Source: a plasmid. Taken from it: 64,000 nt of DNA. The translations under genes and the position numbers were made by a program. The notes beneath the pieces were generated by a model that had not been told where the DNA came from, did no database searches, and saw nothing but the letters and a program-made list of their open reading frames with translations. The stretch lies in sequence record NZ_CP020429.2. One strand, 5' to 3'. Positions 1-64,000 of this stretch are shown piece by piece (positions within the stretch are counted from its first letter, which is position 1; each line of letters starts with the position of its first letter).

Positions 1-414
1 ATAATTGGTACTGGAGCAAGTACTCAAGAAGTTGTTAACTTGACAGTTAGGGATATTGATATGCGTAAAAAAGGTATTTGGGTTGTTAGAAACAACGAGA
101 AACAGTTTATACGTTTTCTTCCTTTCACCATTCCTTACATAGCTCCATTTGTTAAGGAACGACGTGGACGCTGGGACTTAGACCCTTCTATACCGTCATT
201 ATTTTTAACCATGTTGAAAAAGCCTATGGGGAGAAATACAATAGGGCATCTAGCAAAGAACATTGGACATGCTTATGGTAAGGTAATTACTCCTAGTATT
301 TTAAAAGACAGCCACGCCTCTATTGTTTATAAAGAGACAGGTGATATTAAGAAAGTTGCTGAAATACAAGGATATAGTTTAGATAAGAATCACCTTATAA
401 GATTTATTGATTGA
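1..414 (+). CDS. tyrosine recombinase/integrase, C-terminal portion (5' end lies outside window)
   Basis: ORF open to window start; box-I-like NLTVRDIDM and C-terminal KVITPSIL..SHAS..GYS segment align to phage/ICE integrase C-termini; catalytic H/R/Y only partly conserved, may be degenerate. Confidence 0.5.
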   Translation: MIGTGASTQEVVNLTVRDIDMRKKGIWVVRNNEKQFIRFLPFTIPYIAPFVKERRGRWDLDPSIPSLFLTMLKKPMGRNTIGHLAKNIGHAYGKVITPSILKDSHASIVYKETGDIKKVAEIQGYSLDKNHLIRFID

Positions 415-532
415 TAGTATAAACTTGTCTCAAGATTAGTCAAAAGGTCAATTAAGGCCTTTTTTATGTCACTGGGTTACGAACAGTGACTTCTAAGTCT
501 ATAATGAATTTATAGAGAATTAAGGAGGTCTT

Positions 533-1438
533 ATGCTTAGAAAAAACAATGAAAAAAGAGGTTGTCTTGGCAATCTGATTTGGATACCGATAGCTATTGT
601 TGTTATGTTTTGTATAGCTGGATATGGTATGTCCCAAGGAATTAATGTACCTGGTATTTTATCTAGTGGCTTTAATGTTATTAGTAAAGGAGAACATGCC
701 AATTCAGGTGATGTCGGAAAATTATTTGGGAAATTTACTCCCAAGTCAGAATCTTCGGAAACAGGAAACAGTTCTTCTAAAACTAGTGGTGTAAAGTCTG
801 ATCCTTTCAGCTATAGTCCATTGCCTTTTGAAAACCATAAGCTAATGGTCAATGGAGATTTGGATAGTCTTGGTAGAGCAACATATGGTCACATCAGACT
901 AAAGTATTCGGACAAACCACAAGATGATAGGGAAAGTAAAATTAATGTTGATCCAGTCGGTTGGCATAACTATCGTTTTAAGTACGAAGATGAGTCTGGA
1001 AAAGTCAAAAAAGCTTATCTGATGAATCGTGGGCATCTTATTGGTTATCAGTTTTCTGGATTGAATTCTGAAATAAAAAATCTAGTACCTATGACACGCT
1101 ATTTGAATGCAGGTACGATGTCTGATAGTAAAACGGATGCTAATAATCCAAACGGTATGCTATACTACGAAAATGCACTAGCCAAATGGTTGAAGAAAAA
1201 CCAAAATATGTACTTAGATTATTGTGTTATTGCAAACTATACTGACAATGAGTTAGTACCTAGGACTGTAACGCTTTACTGGACATCCTTTGATGAAAAT
1301 GGGACACAATATGGAGTTGAACTATCAGAAGCAGGATTAGCAACGAGTGATGGAAATGTGAGTTCGGTCACACTTCAGAATGTTTCAAAGAATGCTAATA
1401 TTAACTACTTAGATGGTACAGCCACAAGTAATTACTAA
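533..1438 (+). CDS. secreted DNA/RNA non-specific endonuclease (EndA/streptodornase/NUC-like)
   Basis: N-terminal TM/signal segment; NRGHLIGYQ motif resembling DRGH catalytic motif of non-specific nucleases; good RBS ggagg upstream. Confidence 0.5.
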   Translation: MLRKNNEKRGCLGNLIWIPIAIVVMFCIAGYGMSQGINVPGILSSGFNVISKGEHANSGDVGKLFGKFTPKSESSETGNSSSKTSGVKSDPFSYSPLPFENHKLMVNGDLDSLGRATYGHIRLKYSDKPQDDRESKINVDPVGWHNYRFKYEDESGKVKKAYLMNRGHLIGYQFSGLNSEIKNLVPMTRYLNAGTMSDSKTDANNPNGMLYYENALAKWLKKNQNMYLDYCVIANYTDNELVPRTVTLYWTSFDENGTQYGVELSEAGLATSDGNVSSVTLQNVSKNANINYLDGTATSNY

Positions 1439-1865
1439 CATTGACTATAGAATGTTTTATGCTAAAATAAGAATCAGCGTAAGCGTTTGAACAACAAAAA
1501 GGGGGTTATAGCCTCTTTTTTGTTGATATAATGGAGTATTTATATTCTAATTTAAAGGGATAATCCTATTGAATCAGGTTTGGAGAGCAGTAGAATCTGT
1601 CAATGTATTCCATATCTTTAAACTCAGATACTAAAGTAAAGGGGAGCGACATGGTATAGGTTTGTCCGCTGTTCGACAGATTTTAGGGAGGTATCCTAAT
1701 TGTTCTTTGTCAACACGATTTAAAGACTATCATTTTAAATAGATGCTAAAAATAGAAGATGTTGTCCTTTTATGACGAAAAAACTACAGTTTATGACTTC
1801 AATGAAACTTTAGTTGTCTTTATATTATACTAATCTTGTAAATCATAAGAAAAGGAACGTCAATC

Positions 1866-2432
1866 ATGAAAACAACAACTAAACTCATTGGTATCCTATC
1901 AGCTCTTATTGTAGTTATCCTCGCTGTCTTTTTGGTAATTAAATTTAACAGCCATGAATCAGCTCGTGTTAGTACAAGTAGCAGTCCAGCCAAAACGATC
2001 AAGAATTCATCTTCAAGCTCAAGTAAAGCTATTAAGAAGGATAAGAAATCAGCTCATTCGTCATCTTCAGTAACTTCAAAAGAAGAAGAGAGCAATCAGG
2101 ATTCAGCAGTAGCGCCTAAAGCTTCCTCTCAAGAACAAGCTCAAGCAGGCACTACAGATGCTGGGCAAGTGGCTGAAGCAACAACACCAGCTTCTCAAGT
2201 TGGAGGAGTTGAAGGTGGTCGAGGTGCTTGGACAGCAACTTCTGGAACATTGACACTTGATGAGGAAACCCCTGTATATGCTGCACCAGATAAAGACAGT
2301 GGGGTTGTTTCTAAAATGCCTGCAGGTGATGTTGATTGGGATAAATATGAAATTTTACCTGATGGAAACTGGTATAGTTTTGTCAAAGATGGGCAACGTT
2401 ATTATATTTCATATTCAGATGTAGGACATTGA
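1866..2432 (+). CDS. membrane-anchored Ser-rich protein with C-terminal SH3-like wall-binding domain
   Basis: N-terminal TM helix, S-rich linker, C-terminal W..TSGTL..Y.SPDK..G..DWDKY..G.WYSF domain shared with 53360-53968. Confidence 0.5.
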   Translation: MKTTTKLIGILSALIVVILAVFLVIKFNSHESARVSTSSSPAKTIKNSSSSSSKAIKKDKKSAHSSSSVTSKEEESNQDSAVAPKASSQEQAQAGTTDAGQVAEATTPASQVGGVEGGRGAWTATSGTLTLDEETPVYAAPDKDSGVVSKMPAGDVDWDKYEILPDGNWYSFVKDGQRYYISYSDVGH

Positions 2433-2503
2433 TAAAGGATTAAGAAGTCTTTATAAAACACTGTTCAAGTCTATCAAGACTTTAAGATATACATGAAATA
2501 AAA

Positions 2504-2542
2504 GAAGACAGTAACTATTCTGAAGTTACTGTCTTTTTTTTG
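2504..2542 (+). terminator. rho-independent terminator
   Basis: AGACAGTAACTATTCTGAAGTTACTGTCT hairpin followed by T8. Confidence 0.6.
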
Positions 2543-2673
2543 GTCTTACGAAAACCACTAGCTATGCTAGTGGTCCCCAAAATTATTAAGCTATGTAGCA
2601 AAAAATACTAGAAACAGACTATTCAAATGTAAAACCTAACTCGATTAAAGAGGTTAAAGTTAAAAGTTGAGAC

Positions 2674-3981
2674 TTACTTACAAAATCTGATAGTTTGAGA
2701 AAAGAGATGATTTGCACTACGAGTGGTAATCGTAGATTTAGGGTATTTTTCCAATACGCTATTTACATTATGTAACCCAAGGCCTCTTCCTTCCCCTTTA
2801 CTAGAGTACCCCCTAGCAAAAATATGACTAACATCCACTTTTTCTGAATTTATACTATTTTCAACGATAAGTACCAATGAATCATCATTGTTTATGAAAA
2901 CAACAGTCATTCTAGGACTTGTGGCTTTAATGGTGGCTTCAATGGCATTATCACAAAGGACAGAAAGAACAGTTATGAAATCTAGTAATTCTATCCTAAA
3001 ATTACTAACAGGTTCGTCAATCTCAACAGAAATTGAAATTCCCCTATTTTGTGCCTCAAGTAATTTAGCGGAAAGAATACTTTTGATAGCATCATTCTTA
3101 ATATTACTAAGTTTAGCAATATCAAACTTACTATCATAGAATTGGTTTGCACTATCTCTAAGTACACCATTGTATACAGTTTTAATAGCTTCAATATCTT
3201 GATTATCAATTCCTAATTTTAGACTGGTCAAAATATTAATGTAGTCATGACGGAAACTTCTAATTTCCTCATAAAGTGATTCAACATGATGGCTGTAAAT
3301 AGATAGTTCATTTAATTGAGTATCTTTTTGATCAATTATTTCCTTCTCTAGTTTTTCTTTTGAAATTGCATTGAGATAGAGTAGCATTACAAAAAACAGA
3401 ACAATATAAAAGTTATTAATATGTCCTCTCCAATTATCTGCATCAGCTAATTTGTCTCTATAAATAACAAGTATAGAAACTAAGAGCATATATACAAACA
3501 TAGAGATGTTGATCAGTAACAATAAATACTTGAAATAGTAACGCTTGAAACCTTCTTTTATTTCGTTAAAATCTAACCTAAGAGATTTTACTATGAGTAA
3601 ATGAAGAGGGAAAACCAGTAATTCAATTAAGATATCATACCAACTTAGTTTGACTTCATTGAAGACAGAGACTCTTAGTAGAGGGAAAACGTAGAATGCT
3701 GACATTCTACCTAGCAAGCTTTCAACGATAACGGGGTACAAGCCATAAAAAATATCAAGTGTTTTACTACCATACTTATTTTGATATATGTTATAAGCAA
3801 TAAAGATAAAAAAGAAAGTAAAGTACCCAACAGGAGGACATATGATGAGGAGTAGAACATACAAAAATGGACCAATAATACACCACAAAGGTTTGATTGG
3901 TTGGTTACTAACCTGTTGAAACAGTAACAATGCTACTAAAATCTTAGAATAGAACAGAAATAAATTTATAACTATATCCAT
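2674..3981 (-). CDS. HPK10-family (AgrC/ComD/BlpH-like) peptide-sensing histidine kinase
   Basis: polytopic N-terminal domain; C-terminal SSKGEGRGLGLHNV G-box typical of HPK10 kinases. Confidence 0.8.
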   Translation of the reverse strand: MDIVINLFLFYSKILVALLLFQQVSNQPIKPLWCIIGPFLYVLLLIICPPVGYFTFFFIFIAYNIYQNKYGSKTLDIFYGLYPVIVESLLGRMSAFYVFPLLRVSVFNEVKLSWYDILIELLVFPLHLLIVKSLRLDFNEIKEGFKRYYFKYLLLLINISMFVYMLLVSILVIYRDKLADADNWRGHINNFYIVLFFVMLLYLNAISKEKLEKEIIDQKDTQLNELSIYSHHVESLYEEIRSFRHDYINILTSLKLGIDNQDIEAIKTVYNGVLRDSANQFYDSKFDIAKLSNIKNDAIKSILSAKLLEAQNRGISISVEIDEPVSNFRIELLDFITVLSVLCDNAIEATIKATSPRMTVVFINNDDSLVLIVENSINSEKVDVSHIFARGYSSKGEGRGLGLHNVNSVLEKYPKSTITTRSANHLFSQTIRFCK

Positions 3982-3990
3982 AGAAACACC

Positions 3991-4734
3991 TTAGCTTTTC
4001 AGAGATTTAACTTTTTCTAGGAGGCCCTTATATTTCGTACGCGAAATGGGACATTCATTATTATTTTCAAACATTACCATTTTATCTTCTTTATTGATCC
4101 TAACGATATTTTCAGGATTAACGATAAATGAACGATGGCATCGAAATAGGCGGTCATCAGCTCGTTCAACTTCTGAAATACTGGCGTAGAACTCCATGCG
4201 TTCTTCTTTAGTATGCAAAATAACTTTATGTATTGTTGGAGATGTTTCAAAAAATAAAATATTGTTAAAAGGCACTTGAACATGGGCCGTAGCTGTTTCA
4301 AAAGTAAATGAATCTTGGGCAATAGTGGCACCGATTTTATCCATGGTATATTCAATTGCTAAATGCACACGTTCATAAAACTCTTCATCATCCAAAGCTT
4401 TATCAATAAAATCTAGTGCAGCAACTCTATATTTAAAAGTGACTGGCATAAATTCTGAATGTGTTGTTACAAAAACAATTGTTGCATTAGGGTCTTTTTT
4501 CCGAATTTCTTTTGCAATGTCTAGCCCCTTTTTTTCTTCTCCTTTAATTTCAATATCTAAAAAGAAAAGTTGATGAGAACCTCTTTCGGTAATCGCATCA
4601 AGTAGCTGGCTAGGTTTTCCAAAAATCTCAGGTCCTTTACATTTTAGAGATTTTTTTGCAATAACATCCTTAATAACGGTCTCTATTCGTGTTTGTTGTA
4701 AAAATTCGTCTTCTAAAATAAAAATATTTAACAA
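3991..4734 (-). CDS. LytTR-family response regulator (AgrA/ComE/BlpR-like)
   Basis: receiver domain (ILEDE...D) plus C-terminal LytTR DNA-binding domain; immediately upstream of the kinase, same strand. Confidence 0.85.
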   Translation of the reverse strand: MLNIFILEDEFLQQTRIETVIKDVIAKKSLKCKGPEIFGKPSQLLDAITERGSHQLFFLDIEIKGEEKKGLDIAKEIRKKDPNATIVFVTTHSEFMPVTFKYRVAALDFIDKALDDEEFYERVHLAIEYTMDKIGATIAQDSFTFETATAHVQVPFNNILFFETSPTIHKVILHTKEERMEFYASISEVERADDRLFRCHRSFIVNPENIVRINKEDKMVMFENNNECPISRTKYKGLLEKVKSLKS

Positions 4735-5096
4735 TTAGTGTACTCCTCATTCGCTAAAATATTTAGTAATTGTGTCTTCCTTATCCTAAAACAAAAAACA
4801 TCGAAGTCTTTTCCAATATTAAAAATTATATGACTTGTTGTTTTAGATAAGAATGACATTATTTAGGGGTAATTAATGCATTTCTATGGCATCTAAATAA
4901 AAATCCATATTTCTTCTCCAAGTTAATATTGTAAAAGTAGTGATTGGAATAATAAAACCGTTATGTCGTAAACAGTCTAGAAACTATCATCATCAGTATA
5001 TTTTTATCTTATATGACAATAAATGAACCGTTTACGATATTTGACTAATTAAACGGTATAACCAAGCTATAATAAAAATAGAATTGGAGGAGAAGT

Positions 5097-5459
5097 ATGC
5101 TCAATATTGTAAAGCACTTTTGGTTGTTGATTACTGTAAAAAGGTATATAAGAAAATATAAGTTGAAAGTTAAAATTAGTAATCATTTTAATTCGTTAAG
5201 AATTACTACAGCAACCAATTGTCTATATTTTATCACACTTACACATGGATGTAACTATGGGAAAAAAGTCAAAAAAATTAGGCGGTGTAACGTTAGTGCA
5301 CAAATTATTTTATTGATACCAAACATTGATTATAAAAGAATATTCAATGAACATCTCGAACTCTTAGGTGTTATTGATATAAAAAAGTCATTAGCAGGAT
5401 TTACTAATGACATTAGTGGATATCTAGATTACTTTTTTAATATCGAAAAGGTGCACTAA
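5097..5459 (+). CDS. hypothetical protein (possible target gene of the adjacent TCS)
   Basis: ORF with RBS ggagg and -10 tataat; preceded by ACCGTTTA..TAAACGGT inverted repeat. Confidence 0.3.
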   Translation: MLNIVKHFWLLITVKRYIRKYKLKVKISNHFNSLRITTATNCLYFITLTHGCNYGKKVKKIRRCNVSAQIILLIPNIDYKRIFNEHLELLGVIDIKKSLAGFTNDISGYLDYFFNIEKVH

Positions 5460-5732
5460 CCTACCTGTACATTAATCAGTGTTGGAGTTTTATTGTCTTT
5501 TGAAAACCTCAGGGCTGCACTAGTAGTTCTTAAAAGTTTTTAGTGATGTATCCCAAAGTCCCTCTAAAGTATTATATTAGATTGGGTTTACCACCCAAGC
5601 GAAGTATTATTCCAAAGGGAAAAAGTAGTTTATAATCAGTTATCTTTACATTTGTTGCTCTCTAGCCTTGCATTGATATCAAAAATCTATATAATAATAA
5701 TTAAAACAGAGCCAGAAGAAAGGGTGAGAATT

Positions 5733-5876
5733 ATGTTTATGATCTTGGTTCTATTACTAACATTAGCGAGTTTCTTATATGTTACCATCGGTATCGCCAA
5801 GAAAATCTTTTCAATTTTCGCCTTAATTACACCAATTGTAGTCTTGGGTGTTGGGCTTCTTATCGCTATGAATTAA
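5733..5876 (+). CDS. small hydrophobic two-TM peptide (47 aa)
   Basis: MFMILVLLLTLASFLYVTIGIAKKIFSIFALITPIVVLGVGLLIAMN; RBS agggtgag. Confidence 0.35.
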   Translation: MFMILVLLLTLASFLYVTIGIAKKIFSIFALITPIVVLGVGLLIAMN

Positions 5877-5963
5877 CAAAAGTCAAGGGGGGTCACTATC
5901 TTACAGGTAGTGACCTTTTTTGTTATGCTTTTAATGTCAAAAAAGACATTAAAGGAGAAACAT

Positions 5964-7295
5964 ATGAAAGCACTTAAACTTATAAGAGAGGACGGTTATG
6001 AGAACGTCCATTATGCTAGTTTAGGGGAGCAAAAATTTAAAACATTGGTTATTGCAGATAGGAAAGATGAACAAGAACAATGGTTTGAGCAACCAGAAAT
6101 TGAATGTGTCCCAGAAGAAGTTTCAGATATCATTCGAAACTATACACTCCCATATATTGATCTTGGAAATACTGAAGATGAGTATTTGTTAGAACAAGCA
6201 ACTAATAAGGTTGTATCAGTTGTGGTAGAAAATGTGCTTGAAACACAGCCATTTATTCCTAGAAATAGAAATGGTCGCCCTATCGGTGAAGGTGTAGCTT
6301 TCTGCGATATGTTAGTAGGGCGTATCCAAAATGGAGAACTTGCTGGAACAGCAGTTTATATTAAACAAACTGAATCAGGCTTCCGCCAGCCAAAAGATTT
6401 CTTTAAAATGGTTGGACGGATTTTTCCTTGTAAATTAACTGAAATCCATATCCAAACTATCGACAATTATAAACTCACAATCAATAACCCATCAAACTAT
6501 GTTGTTGAAGGTAGTATTGAGTTAGCTGAGTGGTTAACTAATTATCAACTTCTTCAGCAAATTGAAAAGAGTAAAGATAACTCTTCTCGTAATCGAGATA
6601 GAAAAAACATCTTAGAACGTACTCATGAAGGTATTGTATCTGCCGTGATTAACAATGGTAGCAATGCAGGTATCATGGTAATGACCAAAAAATTACAAAC
6701 GGTATTTATTCCAAAACATAGGGTAAGTTATGAGTGTGATTCTTCATTTGTTAACCTAGACGAAGTAGTATCAGTCTTTGATAGGGTGGAATTTAAAATT
6801 ACCGGGGCCAATACCCAAAAACCAAGTCCAAATCAAAGAGAACGTCACATTATCCATGACTATATTCGTATTGAGGGAGATATGAAAGTTCTCGAAGAAG
6901 CACCTCAAGATGCTTTGATTGAGATGATCGATAATAAGAAAGTCATAGGACGATTGTTTAAAGTGCGATTTATCAGTTTTGACCCACAAAGTCTACATAC
7001 AGTAGAGTTGGTTGACTTTCCAGGAATCAAAATTAAAATGAAGGACTCAGGTTCTTTAAATAGAGTTCCTTTTAAGCAAGGAGATGAAATTTCAGTTGTT
7101 ATTCAAGATGCTCATTATCGCTGGGTAGACGCAAATAGCAGGGGGCGTCGAGTGGCTAAAAAAACTGAAGAAGTGAGCAGTAATTCACAGAATACGGAAG
7201 AGAAAAAATGTCTGTTTCGTATCAAATCACGTTTCAATAGTTTCTATCCAAATCGTGTGAACAGTAAAATCTTATCGACATTTTTTATTAGTTGA
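5964..7295 (+). CDS. hypothetical cytoplasmic protein (443 aa), possible OB/S1-like repeats
   Basis: long ORF, strong RBS aaaggag 7 nt upstream of ATG 5964; no recognisable catalytic motif. Confidence 0.55.
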   Translation: MKALKLIREDGYENVHYASLGEQKFKTLVIADRKDEQEQWFEQPEIECVPEEVSDIIRNYTLPYIDLGNTEDEYLLEQATNKVVSVVVENVLETQPFIPRNRNGRPIGEGVAFCDMLVGRIQNGELAGTAVYIKQTESGFRQPKDFFKMVGRIFPCKLTEIHIQTIDNYKLTINNPSNYVVEGSIELAEWLTNYQLLQQIEKSKDNSSRNRDRKNILERTHEGIVSAVINNGSNAGIMVMTKKLQTVFIPKHRVSYECDSSFVNLDEVVSVFDRVEFKITGANTQKPSPNQRERHIIHDYIRIEGDMKVLEEAPQDALIEMIDNKKVIGRLFKVRFISFDPQSLHTVELVDFPGIKIKMKDSGSLNRVPFKQGDEISVVIQDAHYRWVDANSRGRRVAKKTEEVSSNSQNTEEKKCLFRIKSRFNSFYPNRVNSKILSTFFIS

Positions 7296-7369
7296 GTCGC
7301 ATATAGTTCCCTCTGAAATGGGAACTTTTTGTTTACGTTCGGAACAGAAAAATTTAACAAGGAGGGATC

Positions 7370-7858
7370 ATGAATCATCACAATATCAATGCTATTGTCT
7401 ATTATTTGATAGTCTTTTTTCGGTATGTCTTACCTATTACCTTGGTCTTCATCGGTATCGGTAGGTGGAGTTATGCTAAATCTATCAATAATCCAGAGAA
7501 ACAAATCATGGGAGTAAATTTTGCCTTAAAATCAATTTTATTCTTATATATCGTTACTTTTATCCCTATTTTTATTATCTATGGACTCGCAATGATATCA
7601 AAGGGAGGAACACATAGTGGTGACTTCTCTATGATTAGTTTCGTAGAGGTCTTTACCCTAATAGAAATTCTAGCAGTTGGAATATTACCTGCATATGGTT
7701 TCATACAGGGATACATATATCACTATCAATGGTTGATTACAGAAGGTAAGAAAACAACAAGCTTACCTCGACGAAATCTATTCATTAGACTTGGAATAAT
7801 AAGTCCGATTGCTATTGTTGTATTTATGGAAGTCTTGAAAAAAATGTTTGCTTACTAG
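7370..7858 (+). CDS. integral membrane protein (4-5 TM)
   Basis: hydrophobic ORF with RBS aaggagg; directly upstream of ATPase. Confidence 0.5.
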   Translation: MNHHNINAIVYYLIVFFRYVLPITLVFIGIGRWSYAKSINNPEKQIMGVNFALKSILFLYIVTFIPIFIIYGLAMISKGGTHSGDFSMISFVEVFTLIEILAVGILPAYGFIQGYIYHYQWLITEGKKTTSLPRRNLFIRLGIISPIAIVVFMEVLKKMFAY

Positions 7859-7869
7859 AGAGGTGCTTT

Positions 7870-10800
7870 ATGCGGAAAATCTTAAAATTATTTTTTAATC
7901 GTTATTATACAAATGGTAAGCGAACTATAGATATCTTACTGTATTGTTGGCGAAAATATATTGATTGGGTATATCATATATCTTTTGGATTATTTGCTTT
8001 CAATATTATTATGTTTATCTTTAGATGGCGTTTACCTAATTGGGTATTTATATCTTTATTTATATTTTTGTTCGTTAATATGGCTTTAGTTTTATACATT
8101 GGTGTATGGCACAGTAATGTTACAAGTCGTCAAATTTTCGTGTTATTTGAAAAATATGATACCCTAAAACGAGCAGAACGAAAGAAGATTATTGCTAAGT
8201 ATGCTATAAGAGCAGCACTAGCAGCAGTACTTATATCTTCTGGATTATATGTACTAACAATCAATAACTTTATCTTATCCCTCATCAATCGTATGTATGA
8301 TGTAGCAGATAATTATCTCAAATATATGCCCTGGTCGATACCAAATGGAAGTCAGACAGGTATTGTATTAAGTTATCATACCCTAAAACCCTTAATAGGA
8401 GCTGACTGGTTCAACAGTTTGTTATTGTTAACTCCGATTGGAGCAATTGGTCTTATTTTTTACAATAGCTATGCGACTGGGATTGCTGAAAAAACCTATG
8501 AGAAACTTGTTGAGCAATGGCTAGGAGGACGTTACTTCCAAGATAGTGTATTAAGTAATATTGTTCATAATCAAGATGAAAAAGGTCAAGCAAATTTGGT
8601 TATGGGACTTAACTCTAAAACTGGAGAGCAAGTGATTTTACACGCTAACGAGAGGACTTATCACACTATTATCTTTGGTTTGATTGGTACTGGTAAATCG
8701 GCAACGATTCTGATTCCAGCAATGCTACAGGATATGGAAAATATGAAATACTATCTATTATCCTATCGTAAGTATTTGATGAAAGTAGATAAAGAACTGG
8801 AACAAGAATTCTTTAGCACAGAGTTTGAACGTAAGAAAAAAAGACGTGAATTGTTGGAGCAGTGGTATAACAATGGTTATGCTGCAGAGCTTACAAATGG
8901 TATTTATATGACTGAACCATCAGGTTCGATGTATGGCACAATTGTTAAGTACGCTCATAAAATGGGCTTCCCTGATGAAATGATTTGGACTCTAGATCCT
9001 ACTAACCCAGGAACTGGTGCAATAAATATTTTGGATGGAGATACTACTCAGGTGAAAGGGGCTGTTCGAGACTTATTTAAACGATTTAGTGATCCAAGTG
9101 GGACTGGTTCTTCTTTCTTCCTTAACCAAGAAGGACAACTTACTGATAATATCATTACGGTCATTAAAGAGGTAGCATTGATACCAGATGCCCCAATAAA
9201 CTACATGTTAAAAGGTAAATCTCCAACACTAACTGAATTCTCAAATATGTTGCGTTCTAGTGATTGGATTGAAGCCTATATTGCAGTTTTTGAACAATTA
9301 CTCAATCGAAAGAAAAGGCTTTTTGAAGAAACGTTGAAAAAGCATGAAGAGTTCTTAGAGCAGGAAAAAGAAAAGTGGTTAGAGGAATCAGAGTACAATC
9401 GTGAACACGAACAACTCTTTGATACTATCCTTAGACCAGAGAATGTTCATGAAGCTATAAACGCATTTAATGATGAAAGAAATAAACTTGAAAACCTCCA
9501 AAGTTCTTATGATTATTTCATCAATGCTCATCAATTAAATTCGTACACAGAGGAATATTATTATACCTTTGATGCTAACGTGTCTGGTCTAAAAGCAGTT
9601 ATTGATGACCTATCATCTTCACCAGAAATCCGTCGTGTATTTTTCTCTCAAAGTACCAAAGATTTAGATATTGTTTTAAAAACGGGTGGAATGATTTTGG
9701 TCAATTCTGCTAAAGGTGTTCTTGGTAAAGAAAAGTCTCGAATGGTAGCACAGATGGTGACACTAGTTATGCAAAATGCTGCTCAAAGACGTCTCCCAGA
9801 TAAGTCTCCATTCTTTGCTTTTTACGAAGATGAAAAGAATGGTTACTTGATGCCAGGTAATGATAGTAACTTCCTAGATGAGTCTCGTAAGTTCCATGTT
9901 CCAGTTATGCATGCTTATCAACATGATGAACAAATTAGGGATTCTATTGGCGAATCTGGGGCTGATGCAATCAAGATGTCTTATCGTAATGCCTTTACTT
10001 TCCAACAAACCTCAACAAAGGTTGTAGAGTTCATTAATCTACGTTCAGGAGGAAAACATTATTCACTTAAAGAAACCAAACGTGCAGCAAACGATGATCT
10101 CTTAGCAGGGAATCAAGGGAACTCAAGTGCGACTTCAGAGGAAGTAGTAGAAGAAGATAACTTCACTGCCAGAGATGCAAATAACCTAGAGAAATTCCAA
10201 GTTGGTGGTGTTATCGTCAGTGATGATGAAGTCTCAAATATGATTTATTTGACAACATCTCCGCATTTTGAAATGGATATTTCAAAGGACTCTTTTGTCT
10301 CACATACACCTTTCAATAAGGTTTATGGGCTTGGAGAGGAAGAACCGGAAATTGCAAAAGCATACAAGTTGTGGAGAGCAGAAGTGATAGAATATTACGC
10401 TCAAAAAGAGTCTGAAAGTCACCTCTATGAAAGTGATTTTACTGAAGAAGAATGGCAAGCAATTATGGATGTTAAGGTACCAAATGTTGATAGTAATGTA
10501 AATGATACAGTTGGTAAAAAAGATGATTCTCCATCAGTTAAAAGAACAATCTTAGTCAACGAAAGTATGACAGAACATAGAGAAAACACTTCAATTAGAG
10601 AAGAGATGACAGAGGACACTGAGCAAAAAGTGGAGGTCGATATCTCTGAAATTCCACCAGTTGTTGAAGAAAAACAAACTGTAAATAGCAAAAATGATAT
10701 TGGTGAGTTAGAGGATAAAGAAATAACTCAAAGAGTGATCCTAGCTCCATCATCTACACCCGAAACAGTCGATACTCAAAATATTCAAGCACCTAATCAA

Positions 10801-10908
10801 GAGTTTGAATTACCTCAAGAACTCTCTCGTGTAGCTCGTGAGAAAGCAACTAAAACTTTAAAAAGTAATGTAGAACAAATGGCTATTGATGAAGAAGAAG
10901 GTTTTTAG
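7870..10908 (+). CDS. membrane-anchored P-loop NTPase, TraG/TraD/VirD4 coupling-protein-like or FtsK/HerA-superfamily, with acidic disordered C-terminal tail
   Basis: N-terminal TM helices; Walker A YHTIIFGLIGTGKSATILIPAML; Walker-B-like FFAFYEDE; about 250-aa low-complexity E/D/S/T-rich C-terminus. Confidence 0.55.
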   Translation: MRKILKLFFNRYYTNGKRTIDILLYCWRKYIDWVYHISFGLFAFNIIMFIFRWRLPNWVFISLFIFLFVNMALVLYIGVWHSNVTSRQIFVLFEKYDTLKRAERKKIIAKYAIRAALAAVLISSGLYVLTINNFILSLINRMYDVADNYLKYMPWSIPNGSQTGIVLSYHTLKPLIGADWFNSLLLLTPIGAIGLIFYNSYATGIAEKTYEKLVEQWLGGRYFQDSVLSNIVHNQDEKGQANLVMGLNSKTGEQVILHANERTYHTIIFGLIGTGKSATILIPAMLQDMENMKYYLLSYRKYLMKVDKELEQEFFSTEFERKKKRRELLEQWYNNGYAAELTNGIYMTEPSGSMYGTIVKYAHKMGFPDEMIWTLDPTNPGTGAINILDGDTTQVKGAVRDLFKRFSDPSGTGSSFFLNQEGQLTDNIITVIKEVALIPDAPINYMLKGKSPTLTEFSNMLRSSDWIEAYIAVFEQLLNRKKRLFEETLKKHEEFLEQEKEKWLEESEYNREHEQLFDTILRPENVHEAINAFNDERNKLENLQSSYDYFINAHQLNSYTEEYYYTFDANVSGLKAVIDDLSSSPEIRRVFFSQSTKDLDIVLKTGGMILVNSAKGVLGKEKSRMVAQMVTLVMQNAAQRRLPDKSPFFAFYEDEKNGYLMPGNDSNFLDESRKFHVPVMHAYQHDEQIRDSIGESGADAIKMSYRNAFTFQQTSTKVVEFINLRSGGKHYSLKETKRAANDDLLAGNQGNSSATSEEVVEEDNFTARDANNLEKFQVGGVIVSDDEVSNMIYLTTSPHFEMDISKDSFVSHTPFNKVYGLGEEEPEIAKAYKLWRAEVIEYYAQKESESHLYESDFTEEEWQAIMDVKVPNVDSNVNDTVGKKDDSPSVKRTILVNESMTEHRENTSIREEMTEDTEQKVEVDISEIPPVVEEKQTVNSKNDIGELEDKEITQRVILAPSSTPETVDTQNIQAPNQEFELPQELSRVAREKATKTLKSNVEQMAIDEEEGF

Positions 10909-10915
10909 ATAACAT

Positions 10916-10943
10916 AAAAAGCAACGGATTTCCGTTGCTTTTG
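10916..10943. terminator. bidirectional rho-independent terminator
   Basis: AAAAAGCAACGGATTTCCGTTGCTTTTG. Confidence 0.7.
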
Positions 10944-10945
10944 TT

Positions 10946-11254
10946 CTAATTTTGAGAGTCATTATATGTTTCTTTATTAGTCTTCTCAGCCTCCTTTCTT
11001 GCTTTTTCTGCAGCTTTTTTATTCTTAATTTCTTTCTTTACCTCTTTAACCTTATTTTGTGTTTCAACAACTAACTCATCAATAGATAAATCTGGATTTT
11101 CTAGTTTTTTCAATTCGAAATAGAGCTGACCTAGTTTATCAGTTTGTGATTTTTGATAGGCCTTAAGCTGTTCCATAGCATCTTTTTTTTGTTGTTCGTA
11201 TGCCTCAATTTCCTTAATAAAATCTGATTCAGTTTTTTTGTTTTTTCCTGCCAT
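10946..11254 (-). CDS. small K/E-rich coiled-coil protein
   Basis: 102-aa ORF, convergent with ATPase gene, shares terminator. Confidence 0.45.
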   Translation of the reverse strand: MAGKNKKTESDFIKEIEAYEQQKKDAMEQLKAYQKSQTDKLGQLYFELKKLENPDLSIDELVVETQNKVKEVKKEIKNKKAAEKARKEAEKTNKETYNDSQN

Positions 11255-11794
11255 AATTTGCTCCTTAATTATTAATTATATCTAATAGTATAGAGCAAGA
11301 ATATTAAAAGTCAACCCATGTCACTCCCTTGAAAATAATCTATTCTAGGGTATACTGAACACTATAGCGACCTATTATAAATGAATCCTAAATGTAGTTA
11401 TTAAGTGCTTAAAACCCCATAAAACCGGTTGTTACGAGTGTTATGTAATAACCAGAATTTATGAATGAAAGTACAGAGAGAACAAAAGTCTAAGAGTTTA
11501 CGGTATTTATTGGGTTGACGACTAATATTAGAAACTCGTAAATCATAAATGAGTAAATAGTGGCTACTATTTAGCTAGAATAAACCATGTTTTTTAGGGA
11601 TTATCGTTATAAAAATAAACTACGACGTTATGAATGAGAGGAGATGAAAGTATCAATCAGCATTTTACGGGCACAAGAGAATGCTTGTGTAGGGCAATAG
11701 CAAAGGCATAACACGATTTTAAAAGTAATCGTTGCACTCTTCGAAAAAAGACCAGACTATATACCCTATTGATTGACTATTTTAGGACTACAAA

Positions 11795-13063
11795 ATGCAA
11801 GATATAAAAAATAGAGATTTTACCTCACTTATTTCAAATAAAAAAAATAAAATTCATTACACCCAGAGGAATAAAATAGCTACTTATTTTGTTTCAAAAA
11901 ATCAAAATATCTCTCTGTCGTTTTCAGAAGAGGAGCTTATCATCTTTTATCATCTACTAAGGTTTGGTTATTTTGATAAGGAAATCATAGACCTCATTTA
12001 TACTGCAGTAACTCGAAAATCTAAAACCCCTAATTCATGGTTTTATCGTCTTGTTGGGAAGGTGAATCATCCTATTTCAGCATGTTCGGATGCTAGAAGC
12101 GGTAAGAGAAAAATATATTATCTGAACAAAGGCTTTAGTACCTGGTTGCTTACTATGATTAAGGGTATTGATAAAATACGGTTGCTGACGACAACGACAG
12201 AATATGATAGGTCAGTATATAGCATTGTCAGTAATAATCTTCTAGGAGGAAAACCTCAAACCGTAAATATTCATGATCTAGAGACCAGACGTTTAGTTGC
12301 TAAAATCTTAAACAAGCTTTTTTTTAAAAACCAAGACAAGTCTGTTTACGACCTTAACATACAAGTCGTATTTCCTATTAGTCGGGTTAATCTTTTAATG
12401 GTTCCTGATGCTGTTGTATTTGTGAACGATAACCCTTTTTTTATTGAGTATGACCGAGCAACAGAACGTCAAACAATTCTACTTTCTAAAATATTTGGTT
12501 ACGCAGAAGAACCAGCATTCGAAAATTCTAGTTTATTTTTCGTTTTTGAGAGTAGTCGTAAAGATAATACGCAAGTATCTAAACGTTTAATGAACTTTTT
12601 GGAATATGTAAATGAGGTTGAGGTTGAAGGTGTGACTGGACATGACATGTTAAAGCGTAAAAATATTTCTTTATTCAGTCAAACAACAACAAATGCTTCT
12701 GACGTTATTGTCGAAATCATTCAAGAAAAGATGTTTTCAAATCATAAAGATTGGTGTGATTGCGATGCTTATGATTTTTCTGAACTGCAGAAAATAGATT
12801 ATCTTGTAAAGGAGATATCAGAACCTTTAGATGATGATAAATTCCAGTTATCAGCTGTTGTTGAAACTGACTCATGGGAATTGAAAGAGTACCCTATGAT
12901 ACCTATGGCATATATCAAAAATGACTTGATTCCACACTTAACTAGTTTATATGAAGAATTCTCAATAGAGTATGAACATATGATCATTGTATTCCCTAAA
13001 GAGGTTTTACCAGAAAAAATCAAACTCCCTTTTGATGATTATTTCATTATTGTTTATAGATAG
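11795..13063 (+). CDS. hypothetical protein with PD-(D/E)XK-like motif (PDAVVFV...IEYDR); possible replication-relaxation-like protein
   Basis: 422-aa ORF; motif read by eye only. Confidence 0.45.
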   Translation: MQDIKNRDFTSLISNKKNKIHYTQRNKIATYFVSKNQNISLSFSEEELIIFYHLLRFGYFDKEIIDLIYTAVTRKSKTPNSWFYRLVGKVNHPISACSDARSGKRKIYYLNKGFSTWLLTMIKGIDKIRLLTTTTEYDRSVYSIVSNNLLGGKPQTVNIHDLETRRLVAKILNKLFFKNQDKSVYDLNIQVVFPISRVNLLMVPDAVVFVNDNPFFIEYDRATERQTILLSKIFGYAEEPAFENSSLFFVFESSRKDNTQVSKRLMNFLEYVNEVEVEGVTGHDMLKRKNISLFSQTTTNASDVIVEIIQEKMFSNHKDWCDCDAYDFSELQKIDYLVKEISEPLDDDKFQLSAVVETDSWELKEYPMIPMAYIKNDLIPHLTSLYEEFSIEYEHMIIVFPKEVLPEKIKLPFDDYFIIVYR

Positions 13064-13080
13064 AGTAAAGGTGTTTGTAA

Positions 13081-13443
13081 ATGGATTATTTGGAATACTT
13101 AGGGAGAAGACTAGTATGGTTAGTTGTTTCGCTTGTAGTTGTAATCGTAGTAAAAAGACCAAAGATTTTGAAAAGGCTAGCCATAGTTAGTGATGCAGCT
13201 ATTGGAAAAATCCACTACTTTATTTTTCTAACGATTGCTTGGTTGATTCTTGTCACATATTTTATTTTGTACTTGTTTATGGTAGTTACTTTTTTCCTAT
13301 CATGGCGTTCTCTATCACTTAATAATGTGATGGAAATTATTTTACAAACGGTATTAATCATCCCAACGCTCTATACTTTATTTGTCCCACATAACGAGGT
13401 TATCAAGAAGGTTGATGAATTCTTATCAGCGAAAAAAGAATAA
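13081..13443 (+). CDS. small membrane protein
   Basis: hydrophobic 120-aa ORF. Confidence 0.4.
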   Translation: MDYLEYLGRRLVWLVVSLVVVIVVKRPKILKRLAIVSDAAIGKIHYFIFLTIAWLILVTYFILYLFMVVTFFLSWRSLSLNNVMEIILQTVLIIPTLYTLFVPHNEVIKKVDEFLSAKKE

Positions 13444-13583
13444 GTCACGCGCAGCAACTGCAACATATTATCATTCTCTCAACTATTTAAAAGTATGTAG
13501 GAAAGTCACATGATAGTTTGAATTTGTTGTAAGTATCAGGTGTTGTTTTAAAGATAAAAAAGATTGAAAGGTAACGGTAATTA

Positions 13584-14381
13584 ATGAAAATAAAAATTGA
13601 ATCTGCTTGGAAATCCCTCTGTGATGCATTCCCCAAATTAAAGGATAATCCTCTTTACAAGGGGTGGTATATTAGCTATGCGATCCTTGTGACGTTATCT
13701 ATTTTAACGGTTGTTGTAGTGAACCATAGGATTGTCTATTCATTTCCGTTTGATTGGTTTGGTTTGCTTTTTGGAATTATCTTACCTTGGGTTCTTACGA
13801 CCTTTTATATCGTATATCAAGGTGTGGACCATGCCCACCAGTTTACATCGACTAAAATTGTTCTTGGGCTATTTATGTTACCTGTAATTCTGATTGGTTT
13901 TACCTCTAGTTATAAGAATGAATACAGTTATAGTAATCGTATGGTTACGACGGTTTTTGATCAGGAACTCACGCAACAAAGTTTCCACGCAACAAAGATT
14001 ACATCAAACCAGCTTGATTATTTTAAAGAAGATAATGTCATTTATCCTTATAAGAAAAATACAGCTTCAGAGATCTATGTGTTCTTTCGTCCTGATTGTC
14101 CTTACTGTCAAAAATCAATTCCAGTACTCAATAAGAGCTTAACTGAAAAAGAACGAAACAAGATTATCTATGTTAATGTTCTTGATGAAAGTGGCAAGGA
14201 TTTAGCTAAAGCTATGGGAGTAGAGAAAGCAGCAACAGCAGTTATCTATCATAAGGATAAGAACTCTGGTGGATGGTCTAAACGTATTGAACGAATGGCA
14301 GGTGGAAAACATGCTGCACCTCGTCTTGATGAGGATGCTATCCATGATATTGTGTCAGTTGCAAAGGAGGAAACAAAATAA
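13584..14381 (+). CDS. membrane protein with C-terminal thioredoxin-like CxxC domain (BlpG-like thiol-disulfide oxidoreductase candidate)
   Basis: 4 TM helices then FFRPDCPYCQKSIPVL thioredoxin motif. Confidence 0.6.
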   Translation: MKIKIESAWKSLCDAFPKLKDNPLYKGWYISYAILVTLSILTVVVVNHRIVYSFPFDWFGLLFGIILPWVLTTFYIVYQGVDHAHQFTSTKIVLGLFMLPVILIGFTSSYKNEYSYSNRMVTTVFDQELTQQSFHATKITSNQLDYFKEDNVIYPYKKNTASEIYVFFRPDCPYCQKSIPVLNKSLTEKERNKIIYVNVLDESGKDLAKAMGVEKAATAVIYHKDKNSGGWSKRIERMAGGKHAAPRLDEDAIHDIVSVAKEETK

Positions 14382-15013
14382 TGTATTTATCAAAAAAAGA
14401 TATTTCAGAATGGATAGCTAGCCTAAAAGCAGGTGACGAGGTTGCTGTCCAAATAACACGAATGGATGGTGTCATAGTTTCTAGTGAGCGTGGCTTCGTC
14501 GACAAGTGGTTAGGAAAGAGACTTATAGTTGTTAACGGAAAGCATTTTGTTCCTAGCACTGGTTTGAGACAAAGTAACACTTTTGTACCAGGTCAAAAGA
14601 CAATCGTGGAACAACTCTTTCCCTTGGATGCTTTGCTTTTAGATGAGGAAGAACTTGCCAAAAGAAACACCATTATTCAAAGGTTGAAAGAGTCTGCTGA
14701 ACGTCTAGAGCACGCGCAGACTTATTCTTCATTAGTCGTTTCTAGGGTGCTTCGTAAGCTATCAGTCCTAGACGTTGGTGATGTATATGATCTAAATGAA
14801 CTACGTTCCTCTAGTAACACAGAAGACTTAGAAGATAGTGCTTTATTGGATAGACGAAAACTCTCAGAGAAGAAACGTTGTCTAAAGACTCTGGATCGTA
14901 TGCTTACCAATTTAAGTCAAGATAATACCTTGGGTGCTTTTAAGTTAATCTCTCTTTTGGGAGGTGTAGCTTCTGAATTTACTGATGCTGAAAATGAGGT
15001 AAGTGAATGTTAG
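14381..15013 (+). CDS. hypothetical protein
   Basis: ORF overlapping upstream stop (ATGA), translationally coupled. Confidence 0.45.
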   Translation: MYLSKKDISEWIASLKAGDEVAVQITRMDGVIVSSERGFVDKWLGKRLIVVNGKHFVPSTGLRQSNTFVPGQKTIVEQLFPLDALLLDEEELAKRNTIIQRLKESAERLEHAQTYSSLVVSRVLRKLSVLDVGDVYDLNELRSSSNTEDLEDSALLDRRKLSEKKRCLKTLDRMLTNLSQDNTLGAFKLISLLGGVASEFTDAENEVSEC

Positions 15014-15699
15014 CCTATGTCATTATGTTTGTAGTTATGTTTACCATCAAGTGTGTTACTCTTACTTTTGTGAAGAATAAAGAGTCTACAGTTGTCAGTA
15101 CTTTTCTGAGTGGCACGAATCAGATTTTTCTTAATACGATTGTCTGGTTTCTACGACTAACAGCCATGTTCCAGTTTTATCTTTTGGTGGTAGACAATAA
15201 TCTAACTGTCATCCCTATAATTGTTGGTTTCATTCTACCTAATGTCTTGTTCTGGTTTAAGGGAATCAAAGCTTCTTTATCGGATTTGCTTGTACGTTGG
15301 TTAAAATCATTTATTGGTCATAAGTATAAAACATGCCCATTTTGTCATGAATCACATTTATTCTTTCGATACACAGAAGACCGCACAGCTGCTTATTACT
15401 ATCTCTTGACTGAAGATGATAGTCTTGTGGCCATTGGAGATTTTGATAATAGTGATCATCCTGCACGTTTCTTTTTAAGTAACGATGAATCACATTTTGA
15501 TGAGCTGGTTGACACCATGCTACCTTATATGTTGCCTGGAATGGAAGAGGTGGTCTATGTAGGTGGGCGACAACAGCGATTGGCTAGAGAATTGTATTGT
15601 GTCGATTGCCAGGAACGAGTCAGTGAAGATAGCGGGGTACAATTTGGTGAAGTGCTTTTAAGTGAGCATAGGCATGAAGATCATAAAGCCCTTGTTTAG
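15007..15699 (+). CDS. membrane protein with C-terminal Cys4 zinc-ribbon (CPFC...CVDC)
   Basis: 3-4 TM helices, CxxC...CxxC pairs. Confidence 0.45.
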   Translation: MLAYVIMFVVMFTIKCVTLTFVKNKESTVVSTFLSGTNQIFLNTIVWFLRLTAMFQFYLLVVDNNLTVIPIIVGFILPNVLFWFKGIKASLSDLLVRWLKSFIGHKYKTCPFCHESHLFFRYTEDRTAAYYYLLTEDDSLVAIGDFDNSDHPARFFLSNDESHFDELVDTMLPYMLPGMEEVVYVGGRQQRLARELYCVDCQERVSEDSGVQFGEVLLSEHRHEDHKALV

Positions 15700-15739
15700 T
15701 TTGTAAGTGTTTTTAAAAGAAGATAGAGAGGTTTATTTT

Positions 15740-15901
15740 ATGGATAGTAAATTAGTCGTTGACAAAATTGATATGTTAGTAACAGAAACCGAGCAAGGAC
15801 CACACAATCAAATTGAGGATACAAAAAAAGCCCCTGAGCATAGTCAGGAGCAAATAAAAAAAAGAGAGGACTTCTTTGTACATGGGGTTTTTACAGCCTG
15901 A
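15740..15901 (+). CDS. small hypothetical protein
   Basis: RBS agagagg before ATG; weak. Confidence 0.25.
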   Translation: MDSKLVVDKIDMLVTETEQGPHNQIEDTKKAPEHSQEQIKKREDFFVHGVFTA

Positions 15902-16399
15902 AGCTGAAGGCAGTCCCACACCCGTACCAGAAACTGATACCTTTGAACGCTCTGTTACCAGTCGTCCTACGATATCCTCTCGCTATATAAACATTAGCAT
16001 AAAAGGTGGCTTAAAGTCAAGAAAAACACCCAAATACCGGTCTGTTAGTGAAAGTGATTTGAGCAAAATTAATAGGTATGGTAGAGAGGTTCAAGGAAAG
16101 TAAGTTTATGCACCTAACTGGGCTTGAACCAATTGGTAAGAATGGTAGAAGTATAAAACCTACTAAATTCCTGCATGATTTTGCTAATGGTGGTGAACTT
16201 GCTTATGACGATATTCTAATTGATAAATTCCTTTTTGTGTTTACACAACTTATTTTACACTACCACAAAATATAAAGATATTTATGTTTTTTATTGATAA
16301 AGAATTAGTCTTTTAGTATAATAGTATTAGATAATGATTATTTGTTCCATGAGTCTCCCTCATTAGGGATTAATGGAAACGCTGTGAAATTTCAACATA

Positions 16400-17520
16400 G
16401 CGTGAAGCGTAGGAAATTCTCCTACGCTTTTTTTGTATCTTGAATTGTCAAATTAAGTGCATACTTTCCCCGTAGAATATTTCATAAGGTGTTTTCCAGT
16501 TAAGACATTTTCGTGGCCTATTATTAAGTTTGTTCTCCCACAGCTGAATAGTCTGATTATCAACCAATGTTAGATCACTCCCTTTTGGAAAATATTCTCT
16601 AAGTAATCCATTCGTGTTCTCATTGGTTCCTCGTTGCCATGGAGCATGAGGGTCAGGAAAATAGACTTCAATGTTCAATTGATCGCTCAATTTCTGATGA
16701 TACGTGAATTCTTTCCCTCTATCAGGAGTTACTGTATGCTTGGTCAAGGGTTCTAACATTTTTACCATAGCTTCTATTACCAACTTGCTTTTTTTGACAG
16801 CTACCTTCCGGATTTTTAGAAAACGAGAATATCGGTCAGTTAGAGTCACTAAACAAGCTTTTCCAGTTTTACCTGCAACAGTATCAGCTTCCCAATCTCC
16901 TATTCTAGTTCGGTTATTAGCATTCTCTGGTCTTTCGTGAATTGTATGAGATATAGAGATTTTCCCTCTATTTTCGACATAACCTTTTGTATGACGTGTT
17001 TTACCACGATGACGGAGCTTTCGAATGACACCACGAGCACCATGAGATAGTGAGTTATCATCAAAATGCCCTCTGTAAATGGCTCTATAGATTGTTTGAT
17101 AACTAATAATAGTTCTTCCATACTCTAATCGCAACCGACCTTCTATTTCTTCGGGAGACCATTGGTAATCGAGAAATAGATGTTTGACGGTATTGCTTAA
17201 ATTGTGATCTATTTCAAGCATACGTTTCCGCCCACAGTGTGATTTAGCCATATGGTAAGATTCCTGTGCATGACTTGGAGAATAGCTTCCTTCTTTTAGA
17301 TGTCGTTTCCACTCACGACTAATACTAGACGGATGACGATGAAGTAATTTAGCAATTTGAGAAAAATTTAGGCCTTGCGTACGGTAAACGAGAATACTTT
17401 CACGCTCGTCTATGGTAAAATGATGGTAGCTCATAAGATTTCCTTTCGTAACTAGTTCGTTCAATTCTATTTTACTAGAAAATCTTATGAGTTTTTATTG
17501 TGCACTTATATTGTATATTC
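16400..17520 (-). mobile_element. IS30-family insertion sequence (boundaries approximate)
   Basis: single transposase ORF with N-terminal HTH and DDE core; size about 1.1 kb. Confidence 0.7.
16448..17464 (-). CDS. IS30-family transposase (alt. start 17434)
   Basis: HTH FSQIAKLL...; DDE motifs WEADTV / DRG / NTNGLLRE. Confidence 0.85.
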   Translation of the reverse strand: MNELVTKGNLMSYHHFTIDERESILVYRTQGLNFSQIAKLLHRHPSSISREWKRHLKEGSYSPSHAQESYHMAKSHCGRKRMLEIDHNLSNTVKHLFLDYQWSPEEIEGRLRLEYGRTIISYQTIYRAIYRGHFDDNSLSHGARGVIRKLRHRGKTRHTKGYVENRGKISISHTIHERPENANNRTRIGDWEADTVAGKTGKACLVTLTDRYSRFLKIRKVAVKKSKLVIEAMVKMLEPLTKHTVTPDRGKEFTYHQKLSDQLNIEVYFPDPHAPWQRGTNENTNGLLREYFPKGSDLTLVDNQTIQLWENKLNNRPRKCLNWKTPYEIFYGESMHLI

Positions 17521-17606
17521 AAGGTGTAAAATTGAGCTGTTTGGTCTGCGTGTCTGAATTAGTAAGTGAGAGCTGCTAAAATCGTCTAGCTATCCCTTAA
17601 GGCCCC

Positions 17607-17699
17607 ATTCATACAACAAGTGATGGGTAGAATAGCCTGTCACTTTTTTTCAGCACGCGCGTGAGTAGGACATCGTGTAACTTTTAAACACAAAAAACT
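17607..17699. repeat. repeat family A, copy 1 (contains GTGATGGG..CCTGTCAC hairpin + T-run terminator)
   Basis: about 90% identical to 29664-29768 and 59568-59680. Confidence 0.8.
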
Positions 17700-17973
17700 C
17701 TAAGCAGGCAGAGCCTGCTTAGAGTTTTTGTTGCACTATGTTTTACAATTTATCTCTTAAAATAAACTTTGTTCATAATGGTTACCTCCTACACTTTTCA
17801 ATATAAGTATTGAAGAAAATGAATAAGACCAATCAATCGTTACCACTTCAATTTTATGCTCCTTGATTGTCTTAATGTAATAAATATCTTCAAGAGCAAA
17901 CTGATAAACTCTAGAATTTGTCTTAAGTGATAGAAAGTTCATTTGATCTCCCTTGAAAACAAGTGATTATTTG

Positions 17974-18939
17974 TTAACTGATATACTTTTTATCAATTTT
18001 CTTAAGTAGTCCATAGACTATCAGCAACATAATACCTCCAATAATTGTCAAATAATCTTTCTTATCTCCCGTTTTAGGAAGATTATTTGACTGCGCAACT
18101 ATTGCCGTACCAATAGATTTTTCATTTGAAGATGTAGGCGTTATTGATAAAGTAGTATAGCTAACACCTGTATTTTTGTTAGTAGCTTCGGTTTTTTCTC
18201 CAACGCTAGGGAGTTGCTTTTCTTGTTCGCTGTTGCCTACGTTACTCTCAGTAAAAGCTACCTCACTACTTTTTTTATCTAGATCTTTAAACATATAGCG
18301 ATAAATATCATCGGCTCCGCCGCCGCCAACCCAGCCAGAGATAGCTTGTCCATTTTCAAGACGAATAAGAGTTGGTGTTCCAGGGATACCCACAGTACCG
18401 AAAAGAAAATCACTTGCATTCTTATCAAAATCTTCACCATCTGTATTGTAGTATTCAACTGGTGTTAATTGATTTAATTTTTTCAACTCTGGTGAAAATT
18501 GGCGACAGTAATAACAAGTTGGACGCCCAACATAAAGAAGATGTTTATTCTCATCAGGGGTAAACATTTGATATACATCATTGATAGAAACTTTAGTTAA
18601 GTTCTCTACATTTTCTTGATACTGCTCTTGTGTAACTTCTGGAGCAGCTTCAGCTTCTATATCGGACGCTTCTTCAGCAACAGGTGTTTCCATATTAGTA
18701 CTTGTGGCCTCTTCAGAAACGACTGCGGGTACTTGTGTAAAACTATCTGTGGATTCAGTAATTTCTGGTATTTCATCAACGGTTGAATTATTTTGACCAA
18801 CCGTATCCTCAGTTATAATCGCTGTTTTTTGATCTATAGAACTGGTTTCATCTGCTAAAACATTTGGAAAGTTAGCTATAAATAAGATACTTGTTAACAC
18901 TGTTATCTGTTTTAGTTGCTTTTTGATCATAGTTATCAT
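17974..18939 (-). CDS. LPXTG cell-wall-anchored thioredoxin-family protein
   Basis: signal peptide, acidic linker, [11 protein letters not shown] CxxC motif, C-terminal LPKTG + TM + KK tail. Confidence 0.7.
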
Positions 18940-19020
18940 CCTTTCACTTTTTAAGTTTCCTGTCTTAAGACTATATCATAAAAGAAACTCTCTTTTTTCT
19001 TCTTTTCCTAAAAGGTATAG

Positions 19021-19058
19021 TTTTTTGCCCAAAAGGTGCTTTTTGGGCAAAAAAAACA
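19021..19058. terminator. bidirectional terminator
   Basis: TTTTTTGCCCAAAAGGTGCTTTTTGGGCAAAAAAAA. Confidence 0.6.
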
Positions 19059-19535
19059 AAGATTAATCATAAATGGGGCAGAACACAACCTCATCAGTTA
19101 GAATTCTTTGCTAAGGGAAGATACTACAAATATAGATACTCTAACTGTCGACCTTTTCTCATTAATGCGTCTCAATCTTGTACATAAATGTTTCTAAGCG
19201 AGAAGGTATTACCTAAAGAAGGATTTATCGTTCATACTACCAAAGCTCTCAATAAATATACTAGAGTATGATTTCGAGAATTATCTAGAAAGAAAATAAG
19301 ACATCAAAAGAGAGCTTGTCAATGATGCTCATTTCACAACCATTGAACAAGCTCAGCTTGAAACTTTTAATATAATAAGACTTACTATAGTCTCAAACGT
19401 TTGCATTTCGCTTTATGACACTAACCAGCCTTACTATCCCATTAGTTTAAGTTATTGTCAACTAATTCATAATATTGGAATAAAATAAAGTTCGCACTCA
19501 ACAAATGGAGAATAGCTCTTTTATCTAAAATAAAC

Positions 19536-19835
19536 TCACAACCATTGTCCAATACTCATCAAACCGATTCCAAGTCCTTTATTTTTATATTCATGACTAG
19601 TAATTGTCATATAGAGGAGCTTTACACTATCTGATAACTTTTGATTAATTGCCAAAGGACGAAGTGAAGATTCCAAATCAGCTACAATTCGTGGAAAATA
19701 AGAACTCTTTTTTTCTAAATCACTTTTAGCTTTTTGTAAAATCACCCTTTCAGACTGAGACAATTTAGAATCAAGACAATCATCAAGCAATTTTGTCAAT
19801 TTAACTTCTTTTTTATTACTATGTGTGCTTATCAT
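19536..19835 (-). CDS. class II bacteriocin immunity protein (EntA-immunity-like helical bundle, 99 aa)
   Basis: size, charge pattern and position directly downstream of bacteriocin gene. Confidence 0.5.
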   Translation of the reverse strand: MISTHSNKKEVKLTKLLDDCLDSKLSQSERVILQKAKSDLEKKSSYFPRIVADLESSLRPLAINQKLSDSVKLLYMTITSHEYKNKGLGIGLMSIGQWL

Positions 19836-19873
19836 CTGCTTATGGTCCCCTTATGTAAGTGATCAACCTTTAA

Positions 19874-20095
19874 TTATGGACGAGGAATCCATGGTCCATA
19901 CCTCATCCAGCCATTAACAACTGTGTTAACAGTTGCTTGAACATTTCCAGTGGTAACGACATAACGCCATTGATGAGTCCTAGTATCTAGACAACCATAG
20001 CCATTTGCTCCATATAAAACAGGTCTACAAACGCCACCCTCAACAGTAGCTAATACGTCAGTGTTTAGACTTTTAAAGTCTTTAATAGTATTCAT
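19874..20095 (-). CDS. double-glycine-leader class II bacteriocin prepeptide (2-Cys, disulfide type)
   Basis: leader MNTIKDFKSLNTDVLATVEGG then 52-aa cationic core with 2 Cys and W-rich C-terminus. Confidence 0.7.
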   Translation of the reverse strand: MNTIKDFKSLNTDVLATVEGGVCRPVLYGANGYGCLDTRTHQWRYVVTTGNVQATVNTVVNGWMRYGPWIPRP

Positions 20096-20470
20096 TACTA
20101 TTGTCTCCTTTTTTTATTTTTATCTTAAGCTATTTCTTAAGATGGGATAAGTATAGCACAGGCTTTCTATTATTTTACGTTTTTGCCTAAAATGTTATAA
20201 TTAGGTCTTGATTGACACTTTTTATTTCAACACTAAACTGGAAGCTACCAATAAACTTATCAAGGACATCAAACAGTAGGTTTTCGGATTTCGTAACTTC
20301 AAAAACTTTAAAATTAAGATTCTCATCACTTTGAACACATAAAGAGAGAACGAATCTCGTTCTCTCTTACATAGTTTTTATCAACCCACTATAGTTAATA
20401 ATAACCATCGTAATGTTACAGTTATACTCATCTTGTACTAAATATCAAAACTATAGAATCTTAAATAAGA

Positions 20471-20538
20471 ACAGAGATATTATATACTGTAATTACAATA
20501 ATATTAAGTATTTATATCTGATTTCTTATTATACATTT
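20471..20538. repeat. 68-bp direct repeat copy 1 (upstream of bacteriocin gene 1)
   Basis: AACAGAGATATTATATACTGTAATTACAATAATATTAAGTATTTATATCTGATTTCTTATTATACATT; identical at 21435-21502. Confidence 0.85.
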
Positions 20539-20896
20539 TGTTCCATTGCTGTCATCATAGTCAATATCTCCTTTTCATTTTAGTTTGTCTCGTTGCAACT
20601 CTGGCATACTCAATATGTCACAAAAACGTTTACACTGAAGTGTCTTTACCTATGTGGTCATGAACATGCCCTAAAAATATTAGGTTAACCATTCATGTGT
20701 AAATACTAATACTTTCTGTTCGATCTCTTTATGTGAACCTTACAGAGGAAGGAGAAGAATACTTTATTATTTTGACTCGCTAATAAAATAAAAAAGCAAT
20801 GACAGACTTTAAAATTACAGAAGTCCATCACTGCTCATTGTTTCTGATTATCATATAATATTCATCGTAAAGTACGATTATACTCTAGAGTATGAA

Positions 20897-21067
20897 TTAG
20901 TTTCTATTTTTACTAAATACTCTAAAAGCAATTATGACAAATCCAAATAGCCCAATTATATTTAAAGTTTTCAAGAAAATGGTCTGGTCTTTAAATATAT
21001 TGATACAACCTAGTATTATAAAAAATATAAGAAGTATATTTTTTATAAAAACACTTAATATTTTCAT
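20897..21067 (-). CDS. unlisted 56-aa two-TM peptide, putative immunity protein
   Basis: MKILSVFIKNILLIFFIILGCINIFKDQTIFLKTLNIIGLFGFVIIAFRVFSKNRN directly downstream of Gly-rich bacteriocin gene. Confidence 0.35.
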   Translation of the reverse strand: MKILSVFIKNILLIFFIILGCINIFKDQTIFLKTLNIIGLFGFVIIAFRVFSKNRN

Positions 21068-21079
21068 TAGTTGAAAAAT

Positions 21080-21307
21080 TTAACAAAAAGTTGCGATACC
21101 AACTGCGCCGCCAGACCATCCGCCAATTGCACCGCCAGATATAGTTCCAACAATAGGAAAAGTAAAGGTACCAGCCCCAGATCCAGTTAAGAATCCTAAA
21201 CCAGCGGAACCAGCCGTTCCTAGGGCGCATCTTACCCATCCACCACCTTCAACAGAAGAAAGCTTAATATCATCCATAACTTCAAATTGATTTAACACTG
21301 CATTCAT
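21080..21307 (-). CDS. double-glycine-leader Gly-rich bacteriocin prepeptide (BlpU/class IIb-like)
   Basis: leader MNAVLNQFEVMDDIKLSSVEGG then G/A-rich GxxxG core ending in C. Confidence 0.7.
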   Translation of the reverse strand: MNAVLNQFEVMDDIKLSSVEGGGWVRCALGTAGSAGLGFLTGSGAGTFTFPIVGTISGGAIGGWSGGAVGIATFC

Positions 21308-21434
21308 AACGAATACCTCCTAAATAAAATTGCTTTATCTCGAGACATTTATAGTATATCGTAAAAACGTTTACATTCTATGATAATTCCTGAAATGATA
21401 TCAATAAAGCCTAAAATGTATGATACTCCTATAT

Positions 21435-21502
21435 CAACAGAGATATTATATACTGTAATTACAATAATATTAAGTATTTATATCTGATTTCTTATTATAC
21501 AT
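21435..21502. repeat. 68-bp direct repeat copy 2 (upstream of bacteriocin gene 2)
   Basis: see copy 1. Confidence 0.85.
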
Positions 21503-21587
21503 TCTGTATCTATCATTTCCCGTTATACTTGTACATTTTCTAATTTTTCTACTTTAAAATTTATAACAGTACGTCTCTGTCTGGAAT

Positions 21588-22895
21588 TCTGTCAATATTT
21601 TGGACACATTTTGGGAGGAAAGTTTGAAGGCTAGCGCTCTTCTACGAGATCATAAAATGAATTTTATAAGCTCGTAGAAGGAGTGCTATTAACTAAGCAT
21701 TTTGTTTTTCAAATTCATTCGGACAAATATAGTTCAGTTTGCTGTGACGTCTCCTCGAATTATAAAAACCTTCAATATACTTAAAAATACTATTGTAACA
21801 GGTCTGAAAATCTTTATAACCAACATTAGTTTTGGCGTAAATACACTCCTTTTTAATCGTAGCGTGAAACGACTCTATACAACTATTGTCATATGGGCAT
21901 CCCTTGGCACTATAGGAGTGTCGAATACTGTGGTGTTCAAGATAATCATTGTATTCCTTACTTGTATATTGACTCCCTCTATCTGAGTGAAGGATAAGCC
22001 CATCTGCTACAGTTCGCGTACTTAAGGAATCTTGTAGTGTTTCTATAACGAGTCGTGTTTCCATCTGTCTGGAAAGTCTCCAAGCAATAATTTTTCGAGA
22101 ATGAAGATCTAAAATACTTGATAAATAACATCAGCCATCCGAAAGTGTGTAAATATATGTCATATCAGTTACCCACTTTTGATTGATTTTATCTGTTGAA
22201 AAATCACGTTTTAACAAATTGGGGTATTCTTTTGCTTCTTGTTTTGACAATGAAGCAGGTCGGTATTTCTTTCTAACGATCGAACGAATATTTAATTCAG
22301 TCATCAGTTTTTGTACTCTCTTTTCGGAAATCTGGTATCCCTTTTCCAATAAATCTTTATGGATCTTTGGAGCACCATATCGCTTAGAAGAAGCAAGATA
22401 AGAGATCATAATCTCCTTTTTAAGAAGTTTATTTTCTTGATCTCGTTGGCTTGGTTGGTGGTTTTAAAGGCGTAGTAGCTAAACCGTGAAACTTGGAATA
22501 AGCGACACATCACCTTGATAGAAAACTGATGACTAGCATAAAGATGATCAATCATTTGGAAGATAGTAGAATCTTTTATTTCTTCGCAAAGAACTTCAAG
22601 GCTTTTTTAAGATTTCATTTTCCTCCTTCATTTTAGCCATCTCTTTGCGCATTTGTTGGAGTTCATGAAGGGATACATTTTGATTTTTAGATTTCCCGTA
22701 TAGCTGAAGTCATTTGTATATAGTTTAGTTGGCAACTCCGTACTCTTTGACTAGATCTGAAATAGGCTGTCCTGCTTCATGCAATTGAACAATTGTTTCC
22801 TTGAACTCTTTGGTATATTTTTGGCTCATTTGGACATCTCCTTTGGTTAGATACTAGTCTACCAAAACGTGTCCATAAAATCATACTAACATCAA
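21588..22895 (-). mobile_element. degenerate IS3-family element (orfA/orfB disrupted; pseudogene)
   Basis: orfB fragments 21693-22064 and 22131-22409 (DDE integrase core HSDRGSQYTS), orfA remnant 22440-22860 with frameshifts/stops; terminal IRs share ATTTTGGACAC(A/G)TTTTGG. Confidence 0.7.
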
Positions 22896-23128
22896 TACTT
22901 TATGGTTTTAGATGTAAATGAAGAAAAGATGATATCATGGAGGTATCTTTGCGCGAACATGATAAAAAGCTTGCAATAAAGTTAGAATAAAATTAGTTAA
23001 GGAACAAAAATCGACATTTCAATTAATAATTCATTAAAATAAGATTATTGTGGTATAATTGAATAAAAAGCTCATATATAGTGAGAGGTTGTATTATTAT
23101 GATGATTAGAATTTGTAATAAAGTTTTA

Positions 23129-23163
23129 TCGTGAATAAAGGGTATTTTTAGGTGATAACAGAA
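23129..23163 (+). promoter_or_regulatory. candidate LytTR (BlpR/ComE-type) direct-repeat operator
   Basis: GTGAATAAAG and GTGATAACAG 21 bp apart, about 90 bp upstream of pheromone gene. Confidence 0.3.
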
Positions 23164-23244
23164 TAATGGTATTTCCTAAAAAATTATTTCATATTGATCA
23201 TTTATGATATTTACAATAAAATGATTGGGAGAGAGGAAAATCTT

Positions 23245-23406
23245 ATGTTAAATGGAAACCATCGTAAAGCAGAAGAAAAGCACTTTGAAGTATTAAAGAA
23301 TGAAGAATTAGCCACTGTTCAAGGTGGAGGAATGTCGATTTTCAATGATATCAATCATTTCTTTTGTGATTTGACTAATTGTAGGGGAAAAGGGAGAATA
23401 GGATAG
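23245..23406 (+). CDS. GG-leader peptide pheromone precursor (BlpC/ComC-like)
   Basis: MLNGNHRKAEEKHFEVLKNEELATVQGG / GMSIFNDINHFFCDLTNCRGKGRIG; RBS gagaggaaa; directly upstream of HK-RR. Confidence 0.6.
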   Translation: MLNGNHRKAEEKHFEVLKNEELATVQGGGMSIFNDINHFFCDLTNCRGKGRIG

Positions 23407-23409
23407 TAA

Positions 23410-24735
23410 ATGTTACCTTATGTGTTTGTAGCGCTCATAACGGTACTAAATATTCTTGAGATGCTTTTGATGGCTTATCTGCCGTTTTACGCTACCTGTA
23501 AGCAACTGGGCTGTAGTATTGGTAAAGTTTATTGGCTTTTATTTTTTCCTATTTACCTTGTTGCTGTCAATTTACCCTACTTTTTTGAACCATTTCTTTT
23601 TATTGCCTATTTTTATATCCTTTTTCGTCTGGCTAATAAAAAGAATAGAGCGTTTTCCTTTTTTAATGCAGCTTTTATAGTACTTAGTTATGACACTTTC
23701 CATCGCTTTTTTCGCAGTGTCATGACTAAGATTATTGATTTGGATAGTCTTTATCATTTGTTTTTTAATTTTTTTTTAGCTGTGAGTTTTGTCGAATATC
23801 TGGTTCCTTTATTTTGTCTCATTCTTGTCTTAAAAAATATAGACCTTAGGTTTGATCTGCTAGAAAAAGATGATTTTAAAAAGATAGTCTGTAAAGCTAA
23901 TATTATCTTTATTGCTTTACTTCTTTCCATGACTATGTGGACTATTATCATGGGAAACCATGCATTTCTTATTAATACGTTTGGTTCAACCATTTCCTTG
24001 GTTCACCTGCTGCTCTTTTTATATGTCGCTCAATATCTTAAATCTCAACAAAATACTTACATGGTTCATCAAGAGATTAAACGACGAGAGGATGCGAACA
24101 AAGAGCTTAATCAGTTTGTTAATAAGCTTGGTAGTTTATATGATGAAATTCGAGGATTTAGACATGATTTTGCTGGTATTATAGCCAGTCTAGCTCCAGT
24201 TATCCAAGAAAGAAATATTAATGAGATAGAGTTAGTTTACAAAGATGTTTTGCTAACCACAAATGCAAATCTTCAAAAGTTAGACTATTCTGCCTTTGAT
24301 TTGAAAAATATTGATGATTTGGCTTTTAGAAATGCTCTTGCTAAAGCGATGTTAGAAGCTGAAAAACAAGGCGTCACTTTCAAGTGTGATGTACCAGGGC
24401 ATATTCCAGTTGTTGATATTTCTATGCTTGATATGATTAGGATATTATCAATCCTTCTAACAAATGCAGTTGAAGCAGCGCAAGAAGCTGATAAACCTCT
24501 CGTTGAGGTTGCTATAACAAATAAAAATAATGTTATAACAGTTATGATTTATAATACACGTTCAAAAATACCTTTAAATAAACGTCGTATTTGGGAAAAA
24601 GGTGTATCAAGTAAGGGAGACGATAGAGGATTGGGCTTGTATAATCTCAAAAAATTATTGGGAGATTATCCTCAATTAAGTTTAGAGACGAAAGTCGGTC
24701 AAGAGGACTTTACTCAGATAATGACGATTCAGTAA
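23410..24735 (+). CDS. HPK10-family histidine kinase (BlpH/ComD-like)
   Basis: 6-7 TM N-terminus; SSKGDDRGLGLYNL G-box. Confidence 0.8.
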   Translation: MLPYVFVALITVLNILEMLLMAYLPFYATCKQLGCSIGKVYWLLFFPIYLVAVNLPYFFEPFLFIAYFYILFRLANKKNRAFSFFNAAFIVLSYDTFHRFFRSVMTKIIDLDSLYHLFFNFFLAVSFVEYLVPLFCLILVLKNIDLRFDLLEKDDFKKIVCKANIIFIALLLSMTMWTIIMGNHAFLINTFGSTISLVHLLLFLYVAQYLKSQQNTYMVHQEIKRREDANKELNQFVNKLGSLYDEIRGFRHDFAGIIASLAPVIQERNINEIELVYKDVLLTTNANLQKLDYSAFDLKNIDDLAFRNALAKAMLEAEKQGVTFKCDVPGHIPVVDISMLDMIRILSILLTNAVEAAQEADKPLVEVAITNKNNVITVMIYNTRSKIPLNKRRIWEKGVSSKGDDRGLGLYNLKKLLGDYPQLSLETKVGQEDFTQIMTIQ

Positions 24736-24746
24736 AGGAGTGGAGT

Positions 24747-25496
24747 ATGCGTATCATTGTTTTAGAGGACAATATTCATCATCAGTTGCGACTAGAATCA
24801 GCGCTTTATGATGTTGCAAAAAACTTGAACCTTCATATTTATGTTGAGTGCGCTACAACATTAGAGGAGTTTGAAGACTATAAACAAAAGGAAGCTGTCA
24901 ACCAAGTTTACTTCCTTGATTTGGAGATTGATGGAGATAGAGACAAAGGATTTCAAATAGCAAAAACTATTAGAGAAACAAATCCCTATGCTGTTATTAT
25001 TTTTACGACAACTCTTTCAGAAGCTATGCCTTTAGTCTTTAAAAATCATGTCTCAGCACTTGATTTTATCACAAAAGACCTACCTGAGAAAGATTATCGA
25101 GCACGTGTCAAACAATGCTTAGAGCAGGTTTTAAAACATGGACAGACGAATAAGCATGAGGAAATTTTACATTATAGTTATCAAGGAAGACCAGGCATCA
25201 ACATTCCCATTTCAGACATTCTTTTTATTCAAACTTCTGTAAAATCGCATCGCTTAGTCATTTATACTAGTGAGTTTATCAAAGAGTTTTATGGTAGCTT
25301 GTCTGAAATTTTGCAATTGGATACGAAGAACCATTTTCAACGTGTTGACCGATCAGCTATTGTTAATGTTCAAAATATTGCTAGTTATGACTCAAAGACG
25401 AAGGAAGTGATGTTTTTTGAGGGAACCACTTGTCCTGTGTCACGATTACATTTAAAGACCTTAAAAATACGTATGAAAGAATTGGGAATTTTATAA
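24747..25496 (+). CDS. LytTR-family response regulator (BlpR/ComE-like)
   Basis: receiver + LytTR domain. Confidence 0.85.
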   Translation: MRIIVLEDNIHHQLRLESALYDVAKNLNLHIYVECATTLEEFEDYKQKEAVNQVYFLDLEIDGDRDKGFQIAKTIRETNPYAVIIFTTTLSEAMPLVFKNHVSALDFITKDLPEKDYRARVKQCLEQVLKHGQTNKHEEILHYSYQGRPGINIPISDILFIQTSVKSHRLVIYTSEFIKEFYGSLSEILQLDTKNHFQRVDRSAIVNVQNIASYDSKTKEVMFFEGTTCPVSRLHLKTLKIRMKELGIL

Positions 25497-25539
25497 TTAG
25501 AAATAAATACTAAATAAAGACTGTGTTCTGTATAACGGC

Positions 25540-25700
25540 TCCTTTCTACCATTTGTCAAGTCTATCAAGACTTTAAGTAAAAAAAGAGATAAGACAGTAG
25601 CTATTCTGAGGTTACTGTCTTATTTTTAACACTTTTTGATCCATAAATGGGCATGCTAAAAAAACACCTCATCTGGTATTGTTTGAAACAAGGTGTTAGA
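25540..25700. repeat. terminator-containing intergenic repeat (family T)
   Basis: TTGTCAAGTCTATCAAGACTTTAAG..AAGACAGTAGCTATTCTGAGGTTACTGTCTT..; also tandem at 31668-31960 and partial at 2462-2542. Confidence 0.7.
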
Positions 25701-25940
25701 ATTATAGGGCATAGACGACTTTAATGACTTTGGGCTAAAGTATAGTCGTAAAGTTTATTATGTATTATAAGATAATACATTGTCCTAATAAGGCGATGTA
25801 TAGAGGCAATCGTATGAGGCTTAGTTGAAGTTGTCTGCGATTGTCTTTTTCGTTTCTCATAGAAATCTGAGATATGGCAAGGATTGGTATGGCTAGCTGA
25901 AGCGATATTGTGAATGCACTTGAACAAGATTTTTCTGGCA
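25700..25940 (-). pseudogene. 3' fragment of IS110-family transposase gene
   Basis: encodes ...CIHNIASASHTNPCHISDFYEKRKRQ... matching C-terminus of full copy at 31986-33242. Confidence 0.7.
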
Positions 25941-26150
25941 TATGAGTATCAGTTTCAAAAACAAGAGAAATAATGATGTTAGGGTCTTTAATTCCGATTA
26001 ATTCTGTGGTATTCTTAATAAGTCTCATAAGTTCTTCCTAATGATGGTTTGGTTGCTTTTCATTATAGTTCTTATGGGACTTTTTGTCTGCATTCAAAAA
26101 GCTCTATAATCTCTACAGTGGTTTTACCCACTACAGAAATTATAGAGCCG
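25940..26150 (-). pseudogene. 5' fragment of ISL3-family element (first 29 codons + left IR)
   Basis: MRLIKNTTELIGIKDPNIIISLVFETDTH plus IR GGCTCTATAATTTCTGTAGTGGGTAAAACC; junction with IS110 fragment inside ORF. Confidence 0.7.
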
Positions 26151-26173
26151 ATAAAAAACGTAACGATAAGGAT

Positions 26174-27379
26174 TCAATTGTTATTCAATAATTTATCTTT
26201 AAAGTAGTTGAAGAAAGTTTTTTTAGCGATAACACTCACTACTTTTCCCTGCATACCATAGGTAAGATTTTCTCTATCTTGTGATGTTACATTGACTTTA
26301 GCGGTTACTTTGAAGAAGTTACCGTTTTTTGTTTCTGTTGTAGCTTTATCTAGTGAGACAATCTCTCCTTTTATAACTGTAGGAGTTTTTCCAACGGTAT
26401 TTAGTGTAAATCTTACAGTTTGTTGTTTTTTCAATTGGTTGATATAGTTTGAGTTGACATAGTATGTTATGGCTACATTTTTAGCTTCAGAAAGATTAGG
26501 ATAAATTTGTCCAATAACAGTTCCTTGAGGTATATAAGATTCGCCTTTGATTTGACTATTGAGATGTAGGACACCATTTGAGTTAGCGTACAGGCTAGTT
26601 GCTTCTTTTCTGATATTAGCTTGTTCAAGTTGGGCTTGAAGACTTTCTTTGTCTTTATTGACTTGATTAAGCTGTTCTTGAGCTTGTGATACTTGCTGAT
26701 TTCGCAGTGTCTCTATTTGTGAAGAAGCGCTATTATCGTAAGTTCCAGTGGTTACATTACTAGAAAGCTTCAGATTAAGATTGTCAATGTCTGATTGTGG
26801 TTCTTGATATTGGTTGACCTGTGTTTGTAGTTCTGTTATTTGTTTAGGAATACTAGAATTAGCTTTATTCACACTTTCCTCTTGCTTTGCAACTGTGACA
26901 TTGGCTTGATTAACTTGGCTAGTAATAGTAATCGCTTGGTTTAAAAATGCATTGATTGTGCTAGAGTAGCCAAATTCATCATTATCTCCGAAAAGATTCG
27001 TCCCTTGTTTTAAACTGTTAATTAACGTCTCTAAAGCAGCAGCTTGTCTATCATCTCTATCTATTTGCTGCTGAATACTATTACTCTGAGAAGCTTCGAG
27101 CTTATCAGAGTATTTAACGAGAAGGTCTCCTTTTTTTACTGTCTTATTATCTTTAAGATTGTTAGTTGAGATAATATTATTACTAGTAGATTGAATAACC
27201 TCGATTACTTTTGTTGGCGTGATTTCCCCAGTACTTGTTACCGTTATTTCTGTATGAGCAAACAAAGAAAATAATACAATGAATAAGACCAGTAGCGTCA
27301 AAGGTAGCACGAGTATAGTAGCAAAGTTATGATAACGACGTTGGTAGAACTCCGCTGATTGAAATAAGTGGTTGTTCAT
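26174..27379 (-). CDS. bacteriocin secretion accessory protein (BlpB/ComB/LcnD, HlyD-like)
   Basis: N-terminal TM, long coiled-coil, C-terminal beta domain; downstream of C39-ABC gene. Confidence 0.8.
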   Translation of the reverse strand: MNNHLFQSAEFYQRRYHNFATILVLPLTLLVLFIVLFSLFAHTEITVTSTGEITPTKVIEVIQSTSNNIISTNNLKDNKTVKKGDLLVKYSDKLEASQSNSIQQQIDRDDRQAAALETLINSLKQGTNLFGDNDEFGYSSTINAFLNQAITITSQVNQANVTVAKQEESVNKANSSIPKQITELQTQVNQYQEPQSDIDNLNLKLSSNVTTGTYDNSASSQIETLRNQQVSQAQEQLNQVNKDKESLQAQLEQANIRKEATSLYANSNGVLHLNSQIKGESYIPQGTVIGQIYPNLSEAKNVAITYYVNSNYINQLKKQQTVRFTLNTVGKTPTVIKGEIVSLDKATTETKNGNFFKVTAKVNVTSQDRENLTYGMQGKVVSVIAKKTFFNYFKDKLLNNN

Positions 27380-27389
27380 AAAACTCTCC

Positions 27390-29528
27390 TTACTTGAATA
27401 AATGGTAGTAGAAGCCTTGTTTATTGATCAATTCTTGGTGACTACCTTCTTCAATTAATTTTCCTTTGTCAAGGACAATAACACGGTCAACCTGTTTAGC
27501 GATACTTAGTCTATGTGCGACAAAAATAATTGTTTTATCTGTTAGCTGCATCAGATTATTGATGACTTTTTTCTCTGTTAAAACATCTAGACCGCTTGTA
27601 GCCTCATCAAGAATCAAAATAGGAGCTTGGGTTAGTAAAGCACGTGCTAAAGCTAAGCGTTGTTTCTGTCCACCTGATAAGCCAGCTCCATCAGATAGTT
27701 CTGTCTGATAACCAAGGGGCATAGCTTCAATATCTGCTCGAATTTCCGCAATTTGACAAGCCATAAGGATATCTTCTTGAGTAATGTCTGGACTTGCTCC
27801 TAAGGTGAGATTGTCTAAAATAGATCCTGAAAAAATATATGATTGTTGTGGAAGGTAGTTAATGTACTGACGGAGTTGCTTTTTATCAATCATTTTCAAA
27901 TCCATATTACCCAGTCGAATATTGCCTTGGTTAGGCTCATAAAAGTTTACAATCATCTTTGCAAGTGTCGTTTTACCAGAACCACTGATTCCAACTAAAC
28001 TGACTTTTTCTCCTTGTTTTATAGTTAAATTGAGGTCACTTAGAGTGTAGGTCCCAAATCCATATCTGTAAGACACATCATGAAAAGTGATGTTACCAGA
28101 AAGTTTTGACGTCATACTAGTTGTGCCTTCAAATTCAGAAGCAACGAGATAAACTTCATTAAGACGTTTATTAGCAACCTTAGCAGATTGCAACTTTGTT
28201 TGAAGATTAATAATATTTTCAATAGGATTTGTAAAATAAGATAGCAAAGTATTGTAAGTGATGAGTTGACCGATTGAGATTTTACTATCCATCACTAAGC
28301 TAGCGCCGAACCATAAAATAGCAACATTTAAAATGAGTTGAGCACCGTGCTTTAATGAAGTTTGGACATTTTCATATATGCTTAGTTTGAAAGATTTATC
28401 GAGATAATCAACAAACTCGCTATCAATTTTTTGGTAACGCAATTCCTCACTAGTTAGTGATTTAATCGTTTCAATACCATTGATATCCTCTATAATAGCT
28501 GAGCTAACCATGGCATTACTTTGCATCACATCATGGTTCATCTTTTCAAAAGGCTTGAGAAATGCAAAAATAATGACTGTATAAATCGGTAAAGCTACGA
28601 GTGTCAAAAGAAATAGCTGTATATTTTGAAGCACTAGTACACTACCGACAATAAAAACGATACTAACATCTAGAAAGAGGGATAGGATAGTTGATGCCAA
28701 AGCATCTATGATGGAGTTAGCATCTGTAAAACGAGAGGTAATCTCCCCAGTTCTCCTAGTTGCAAAGAAAGACATAGGTAGTGTAAAGATATGGCGGATG
28801 TAGGATAAAATGACATCTATTGTCAGTCGTTGGCTAAGCACTCTTAATAGATAGGACTGGGAGAATGCCATGAGCTGCTGCAGGATATAGGTGATGACAA
28901 GTCCTAGAGAAATAATGCCTAGAGTTGATTTCATATTATTAGGAATGTACACATCCAAAATTCCCTGTAAATAATAAGAACCAACAATATTGACCAAAGT
29001 GACAAGCAAGCTAGCTAAAACAATATAGGTAATTAGTGTTTTTTGCTTTATGATTAAAGGGAGAAAACTTAAAAGACCGTTTTTCTTATCCTTGTGTGGC
29101 TTGTAACTAGGAGCTGGTGCTAAGAAAATAGCAACACCTGTCCATTCCTGCTTAAAGCGCTCCTTAGACATTTTAGTAACTTTTACACTCGGATCTGGAT
29201 CACCAATAATCAGATAATCTTTCTTAGCTTTATAAACAACATAAAAATGTTGCAATTTCCTTTCTTTATTGACATGGACAATGAACGGATAAGGAATATC
29301 CGTCATATCAAACAATTCCATATTTGCCTTAATTGCCTTGGTTTCAAATCCCATTTTTTTGGCAGCTTCAGTAATACCTAGGGCAGTAGTACCCTCTTTT
29401 GTCGTTTTTGCAAGTTCTCGAAGATGAGCTAGTGAGAAGTCAGAACCGTAGTGTTTGGCAATGGAGGCAAGGGCAGCGACACCACAGTCACGCATATCCA
29501 TTTGAGCAACATAAGCATACCGTTTCAT
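27390..29528 (-). CDS. peptidase-C39 ABC transporter for GG-leader peptides (BlpA/ComA family)
   Basis: N-terminal QMDMRDCGVAAL C39 motif, 6-TM domain, Walker A GISGSGKTT, signature LSGGQKQR, Walker B ILILDE. Confidence 0.9.
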   Translation of the reverse strand: MKRYAYVAQMDMRDCGVAALASIAKHYGSDFSLAHLRELAKTTKEGTTALGITEAAKKMGFETKAIKANMELFDMTDIPYPFIVHVNKERKLQHFYVVYKAKKDYLIIGDPDPSVKVTKMSKERFKQEWTGVAIFLAPAPSYKPHKDKKNGLLSFLPLIIKQKTLITYIVLASLLVTLVNIVGSYYLQGILDVYIPNNMKSTLGIISLGLVITYILQQLMAFSQSYLLRVLSQRLTIDVILSYIRHIFTLPMSFFATRRTGEITSRFTDANSIIDALASTILSLFLDVSIVFIVGSVLVLQNIQLFLLTLVALPIYTVIIFAFLKPFEKMNHDVMQSNAMVSSAIIEDINGIETIKSLTSEELRYQKIDSEFVDYLDKSFKLSIYENVQTSLKHGAQLILNVAILWFGASLVMDSKISIGQLITYNTLLSYFTNPIENIINLQTKLQSAKVANKRLNEVYLVASEFEGTTSMTSKLSGNITFHDVSYRYGFGTYTLSDLNLTIKQGEKVSLVGISGSGKTTLAKMIVNFYEPNQGNIRLGNMDLKMIDKKQLRQYINYLPQQSYIFSGSILDNLTLGASPDITQEDILMACQIAEIRADIEAMPLGYQTELSDGAGLSGGQKQRLALARALLTQAPILILDEATSGLDVLTEKKVINNLMQLTDKTIIFVAHRLSIAKQVDRVIVLDKGKLIEEGSHQELINKQGFYYHLFK

Positions 29529-29624
29529 ACATTATTTCCTTTTTAGGTAATTTAATTAATTATGCCATAATAAGATATAAATTAGGGAATGTTTGCCTAA
29601 ACAGTATATTTTTATTCCTAAAAG

Positions 29625-29662
29625 GGAGACTGATGTTAGTATGATTTTATGGACACGTTTAT
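29625..29662. repeat. solo IS3-family terminal IR remnant
   Basis: TGATGTTAGTATGATTTTATGGACACGTTT matches left end of IS3 remnant at about 22870-22900. Confidence 0.6.
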
Positions 29663-29663
29663 T

Positions 29664-29768
29664 TGTTTGGGTAAAATTCATACAACAAGTGATGGGTAGA
29701 ATAGCCTATCACTTTTTTTTCAGCACGCGCGTGAGTAGGACATCATGTAACTTTTAAACACAAAAAAC
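29664..29768. repeat. repeat family A, copy 2
   Basis: see 17607-17699; includes 3' coding remnant ...FVWVKFIQQVMGRIAYHFF of gene at 59356-59643. Confidence 0.8.
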
Positions 29769-30225
29769 TAGAGCGATGGCCCTAGTTGTAAAGGAGGTTT
29801 GTTCACATCTGGGTTTATAGGAGATTATGATGTGAACGGGATTGATTAGGAGTCTCTATTTCTATTAGGAGGATTAGAGACAGAAAGGATTAGTTTTTGA
29901 GTGTAGTTTCATCGAACTACAAGAAGATTATATCAATTTATGAGATAGGATACAATGGACTTAGGGGGTGTCACACCCCCTATAATTAGAGATCGACTGA
30001 CTTATGGTATAGTAGTATGTTTTATTGTGTGCCATCCTATAATTAGACTAATAATTAATATAAACAATAGTTTAGGAGTGACAGAAGCAGTAATGAATGA
30101 AATGAAACAGGACAATGTCATACTATGATATATGAGATACTAGGTCTATAGGGCAAATTAGCCAGGGGATGACTTTTATTATCTATGGTATAATAAGATA
30201 AATTTGGAGTTGTAGAGGTGAGCAT
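29769..30225 (+). repeat. repeat family B, copy 1: structured leader (hairpins, 19-bp perfect palindrome AGGGGGTGTCACACCCCCT at 29963-29981)
   Basis: near-identical to 54873-55273 and 59681-60040. Confidence 0.85.
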
Positions 30226-30843
30226 TTGGAAGAAAATAGACCTGATTTTAGAGATATAAAATCGTTTGAAGAATTTAACAGATACTACTGGTATCGAGAA
30301 GAGCTTTCACAAATTTGTAAGTACCTTGGATTAGAATACAGATGTACAAAAAAAGAATTAAATCATATTATAGAACAATATTTTAAGGGAAATAGAGTAG
30401 AAAAATTTTTGAGGAAAAGAAACAAAAATCAAACCGAAATAATAACCCTAAATACATCATTACTTGAATGTGGGTTTTCCTTTAATCAGAAATTTCGTGA
30501 TTATTTTTCAGCTGTAACAGGTGTTAATCCGTTTAAATTTAATGCTGATATGGCAACAGCTTGGCGAAAAGTAAAACGGGACAACAACATAAATTTTACA
30601 ATACAAGATATGATTAAAATATACTATGGAGAGTCAGACTACGCCAAGTATGATAATTCAGCTTGCCAATGGAATCAATTTCTAAAAGACTTTTGTGCAG
30701 ATGAATTTAGCAATCATTACTCCAACAAGTTAAAAGTTGCGGCTATCCTTTGGAAAGAAGTTAGAGATTCAAAAAATAAAAAAATTTATTCACGGGGACT
30801 TCTAAAAGAATATAGCTACAAAATAGAGGAGTACTGTAAGTAA
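30226..30843 (+). CDS. hypothetical 205-aa protein (TTG start, N-terminal SAP/HeH-like helix pair), copy 1
   Basis: RBS gaggtgag; protein 100% identical to 55274-55891. Confidence 0.6.
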   Translation: MEENRPDFRDIKSFEEFNRYYWYREELSQICKYLGLEYRCTKKELNHIIEQYFKGNRVEKFLRKRNKNQTEIITLNTSLLECGFSFNQKFRDYFSAVTGVNPFKFNADMATAWRKVKRDNNINFTIQDMIKIYYGESDYAKYDNSACQWNQFLKDFCADEFSNHYSNKLKVAAILWKEVRDSKNKKIYSRGLLKEYSYKIEEYCK

Positions 30844-30989
30844 ACAACTTCAAGTTTGTCGAACGGAATATAAAGTATTAAAGACGATAGAAATAAAAAA
30901 TCTATCAAAAGATTATTTGAAATGTACGAAGAAAAGAAACAAAAGAATGAATGACTATGGTATCCTTTTGGTAGCTAAACAGACAAAAT

Positions 30990-31030
30990 ATCTTGTTTTT
31001 TACCCACTACAAATATTATAGAGCCGTTAT
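30990..31030. repeat. solo ISL3 left-IR remnant
   Basis: TTTTACCCACTACAAATATTATAGAGCC. Confidence 0.6.
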
Positions 31031-31316
31031 TTCAAGACTATCTTTTATTATTTAGTAGTTTCTGTATGAAGTTGAATGGAATAATTATTTTGTTAGAGAG
31101 TAGATTATAAGGTTTTGATAGAGGATGAGTTAAGTTGTTTGACATATGATTATTAAGAAATAATCCAATATGGTGACAGTCACATCTTGTCTAAAACGTT
31201 GCTATATAAGGTTTTTTAGAGTATAATAAACCTAAAAACGGAATCATTTTGAAGCTGAAGTCATGCTGAGATTAATAGTGCGATTACGAAATCTGGTAGA
31301 AAAGATACCCTACGAG

Positions 31317-31616
31317 GTTTTAGAGCTATGTTGTTTCGAATGGTTCCAAAACTAGGCTTCGTTTGTTAGTAACATACGAGATGTTTTAGAGCTATGTTGT
31401 TTCGAATGGTTCCAAAACAGGGAAGAACAAGATTTCATCAATCCAGATGTTTTAGAGCTATGTTGTTTCGAATGGTTCCAAAACAAGAGATTCACGCCAC
31501 CGACCGTATCGCTGGTTTTAGAGCTATGTTGTTTCGAATGGTTCCAAAACTGTATGCGTGATTGGAACACTGGCGAAAGGGTTTTAGAGCTGTGTTGTTT
31601 CGAATGGTTCCAAAAT
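31317..31616 (+). CRISPR. type II-A-like CRISPR array, 5 repeats x 36 bp / 4 spacers x 30 bp, no adjacent cas genes
   Basis: repeat GTTTTAGAGCTATGTTGTTTCGAATGGTTCCAAAAC (1 mismatch to S. thermophilus CRISPR3 repeat as I recall it); terminal degenerate repeat ...GCTGTG...CAAAAT at 31581-31616. Confidence 0.9.
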
Positions 31617-31667
31617 CTATAGGGTTATTCTATTCCTTCAGATCTTGACTGATGAAAAAACTGGTTC

Positions 31668-31960
31668 TTTTCTACCATTTGTCAAGTCTATCAAGGCTTT
31701 AAGTAAAAAAAGAGATAAGACAGTAGCTATTCTGAGGTTACTGTCTTATTTTTAACCCTTTTTTATCCATAAATGGGCATGCTAAAAAAACACCTCATCT
31801 GGTATTTTTTCTACCATTTGTCAAGTCTATCAAGGCTTTAAGTAAAAAAAGAGATAAGACAGTAGCTATTCTGAGGTTACTGTCTTATTTTTAACCCTTT
31901 TTTATCCATAAATGGGCATGCTAAAAAAACACCTCATCTGGTATTTTTTGAAACAAGGTG
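31668..31960. repeat. two tandem ~140-bp copies of repeat family T
   Basis: 31668-31805 and 31806-31950 nearly identical; each carries hairpin terminator. Confidence 0.8.
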
Positions 31961-31964
31961 TTAC

Positions 31965-33430
31965 AATAATACGGCATAGACAGCCTTATCGATTTTGGGT
32001 CAAAGAGTAATCGTAAAGTTTGTTATGCGTAATGAGGTAATACATTGTTCGAATGAGACGATGTATAGAGGCAATCGTATGTGGCTTAGTTGAAGCTATT
32101 GTCGATTGTCTTTTTCGTTTCTCATAAAAGTCAGCGATATGGCAGGGATTGGTATGACTAGCTGAAGCGATGTTGTGAATGCACTTGAACAAGATTTTTC
32201 TGGCATAGGGATTACCTCGTTTAGTGATGTGTTCCTTGGCGAGAAAGTTCCCAGATTCGTAGTGTTTCAGGTCAATGCCAATAAAAGCGTTGATTTGATT
32301 GGTAGACTGAAAGCGACGAATATTTCCCAACTCGCCAATGATAGATGTCGCTGTGGTTTCTGCGATGCCAGGAATTGACCGTAAGATGTCATACTCTGGT
32401 AAAGGCTGAGCTAGAGCTACCATGTCGCTTAAGACAACTTGTCTGCGTTCAGAAAGACGAAGCAATTCTTGAGCATAGTAACGAACCTCTTCAAGCATTG
32501 GAGAGGTTTTCTTGACCGCACAATAAGACTGATTAGCTAGTTTTATAAGCTTATCTACTAAGTAAGTTACACGTTTTTCAGAGATGCGTTTTGATGTAGA
32601 CTGACGGATAATCTCACACAAGTTACTTTGAGATAGGCTTAATACAAACTCTTTGCATGGAAAAGCCATCACTAAGTTCCAATATTGCTCTCCAGTAGGT
32701 GTGGATAATAGATTTTCCAATTCAGGAAAGGTGACTTGTAGAACCTTGTGCAGACGGTTTTTAGTTCGAACAAGATCTTCTGTCATATTTTGATAGAAAC
32801 GGCTTAAATCACGCAGGTGTTGATAAACTTCTTCCTGCACGTAAGTTGGTTTACGATTGTGCACAAGCTGAGATTTAGCCAACTTTTCAGCGTCAATTTT
32901 ATCTGTTTTACGAACTCGCAGACTGTCCAATTGCTTCTTAGCTTCCAGTGGATTTAGCCGTGTGTAAGCGTAACTATATTCCTCAAGAAAGGCTTGAAGA
33001 CGTCGAGAATAGACACCTGTAGCCTCAAATATAATCTCAGGGTTATGAACAGTTTTCAAGTCGCCCAACAGGCGATTGAATCCAATGGCATCATTGAGTA
33101 TGGTGTAGCCATGAACCTTCTCACCGTTGACTAAAATGGCCACCTCAGAACTTGTTTTACTGACATCAATTCCAAATACTGCACGCATGACATTACCTCT
33201 TTTGTCTTGAATAATTCCATGTTTTAGTGATTTTATTTTCAATACGCGACGTTTAGCGTCCTACATACTTTGATCAAACTCCACCTAAAACAAGGTGTCT
33301 TGCCAGTTTGTCAAGCGACGTCTAGCGCCATAGAGCCCTACGACTTTACAAGACACCACTACTTTAACATAAAGAAAAAGTAGTGAGTACTCTCTCCCGT
33401 CGGAGATTTCTTCACTACTAATCTTAGTAT
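31965..33430 (-). mobile_element. IS110-family insertion sequence (no IRs; boundaries approximate)
   Basis: single 418-aa transposase, long 5' leader. Confidence 0.7.
31986..33242 (-). CDS. IS110-family transposase
   Basis: N-terminal DEDD (RuvC-like) domain VFGIDVSKT..., C-terminal Tnp_20-like domain. Confidence 0.85.
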   Translation of the reverse strand: MKIKSLKHGIIQDKRGNVMRAVFGIDVSKTSSEVAILVNGEKVHGYTILNDAIGFNRLLGDLKTVHNPEIIFEATGVYSRRLQAFLEEYSYAYTRLNPLEAKKQLDSLRVRKTDKIDAEKLAKSQLVHNRKPTYVQEEVYQHLRDLSRFYQNMTEDLVRTKNRLHKVLQVTFPELENLLSTPTGEQYWNLVMAFPCKEFVLSLSQSNLCEIIRQSTSKRISEKRVTYLVDKLIKLANQSYCAVKKTSPMLEEVRYYAQELLRLSERRQVVLSDMVALAQPLPEYDILRSIPGIAETTATSIIGELGNIRRFQSTNQINAFIGIDLKHYESGNFLAKEHITKRGNPYARKILFKCIHNIASASHTNPCHIADFYEKRKRQSTIASTKPHTIASIHRLIRTMYYLITHNKLYDYSLTQNR

Positions 33431-33432
33431 GT

Positions 33433-33470
33433 TTGTCAACTGTAGTGGGTGACGAAAAGCTAAAGTAAGA
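33433..33470. repeat. solo ISL3 right-IR remnant
   Basis: TTGTCAACTGTAGTGGGTGACGAAAAGCTAA. Confidence 0.6.
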
Positions 33471-33491
33471 CTAAAATCAAGAAAGGAACTT

Positions 33492-33956
33492 ATGATGTTT
33501 GTAATTGAAGAAGTCAAGAATGAAAATCAAAAAAAGGCAGTTGTCGCTGAGGTTTTGAAGGATTTGCCAGAATGGTTTGGAATCCCAGAAAGCACACAAG
33601 CCTATATAGAAGGAGCCACGACACTGCAAGTTTGGGCTGCCTATCAGGAGAGTGATTTGACTGGATTTGTAAGCTTGTCCTATTCTAGTGAAGATTGTGC
33701 AGAGATTGATTGTCTCGGCGTAAAAAAATCCTATCAAGGTAGAAAAATTGGGAGCCAATTGCTTGCTACTTTAGAGAGCGAAGCTCGTAAAAAAGTTGAT
33801 TATCTGCAGGTCAAAACAGTGGCAGAAGGTTCTAATAAAGATTATGATCGAACGAATGTCTTTTATCGCAGTCTTGGTTTTAAAAAGTTAGAGATTTTTC
33901 CACAGCTTTGGGGCTCTCAAAACCCTTGTCAGATTTTGATTAAGAAGCTTGAATAA
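33492..33956 (+). CDS. GNAT-family N-acetyltransferase
   Basis: motif A-like LGVKKSYQGRKIGSQLL. Confidence 0.65.
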   Translation: MMFVIEEVKNENQKKAVVAEVLKDLPEWFGIPESTQAYIEGATTLQVWAAYQESDLTGFVSLSYSSEDCAEIDCLGVKKSYQGRKIGSQLLATLESEARKKVDYLQVKTVAEGSNKDYDRTNVFYRSLGFKKLEIFPQLWGSQNPCQILIKKLE

Positions 33957-34002
33957 TATTACTTGACATCTATTCTCAGAGTGCTATACTGCAAGTGTAA
34001 TC

Positions 34003-34075
34003 GTCGATTTAGCTCAGTTGGTAGAGCAAGGCACTCGTAAAGCCTAGGTCACAGGTTCAATCGCTGCAATCGGCA
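34003..34075 (+). tRNA. tRNA-Thr(CGT)-like gene, possibly a pseudo-tRNA
   Basis: cloverleaf readable: acceptor GTCGATT/AATCGGC, D-arm GCTC..GAGC, anticodon loop CTCGTAA; T-stem ACAGG/GCTGC has two mismatches including 53:61. Confidence 0.45.
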
Positions 34076-34117
34076 TCAAACTATACAAGAAAAAGCCTAT
34101 TGTGACGGGCTTTTTTT

Positions 34118-35530
34118 GATGTTGAATTACTTTGGATCCTTGTCAACTGTAGTGGGTGACGAAAAGCTAACATCTAGAGAGGACCTGATAGGTCTTCTCT
34201 TTTTTATGTTCAGAGTGATGAAAACACGCTTCCTAAAGTTAATAAAGTTTCTAAAACCGAAGCCCAGACGTTTGATGTCTTTGATAAGCTTATTGGTCCC
34301 CTCCAATTTTGCATTTGAGTAATGTGTTTCTAGTGCGTTTTTGATGTATTGTTTGTGTCTAAGAAAGGTTATAAAGACAGTTTTGAAGTAGTGATTGAGC
34401 TTGCTTATATTCTCCACTATTAACTCAAAAAACTCATCTACCCTCTTTTCTTGAAAGTGAAACAGCAACAGCTGATAGAGGTTATAATAGTTAGCGAGTT
34501 CTTCTGAGAAATTTAGTGTCTTCTTAACGACTTCATATGGACTTAAGGTTTGACCAAAGGTCTTCGAGTGAAATGACTTACAAGATAACTTACGGCTGTC
34601 CTTTTGGAAGAGTCTCCAGTGATTTTTCAAGGCTCGGTAGGGTAGTGACTTCTTATCAAATTGATTCATAATGGCAATTCTTGTCTTCAAAAAGGCTCGA
34701 CCAAGGTGTTGGATGATGTGGAAACGATCAATAATGATTTCGGCGTTTGGGAAAAGTCTACGAGCTAGTGGGATACAGGCTCCTGACATATCCATTGTAA
34801 TAAACTGCACTTTTTGGCGAACCTTCAATGGATACTTCAAAAAGTGGTTTCGAATAGTGGTTTGACGGCGATTATCAAGGATGGTTATGAGTTTGTTGGT
34901 CTCATAGTTTTGAGCCACAAAAGCGAGTTCACCTTTCTTGAACCCAAACTCATCCCAAGACATAACAGCTGGGAGCTTGTCATAATGTTCCTTGAAAGTA
35001 AACCGGTCAAGTTTACGATAGACAGTGGACCTCGCTATACGAAGTCTTCTGGCAATATCCGTTAGTGATGCCTTCTCAGTTAGAAGTTGAGCAACCTTTT
35101 GTCGGACAAGGTTGGAGATTTGGTGGTTTTTCTCAACAATTGATGTCTCAGCTACCGTGACTTTCTTACAATTTTTACACTGGAAGCGACGTTTTTTTTA
35201 GGCGTAGTAGTGTTGGAATTCCAGCTTGTTCGAGAAGAGGGATTTTAGAAGGTTTTTGAAAATCATATTTGATCTTCTTTCCTTTGCAATGAGGGCATGG
35301 TGGTGCAGGGTAATCCAGTTTTGCATGAATCTCGATATGAGTATCGGTTTCAAAAACAAGAGAAATAATAATGTTAGGGTCTTTAATTCCGATTAATTCT
35401 GTGGTATTCTTAATAAGTCTCATAAGTTCTTCCTAATGATGGTTTGGTTGCTTTTCATTATAGTTCTTATGGGACTTTTTGTCTGCACTCAAAAAGCTCC
35501 ATAATCTCTACAGTGGTTTTACCCACTACA
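34118..35530 (-). mobile_element. ISL3-family insertion sequence with frameshifted transposase
   Basis: IRR CCTTGTCAACTGTAGTGGGTGACG at 34135, IRL GGCTCTATAATTTCTGTAGTGGGTAAAACC at about 35495-35530; transposase split into 35175-35423 and 34127-34963. Confidence 0.8.
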
Positions 35531-36199
35531 GAAATTATAGAGCCAAAAAACTCTCGGAAATGTATTTCATGCGCCTTTTAGGTGTTTTTTTATTTTACTG
35601 TAAGTCATCTTTAACCTTAGGTTGCTATTTTTTCATGCGTTTGCTATACTAAAGACATAAATTGTTTAATTTATATCTATTTCACCACACCTCAAACGGT
35701 GAACTCATAGTCAAGTGACTAGAGAAAAGAGGAAACATGGAGGAGGATATGTGATTACTGATTCTGTCCCAGTGAAAAGCATACCGTGTTTAAGGGGTTA
35801 AAAGAGAGCGTACTCGCTTTTAGCTATCAGTTAAGCCATCAGACAGAAATAAGGGGCTTAACGCTTTGAAACACGTACGAGAAAATTGCCTTGAGTTTTT
35901 GAAAGGCTACAACAAACGTTATTAGCAAGTAAGCATAACGAGAAGTTTTTCCTATGGTTTGCCATAGGCACGCGCATCCTTGTTTTTTGAGACAAGGCTT
36001 GCCGGCTTCTTTGTTATGCTTTTTTTGTTTTGAGTTTGGGTAGACGGACAAAAAAGGAAGGCGACATCTCGATGTTTGGAGGAGAGGAACAGGTGTTCCC
36101 AAGTCTAAACTGTCGGCAAGCGGAGGAAAGGCTACGAATAAGTATTCGAGGCTTTCCAAGGCAACTTTACAACAACAACTTTAAAAAGGAGAAAAGCTT

Positions 36200-36625
36200 A
36201 TGCTTAACAAAGTCATTATTACTGGTCGTTTGGTCTCAGATCCGGAACTTCGCTACACACCTTCGAACAAGGCAGTAGCGACGGCTCGAATCGCTTCTCC
36301 CCGTGATTACAAAAATCAAAATGGAGAGCGAGAGACCGACTTTATTAACCTCGTCATTTGGGGTAAAGCGGAGAATTTCGCGAACTGGATCAAGAAAGGC
36401 TATCTTGTGACTGTTGAAGGACGGTTGCAAACTCGTTCTTATGAAAACCAACAAGGTCAAAAGGTCTATGTGACCGAGGTTAATGTGTCAAACTTTGACA
36501 ACTTACAGCCTCGTGACCATAGTAACGCTTCTTCGCAAAGTCCAGATTTTGGACCTGCAGAAGGGGGCTTTCCTGGAGGCGGAGAACCTTTAGATGATTC
36601 TATGTTTGAGAATATTCCTTTCTAG
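36200..36625 (+). CDS. ssb: single-stranded DNA-binding protein
   Basis: OB-fold ...[15 protein letters not shown]... and Gly-rich acidic tail ending [10 protein letters not shown]. Confidence 0.9.
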
Positions 36626-36701
36626 TACATAGTTTAAGGTTTTAAGAAGAAAGTAGAGAGTTCAGTCATACTGGGCTCTTTTTGTTTTGGAAGGAGAAAG
36701 A

Positions 36702-37550
36702 ATGATAAAAGAAGTAGAGATACTTCCTCCATTGACAGAGGATAATTACTACCAAGATAGGTATTATATGTCCACTTCTCGTTTTAAGGAGTACATCAAA
36801 TGTCCCTTAAGACAACAAGTTGTCGATTTGGGCTTTTGGCCTGAGAAGACAGAGACAGAAAGCCTACTTGTTGGTAATTATGTCCATTCTTATTTTGAGA
36901 CTAAAGAAGCTCATGAAGCTTTCTTGGAAATGAATCGAGATAAGATCATTAGTCAACGAGGAAAAACTGCTGGCCAGGTAAAAGCCTCTTTCAAACAAGC
37001 AGATAAGATGATTGCTGCTTTAGAAAAAGAGGAGCTTTTTAATCGTTTGTATCATGGTACAGATGATGAAATGGTGGAGAAAGAACGGATTATCACTGGT
37101 ACGCTAGAAGGGATTCCCTTCAAGTGCAAAATTGATAGTCTGAATCTTTCAGGTGGTTATTTCATAGACTTGAAAACGATGGAGAGTCTTCAGTCGGAAA
37201 AATATTCGACAACACTTCATCGTTATACGAAGTCTCTTCTCTATAACATAGTAGAATATCAGTATACGCTACAAATGTACGTATATCAGGAGTTGCTGAA
37301 GCAAACCTACGGTTATGAGTTTACACCTTATATTATGGCAGTTTCAAAAGAACCTGTTCCAGATAAGGAGTTAATTATGATTGATGATACTATCATTGAA
37401 ATGGGGAGAGACATCTTCTATGGGCATCTTGAAGTACTTAAAGATGCTTTAGCACATAAGTCTGTCGAAGGATGTGGTCATTGTGATTACTGTTTGACGA
37501 ATAAGTCGTTAGTTACGGCAAAAACAATGGCAGAATTTTTACAACAATAA
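36702..37550 (+). CDS. PD-(D/E)XK exonuclease, Cas4/RecB-like with C-terminal Cys cluster
   Basis: D..FIDLKT motif, QMYVY (QhxxY) motif, CGHCDYC + N-terminal Cys. Confidence 0.55.
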   Translation: MIKEVEILPPLTEDNYYQDRYYMSTSRFKEYIKCPLRQQVVDLGFWPEKTETESLLVGNYVHSYFETKEAHEAFLEMNRDKIISQRGKTAGQVKASFKQADKMIAALEKEELFNRLYHGTDDEMVEKERIITGTLEGIPFKCKIDSLNLSGGYFIDLKTMESLQSEKYSTTLHRYTKSLLYNIVEYQYTLQMYVYQELLKQTYGYEFTPYIMAVSKEPVPDKELIMIDDTIIEMGRDIFYGHLEVLKDALAHKSVEGCGHCDYCLTNKSLVTAKTMAEFLQQ

Positions 37551-37553
37551 ATA

Positions 37554-37581
37554 GAGAAAGTGGTCTAAAGGCCACTTTTTA
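37554..37581 (+). terminator. hairpin terminator/attenuator
   Basis: AAAGTGGTCTAAAGGCCACTTTTT. Confidence 0.5.
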
Positions 37582-37600
37582 AAATGAAGGAGAAAGAACA

Positions 37601-38611
37601 ATGACTGAAACTATGTTGAACACACCAAATGAGAAAACCTTAGTAGCTGAACTTATTGAAGCTAGAGTAGCTCTAGCTAAGACTGAAATGCAATTAGAAT
37701 GGCAAAAGGCTGAACAAGCTAAAAAAGACCATTCTAAACCGGAGCCAGAGCTTATGGCTCCATTGTTTGAGGCTTTGGCCAAGGCTCAAGCTGAGTTTGA
37801 GTCGGTAACAGCGACAAGTAGAGTCACGTTTAAGAACGTGGACTTTAAGTTCGCACCTCTATCAGAGATTTTAGGGGCTGTACGTCCAGCTCTTAACAAG
37901 TTCGGCTTGACGTTGACTCAGCAAACTAAACACATTCCGTTTGGGAATGCCAATGGTATCAAAGTTGTGACGACACTACTTCATGAAAGTGGTGTCTCTT
38001 ACGACATTGAGTCTGTTCCTGTATTCTACAATGTCAATGATATTAAGAATCTGGGAGCACAGGTGACCTATCTGCGACGCTACGAGGTGAAAACACTGCT
38101 TGGTATTGAGGCTGATAGCGAAGAACTAGATATGGACAATGTGCCAAATCATTCGCAATCAGCTCAACAGACTGGTAATTATGATAGTAACCATAATTAT
38201 CAGTCAAAAGCCCAAGTGAAAACACCTCGCAAACCAACGGGTGCCCGCTATGGAAAGACTGCTCAGTCAGCGTCGCTAGCTACTTCTTTGAGTAGCAGTG
38301 AACAGACATTACTTAGTGAGGTGACATCAGATAACAAAGTGGCAAGTGATAGTGTCTCACAAGCAACTAGCGAGTCTGAAGTAGCTCCACAAAAGAGTGA
38401 AACAGCTACAAAAGGGATAAAAACTGCTTGTAACGATGATCAACTGATTCAAATGGTTGCTCGTGGTGAAGAAGCAGCATTGTCTCTTGGAGCAACAGAA
38501 AGCCAGTTGCTTGAGTGGTCTCAGCTAGGAGAAAGCCAAGGGTTGACTGTTCAACTCAAAGCTTTATCTGATTTTGTTTCTAAACAACGTCAGCAGGCAC
38601 AACAACAATAG
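37601..38611 (+). CDS. ERF-family single-strand annealing recombinase
   Basis: FKNVDFKFAPLSEILGAVRPALNKFGL and TYLRRYEVKTLLGIEADSEELD align to P22 Erf core motifs; S/T/Q-rich C-terminus. Confidence 0.7.
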   Translation: MTETMLNTPNEKTLVAELIEARVALAKTEMQLEWQKAEQAKKDHSKPEPELMAPLFEALAKAQAEFESVTATSRVTFKNVDFKFAPLSEILGAVRPALNKFGLTLTQQTKHIPFGNANGIKVVTTLLHESGVSYDIESVPVFYNVNDIKNLGAQVTYLRRYEVKTLLGIEADSEELDMDNVPNHSQSAQQTGNYDSNHNYQSKAQVKTPRKPTGARYGKTAQSASLATSLSSSEQTLLSEVTSDNKVASDSVSQATSESEVAPQKSETATKGIKTACNDDQLIQMVARGEEAALSLGATESQLLEWSQLGESQGLTVQLKALSDFVSKQRQQAQQQ

Positions 38612-39266
38612 TAGTAGAACAAAAAGTGGTCAGACTTTATTACGGCAACAAAATAAGAGAAATGTTAATTAGAGGCGTTTACCTGATCGGCATTAATTGA
38701 ACATTATCCAGAGGGTAGAACTATCCCTGGGTGAGAAAGAGTATGATATAATAGGATAAGAATTATACAACATGATATTATAACGACTAAGGTAGGAATG
38801 GGTATGCAAAATATTAATGATCTTTTTGAAGCATATATAGCAGAAGAGGACCCTATTAAGAAGGAGTTTTTGCTAAATATGTACAACCATGCTTTGCAAC
38901 AGAAACAAAAAGAGGTGATTAGTCGTGACTACTTTGTCAGATAAACAATCACCAGTGTTTTAGATCTTTTCCATTCAAACCGAACTTATGTCGAACAACA
39001 AGTTTGGTACACTTTCTTTAAACAGATACTTCCAGAGTTGTTGTTTATTGGGTTAGTGGCCATTCTAGACTATTTTTTCCTATGCAACTTGCTTCGCAAC
39101 AAATTGGTTTTTAAACCTGTAGTTGCCGTGGTATTTCTAATCCCTATTCTTTTGATAGAAGGGATTCAACACCTTTTTCGTAGTTGAACAAAGGAAGGAG
39201 ACGTCTATTATTAATATACTGTGTTTTTTAGAGGGTGCCCATAAGCCCAAAAAACATAGGCAATGT

Positions 39267-39557
39267 ATGGCGAAAGTGTGTACTTATCTAAAGAACGACG
39301 GGCATAAGGTTCGAGTAGGGTATGTTTCACTAGCGGGTCTTGAAGCTTTGGATAACAGAGGAGTCAATACAATGAGTGAAGCTGTCCCTGGAGAAAGAGT
39401 CTGGTTAATCGTTTATGATGAAGACCGTCCCTGTAAATCCTATACGAATGAAGATATTCATTACTACAAGGAATTTGTGGATTTGTTTTCGTCACGTCTG
39501 AAACGGAGACTTTACTACGAAGCCCTGCTTAACGAACTGACAGTCCTCAAAACATGA
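39267..39557 (+). CDS. hypothetical protein
   Basis: 96-aa ORF. Confidence 0.4.
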   Translation: MAKVCTYLKNDGHKVRVGYVSLAGLEALDNRGVNTMSEAVPGERVWLIVYDEDRPCKSYTNEDIHYYKEFVDLFSSRLKRRLYYEALLNELTVLKT

Positions 39558-39610
39558 ACAGAAAAATGGTCCTAGGGGCCATTTTTTTATTTTATAAAGG
39601 AGAAAAAACA

Positions 39611-39919
39611 ATGACAAAAAGAGAAAAAGCCTTGTGGTTACAAGAGCACTACAAGAATTACTCCCTTAAATGGTACCTAGAGAATGATGCCAGATTAAAT
39701 GCGATGTTTAGAAAAGCTTATCATCGTTATATGACTGACCTCAATGCACGTGCCTCGAAAGCGCAATTGTCTCATATTGAGGACCTGGGCAAACGTATGC
39801 GAGAGGTATACGAAGATGTCTACGGTACTAATTTTGATAGCGATTGTCACTTAGACCGTGCAGAGACGAATAGAAAGGTGCAAGCTATCCGCTCTATGTG
39901 GGTAGTAGCCCCAGCCTAG
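39611..39919 (+). CDS. hypothetical protein
   Basis: conserved start region AAAGGAGAAAAAACAATGACA. Confidence 0.5.
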   Translation: MTKREKALWLQEHYKNYSLKWYLENDARLNAMFRKAYHRYMTDLNARASKAQLSHIEDLGKRMREVYEDVYGTNFDSDCHLDRAETNRKVQAIRSMWVVAPA

Positions 39920-40127
39920 GAGGAGGTCGTTATGGATAGAATCAGTATTCTGCTAGAAGCACTTCCTCGAAAAAGTACCATTTCGGTTTTGTATAAGGGG
40001 AGTGCTGCTGTTGTAGTTGCAAGAGATAACCAGGAGCGTTTGCTTTTTAAAGTAACCACAACCGCAGCAGTCGCTATGCAACTGCAGGAAAAATGGCTTG
40101 TGGTTTAACAGGTAAAGGAGAAAAACA

Positions 40128-40784
40128 ATGACAGAAACAATTACTAGGAGACAAGTTAGACATCCTAAAGACTTTGGTGATAGAGAGCTATTCAAAAGGG
40201 CTTTCACTCACTGGATTCCTTCAGAAAAGGTCGATGCCTTGTATTCTGAATTGCAAGGAGATTTTAAGAAGGTCTTTAAGAAGGTCTGTGAGTTAAGTAT
40301 CGAGGAGTTAAAACATTATGGATTAACTCAGAGAGATGCTATTGCCTTTCTTTCAATGCTTGAACTTTTCAAACGTTCAGAAGGTGAGGAAGAAAAGCCA
40401 ACTTGTGTCACTGGGACAGGATATTTTGCTCAAAGTATCCAAAAAGCCTATGGACATAAGAAACAAGAGCATCTTGTAGTGTGGTACTTAGACGTGCATT
40501 ATAACGTTATCGAGGAGCGAGTAGTTTTCATCGGTAGCGTTCATCGTAGTATGGCGTGTCCAAGAGAGATTTTTCACTATGCAGTGAAGAATTTAGCTCG
40601 CTACGTGTTGGTAGCTCATAACCATCCCTCTGGAAGTGTATATCCTTCCAGTAATGATATTAATGTCACTGAGGCCCTTGAAGATGCTGCAAAGCTCTTT
40701 GAGATGGAGGTCTTAGACCATGTTATCGTAACGAAGGATAATTACTATTCTTTTAGAGATAACGGAAGAATGCGTTGTTTCTAG
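40128..40784 (+). CDS. radC: RadC-like JAB/MPN-domain protein
   Basis: HNHPSGSVYPSSNDI JAMM motif plus upstream E...H. Confidence 0.85.
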   Translation: MTETITRRQVRHPKDFGDRELFKRAFTHWIPSEKVDALYSELQGDFKKVFKKVCELSIEELKHYGLTQRDAIAFLSMLELFKRSEGEEEKPTCVTGTGYFAQSIQKAYGHKKQEHLVVWYLDVHYNVIEERVVFIGSVHRSMACPREIFHYAVKNLARYVLVAHNHPSGSVYPSSNDINVTEALEDAAKLFEMEVLDHVIVTKDNYYSFRDNGRMRCF

Positions 40785-40799
40785 GAAAGGAGAAAAAGA

Positions 40800-41288
40800 A
40801 TGGGAAATATTTCTGATGCCTTTGGAAAGGTAACTATTTCCGCACCAACATTTTCAGATATTGAGGTGCTTGTGGCTACTCATAGGGTAATCAATACCAA
40901 AGCTTGGAGACCTACGACTATAGAAGGTCATCCAAGAAAAGCAGATTGTATCACAACTGAAGAAGGAGTTGTCTCAGCGACACTTCCTTTTACAGCTTGT
41001 GGGAACTGGAATATTCGAGAGAATATCGATAGCTTTTTGACTAACATCTTAAAGCAAGATAGCACTCTTAGTGATATCCCGGTGTCAGCCACATTTGATT
41101 ATGTAGATGCAGAGTCTGGCGTAAACTTTATTTATAAAGCAACCGTTATGACTCGCAATGTCCCTGGTAAAGGGATAACCACTAAACTCTTAACAGATGA
41201 AGACCTTGGAGATTACTCAGAGTCTTATCTAAAAGAGTTAGAGGAAGCCTATGACCAAGAGCTTGCTTTAGGCCGACTGTCTATCTAA
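40800..41288 (+). CDS. hypothetical protein
   Basis: ORF with RBS aaggagaaaaag. Confidence 0.5.
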   Translation: MGNISDAFGKVTISAPTFSDIEVLVATHRVINTKAWRPTTIEGHPRKADCITTEEGVVSATLPFTACGNWNIRENIDSFLTNILKQDSTLSDIPVSATFDYVDAESGVNFIYKATVMTRNVPGKGITTKLLTDEDLGDYSESYLKELEEAYDQELALGRLSI

Positions 41289-41339
41289 AAATGGTGTTAT
41301 AATAGGTATAAAGAAAAAGATGTAGCGAGGAGACAAAGC

Positions 41340-41789
41340 ATGAAAGAGACCTTCTTTTGGACCTTTAGTTCAGATGCGATTTCGACCTTATCTGATTTGA
41401 CGTCAGAAGGGTTTGAAGTTGATTGGACGGTAAGGAGTTCATCTGATGCTATGACCAGTGGTTTTGTGATTCAAGGGGAGGTTTCTGGAATGATTGAGTT
41501 CACTCCTGAGCCTAGAGATGCTTACACCTTTGTTCATAAGTTAGAGGTTCGTATGGATAAGAAAAATCAAGGGATAGCAGGGCTTTTGTTGGCACATGTT
41601 GCCCAAGATGCTTTCAATCGTGGTTTCGAGGGGGTCATGATCTGTCTTTCAAAGACTGCTCTTTTAGATTACTACGTGCGTCGCTATGGTTGCAGTCGTA
41701 TTGCAAATACAAACCGTGTGATGTTTCATACGGCAGCATGCCAGTTGCTCATTGACCGCTTTTTGAAGGAAGGAGTAGACAAACCATGA
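41340..41789 (+). CDS. hypothetical protein (possible GNAT-like fold)
   Basis: ORF; weak acetyltransferase-like segment GIAGLLLAHVAQDAFNRG. Confidence 0.4.
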   Translation: MKETFFWTFSSDAISTLSDLTSEGFEVDWTVRSSSDAMTSGFVIQGEVSGMIEFTPEPRDAYTFVHKLEVRMDKKNQGIAGLLLAHVAQDAFNRGFEGVMICLSKTALLDYYVRRYGCSRIANTNRVMFHTAACQLLIDRFLKEGVDKP

Positions 41790-42083
41790 GGATAGTAGAA
41801 CAATTTAAGGCCGATTGGGAGTCTTTAGGTTTACCAGAAAAACCATACAAGACACCAGAGGAGATTGAAATGATCAAGAATGGGAATCTTGTGTGGGCTG
41901 CGCGTGTTGAAGAGAACTTGGGGCGTAAGTTAAGCCCACGAGAACTTGATGAGATGCAGTGGTAAGCCACGTCTATAAATAGTATATCGTGTAAGATACA
42001 TCGTATATTGGATATATAAGAGAAAGAGGAAGGTAGTAACTCTAGGTTACACCTCCTCTTTTTTCTATGGAGGAGAAAAAACA

Positions 42084-42650
42084 ATGACAACATTATCAAC
42101 AAATTTACTAGGAAGAAAACTATTTGCTCATATTTCCTCTGATAAAGAGGTTAATGATTCATTTTCAGGAATGACCTTGCGTCAATTTTTGAACGAGACT
42201 GGGAATAGCCATCTTTTTATCAAGAAGGATGGAATGGTTGCTATCAATACCTTGTTAGAACAAAGTGGGTTAATGCCTATTTCTTGTGATGAGGCATTGG
42301 TGGCAATGGAAGACTTAAAGATGACTAGTTTAGGGTCACAATTTGGGTTTTTCATTAAACCAACTCAATATAAACGTCAAAATCCAGAAGTTTTGGTACG
42401 TTTGGGAAACAATCGTAAGGTTGTGTTCCATCGCTATTACTTTGGTAATGGCTACATGGCTAACCTGGTATATCAGGTAGAAGATGACCAGATTGAGTTC
42501 TGCCAGTCTTCTGTCTTTAAGAGTTGGGACAATGGTGAGTATCATCTTACTTACTATACGCCAGTAACAGAAGATGTTGAAGACATCAACACGCGCAAGG
42601 AGCTGCTTTCTTTCTTACGTCGTGTCGAGGAGCTTCCTTCTGTTAAGTAG
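42084..42650 (+). CDS. hypothetical protein
   Basis: conserved start region GGAGAAAAAACAATGACA. Confidence 0.5.
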   Translation: MTTLSTNLLGRKLFAHISSDKEVNDSFSGMTLRQFLNETGNSHLFIKKDGMVAINTLLEQSGLMPISCDEALVAMEDLKMTSLGSQFGFFIKPTQYKRQNPEVLVRLGNNRKVVFHRYYFGNGYMANLVYQVEDDQIEFCQSSVFKSWDNGEYHLTYYTPVTEDVEDINTRKELLSFLRRVEELPSVK

Positions 42651-42695
42651 AGAAGTTATGGTAGTCCAGTTTCTAAAATAAAAAGGAGAAAAACA

Positions 42696-43052
42696 ATGAC
42701 AAAAAAACATATCTATATTTATAAAAACAAAAAAACTCAAGAGGTCTTTGCGGATCTTTTTGCCAAAGACCTTCTTGAAGGCGTTACAACTTTCCCTCAG
42801 ATTGATAACGCTCAATCCTATTCATTCTTGGAACTCTCTTGTCTTTATCTCAAGAGAATTCTGGAAATGAAGGAGCGTAAGGTTCAAACCCTATTCGTTG
42901 AGGGAAAACCCGAACCAGCACTCGCTTCAGCATTGTTACAAGCACGTGCTATGGGGCTGAATGTTGTCATCAAATTGAAGACAACTGAAAGCAATAGCGA
43001 GACACAAGAAGAGTTCAAGGAGCTCGGTCTTGACGATGTTGTAATGGCTTGA
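42696..43052 (+). CDS. hypothetical protein
   Basis: conserved start region AAGGAGAAAAACAATGACA. Confidence 0.5.
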   Translation: MTKKHIYIYKNKKTQEVFADLFAKDLLEGVTTFPQIDNAQSYSFLELSCLYLKRILEMKERKVQTLFVEGKPEPALASALLQARAMGLNVVIKLKTTESNSETQEEFKELGLDDVVMA

Positions 43053-43075
43053 CCTGAATAAAAAAGGAGAAAACA

Positions 43076-43699
43076 ATGACAATCACTCAAGGACTCTATT
43101 ATATTGAAAAGGTTCACCAATATAATAGTAATATTGCTGGATTTCCGTCAGACCTAATTGATGACCGGATTGCGTCGATTATTGATAGCAACAAGTCGGA
43201 TATGCAACAAAGTTTGCTATGCCGACCAGTTAGGAACGTGGTCTTGAATCGAGAGGGAGTATCTAACCTTCCTCCGATTGAGATCCCGTTTGAATCTTCA
43301 CTTTATTATGAAGTTGAGGAAATCAATCCTGGTCTATCAAAGTTGATTATTACCACAGAGCATGCAGAAGCTTTTCAAGAAGCTGATATACACATGTTGG
43401 AAACTCGCTTGATTATGTTACAGCGAGCAAAAGAATGTGGAAATTTTACGACAAGTAATTTTCCGAGTCGTTTTCCAAAAGAAGCAAGAGATGATTTAAG
43501 TCAATTAGATCTTCTAGCTTGGGGAACAAAAGATATGCCAACCTATCTTTTCTGTCTGATGGAATCTGCATTAGACAGTTACCGAGGATTTTATTCCTTG
43601 AGAGACCTAATGGAGGATGCTAACGGTACCCTTCAGCAAGGTTACGATAAAGCTGTGTATTGGCTCTATAGTGGAGTCAAAGGTCAGTACGAATATTAA
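43076..43699 (+). CDS. hypothetical protein
   Basis: conserved start region AAGGAGAAAACAATGACA. Confidence 0.5.
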   Translation: MTITQGLYYIEKVHQYNSNIAGFPSDLIDDRIASIIDSNKSDMQQSLLCRPVRNVVLNREGVSNLPPIEIPFESSLYYEVEEINPGLSKLIITTEHAEAFQEADIHMLETRLIMLQRAKECGNFTTSNFPSRFPKEARDDLSQLDLLAWGTKDMPTYLFCLMESALDSYRGFYSLRDLMEDANGTLQQGYDKAVYWLYSGVKGQYEY

Positions 43700-44074
43700 A
43701 GGAGAAAGATAATGACTAAACATAGTTATACAGCAACATTTAAGCGTAAAGACGAAACAGTCTTTACAAAAAGGTTTCTAGCTTCAGATTTGTTTGAAGC
43801 TGATGAGCATGCACTACAGTATGCGACTAAGCGAGACATTCTCTATCTCGACTTAGGGCCTGCAGTTCAGTAGAAAGGTAAGCTACGTATTTTATACGTG
43901 GCTTTTTTAAAAGGGTTATACGGTCTACTGGTTTTTATTGCTTGCCAAAAACTCGTGCTCTGGTGGATCCTTATTGAAGGAATTAAACCCGAAATAGTTG
44001 ATAAAAAAGAAATAAAATGCTAACATTTAATAAAAGTGTTAGCATTTTATTTCTTACGAAAGGATAGTGCTATT

Positions 44075-44665
44075 ATGAATAATATTGAAATGATTATGGC
44101 TTCTTTTCAACAACATCAAGGATTTTTGACCTTTCAACAAGTACTTGAAGAGAAATTACCTTACAAAATATTGCTGAGAATGATTGATGAGGGACAAGTA
44201 GAGATTGAAGGAAAGGGGTTATATCGCCTCCCTGATACTTATCTGGACGAATGGTTTGTGGCGCAGCAACGTTTTTCAAAAGGAATTTTTTCTTTAGAAA
44301 CAGCTCTTTGGTTACATGGATTATCACTAACAGTTCCCTTTGAGATGACGATGAGCTTTCCTTATGGAACCAATACAAAAAATGTTAAATCAGAAGGTAT
44401 ACGTCCGTTAGTTCTTCGTTCTTATTATGATGAAGGAATTATTGAGCTTGAGCGACAAGTGGGGCAGAAGATTAAGGTTTACGAGCCGGAGAGAGTTTTA
44501 GCAGAATGTTTGAGACCAGTTTATCAAGTTGATGTTCAAGTTATAGCTCCTGCATTTAAGATGTATTTTCAAAATCACAAAGTTAACTCTTCAAAACTGT
44601 TTCACTATGCACAGTTATTCAAGGTGACTAATAAGTTGCAATCTTACATGGAGGTATTAACCTAA
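44075..44665 (+). CDS. AbiEi-family antitoxin/transcriptional regulator
   Basis: N-terminal winged-helix, typical pairing and overlap (ATGs 44665) with AbiEii gene. Confidence 0.65.
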   Translation: MNNIEMIMASFQQHQGFLTFQQVLEEKLPYKILLRMIDEGQVEIEGKGLYRLPDTYLDEWFVAQQRFSKGIFSLETALWLHGLSLTVPFEMTMSFPYGTNTKNVKSEGIRPLVLRSYYDEGIIELERQVGQKIKVYEPERVLAECLRPVYQVDVQVIAPAFKMYFQNHKVNSSKLFHYAQLFKVTNKLQSYMEVLT

Positions 44666-45501
44666 TGTTTTCCAATGCAAATAGCTTTAAGGCAAAGATT
44701 AAGAATATGGCTAAGGATAGAGGTATTCCTGCCCAGCAGCTTCAGCAAAACTTCCTGATTGAACAGGTATTGAAATTGATTGCTAAAAGTTCCTATAAGG
44801 ATTCTTTCATTGTTAAAGGCGGTTATCTAATAGGACAGTTGATAGGACTTGATAAGCGAACGACAATGGATTTAGATGTGACGCTTAAAGGGACTACACT
44901 TAGTCAAGAAAATCTGGTTACCATCTTTGAAGAGATTCTTTCGGATTCGGACGATGTCTTTTCATTTGAAGTAGATAAACTAGAGCCGATTCGCCAAGAT
45001 GACGAATACGGGGGATTTTCTCTAAAACTCAATGCTACATTTGATACTTTAAGAGAGGTTGTTTTCATCGACATTACAACGGGTGATAAGATTACACCTA
45101 GAGAAATTACTTATTCGATGTCATCCCTATTAGCAAATGAAACCATTGAGGTTTGGACTTATAATTTGGAAACTGTTCTAGCTGAAAAATTGGAAACGAT
45201 CATTAGCCGAGGAGTAGCATCAACACGTCCTCGTGATCGTTATGACCTTTTTACCTTGTACCATACCAGAAAAGATGAGATAGATTTCGATGTGTTGCGT
45301 AAAGCTCTGGCCAATACTGTAGAAAAACGAGGAAGTAAAGAGGCTATTGATATTTGGGAAAGTCAGCTAAATAGTATTGAAACTGATGAGTATCAAAAGC
45401 AACTTTGGACACGTTATCAAAGACAATTCAAATATGCACAAGATATTTCTTTTGAGAAATCAGTTCAGATTGTTAAAGAACTCATGACAACTATTATGTA
45501 A
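44665..45501 (+). CDS. AbiEii/AbiGii-family nucleotidyltransferase toxin (DUF1814)
   Basis: FIVKGGYLIGQ...DLDV nucleotidyltransferase motifs. Confidence 0.7.
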   Translation: MFSNANSFKAKIKNMAKDRGIPAQQLQQNFLIEQVLKLIAKSSYKDSFIVKGGYLIGQLIGLDKRTTMDLDVTLKGTTLSQENLVTIFEEILSDSDDVFSFEVDKLEPIRQDDEYGGFSLKLNATFDTLREVVFIDITTGDKITPREITYSMSSLLANETIEVWTYNLETVLAEKLETIISRGVASTRPRDRYDLFTLYHTRKDEIDFDVLRKALANTVEKRGSKEAIDIWESQLNSIETDEYQKQLWTRYQRQFKYAQDISFEKSVQIVKELMTTIM

Positions 45502-46025
45502 TATAAAACGGTTCATTACCATATATTGGGTAGTGAACCGTTTTTTGTCTCTAATCCTTCTGGTAAAAGGAACATTCATATCCATTCGCTCGAAGGTTGC
45601 TATCAGGCATCCAGTTAGGTGCTATACCCATTAGACTTGCTATATCTTCAAGGCTTTGGTCTTTATCACACTCAATGAAGACTTCATCATTAAGGAGTTG
45701 CTATGTATTGGTGGTAGTGTAAAATAAGTTGTGTAAACACAAAATAATTGACAGTATATTTTTGGTTGAAAAGTCTTTACAAATATGGTAAAATAGCTTT
45801 AGAAACGATAATATTGTTATTCATGGGGATATCTCACCATGATAATGGAACGTCGTGGAATATCAACATGACGTTTTAACGCAAGGGGGAAAACTCTTGC
45901 GTTTTTTGTTTTGAAAGTCTGTTATAGTTAAATAGACAAAATGTATTTAATAAAGAGTGTCCCCCAACCCAAGATTAATGTGATGATATTTATGTGTTAA
46001 AAAATTAAGCTAGGAAGTTAAGAAT

Positions 46026-46523
46026 ATGGAAATCAAAAATCACTTTGGCGTCTATGGAGTTTGTCTTCAAGAGGGGAAACTGCTCTGCATTGAAAAAACA
46101 AGAGGACCTTATCAGCATCGTTTTGATTTACCTGGTGGTAGTCAAGAACCAGGTGAGGGCCTGACAGAAACTCTCAAGAGAGAAGTTCTGGAAGAGACGG
46201 GCTATATGCTTAGCGATTATTCAAACCCTAGAATCTATGATGTGCTGGTTCAAGAAGATGGGCAAGACTTTGTCGTACACCATATCATGGCCTTTTATGA
46301 TATAGTACTTGACTTGGAACACTCTCAAAAATCCCTTCCTCATGAAGTTCTTGATGGAAGCAATGATTCAGCAAATGCCATTTGGCTTCCGATCGAGCAG
46401 ATTACCGAAGAAACTGCCTCACCCATAGTATTGAAGGTGAAGGCAGAGTTACTAGGATTTCCAGAATTAGAACTGACAAGCTATAGAAATTGGAAGGTAA
46501 AAGAAAAGAAGGAGCAATCATGA
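46026..46523 (+). CDS. NUDIX hydrolase
   Basis: Nudix box GGSQEPGEGLTETLKREVLEETG. Confidence 0.8.
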   Translation: MEIKNHFGVYGVCLQEGKLLCIEKTRGPYQHRFDLPGGSQEPGEGLTETLKREVLEETGYMLSDYSNPRIYDVLVQEDGQDFVVHHIMAFYDIVLDLEHSQKSLPHEVLDGSNDSANAIWLPIEQITEETASPIVLKVKAELLGFPELELTSYRNWKVKEKKEQS

Positions 46524-46960
46524 CACCGCAAGAAATGTGGAATGCCTACAAGCAAATCACCCCCTCTATTGGAGATGAGATAGACGCCTGGGCTTTTGGT
46601 GTGGAACCAGACCTTTTAGCGGATTTGGTGTTTACAGGTGAAAAAACAGCAACTGCCTCAGCCTGCGACCTCTATGCAGTAGGGGACGAACCCCTTCCAC
46701 AAGAAGGAACCTTTGATGTGATTTTAGACAGCCAACATCAAGCTATCTGCATTGTCGAAATCACCAAGGTTTCTGTTCAGCCTTTCAATCAAGTGTCAGA
46801 CGACCATGCCTTTAAGGAAGGGGAAGGAGATAAGTCCCTTGCCTATTGGTGGCAGGTTCACGAGGAATTCTTCACGAAGTGGCTGGAGAAAGCGGGCCTG
46901 ACTTTTACACCTGACAGCAAGGTTGTTTTAGAAGAATTTCGCAAGGTTTATCCATTATAG
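46520..46960 (+). CDS. ASCH-domain protein
   Basis: small beta-barrel-like ORF overlapping NUDIX stop; motif read by eye. Confidence 0.4.
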   Translation: MTPQEMWNAYKQITPSIGDEIDAWAFGVEPDLLADLVFTGEKTATASACDLYAVGDEPLPQEGTFDVILDSQHQAICIVEITKVSVQPFNQVSDDHAFKEGEGDKSLAYWWQVHEEFFTKWLEKAGLTFTPDSKVVLEEFRKVYPL

Positions 46961-47112
46961 AACATGAGAGTGGGACAGTTGAGTAGGGCTGTAAAAGCTG
47001 ATGCAATCAGCGTAGTAGAGCCCACTCAACCACTGCGTCTTGCTCGGCAATCCAAGGACAATTGAGAGGCTAGGACTTTTGTCCCGCCCTCTTTTTAAAG
47101 GGGATATTCGAG

Positions 47113-47373
47113 ATGCGTTTTAATTCTAAAAGTGAAAGAAATTTGGCTTTTGAACAGGCTCTTTTGAGATATGATATCATAAAAAAAGGGCTACTTAAGA
47201 TTTCGAAAGAAGAGCTGTCATCGGCACAAGAGACAACTTTAGAAGAGTTAGATGAAATGTCTGGAGTTGTTAAGCAACTAACGTGTGGGGAAGCAGTTGC
47301 AGATTTAATTGCCTATGCTTTCCTAGATGATATGGAGTTAAATTGGGATTTTTCCCAAGCTAGTGACTCCTAA
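47113..47373 (+). CDS. hypothetical protein
   Basis: 86-aa ORF. Confidence 0.3.
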   Translation: MRFNSKSERNLAFEQALLRYDIIKKGLLKISKEELSSAQETTLEELDEMSGVVKQLTCGEAVADLIAYAFLDDMELNWDFSQASDS

Positions 47374-47484
47374 TAGTAGAAATTAAAAAGGCGCTTAAAG
47401 TTTTTTAACTTTGAGTGCCTTTTTTTGTTACTTTTTGGTATATTTTACGAATAGATATATTGTAGAAAATAGGAGGTATATAAA

Positions 47485-47670
47485 ATGATGACTTATGATG
47501 AAGTAATGGAAGCGATAGAAAGAGGGTTTATCAAGGGAGATAAAATCAGCATTATTCGACGAAATGGCAAGATCCATGATTATGTTTTACCAGGAGAGAA
47601 AGTAGAACCTGGAGAAATAGTGGAAAAAGAGGACTTAGATGTTGTTCTTGAAGAGTTGAAGGAGTTCTAA
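47485..47670 (+). CDS. small hypothetical protein
   Basis: RBS aggagg; 61 aa. Confidence 0.4.
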   Translation: MMTYDEVMEAIERGFIKGDKISIIRRNGKIHDYVLPGEKVEPGEIVEKEDLDVVLEELKEF

Positions 47671-47769
47671 AATGATGCAGCTTTTAAGTAAGATGATTCT
47701 TATGGTCTCGCAAAAGGGATACAAGAGTGATATAATAGCCTCAATTATTTAAAATGGAATGACTGGGTA

Positions 47770-49134
47770 CTATAAGGTAGGTGACTCAATAGGAAGGATA
47801 ATTTCTGTTTGAAAATATTCTCCTTGTTCACTTGTGATAATCATACTACCTCCATGTAAATCAACAATTTGGTTAGAAATTTTTAGTCCCATACCACTTC
47901 TGCGAACCCCAGAAATATCAAAATTAAATTCCTCAATTTTATTAATATTTTTAAGTATATCTGTAGAAGTTCCAATTCCATTATCACGTATAATAACTGA
48001 AAATTTATTACGGGAAATATAGTTAAGGACAATCTGAATATTACAACCAGAAGGGTTATGCAATACAGAATTATAAATGAGATTGTGAATAACTCTAGAC
48101 ATCAAAGATTTTTCAATGTACATTTTTTTACCCAGCAATTTATTATCAGGAATAAACTCAAAATTAAAATCATTCCAAATCTCTTGATTAATAATTTGTA
48201 TGATTATTTCCTTAAAGAAGGGTATAATGTCTGTTATTTCTTGATTTAATTTTAAATTACTGTTTGTTAGTCTAGCGAATATGTTGAGATCGTTTAGCAA
48301 ATTTTGAATATAGTGACTCTCAACCAGCGTAGGTTTCAAATTTTTTAATAGGTCATCATTGTCTGTTTTTTCAATAGCTAATGATGTATTAGCCACGATA
48401 ACTGAGAGTGGGGTTTTGATGTCATGAGCTATTCCAGAAATCCAATTCTCTTTGAATTCTTCATTTTTACGTAGTTTTTTGTTAGCAGAGTTAACCGCTA
48501 AAGTTAATCTATTTAATTCTTGAACAGAGTTTACCTGTTTGTTTAAACCGACAGGTAATTTACCTATTGCGTTAATAATTGGCTGGATGTTGCGATTTAA
48601 GAAAGTAACACTATAAAGGTATAGGAATAGGCAAAATAGGCAGTTAACAAATATGATAACTAAAATTAAAATCGGAAAAATTTGAATTCTTTTTAGATCA
48701 AAGAAATTATTTCCGTATCTAATGATACTTTCTTTTGGAAATGCAATTATATAAATATCTTTTTGTTCTTTTTTTATTTGAGTGAATATTGGATAGTCAT
48801 CTAAATAATAACGTGAAAACTTAATGACATCGGCATAATCAAATTGTGTTTTTATATTTTTAGGTTTTTTGATATTAAACTTTTCATTTCCACTTTTTTG
48901 ATCAAGAATCATGACCCATAAGTTGTGCTTTTTAATCAGTTTTTTTGCAGTTTGATTAACTTTATATGTTCCATTTGATGGGGTGATGTTCGAAGATACA
49001 CCTTGTATGATATCTATAGGAGATTGTTGGCTACGGATAAAGTTGGTTGTAGCTACTAATAGAACAAAATCGATTAATATTATGGTAAGAAAGGCGAGAA
49101 TAAATTTTAATATACCTTTTTTGAAAATATTCAT
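47770..49134 (-). CDS. sensor histidine kinase (LanK/NisK-like)
   Basis: 2 TM, HisKA ISGIAHDIKTPL, HATPase IRDNGIGTS...GMGLKIS. Confidence 0.8.
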   Translation of the reverse strand: MNIFKKGILKFILAFLTIILIDFVLLVATTNFIRSQQSPIDIIQGVSSNITPSNGTYKVNQTAKKLIKKHNLWVMILDQKSGNEKFNIKKPKNIKTQFDYADVIKFSRYYLDDYPIFTQIKKEQKDIYIIAFPKESIIRYGNNFFDLKRIQIFPILILVIIFVNCLFCLFLYLYSVTFLNRNIQPIINAIGKLPVGLNKQVNSVQELNRLTLAVNSANKKLRKNEEFKENWISGIAHDIKTPLSVIVANTSLAIEKTDNDDLLKNLKPTLVESHYIQNLLNDLNIFARLTNSNLKLNQEITDIIPFFKEIIIQIINQEIWNDFNFEFIPDNKLLGKKMYIEKSLMSRVIHNLIYNSVLHNPSGCNIQIVLNYISRNKFSVIIRDNGIGTSTDILKNINKIEEFNFDISGVRRSGMGLKISNQIVDLHGGSMIITSEQGEYFQTEIILPIESPTL

Positions 49135-49150
49135 AGAAGACTCCGTAAAT

Positions 49151-49849
49151 TCAGATAACTAACTTATAACCCAGCCCTTTGACTGTAATGAGATGATGTG
49201 GTTTTGATGGGGATAATTCTATCTTCTCTCTTATATTACGAATATGTACCATTAAGGATTTTTCATACCCGAAACTATCTATTCCCCAAATAGTATCGCA
49301 GATTGCTTCTGTTGACACAATATAGTTTTTATTGGTATATAGTTTTCTTAGAATCTGTATTTCAGTTGGAGTTAGTGATAAATGCTGTTCCTCTTTTTTT
49401 ACACTAGCATTATTTAAATCAATGATACAAGAAGTTAAAGTTATTAATTCTGATTCTCCTTTATATGCTCTCCTCAGTAAAGCAATTATACGATAGATTA
49501 AAGTTTTAGGAAGAAATGGTTTTGTGACAAAGTCATCACCACCTGAATCTAATCCTTTAACTTCATCATCTGGATTATTTTTGGCTGTTAAAAATAAAAT
49601 TGGTATATCAGAAGTTTCTCTGATGTACTGAGCAAGTAGATAACCTTCTCCATCAGGCAACATTACGTCTAGGATAATGAGGTCTATTTTAGAAATAGAA
49701 AAAATATCTATTCCTTCGCTAATACTGTAAGCATTACTAATATTCTTAAAGCCCCTGCTCACCAAAACTTCTTTAATAGATTTACTAAGTGAAACATCAT
49801 CGTCTACTATTAATATCCGTTTGTTTAATAGCTGCGCTTCGAAATTCAT
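49151..49849 (-). CDS. OmpR-family response regulator (LanR-like)
   Basis: receiver ILIVDDD..., winged helix C-terminus. Confidence 0.85.
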   Translation of the reverse strand: MNFEAQLLNKRILIVDDDVSLSKSIKEVLVSRGFKNISNAYSISEGIDIFSISKIDLIILDVMLPDGEGYLLAQYIRETSDIPILFLTAKNNPDDEVKGLDSGGDDFVTKPFLPKTLIYRIIALLRRAYKGESELITLTSCIIDLNNASVKKEEQHLSLTPTEIQILRKLYTNKNYIVSTEAICDTIWGIDSFGYEKSLMVHIRNIREKIELSPSKPHHLITVKGLGYKLVI

Positions 49850-50101
49850 ATATGCACCTCTCATAAAATTTGTTTTAATTATACCATAGAGTTATCTATA
49901 TAGCCGATGAGACAGGTAAAGTCTATATAGATACCCATAGTAATCTAATAAAAACCAATGAAAGTTACTTCAACTTTATTAATTCAAAAGTATAGAAAAT
50001 ATTCTGTTCTATCTTAATGTTATCTTTAAGATGATAAAGTAGAATTACATTGTAAAGAAAGGAGCAATCCTGGCTAAAAGGATTACAAGGTAATTAATGA
50101 G

Positions 50102-51010
50102 ATGAATAATATTATTGAATTGAAAAATCTTAAAAAGGTCTATAAAGACACTACTACAGTGGATCTTAAGAAACTGACAGTCAGAGAAGGGGAAATCTAT
50201 GGTTTCTTAGGTCCCAACGGCGCAGGGAAAACAACTACGATGAAAATGATCTTATCTTTAGTGGAGCCTACTTTAGGAGAGATTTTAGTCAATGGTCAAA
50301 ATATCAAAGAGAATAAAGATTACTTAAATCAAATTGGATCGATGATTGAGGAACCATCTTATTATCCAAATTTAACGGGATATGAAAACTTATTAGTATT
50401 TCAAAAAATGGTAGGTTTTGATGAGGATAATATTTGGCCAACTTTGAAATTAGTTGGATTGGCAGAGGACAAAAATCGTAAGAAATTAGTGAAAGCCTAT
50501 TCCCTAGGGATGAAGCAACGTTTAGCCTTAGCTTTTGCTTTAGTTAAAAAGCCCCAAATTTTATTATTAGATGAACCGACTAATGGTCTTGATCCAGCAG
50601 GGATTCATGAAATTCGTGAGTTGATTGTTAAATTAGCAAAAGAAGAAGGCTTAACAGTCTTTATCTCCAGTCACATTTTATCAGAGATAGAACAAATTGC
50701 TGATCGGGTTGGTATTATAAATCATGGTTGTTTAGTTTATGAAGGAGAGATTCGAGAGATCAAATCAAATACTTGGATTGAGATTGGTGGCGATTTTTCG
50801 CAAAATAATATTGTTCAACACTTAGTTGATTTCGGTTCAGTCAGAGTACGGGAAGCATCGGCGAGTGAGGTTAAATTAGACGATATGAGTAACGATCGTC
50901 TTGCGGATATTATCACCTATATAACAGACCTTGGCTTTAGAATTTTTCGTGTCACTAGAGAAAGTGAGACATTAGAAGATATTTTTCTGGAACTAACAAA
51001 GGAGGTATAA
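50102..51010 (+). CDS. ABC transporter ATP-binding protein (LanF-like)
   Basis: Walker A GPNGAGKTT, signature LSLGMKQR, Walker B LLLDEP. Confidence 0.85.
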   Translation: MNNIIELKNLKKVYKDTTTVDLKKLTVREGEIYGFLGPNGAGKTTTMKMILSLVEPTLGEILVNGQNIKENKDYLNQIGSMIEEPSYYPNLTGYENLLVFQKMVGFDEDNIWPTLKLVGLAEDKNRKKLVKAYSLGMKQRLALAFALVKKPQILLLDEPTNGLDPAGIHEIRELIVKLAKEEGLTVFISSHILSEIEQIADRVGIINHGCLVYEGEIREIKSNTWIEIGGDFSQNNIVQHLVDFGSVRVREASASEVKLDDMSNDRLADIITYITDLGFRIFRVTRESETLEDIFLELTKEV

Positions 51011-51011
51011 G

Positions 51012-51755
51012 ATGAAAGGTGTGTACATTGAATGGTTAAAAAGTAGACGAACAAAATCTTTTTCAATTGTTACTCTTTTGATGATTGTAGCGACATTGTG
51101 GAGTATTGCAATGTTTATGTCTGTTTTTTCGCATCCAGAGTTAAAAAATGTCGGAACTTTATTTAGTAATCAGAATGTGAACCTTCTCATGCTTCCTATT
51201 GCTGTTTCTGTATTTGTGAGTCGAATTGTGAGTAATGAACGTGAAGGACAGACCTTTAAATTACAAGCTACAAATGGCTTAGGTTTGATGACTATTTTTA
51301 GACATAAATTTTTATTTACAATGGTCTTCTTCTTTGTCATGTCTTTTGCAGAAATTGTAGCTATCTGTTGCTTTGGAAAACAATCTGGTATCTCAATTCC
51401 TATGGACATTGTAGGAGTTCAATTTTTAGGACAATTACTATCTATTTTCGCTCTAGTTTCTATCTATTTAACGTTAGCAATGGTTCTAGAAAAACAAGGC
51501 GTATTACTGGCTTTAGGATTGTTAGGAGGTTTTTTAGGAATCGTCTTAAATCCAAGAAGTTATGGTTTTGCTAGTTTGCTTAATCCGTTGACCGGAGCAG
51601 GCAGTTTAGCACCTTATAAGTATCACTTTCTTGGGGATGGGGCATATACCTACCTCTTGGATCAACAGTTACCTTGGAAACTAGTATTCTTTATGATTTA
51701 TTGTTTGATGTTATACGGTTTAGCTAATGTTATTCTGAGAAAGAGAGGAAGTTGA
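51012..51755 (+). CDS. ABC-2 type permease (LanE-like)
   Basis: 6 TM, about 250 aa, coupled start. Confidence 0.65.
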   Translation: MKGVYIEWLKSRRTKSFSIVTLLMIVATLWSIAMFMSVFSHPELKNVGTLFSNQNVNLLMLPIAVSVFVSRIVSNEREGQTFKLQATNGLGLMTIFRHKFLFTMVFFFVMSFAEIVAICCFGKQSGISIPMDIVGVQFLGQLLSIFALVSIYLTLAMVLEKQGVLLALGLLGGFLGIVLNPRSYGFASLLNPLTGAGSLAPYKYHFLGDGAYTYLLDQQLPWKLVFFMIYCLMLYGLANVILRKRGS

Positions 51756-51756
51756 A

Positions 51757-52491
51757 ATGAGACCTTATGTTTTTGCTGAGTGGAAAAAGACTCGCAAATT
51801 ACAATTGTTCATGATTGGAATGGCATTTTTGATTTTTTCTAGCTTTATCGGTTTAGGAGTTTATTTTGCTAATAGGGCTGTCTTAATTGATAAGACACAA
51901 TCCCTTGTTTTATGGGGACAATTAACATTTTATAACAGTACACTTCTCTATCCTCCTATGTTAGCCATTATTGTGGGACAGTTACTGATGCCAGAATTTG
52001 AGAGAAAAAACATTGAGATGTTAAAAGCTAATCAAGTTTCAATGGATAAATTGTACTTTGGAAAACTATTAAGTGGCTTCTTTCTGATTCTTTCCGTCCA
52101 ACTTTTTTTACTACTTATTTTTGTTGTAGCTGCCAAAGTTGACGGGATTTCGTTTGACCTCAGTTTAGCAGTTCATATTAAATGGCTTCTGTTATCAGTG
52201 GTGGCCTCTTTTCCGATAATGACGCTTCAATCCTTCGTAACCGCAAAGACTCGTAATTTTAGTAAAGCTGTTGGAGTTGCTACAATTGGTAGCATGTTAA
52301 ACTTTGTGCTGATTTTTATTAACGAGAATCTTACAAAGTTTTTCCCTTATTCTCAACCAATGATTGCCCTACGCAGTCGTTCTTTAACAGATATGTCCTT
52401 AATAGATTTGACGATTTTTCTAGTTGTTAATAGTCTATATAGTTTACTTTTCTATAAATTAACAGTGGCAGCTTTGAAGAAAAACGAATAA
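51757..52491 (+). CDS. ABC-2 type permease (LanG-like)
   Basis: 6 TM, about 245 aa. Confidence 0.65.
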   Translation: MRPYVFAEWKKTRKLQLFMIGMAFLIFSSFIGLGVYFANRAVLIDKTQSLVLWGQLTFYNSTLLYPPMLAIIVGQLLMPEFERKNIEMLKANQVSMDKLYFGKLLSGFFLILSVQLFLLLIFVVAAKVDGISFDLSLAVHIKWLLLSVVASFPIMTLQSFVTAKTRNFSKAVGVATIGSMLNFVLIFINENLTKFFPYSQPMIALRSRSLTDMSLIDLTIFLVVNSLYSLLFYKLTVAALKKNE

Positions 52492-52966
52492 TGTTTTAAA
52501 AATATATCCATTGTTTATGTCAGAATAAGGAAATTTCAGTCAAAAATTTGGATACTGTCAATAATTATGTGTAAACACTCAAGTAGAGTTTGAACTGCAC
52601 CCCAAAAGTATCTGCTGCCTTGGGATTAATTATGGAAAAGTATCACTTAAAAAATCAGCTTGATGAAGCTATCAAAATCTTGTATGACAATAGTTGGCTA
52701 AGTCATGATGGAAATGGTAATCAATTTAGAATGCTGAACATTACAAATTTTGTTCAATAATCAATTAATGAAGGTGTTAATATGAATCAAGTGCTTATCA
52801 TAGAGGATGATTTTGATATTGACTCGCATCATCCTAGGGATAAATAACAATAGTTGCATAATCACATATCAATAATAAAGAGTTGTTCTGAATTTGCTTT
52901 ATTGTATGCTAAATTTCTGAATAAACTCTAAATGCGTTCGTTTAAACATATATGGAGTACAAACCT

Positions 52967-53353
52967 ATGAAAAAATTATTTTGGATGACACGAAGTCAAC
53001 GTTTCTCAATCAGAAAATATTCTATCGGAGTAGCTTCTACTGTTCAAGAAACAACTGTTACTCAAGAAGTAGCGCAGGCTACCAAAGGAACGGAAGACAG
53101 TTTAAACAATTCTGCTGTATCTGAGGACTCACATGGAAACGTTGAAACAACCAACATTGATTCATCTACAAACACTTCAAATAATGTTACACATGCTAGT
53201 ATAAAAGCAGAACCTAAAATGTCCTCACCAGAACTGGCTTATTACGATACCGGAGACGGTGTTAATTACGACAAAGTGCTTTTGTCTGATGGTCATTACT
53301 GGATTAGTTATACTGCTGCTTCAGGTAACAGACGTTACATTAGCGTAGCATAG
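52967..53353 (+). CDS. secreted protein with YSIRK-type signal peptide and C-terminal SH3_5-like wall-binding domain
   Basis: RFSIRKYSIGVAS signal; C-terminal VNYDKVLLSDGHYWISYTAASGNRRYISVA. Confidence 0.55.
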   Translation: MKKLFWMTRSQRFSIRKYSIGVASTVQETTVTQEVAQATKGTEDSLNNSAVSEDSHGNVETTNIDSSTNTSNNVTHASIKAEPKMSSPELAYYDTGDGVNYDKVLLSDGHYWISYTAASGNRRYISVA

Positions 53354-53359
53354 GAGAAT

Positions 53360-53968
53360 ATGATGAAAAAAACAATTAAAATCGTGACAGGCTTGATAGT
53401 AGCTGTATTGGTTATCTTACTTGCTTTTGTACTATTAAAAGGTTGTGGTAGTAGTAAAGTAGATAAAAGTGGCTTTTATAGCAAGGATATAAAGACGAGC
53501 AAAACGTCATCCTCTAGCAGTAAGAGGTCGACAAAGAGCTCTTCCAAGAAATCAAGTAGCACGTCAAGTTCTACACAAGCAGACTCTAGCACCGAGGCTA
53601 CAAGTAATGAAGCTAGTGCTGCTTCTAGTGCAACAACTACTACACCAACACAAGCGCAAGCTCAAACACCAACGCAACCAAGTCAAGGGAACAGTGCTAA
53701 TCAAGCTGGAACCACAACTTCTGAATCTGATCCGAAAACAGGTTATGGTGGTTGGGAAGCCACTTCTGGTACTTTGGAGTTGTTAAAAGATACCCCTGTC
53801 TATGCTTCACCTGATAAAAGCAGCGGTGTTGCTTATGTACAACCTCAAACAAACATTGAGTGGGACAAATACATGTACGAAAACGGCGAGTGGTGGTACA
53901 GCTTTGTTCAAAAAAATCGTGACCAAGAAGTTCGATTTTACATTGCTTATTCAGATATAGGCTATTGA
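53360..53968 (+). CDS. membrane-anchored Ser/Thr-rich protein with C-terminal SH3-like domain (paralogue of 1866-2432)
   Basis: shared C-terminal domain W.ATSGTL.L...PVYA.PDK.SGV...DWDKY..G.WYSFV. Confidence 0.55.
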   Translation: MMKKTIKIVTGLIVAVLVILLAFVLLKGCGSSKVDKSGFYSKDIKTSKTSSSSSKRSTKSSSKKSSSTSSSTQADSSTEATSNEASAASSATTTTPTQAQAQTPTQPSQGNSANQAGTTTSESDPKTGYGGWEATSGTLELLKDTPVYASPDKSSGVAYVQPQTNIEWDKYMYENGEWWYSFVQKNRDQEVRFYIAYSDIGY

Positions 53969-54047
53969 TAGAAAAAGAAAAGATAAAATGGCTCCTTGTC
54001 AAATAATCTAAAAAATGTCATAATTGGTTTTATATTAGGAGGTATAA

Positions 54048-54515
54048 ATGGCAGAAAATATAAAAAACTGGGTTAATGTGTGTGTAGTAAAAAACAATAA
54101 AATTCTTTTACTTAATAGACAACATGATGATTTTCCTGGATGGATTCCTCCAGGTGGGAAAGTAGAGTTTCCTGAAAGTTTTTTTGAAGCTGCTATTCGA
54201 GAATTAAAAGAGGAGACTGGTCTAACTGCTTTAAATTTAAAATTAAAAGGTATTTCTGGATTTACCAATACTATTGGTAACGAAAGGTTCGTATACTACG
54301 ATTTTTTGTGTACAAATTTTTCTGGAGATATTCGTGCTTCTAGAGAAGGAGAACCTAAATGGTGGAATTTAGAAGATATTGAAGAAATACCTATGCAAGA
54401 AGAAATTAAAAATAGGTTGCCCCTTTACTTACGTGAAGGAAGTTTTGAAAGTATTAATTACTGGGATGAGTCAAAAAAATGTATTAGCCATAATAAAACA
54501 ATTTTGTTTGATTAA
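54048..54515 (+). CDS. NUDIX hydrolase
   Basis: Nudix box GGKVEFPESFFEAAIRELKEETGL. Confidence 0.8.
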   Translation: MAENIKNWVNVCVVKNNKILLLNRQHDDFPGWIPPGGKVEFPESFFEAAIRELKEETGLTALNLKLKGISGFTNTIGNERFVYYDFLCTNFSGDIRASREGEPKWWNLEDIEEIPMQEEIKNRLPLYLREGSFESINYWDESKKCISHNKTILFD

Positions 54516-54639
54516 ACTTTTTTGATTTGTATCAATAAATATTCTACATCTAGCTGCTCAGCTAGGAGTTATTAGCACAAATTGAATAAACTATTCGCTA
54601 CTATATCTCCTATCTTAAATTCATTTATTACTTAAAATT

Positions 54640-54800
54640 TTGGCTCTATAATTTCTGTAGTGGGTAAAACCACTGTAGGAATTATGGAGTCTATGTTTTT
54701 GTAGAAAAAAAGGCTCCTTGTCAACTGTAGTGGGTGATGAAAAGCTAACATCTAGAGAGGACCATATAGGTCTTCTCTTTTTGCATGTTCAGAATGATGA
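54640..54800. repeat. ISL3 left-IR and right-IR remnants in tandem (no transposase)
   Basis: GGCTCTATAATTTCTGTAGTGGGTAAAACC then CCTTGTCAACTGTAGTGGGTGATGAAAAGC. Confidence 0.65.
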
Positions 54801-54872
54801 AAATTCGTTGACTTATGGCAACGCTTTATATCAACTTTTTTTAAAAATATTTTTTTTTTTGCAAATAAAAAA

Positions 54873-55273
54873 CTAGGGCGAGGGCCCTAGTTGTAAAGGA
54901 GGTTTGTTCACATCTGGGTTTACAGGAGATTATGATGTGAACGGGATTGATTAGGAGTCTCTATTTCTATTAGGAGGATTAGAGACAGAAAGGATTAGTT
55001 TTTGAGTGTAGTTTCATCGAACTACAAGAAGATTATATCAATTTATGAGATAGGATACAATGGACTTAGGGGGTGTCACACCCCCTATAATTAGACTAAT
55101 AATTAATATAAACAATAGTTTAGGAGTGACAGAAGCAGAGATGAATGAAATGAAACAGGACAATGTCATACTATGATATATGAGATACTAGGTCTATATG
55201 GCAAATTAGCCAGGGAATGACTTTTATTATCTATGGTATAATAGGATAAACTTGGAGTTGTAGAGGTGAGTAT
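54873..55273 (+). repeat. repeat family B, copy 2 (56-bp internal deletion between CTATAATTAGA direct repeats; palindrome at 55068-55086)
   Basis: alignment by eye to 29769-30225. Confidence 0.85.
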
Positions 55274-55891
55274 TTGGAAGAAAATAGACCTGATTTTAGA
55301 GATATAAAATCGTTTGAAGAATTTAACAGATACTACTGGTATCGAGAAGAGCTTTCACAAATTTGTAAGTACCTTGGATTAGAATACAGATGTACAAAAA
55401 AAGAATTAAATCATATTATAGAACAATATTTTAAGGGAAATAGAGTAGAAAAATTTTTGAGGAAAAGAAACAAAAATCAAACCGAAATAATAACCCTAAA
55501 TACATCATTACTTGAATGTGGGTTTTCCTTTAATCAGAAATTTCGTGATTATTTTTCAGCTGTAACAGGTGTTAATCCGTTTAAATTTAATGCTGATATG
55601 GCAACAGCTTGGCGAAAAGTAAAACGGGACAACAACATAAATTTTACAATCCAAGATATGATTAAAATATACTATGGAGAGTCAGACTACGCCAAGTATG
55701 ATAATTCAGCTTGCCAATGGAATCAATTTCTAAAAGACTTTTGTGCGGATGAATTTAGCAATCATTACTCCAACAAGTTAAAAGTTGCGGCTATCCTTTG
55801 GAAAGAAGTTAGAGATTCAAAAAATAAAAAAATTTATTCACGGGGACTTCTAAAAGAATATAGCTACAAAATAGAGGAGTACTGTAAGTAA
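55274..55891 (+). CDS. hypothetical 205-aa protein, copy 2 (identical to 30226-30843)
   Basis: TTG start, same RBS. Confidence 0.6.
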   Translation: MEENRPDFRDIKSFEEFNRYYWYREELSQICKYLGLEYRCTKKELNHIIEQYFKGNRVEKFLRKRNKNQTEIITLNTSLLECGFSFNQKFRDYFSAVTGVNPFKFNADMATAWRKVKRDNNINFTIQDMIKIYYGESDYAKYDNSACQWNQFLKDFCADEFSNHYSNKLKVAAILWKEVRDSKNKKIYSRGLLKEYSYKIEEYCK

Positions 55892-56046
55892 ACAACTTCA
55901 AGTTTGTCGAACGGAATATAAAGTATTAAAGACGATAGAAATAAAAAATCTATCAAAAGATTATTTGAAATGTACGAAGAAAAGAAACAAAAGAATGAAT
56001 GACTATGGTATCTTTTTGGTAGCTAAACAGACAAAATATCTTGTTT

Positions 56047-56080
56047 TTTACCCACTACAAATATTATAGAGCCGTTAAAT
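56047..56080. repeat. solo ISL3 left-IR remnant
   Basis: TTTTACCCACTACAAATATTATAGAGCC. Confidence 0.6.
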
Positions 56081-56273
56081 CAAGCTTTTTTCGTTTCTAC
56101 TGAAACGTAATGACCCACTATTTAACCTCTATCATTTTTTATTTTGGTGAAGCCTAACTTAGTTTCTACTGAATAATCTTTTTCGGTCATAATAAAACAC
56201 TCCTGTTCATAGTTTTACTAGATCTCAACAGGAGTGTTATTTTTGCGTCTCAATTTATGTGTTCAGTGTCTAT

Positions 56274-57482
56274 CTACTTTTCTAGTAACCAATCTATGAT
56301 ATTTTTCTTCTCAATACCATTGTAATTTGCTGTTGGCTGAATCGTATCCATTGTTAATAGATATTTTGGGAATTGATCTTTAATGGCTTCTAGTGGTCTA
56401 AGTTCTCTGTCTAGTGTTTCTGGAGCAAGTGTTGTTTCACTGACCTGATAATAAACGTAGTGACCAACATCAGTTACAGCAACAAAATCAACCTCATACT
56501 TATCTAAATTACCAACATATACTTGTGAATATCTACGTCTCAATTCTAAATATACAATATTTTCCAAGATATGACCAATGTCTTCTTTGTGGTCTGGTAA
56601 TAAGAGATGCCGTAAACCTAAATCAACGGGATAATATTTTTCTAAGCGTTGCAATAATGCTCTACCTTTTACATCAAAACGTGGAACGGAATAAAAAAGT
56701 AAACTATCTGTCAAAGTTGTCAAATAATTTTCCAAAGTATTATGGGATATGGAAACATTTTGACTGACTAGGGTATTGCGAATCTTATTTGTTGATATTA
56801 AGCTACCTGTACTACTGAGAAGGGTTCTGACAATGCGCTCAATAATAGTAGGATTTGGATTTCCCAATCTAGTTACAATATCGTTTAACAGTATTGAGTT
56901 ATATATTCCTCTGAGATAGTCAATTTTTTCAGCGTAAGATGATGTTTGCAATAAGTAAGGGAAAGCACTAAATAGATAATTGTTAAAAATTTTTGTTGTA
57001 TTCAGATTCTCTGAGAGAGATTGACCTGATAGGTATTCTTCAAATGACAAAGGAAGAACCTCTATCTCAACATAACGCCCAGTCAAGTTTGTTGCTAATT
57101 GGCTACTCATAAAGTAGGCGTTAGATCCAGTCAAATAGAGGTCTACATTTGGTAAGATGAATAGACTATCTGCTACCAGTTCAAATTTTTCAACATGTTG
57201 AATTTCATCTAAAAAGATATAGTATGTTTTCTCTTCAACTAACCGCTCTTTTATATAAGTAAATAATGTTTGAAAATGTCGCAGTTCATAGTAACTCAAA
57301 TCTTCGAAATTGATGGATATAATCTGCTCCTCGTCTACCCCAGTTGCTAGTAATTCCTCTTTATAGAGTTGAAAAAGTACAGATTTACCAGCTCGCCTAA
57401 CTCCGCTCACAACTTTGATGATTTGTCGGTCACGATGTCTTCTTAAAAAGTCTAAATAATGTGGTCTTTTAATATAGTTCAT
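56274..57482 (-). CDS. AAA-family ATPase (AAA_14 + DUF4143-like)
   Basis: Walker A GVRRAGKS, Walker B YIFLDEIQ. Confidence 0.7.
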   Translation of the reverse strand: MNYIKRPHYLDFLRRHRDRQIIKVVSGVRRAGKSVLFQLYKEELLATGVDEEQIISINFEDLSYYELRHFQTLFTYIKERLVEEKTYYIFLDEIQHVEKFELVADSLFILPNVDLYLTGSNAYFMSSQLATNLTGRYVEIEVLPLSFEEYLSGQSLSENLNTTKIFNNYLFSAFPYLLQTSSYAEKIDYLRGIYNSILLNDIVTRLGNPNPTIIERIVRTLLSSTGSLISTNKIRNTLVSQNVSISHNTLENYLTTLTDSLLFYSVPRFDVKGRALLQRLEKYYPVDLGLRHLLLPDHKEDIGHILENIVYLELRRRYSQVYVGNLDKYEVDFVAVTDVGHYVYYQVSETTLAPETLDRELRPLEAIKDQFPKYLLTMDTIQPTANYNGIEKKNIIDWLLEK

Positions 57483-57823
57483 AATAGTTACCTCAAAGAC
57501 AGTATAATATAAATAGTAATTATTTTCAAATATTTAGAAATAATGTTTGATTTGTTTGATTTTTTCTAAGTGTTTAGAAATAATATCTGGGACAATTTGA
57601 ATATCTTCAGGATAGAAAAAGAAATTGCACTGGCACGAAGAAACTGTATATTTGTTGTTAAACTGTACATCATCTTTGTGATACGGTAGTTTGTATTTCT
57701 CAGTTATTGCATACTTACGAATAAATAGCCAAATTTTTTTAGAATTATTGACAAAAAAATATTATTGTCTTACAATAATATCGAAGAAAGAATTATTGCA
57801 AGACAATAATTGAGGTATTTAAC

Positions 57824-58345
57824 ATGAAAAAAATATTAAAAATAACAAGTAATCTCTTGTCTCTAATGAGGTATCCTGTTTGGGGAATAAATTTCCTGTT
57901 ATTTTTAGGAATAGTAGGAGTTTTATTTGGGGGACAGAGAAGTCATTGGATGTTTACATTTGACTATGGTGATTCCATTATTAATGTTCCAATATTTTTT
58001 CCATTAGTTATTCTTATATTGTTAATTATAATTTTTATTTTTATTATCCAGTTATTAAAAATTTGGAGTAAGTTGTTATTTGGTTTCAGTAAGGGTCAAT
58101 TTTTTAGTGTTGAGAATCTTAAAAAATTAAAAAGATCGATGATATTTCTAGTTTTGGTGACTGCTATTCAATTATTGATTAATCTAATATTCAACTATTT
58201 AAGTGTAGAAAATGTTAGTGAAGTATTTGATTTTTCGTTGAAAAATTACGTGGTACATACTGTATTCATATTATTTAACGCTATATTGATTATCGTATTG
58301 GAAAAAGGAAAAAATATTCAAAAAGAAAATGAGGACTTTATTTAA
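57824..58345 (+). CDS. DUF2975-like multi-TM membrane protein
   Basis: 4 TM; classic pairing with downstream small HTH regulator. Confidence 0.55.
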   Translation: MKKILKITSNLLSLMRYPVWGINFLLFLGIVGVLFGGQRSHWMFTFDYGDSIINVPIFFPLVILILLIIIFIFIIQLLKIWSKLLFGFSKGQFFSVENLKKLKRSMIFLVLVTAIQLLINLIFNYLSVENVSEVFDFSLKNYVVHTVFILFNAILIIVLEKGKNIQKENEDFI

Positions 58346-58349
58346 TGTA

Positions 58350-58574
58350 ATGGATAAGATACAAATAAATTTAGAAAAGTTAATTAAAGAAAAGAATCTT
58401 ACATCTAAAGAAGTTGCAAAAAGAATAAATATCACAGAGGCAAATCTATCAATTTTGAAAACGGGAAAAGCAAAAGGTATACGTTTCACTACCCTCTTAC
58501 GAATATGTAGAGCACTTGATTGTCAACCTGGTGATATTTTAGAGTATGTTAGGAGTGAAAACCATGAAGATTAA
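58350..58574 (+). CDS. XRE-family HTH transcriptional regulator (YozG-like)
   Basis: LTSKEVAKRINITEANLSILKTGKAKGIRFTTLLRICRAL helix-turn-helix. Confidence 0.7.
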   Translation: MDKIQINLEKLIKEKNLTSKEVAKRINITEANLSILKTGKAKGIRFTTLLRICRALDCQPGDILEYVRSENHED

Positions 58575-59016
58575 AAAAGTAATATTATGTATGATCTTTA
58601 CTCTTGCAAGCATTATGCTAGTTTCATGTAGTACAAATGAAACAGTAAAAGATGTTACACAAGAAATAGAACAACAAATGTCCAAAGATGATACAGACAA
58701 TTTAGGTATAACTTATATTACGGAACAAAAAGAAGGAGAGACTCTAAAAGCATCATTTACTGATTTTGATGGGGTTATTTATGTAATTAGTACTAAAGAG
58801 AATATTGAGTCAATAAAGAATTCAGATTTTAGTTTGGATAATAAAAATTTCGAAGATGTTAAAACTGATTCCTACGATGATTTCAATATTCGTTATAAAA
58901 ATAAAACTTATTTTTCGGTTAAAAAACTTGATATAGAGTCAAATAATATTACTTCATTAAAATTTAATTCAGATTATTCAGAGAGTATTTTATTAGTTTA
59001 TAGAACAAAAAACTAG
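58564..59016 (+). CDS. lipoprotein of unknown function
   Basis: signal peptide with lipobox LVSCS. Confidence 0.6.
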   Translation: MKIKKVILCMIFTLASIMLVSCSTNETVKDVTQEIEQQMSKDDTDNLGITYITEQKEGETLKASFTDFDGVIYVISTKENIESIKNSDFSLDNKNFEDVKTDSYDDFNIRYKNKTYFSVKKLDIESNNITSLKFNSDYSESILLVYRTKN

Positions 59017-59355
59017 TTTGTAGTCATAACTAGGGGGTTAGTGGCACTATGGCGAATATTTCGCTTATAGTGCTTTTGTGTACGACGTCATGTCGTACAT
59101 CTGTGATGAAAGTCCCACGGTTATCCTGTTACCGACGAACCAAATAACCCAATAGAGACTCCTAAGTTTGACGATTGTGATCTTGAGGAGAGAGGAAGTG
59201 ATAGCAAAACTGTGGCTCTACAAACAAAATCAGATATAGGTAGATGAGAAACTCTAAAGTGTTCTTGCCAAAGTTTAGTTGAGCAGTCGTATGCCGAACG
59301 ACAAAAGCCTCATTTTAAAGGGCTTTTTTTCATATTTTCCCACTATTTTATTACT

Positions 59356-59643
59356 GTGCTAATTATTTTGTTATTAGTAGCATTTAAGGTTTTGTCGATT
59401 CTTTATGCTAGATTCTTAATAACTGAAGCTTTTAAATTCATTAATATAGCTGTATGGCATCCTATTTACTATGGAAAACAACTATCAGTTTTTAACAAGT
59501 TTTTATGGTTTTTGATGACTCCAATACTTTCTGTCATATTTGCTTTTTTTCTTGGTATTGTTATTCCGATATTTGTTTGGGTAAAATTCATACAACAAGT
59601 GATGGGTAGAATAGCCTATCACTTTTTTTCAGTATGCGCGTGA
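59356..59643 (+). CDS. small membrane protein; 3' end embedded in repeat family A copy 3
   Basis: 3 TM; C-terminus FVWVKFIQQVMGRIAYHFF recurs as non-coding remnant at 29664. Confidence 0.5.
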   Translation: MLIILLLVAFKVLSILYARFLITEAFKFINIAVWHPIYYGKQLSVFNKFLWFLMTPILSVIFAFFLGIVIPIFVWVKFIQQVMGRIAYHFFSVCA

Positions 59644-59680
59644 GTAGGACATCATGTAACTTTTAAACACAAAAAAACTA
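59568..59680. repeat. repeat family A, copy 3
   Basis: see 17607-17699. Confidence 0.8.
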
Positions 59681-60040
59681 GGGCGATGGCCCTAGTTGTA
59701 AAGGAGGTTTGTTCACATCTGGGTTTATAGGAGATTATGATGTGAACGGGATTGATTAGGAGTCTCTATTTCTATTAGGAGGATTAGAGACAGAAAGGAT
59801 TAATTTTCGAGTGTAGTTTCATTGAACTACAAGAAGATTATATCAATTTATGAGATAGGATACAATGGACTTAGGGGGTGTCACACCCCCTATAATTAGA
59901 GAACGACTGACTTATGGTATAGTAGTATGTTTTATTGTGTGCTATCCTATAACTAGACTAATAATTAATATGAACTATAGGTTTGGAGTGACAGAAGCAG
60001 TGATGATTGAAATGAAACAGAACAATGTCATACTATGGAA
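59681..60040 (+). repeat. repeat family B, copy 3 (truncated at IS3 IR remnant; palindrome 59873-59891)
   Basis: alignment by eye to copies 1 and 2. Confidence 0.85.
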
Positions 60041-60258
60041 TTCTGTCAATATTTTGGACACATTTTGGGAGAATTCCACATCTCTATTATGTTACTGATA
60101 GTGGTAAACAAATTGGTGTAGGTGGAACAACTACATCTAATCCTTCTAAACCATCAATTCCTAATAGTGGTGTTTATACTTTTAAAGGCCATTCAAGTAT
60201 CAAAGCAGAACCAAAGATTTCTGCACCTGAGTTGGCATATCCAGATGTAGGACATTGA
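60025..60258 (+). pseudogene. truncated SH3_5-family paralogue (C-terminal fragment only)
   Basis: ...GHSSIKAEPKISAPELAYPDVGH resembles 52967-53353 C-terminal half but ends prematurely. Confidence 0.5.
60037..60072. repeat. solo IS3-family right-IR remnant
   Basis: GAATTCTGTCAATATTTTGGACACATTTTGGGAG matches 21585-21620. Confidence 0.6.
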
Positions 60259-60271
60259 TAAAGAATTAAAA

Positions 60272-60318
60272 AGGAAACATGATAACTCGTATAAAGTTAT
60301 CATGTTTTTGTTCATTTA
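60272..60318 (+). terminator. rho-independent terminator
   Basis: AACATGATAACTCGTATAAAGTTATCATGTT + TTTTG. Confidence 0.6.
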
Positions 60319-60463
60319 ATGAAGTATTGATTGCACTTATGTTGTAAAATAAATCTCTTAAAATGCCACACTGCCTTTATTATGCATATTCACATTTTTT
60401 GTTTTGATTTTATCCTTCTTAGTGATAAAATGATTTATGACTATTATATTAAAGAGGATAATT

Positions 60464-61333
60464 ATGAGTACATTATTAGCATCTAGAATAAAAAATAGAA
60501 GAAAAGAATTAAAGATGTCACAAAAAGAGTTGGCGGAAGGAATTTGTAAACAAGGACAAATTAGTCGGCTAGAAAATGGAGAATATATTCCTGGGTCAGT
60601 GCTTCTTTATGAATTATCTCGAAAATTAAAGGTTAGTATGGATTATTTCTTTGATGAGCAAATTTCAAGTGAAAGTAACGAACTCAACAATTTCAAAAAG
60701 TTATCAAAGACTTTTATTATGGATAGAGATTACGAGTCTTTAAATTACATCTATGAATTGGAAAAGGAAACCTCCCATCGTTTATCATTGTCAGATAAGA
60801 TATACATGGAATGGATTGAATCACTTATAGACTTTTACTTTTATCACAAAAAAGGAGATGGGATTTTTAAGTTGGAAAAAGCTATTAAGCAACTTAAAGA
60901 GACTGATATACACTATCTTCAAATTTTAAATAGTTTATTTAATTTCTATTATGAGACAGATAACTTGGATCGTTTTAAGGAAATTGAAAATGATTTGTCT
61001 GCAAGAGTTGAGCAACTGAGTTTAACAACAATAGAAGAGTTAGAATTAGCCATTAAGTTCAATTATAATTTAGGACGCTATTTATGGCTCCAGAGTAAAA
61101 CTGAAGAGGCTATTAAAAAACTAACTCTAACTATAAAATTATGTAAAGAGTTCAATTCGACTTATTTACTTGCAGATTTGTATCTATTATTAGGCAACAT
61201 TTGTGAAGATTTTTCCGATCAAAGTGAAGCTAGAAAATATTTTGATAATGCTCTCTATATCTACAGGCACCTAGATGACAATAAGGAAATGGCTTTAAGA
61301 GTTGAGCATTACATATCGAAGATGTTCAAATAA
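60464..61333 (+). CDS. Rgg/ComR-like (RNPP-family) transcriptional regulator
   Basis: N-terminal XRE HTH LKMSQKELAEGICKQGQISRLENGEYIPGSVLLYELSRKLKVSMDYFF, helical TPR-like C-terminal domain, about 290 aa. Confidence 0.75.
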   Translation: MSTLLASRIKNRRKELKMSQKELAEGICKQGQISRLENGEYIPGSVLLYELSRKLKVSMDYFFDEQISSESNELNNFKKLSKTFIMDRDYESLNYIYELEKETSHRLSLSDKIYMEWIESLIDFYFYHKKGDGIFKLEKAIKQLKETDIHYLQILNSLFNFYYETDNLDRFKEIENDLSARVEQLSLTTIEELELAIKFNYNLGRYLWLQSKTEEAIKKLTLTIKLCKEFNSTYLLADLYLLLGNICEDFSDQSEARKYFDNALYIYRHLDDNKEMALRVEHYISKMFK

Positions 61334-61357
61334 CTACATTTTATTTTCTCTATATTA

Positions 61358-61402
61358 TAAAAAGCTTGAGATATACCTTTAAAGTATGTTTCAAGCTTTT
61401 TA
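61358..61402 (+). terminator. rho-independent terminator
   Basis: AAAAAGCTTGAGATATACCTTTAAAGTATGTTTCAAGCTTTTT. Confidence 0.65.
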
Positions 61403-61690
61403 TTTCTTATTTAGCACACTGTACATCAAAGGTTTGAAATAAAGAACATATTCTTTTTAGATAAAAAACACCTGAAATATATACAAATAAATATATTATT
61501 ACATAAAATAAAAAAACGTAATATATTATATTGACATATTATAATCGGAATGATATTCTATGTTCAACAAATTTGAATAAGGAAATTGCTTTATACTTAG
61601 CGTCATTTTTGAATAATAAACTTCTAAAAAATTATATGTTATTATTTATTGAAATATTTGATTTTTCTGACATGTTAAAAGGAGAGATTA

Positions 61691-63280
61691 ATGAAATCTG
61701 TTTATCAAGTTGTTAAAAAAGATATCCAAGTATATTCAATACTTACTATCTTATTGTCTATTGCAATGGTAAGTGAAGCCTATTTGATGCAACTAATCAT
61801 TGATTCTATCAAACTTGGAGTGGGGCGCTATGTTGTTACATCTATTTTTGTAGTTGTGTTCTTGTTGATTCAAACACTTATCTACTATTTTCAACAATCA
61901 CTGACAGCAATCATTAGTAAGAAATCTGCATATGCTTATAGGAATGTTATTTTCCAAGGTATTCAGAAAACACCTTTAGAGTTACTCACAGGAAATAAAA
62001 ATGACAAACTTCTAGCCTCATTAACTACTCAAATAGATCAAATTGAATTTAATTATTTTTATTCCATATACTGGGGTGGCTACTTAATCTGCCAATTAGT
62101 TATTGCTATAATTGTTTCTCTCTATCTTAATCCTTTATTAGCAGCTTTAACTCTGATTTTAAGTTTACCAAATCTTTTTGTAGCTATACTCTTTAAAACT
62201 CCTTTAGAAAAGAAACAAGAAGAGTTAATTGACACTACTAATACTTCAGTATCAGCTATTCAAGATCTTATCGAAGGTATACCTGATTGGAAAATTGCCA
62301 ACAAGAGTTTTGACATTAATAGAGTCTTTGATATTCAAACTTTAAAGTTACTTAAACGCCAAACAAATGTTGAAAAATCTCAATATGTTGTTGTCAGTTT
62401 AAATCAGCTGTTTTCAAATGTTCTTTATTTCGGTAGTTGGATTATTGGGGGACTATTAATCATAAATAGTCAACTGACATTAGGGAGTTTAATAGCATTC
62501 TCACAATTATTAGTCAGGATCTCTTACCCAATATATGCTTCTTCTGATTTGTTAGCTAAATTTATTAGTGGTAAGAAAACTATAGAGACTCTTTCTACTG
62601 AATTTCAAATTATAGAGGAAAATCTTAATACTCTGGAACATATTGAAGTTATATCATTTGATAATTTTCGTTTTAAAAATAATTCGGAAGCTATCCCTTT
62701 TAATGGGCAGTTTTATAAGCATAAGAAGTACCTATTAAAAGGGAAGAGTGGAACTGGTAAAACCACACTATTAAAAGCAATCCTACGAGAGTATAACGAT
62801 TACACAGGAACAGTTAAAATTAATGGTATTGATGTTAAAATTATCAAAGAGAGTAGTATCTTTGATAATGTAGCTTATGTACCCCAACACCCTCATATGT
62901 TCAATGCAAAACTTCGTGATAATCTTACTCTATTTTCTGAGGATGTTTCAGAAGAGGAACTATTTGAGACATTGAAATTTGTAGAATTATCTAAGTGGGC
63001 TAATAGAGAGTCTTTAGAGTTAATGCTTTCAAATGATACTATAAAACTTTCAGGAGGAGAAGCCAAGAGAATTGCTTTGGCAAGAGCCTTATTGATGAAG
63101 ACGGATATCTTATTTTTAGACGAATTTTCTTCTGGTATTGACCTTGAAACGTTATCAAAAATAGAGAATCGACTTTTACAAACGAGTAAATTAATTATTT
63201 ACATCACACATGTAGACACCGATAGAATTATCCAACAATTTGATGAAATAATAGATTTGAATGAGTTTGTAGACTTATAA
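61691..63280 (+). CDS. ABC exporter, fused 6-TM permease + ATPase (peptide/drug export type)
   Basis: Walker A GKSGTGKTT, signature LSGGEAKR, Walker B ILFLDEFSSGID. Confidence 0.8.
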   Translation: MKSVYQVVKKDIQVYSILTILLSIAMVSEAYLMQLIIDSIKLGVGRYVVTSIFVVVFLLIQTLIYYFQQSLTAIISKKSAYAYRNVIFQGIQKTPLELLTGNKNDKLLASLTTQIDQIEFNYFYSIYWGGYLICQLVIAIIVSLYLNPLLAALTLILSLPNLFVAILFKTPLEKKQEELIDTTNTSVSAIQDLIEGIPDWKIANKSFDINRVFDIQTLKLLKRQTNVEKSQYVVVSLNQLFSNVLYFGSWIIGGLLIINSQLTLGSLIAFSQLLVRISYPIYASSDLLAKFISGKKTIETLSTEFQIIEENLNTLEHIEVISFDNFRFKNNSEAIPFNGQFYKHKKYLLKGKSGTGKTTLLKAILREYNDYTGTVKINGIDVKIIKESSIFDNVAYVPQHPHMFNAKLRDNLTLFSEDVSEEELFETLKFVELSKWANRESLELMLSNDTIKLSGGEAKRIALARALLMKTDILFLDEFSSGIDLETLSKIENRLLQTSKLIIYITHVDTDRIIQQFDEIIDLNEFVDL

Positions 63281-63327
63281 AACAATGACACTCTTAAAAA
63301 CTCGACTTGACATGTTCTATGACACCC

Positions 63328-63468
63328 CAAAAGTTAGACAGAAAAATCTAACTTTTGGGGTGTTTTATAATGAAATTAACTTATGAAGATAAAGTTCAAA
63401 TATATGAATTGAGAAAGCAAGGAGAGAGCTTTAGACAGCTTTCAAATCAATTTGTTGACGGAAAATGA
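63328..63468 (+). pseudogene. IS3-family orfA N-terminal remnant preceded by 17-bp perfect hairpin
   Basis: ACACCCCAAAAGTTAGA..TCTAACTTTTGGGGTGT then MKLTYEDKVQIYELRKQGESFRQLSNQF... (HTH of IS3 OrfA) ending after 32 codons. Confidence 0.55.
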
Positions 63469-64000
63469 AATTAACGGTAGTATATTTATATCGAATTGGG
63501 GCGTGCTTGTCACGTCTGGGAGGGTCTGATGCGTCAGTCCTCCCGTTTTTATATTTATGATTATTGTTTTGAAGCTATCAGATGTTCTACTGATAGCTTC
63601 TTTTCTTTTTGTTCTCAATTTCTGTGATAATAAAATCAAGCCTTCTTTTTTATGAAGGGATAAGAGTGACAACTTGTTACTACACATCAAAAGAAAAGAA
63701 GGTTTTCTATGACAAAACAAATCCATCATCACTTTTTAGTGAATCAGGAAAAAGGTGAAAAGCACGTTTTCCGTAAAAGTAAAAAGTATCGTACCTTGTG
63801 TTCAGTTGCCCTGGGAACGGTGGTGACAGTTGCTGTCGCTTGGTGCAAGGATTTCAAGCATCTGAAGAATACCAAGCTTACAAGAAACTAAAGGAACATT
63901 ATGTGGAAGTGATGGGGGATTACAGTTTTTCTATACGAGAACTCACTAGCCAATTGGAAGTCGCTCTTCAGAATCATCGAGATGTTGAGTTTGAAGAACA

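Follow-up and report, generated by a model that had tools for sequence, protein, structure and literature searches.

The window, defined here as the whole 64,000-nucleotide stretch of record NZ_CP020429.2 that was analyzed, comes from a mosaic Streptococcus salivarius megaplasmid. Commercial oral probiotics of this species, strains K12 and M18 among them, owe that use to bacteriocin loci borne on such megaplasmids. Little has been described of how the megaplasmids are regulated or of their mosaic evolution.

A repeat is present in the window in three direct copies (29762-30225, 54867-55273, and 59672-60037). In a self-comparison of the window the copies share 96-99% identity, in line with the near-identity that an earlier sequence-only reading had noticed. 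Copy 1 aligns with copy 2 in two segments (29762-29990 with 54867-55095, 98.7%; 30036-31036 with 55084-56084, 98.8%) and with copy 3 in one (29660-30127 with 59570-60037, 96.2%). The repeat had been described as one element. It is instead a composite of a 3' gene end with its terminator (module A), a 231-bp core (B), and an unrelated SAP-domain unit of approximately 0.72 kb (C), each of which occurs independently elsewhere. The features are listed in Table 1.

Module A has its terminator at 29687-29714 and its palindrome at 29724-29733. The intact version of its gene is located at 59356-59643 and encodes a membrane protein of about 95 amino acids. A second occurrence of module A without core B is found at 17607-17697, where (17607-17740) an A-run is followed by a different, bidirectional terminator.

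The SAP-domain gene adjoins the repeat, as had been reported, but does so by mere juxtaposition and is not headed by it. The unit is a separate one, with DNA 97-98.6% identical to loci that lack core B, namely in Veillonella atypica OK5 and in a GH97/sortase context.

Between core B and the SAP unit lies an extension of locus-dependent length, which ends at about 30063, at 30127, or beyond. Copy 2 carries a deletion flanked by the 12-bp direct repeats CCTATAATTAGA, the first beginning at 29979 and the second (30036-30047) lying inside the extension. The deletion is 57 bp rather than the 56 bp first counted. It removes the 57-aa ORF, which in pSsal-NU10-type homologues has a stop after 13 codons, and the view that the element is non-coding holds. 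A coding role for the 57- and 77-aa ORFs was rejected on these two grounds and on their absence from other downstream contexts.

Table 1. Features of the repeat and its surroundings, in window coordinates
Feature	Position	Strand	Remarks
Module A	29664-29761	+	3' end of ~95-aa membrane-protein gene, its terminator, palindrome CACGCGCGTG
Core B	29762-29992		231 bp, plus variable extension to 30127
Candidate sRNA, copy 1	29762-29920	-	~159 nt; R1 202.3 bits
Candidate sRNA, copy 2	54867-55025	-	R1 201.7 bits; 98.7% identical to copy 1
Candidate sRNA, copy 3	59672-59830	-	R1 205.8 bits
Terminator hairpin	29766-29787	-	Followed by T6 (U6 in RNA)
Hairpin 1	29801-29837		Copy 1; GTTCACATC/GATGTGAAC, loop CAUAAUCUCCUAUAAACCC
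Hairpin 2	29852-29881		Copy 1; GTCTCTA/TAGAGAC, loop UAAUCCUCCUAAUAGAAA
5' hairpin	29903-29920		Copy 1; GTAGTT/AACTAC
P(-), predicted sRNA promoter	29927-29955	-	-35 TTGTAT 29955-29950, 17-nt spacer, extended -10 TGATATAAT 29935-29927
P(+), candidate promoter	29956-29986	+	-35-like TGGACT 29956-29961, 19-nt spacer, -10 TATAAT 29981-29986
21-bp palindrome	29962-29982		TAGGGGGTGT-C-ACACCCCCTA; copies 2 and 3 at 55067-55087 and 59872-59892
Variable extension/leader	29993-30127	+	Commonest downstream context (type D0); holds second CCTATAATTAGA direct repeat
SAP unit, own promoter	30181-30191		TATGGTATAAT
SAP-domain gene unit	about 30180-30906	+	Gene 30226-30843; Pfam SAP_new25, E = 2.5e-16
SAP unit, second copy	55228-55954		Gene 55274-55891

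Hairpins, terminator, and strand of the core

All of the hairpins named in the sequence-only reading, GTTCACATC/GATGTGAAC, GTCTCTA/TAGAGAC, GTAGTT/AACTAC, and a minus-strand terminator followed by T6, were located. The terminator has a 9-pair stem with a run of T6-T11 and reads as a terminator on the minus strand only. Its stem in copy 1 is CTAGAGC and not the CTAGGGC first given, which creates a G.U pair on the minus strand. The terminator loop of copy 2 is GAGG. Hairpin stems are palindromic and therefore do not indicate a strand. Wobble-compatible changes are equivocal, with about 6 events fitting the minus strand and 3-4 the plus strand, and were not relied upon.

The minus strand folds with a minimum free energy of -37.3 kcal/mol (z = -7.10), and the plus strand has a z-score of -3.62. 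In the eight finished megaplasmids the neighbors of the core all lie on the plus strand, so a transcript that ends at the minus-strand terminator must begin within the core.

An alignment of 12 sequences has 97% of its cells paired. The share of variable columns is 19% in stems and 20% in CU motifs but 51% among the remaining unpaired positions (Fisher p = 5.5e-5). Covariation rests on a single compensatory A-U to G-C pair because the homologues are all at least 88% identical (effective sequence number 1.02). The pair-count and pair-type measures were not separated from shuffle controls.

The proposal of an sRNA or a structured leader is best read as an sRNA, with the RNA on the minus strand and no plus-strand leader. 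The AGGAG-ATG mini-ORF reported on the plus strand is just the complement of an anti-Shine-Dalgarno (anti-SD)/anti-AUG loop. A functional RNA on the plus strand, either a GGA/AGGAG-rich decoy like CsrB or RsmZ or a structured 5' leader, is very unlikely. The motifs would then read AGGAGG/AGGAGA in loops and linkers, a layout like that of CsrB, and some substitutions are wobble-compatible on the plus strand only. That strand has the weaker fold z-score, however. It has no conserved promoter ahead of the core, since the flanks on that side vary and a terminator closes module A. It also lacks a terminator after the palindrome, with only 3-4 T in the next 8 bases, and a CsrA-like ORF was absent from the window in a regular-expression search, a weak negative. 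Streptococci are not known to have CsrA.

No known RNA family reaches the gathering score over the repeat, in keeping with the earlier reading, which had not recognized a known element in it. With Rfam 15, the only matches at gathering score in the whole window were Srn266, CRISPR-DR22, and tRNA, all outside the repeat. In E-value mode, the matches on the repeat were at chance level only.

Proposed divergent promoters and the palindrome

The predicted sRNA promoter, P(-), is followed by a predicted start at the G at 29920, and its sites recur in copies 2 and 3, offset by +25105 and +29910, respectively. Among 62 distinct homologues, the extended -10 box TGnTATAAT never changes in its TG and TA.AAT, whereas its N position and the flanking and upstream bases vary. 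The TTGT of the -35 box is conserved at the 17-nucleotide spacing.

The candidate P(+) would stand back to back with P(-), its over-long 19-nucleotide spacer consisting of the GC-rich palindrome. Its predicted start is at about 29992-29993, and its TGGA and T-A-..-A-T are largely kept among homologues. Homology with four mutually unrelated downstream contexts stops 6 nucleotides past the P(+) -10 box. The -35 box of P(+) is weak, and the SAP unit has a promoter of its own. A generic -35/-10 scan listed neither P(-) nor P(+); both were read from the sequence.

The palindrome AGGGGGTGTCACACCCCCT occurs exactly as first described at 29963-29981, 55068-55086, and 59873-59891, with a chance expectation of 0.01 per window. 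It is perfect over the 19 bp reported, and its true extent is 10+1+10 bp. It spans -43 to -61 from the predicted sRNA start and fills the P(+) spacer. The left arm is conserved, and the right arm is ACATCTCTT in about a third of the homologues. The palindrome is presumed to be the site for a dimeric regulator. A regular-expression search of the window found no candidate for it.

The geometry of P(+) is that of MerR-type promoters, in which a dyad operator is centered in a 19-20-bp spacer. The dyad of P(+) lies within 1 bp of the center of its 19-nucleotide spacer, although its activity is predicted only and, in contrast with MerR promoters, the dyad is degenerate in many homologues. A six-frame regular-expression search of the window, a weak test, found no MerR-family signatures.

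The palindrome had also been proposed as an Rgg/ComR-type operator for a nearby Rgg gene. A regulator is indeed present, 546 bp from the copy 3 palindrome, but its product (60437-61333) has HTH_3 and TPR domains and is of the RRNPP type. The inverted repeats that RRNPP regulators bind lie directly upstream of -35 boxes (PMC10518010), and the palindrome is placed in this way relative to P(-). Copies 1 and 2 and those of the eight finished megaplasmids have no adjacent RRNPP gene, however, and the palindrome is conserved in one arm only. RopB has the half-site GTTACGTNT with a 7-bp spacer, and S. salivarius RopB has ATGTAACATATT with a 4-bp spacer (PMC10518010). Such sites, defined by experiment, are AT-rich, longer, and spaced, whereas the dyad here is GC-rich and has the form 10+1+10. 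An Rgg/ComR-type operator lacks support and is the most doubtful of the explanations considered.

CU-rich motifs and resemblance to known small RNAs

On the minus strand the core contains five CU-rich motifs: UCCUUUCU, UCCUCCU, CUCCUAAU, UCUCCUAU followed by CAU, and ACCUCCUUU. Their probability of being unpaired is 0.65-0.99. CTCCT occurs four times against 0.18 expected (P = 4e-5), an excess of about 20-fold. The best reading of these motifs is that they mimic the 3' anti-SD tail of 16S rRNA.

The core is best explained jointly by a gene for a trans-acting sRNA of approximately 159 nucleotides on the minus strand and a divergent, palindrome-bearing P(+), an explanation whose chances we judge to be evenly balanced. 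The sRNA would be transcribed from the extended -10 promoter, beginning at the 5' hairpin, and would end at the intrinsic terminator, face to face with that of the gene upstream. It would display the five motifs as single strands. As copies of the 16S tail, they are proposed to pair with Shine-Dalgarno and start-codon regions and so to repress translation.

Two candidate targets match the hairpin 1 loop in their initiation regions, the 53360 gene at 15 of 16 positions and the minus-strand ORF starting at 22409 at 13 of 13, although chance matches to SD and AUG sequences are easy to find. No target stood out in a duplex-energy prediction over 174 start regions, where the top matches use long interior loops.

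Two other roles for an RNA at this site were rejected. A type I toxin-antitoxin pair with the convergent 95-aa membrane-protein gene was discarded since the two terminators do not overlap, and neither that gene nor its start region shows complementarity to any 12-mer of the sRNA loops. A tracrRNA for the nearby CRISPR array was discarded since 29650-30240 contains no anti-repeat, the best local alignment of the CRISPR repeat scoring 10-11 over 36 nucleotides. The 95-aa product is long for type I toxins.

Only two Rfam families resemble the candidate sRNA. Both resemblances are weak, both families are of the anti-SD type, and both matches are on the minus strand. The first is csRNA (RF02379), likewise an intergenic streptococcal gene with an intrinsic terminator and stem-loops separated by unpaired anti-SD/anti-AUG stretches. 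Its expected mode, a block of translation initiation, is also the one proposed here, and there is a plasmid-borne precedent in csRNA9 of S. thermophilus pSt0 (PMC8186281). The candidate is intergenic, has an intrinsic terminator, and exposes CUCCU/CCUCC motifs and a CAU. The csRNA model scores 20.9 bits (E = 4.3) at 29763-29883 on the minus strand and does not reach its gathering score of 57. In comparison with csRNAs, the candidate is longer (159 nucleotides, four hairpins, five motifs), has a GC-rich palindrome in its promoter region, and is confined to one megaplasmid family.

In csRNA promoters the -10 box is preceded by a repeat bound by CiaR, TTTAAG-N5-TTTAAG (PMC8186281). Control by CiaR was rejected, as a search allowing up to 2 mismatches found no such repeat close to any of the three promoters. 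The window has 20 CiaR-box matches, below the 30.6 expected by chance.

The second family is LhrC of Listeria (RF00616), which likewise has redundant CU-rich seeds in hairpin loops and in a pre-terminator linker. Its model scores 18.1 bits where the gathering score is 110, and the cmscan alignment keeps the hairpin-linker-terminator order. The candidate is not homologous to LhrC, is found in another host clade, and has CUCCU/CCUCC instead of UCCC motifs. By its sequence, the candidate sRNA belongs to neither family.

Distribution, flanks, and cargo

Homologues of core B, at 88-100% identity, are found in eight finished megaplasmids (88-96% in these) and in about 70 loci from metagenomes or genomes, and are always intergenic. 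Each megaplasmid has one to three copies. Arrays of two or three direct copies spaced 4.4-4.8 kb apart are recurrent.

In the window, the covariance model R1 detects no copies beyond these three, and its next match scores 17 bits. On 682 kb of related loci, all full-length matches score 181-208 bits, and the lower scores (115-164 bits) all come from matches truncated at the end of a contig. A first scan of a genome collection with a 26-mer around the palindrome gave zero matches. A scan of 185,579 species genomes with a degenerate 36-mer pattern gave four stretches in two genomes. Full-text literature searches with the element's sequence strings, or aimed at small RNAs and repeats of S. salivarius megaplasmids, brought up no account of it.

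The flanks of core B reassort, with nine types upstream and seven downstream. At the left end, at least six unrelated flanks meet at an A-run. At the right end, four unrelated flanks start within a base of TTAGAGA|, and core homology ends at 29992. The right boundary takes nested positions in the commonest context (231, 300-317, 366, and 439+ nucleotides). No target-site duplication or constant target was seen at the core ends. Core B is a discrete non-coding unit; that it acts as a self-contained module for regulation in the family of S. salivarius bacteriocin megaplasmids is about an even call.

The free reassortment of flanks could also suit a DNA-level intergenic junction, an unlikely alternative in which the hairpins terminate or insulate, the promoters serve adjacent genes, the minus-strand RNA is a functionless by-product, and the repeat is a patch of homology for recombination. 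Conservation of core B is not above that of the plasmid backbone (93-96% identical), covariation is minimal, and the core-less module A likewise has an A-run and a terminator of its own. A junction of this kind leaves unexplained why an invariant TGnTATAAT is aimed at a terminator 165 nucleotides away with no ORF between them, why exposed CUCCU motifs are in 20-fold excess, and why variation shuns stems and motifs.

Since the flanks reassort sharply at both ends, a role in recombination was kept in play. The core would then be a mobile or site-specific unit, either IS200/IS605-like and bounded by hairpins, or with the palindrome and TATAATTAGAGA forming a HUH/relaxase nick site similar to an oriT. 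We consider this quite unlikely. Core B resembles phage and plasmid mosaic linkers and IS200/IS605-derived hairpin-ended elements in its shortness, sharp limits, and reassorting flanks, and it has the subterminal hairpins, without inverted termini, of hairpin-ended miniature elements. The possibility raised earlier that the repeat is the end of a MITE or IS was tested and not borne out, as no inverted repeat joins the ends of the core or of the longer repeat; this absence fits hairpin-ended elements. Three C-to-T changes in one palindrome arm preserve G.T pairing on the plus strand, the usual site has a gene of the replication-relaxation family about 3 kb upstream, and the recurrent arrays also favor such a unit. 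Against it, copies are few, the 36-mer scan detected the sequence in just two of the species-representative genomes, neither junction has a conserved target, and the core has no associated gene for a HUH transposase or TnpA. The nested right boundary of the commonest context is as ordinary recombination predicts. No empty site was found, and metagenome assemblies may add chimeric joins at repeats. Core B differs from mosaic linkers and IS200/IS605-derived elements in its low copy number, its lack of a linked transposase and fixed target, and the absence of evidence for transposition.

Under the preferred explanation, an sRNA gene with a divergent P(+), the latter would face an interchangeable cargo: a SAP-domain protein, an RRNPP regulator with an ABC exporter, HamA, PDC-S02, and others. 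The ORF downstream of core B is co-directional with P(+) in most contexts. The cargo includes the anti-phage genes HamA and PDC-S02, and PDC-S01 is nearby. A bolder and rather improbable reading makes the core the standard head of cargo slots. The palindrome-gated promoter and the anti-SD sRNA, by damping translation, would regulate, and site-specific joining after TTAGAGA, perhaps by a HUH nuclease or relaxase that recognizes hairpins, would assemble the slots into cassettes, anti-phage genes among them, in an integron-like manner without an integron integrase.

If core B is merely a recombination patch, it is of local interest only. As the swap point of cargo, anti-phage genes included, it marks a landmark for finding new cargo. 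If the sRNA reading is true, a conserved plasmid-borne sRNA carries five copies of the ribosomal anti-Shine-Dalgarno sequence. It would be a new family in the small set of streptococcal regulatory RNAs, and through it the plasmid could modulate the translation of host or plasmid mRNAs.

Composition of the repeat and its host plasmid

The sequence-only reading had described a repeat present three times, and direct-repeat detection and pairwise BLAST bear this out. Copies 1 and 2 are 98.7% identical over 29762-29990 and 98.8% over 30036-31036, and copies 1 and 3 are 96.2% identical over 29660-30127 (pairwise BLAST). The four hairpins named in that reading are all present, with a first stem of CTAGAGC in copy 1 rather than CTAGGGC. 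The palindrome lies where it was placed in all three copies (29963-29981, 55068-55086, and 59873-59891; chance expectation 0.01) and is longer than the 19 bp given, comprising 10+1+10 bp at 29962-29982. The deletion in copy 2 does fall between direct repeats (12 bp, CCTATAATTAGA); the gap is 57 bp rather than 56 bp.

Positions of the repeat copies, their modules, and neighboring genes
Feature	Position	Strand	Remarks
ComB/LcnD-like partner of exporter	26174-27379	minus	
C39-peptidase ABC exporter	27390-29528	minus	
Module A	29664-29761		3' end of ~95-aa membrane-protein gene, terminator of that gene, CACGCGCGTG palindrome
Repeat copy 1	29762-30225		module A reaches upstream to 29660
Repeat copy 2	54867-55273		
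Repeat copy 3	59672-60037		upstream extension to 59570
Terminator hairpin		minus	U6 or more; 3' end of predicted sRNA; terminator scan
9-bp hairpin (hairpin 1)	29801-29837	minus	loop AUAAUCUCCUAUAAACCC, then linker AAACCUCCUUUACAA
7-bp hairpin (hairpin 2)	29852-29881	minus	loop AAUCCUCCUAAUAGAAA, then linker UCCUAAUCAAUCCC
6-bp 5' hairpin		minus	then linker AAUCCUUUCUG
Predicted sRNA start (G)	29920	minus	first base of 6-bp hairpin
P(-) extended -10, TGATATAAT	29935-29927	minus	
P(-) -35, TTGTAT	29955-29950	minus	17-nt spacer to extended -10
P(+) -35-like, TGGACT	29956-29961	plus	abuts sRNA -35 back to back
P(+) -10, TATAAT	29981-29986	plus	19-nt spacer after TGGACT
Module C (~0.72 kb)	30180-30906 and 55228-55954		single 205-aa SAP_new25-domain gene at 30226-30843 and 55274-55891

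Three modules (A, B, and C) make up the repeat. The minimal conserved part of module B, referred to here as the core, is a 231-bp non-coding unit at 29762-29992 and is common to all 8 finished megaplasmids having it (88-96% identity). The membrane-protein gene whose end lies in module A is intact at 59356-59643, and module A recurs at 17607 with different sequence after it. At that site (17607-17740) a different bidirectional terminator stands in place of the core, and an IS30-family transposase (HTH_38 and rve; 16448-17464, minus strand) adjoins; this is perhaps the ancestral core location in this plasmid, since rearranged. The perfect 10-bp palindrome CACGCGCGTG at 29724-29733, between two convergent terminators, is also found near 17650 and 59640. 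It is retained in most upstream flanks, even with unrelated sequence farther upstream. Another intergenic repeat, TTGTCAACTGTAGTGGGTGA..., carries a terminator and is found at 33427-33497, 34134-34204, and 54712-54782, and directly upstream of the core in some plasmids (L035, L036, L051).

Module C is also found apart from the other modules, at 97-98.6% DNA identity, both in Veillonella atypica OK5 (CP020566.1; PMC5454190) and in a GH97/sortase context. The repeat had been said to head an identical gene; this is therefore a juxtaposition of independent units. The ends of the SAP unit showed no recombinase, inverted termini, or duplication. More distant copies are located on a plasmid of S. agalactiae (83%) and close to the end of a prophage in S. 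suis (75%). The assembly collection lists the exact SAP_new25 protein in 5104 blocks.

BLAST against annotated plasmids places the window, a mosaic, in the family of S. salivarius bacteriocin megaplasmids (rep_cluster_199), with relatives that include pSsal-NU10, pSsal-YU10, pSAL813, pIKMIN-B501, and the ATCC 25975 plasmid. Backbone blocks are 93-96% identical. Copy 1 sits between the divergent exporter/partner pair and the 205-aa gene. Two gathering-score matches to Srn266 (RF02822; 26040-26149 and 35435-35544) both fall within a 216-nt repeat (25940-26155 and 35335-35550). Because this repeat borders ISL3-like fragments, the Srn266 "sRNA" may belong to the end of an insertion sequence.

Candidate minus-strand RNA and divergent promoter

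The core contains a predicted minus-strand sRNA with its promoter, P(-), and a candidate plus-strand promoter, P(+). Both promoters were read directly from the sequence; the generic -35/-10 scan of the terminator-scan tool listed neither. The same tool places the core terminator on the minus strand, convergent with the plus-strand terminator of the upstream gene. Among 62 homologues, the extended -10 is invariant at TG and at five of the six TATAAT positions; the remaining one is conserved to at least 90%, and variation is seen at the N position and in the surrounding bases. The 164-nt minus-strand RNA folds into four hairpins with -37.3 kcal/mol and z = -7.10, against z = -3.62 for its complement. 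The terminator U-tract, the conserved extended -10, and the fold statistics, with no conserved plus-strand promoter or terminator, argue for a minus-strand sRNA. A wobble-based strand test gave a split result and was therefore left out of the strand call.

When the four hairpins are imposed on the homologues, 97% of cells are paired. At one stem pair, 12 sequences have a compensatory change from A-U to G-C, and both intermediates are found; the rest are nearly invariant. With an effective sequence number of 1.02, the homologues are too alike to test covariation properly. The comparison of variable columns is more informative, with 19% of stem, 20% of CU-motif, and 51% of other unpaired positions variable (Fisher p = 5.5e-5).

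Five CU-rich motifs are predicted to be unpaired (probability 0.65-0.99), and CTCCT occurs four times in the predicted sRNA, where the rest of the window would predict 0.18 occurrences (P = 4e-5). The sequences ACCUCCUUU and CCUUUCU both match exactly the tail at the 3' end of Bacillota 16S rRNA, 5'-...CACCUCCUUUCU-3'. The loop of hairpin 1 is complementary to a Shine-Dalgarno sequence, spacer, and AUG. The complement of this loop accounts for the plus-strand AGGAG-ATGATGTGA "mini-ORF" noted previously.

The Rfam search found no family for the predicted sRNA. The sole resemblances, both weak and on the minus strand, are to two anti-Shine-Dalgarno-type sRNAs: csRNA, at 20.9 bits (gathering score 57), and LhrC, at 18.1 bits (gathering score 110). 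A csRNA gene is by definition intergenic, with a CiaR box ahead of a terminator, and one case is known from a plasmid (PMC8186281). The core has no CiaR box and the Rfam resemblance is weak, so the predicted RNA would act in the manner of csRNA or LhrC while belonging to neither. A tracrRNA was also considered and rejected, and a full-text literature search gave no match to sequence strings from the element.

The palindrome fills the 19-nt spacer of P(+). MerR-type promoters have the same geometry, with a dyad within a 19-bp spacer; a regex search of the window found no MerR-type regulator. An Rgg/ComR-type operator had been suggested, but the palindrome is unlike the RopB-type operators of S. 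pyogenes and an S. salivarius megaplasmid (PMC10518010). In about one third of homologues (L055, L074, L087, L106, and others), the -10-side arm ACACCCCCT is replaced by ACATCTCTT through three C-to-T transitions (alignment columns 12-33; window 29962-29982). The dyad is weakened, and G.T or G.U pairing would persist at all three changes on the plus strand only. The predicted P(+) start, about 29992-29993, is the exact end of homology with unrelated downstream contexts. In most contexts the first sizeable downstream ORF runs in the direction of P(+), beginning 78-405 nt farther along.

Distribution and flanks of the core

Small-ORF lookups, a plasmid search, a genome scan, and a metagenome scan gave 90 full-length instances of the core (62 distinct sequences, 88.7-100% identity). 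Named sources are only S. salivarius, a plasmid labelled "S. equinus", and Streptococcus sp. The core is intergenic in every instance, and in annotated plasmids the genes on both sides are on the plus strand. Nine upstream and seven downstream flank types reassort. Chimeric metagenome assemblies may account for some of this; among finished plasmids there are still five upstream and three downstream types. At least six unrelated upstream flanks join the core at the A-run. Four mutually unrelated downstream sequences start within one base of the end of TTAGAGA at 29992, with a likeness no better than among shuffled sequences. In the commonest downstream context, homology runs on variably to about 30063, 30127, or beyond.

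We give roughly even chances to the following reading. The core would encode an anti-Shine-Dalgarno sRNA of a plasmid-borne family that is new and narrow in range; the sRNA would be coupled to a divergent, palindrome-bearing promoter, and the module would lie at one of the joints where the mosaic megaplasmids recombine. The reassorting flanks and the terminators could instead belong to a functionless recombination and terminator patch; set beside the conserved extended -10 and the low variability of stems and CU motifs, this is unlikely. Less probable still is a hairpin-dependent mobile or site-specific unit, to which the hairpins and the abrupt flank joints might also belong. The core is not a MITE of the type bounded by inverted termini. 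These alternatives and the sRNA-promoter reading are partly compatible and not fully exclusive.

Cargo behind the core

The core is followed by the SAP-domain protein at copies 1 and 2, and by an RRNPP regulator and ABC exporter at copy 3. The RRNPP-type regulator (HTH_3 and TPR) is at 60437-61333 and the exporter at 61691-63280. A possible 31-aa peptide ORF (MIEMKQNNVILWNSVNILDTFWENSTSLLCY, 60003-60098) with a poorly placed ribosome-binding site lies upstream of the regulator, and a search of the window gave no leaderless-peptide ORF of 8 aa. An orphan CRISPR array (31316-31615), flanked by the SAP gene and an IS110-family transposase (31986-33242), has at least five type II-A-like repeats, GTTTTAGAGCTATGTTGTTTCGAATGGTTCCAAAAC, and no cas genes nearby.

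In other plasmids, the cargo includes the Hachiman defence protein HamA (PADLOC E = 2.9e-99) and PDC-S02 (E = 2.4e-52), a candidate defence protein that carries the annotation "ribonuclease D" there. These HamA and PDC-S02 genes are directly downstream of the core (L087, 5243-6061; L037, 3457-4350; also L035, L036, L038, and L106). PDC-S01 is located near copy 2 in the window (56274-57482, minus strand), and several further cargo proteins have no family match. From this variety of cargo, the core marks the head of variable, partly defence-related slots, and the region behind it behaves like a defence and cargo hotspot.
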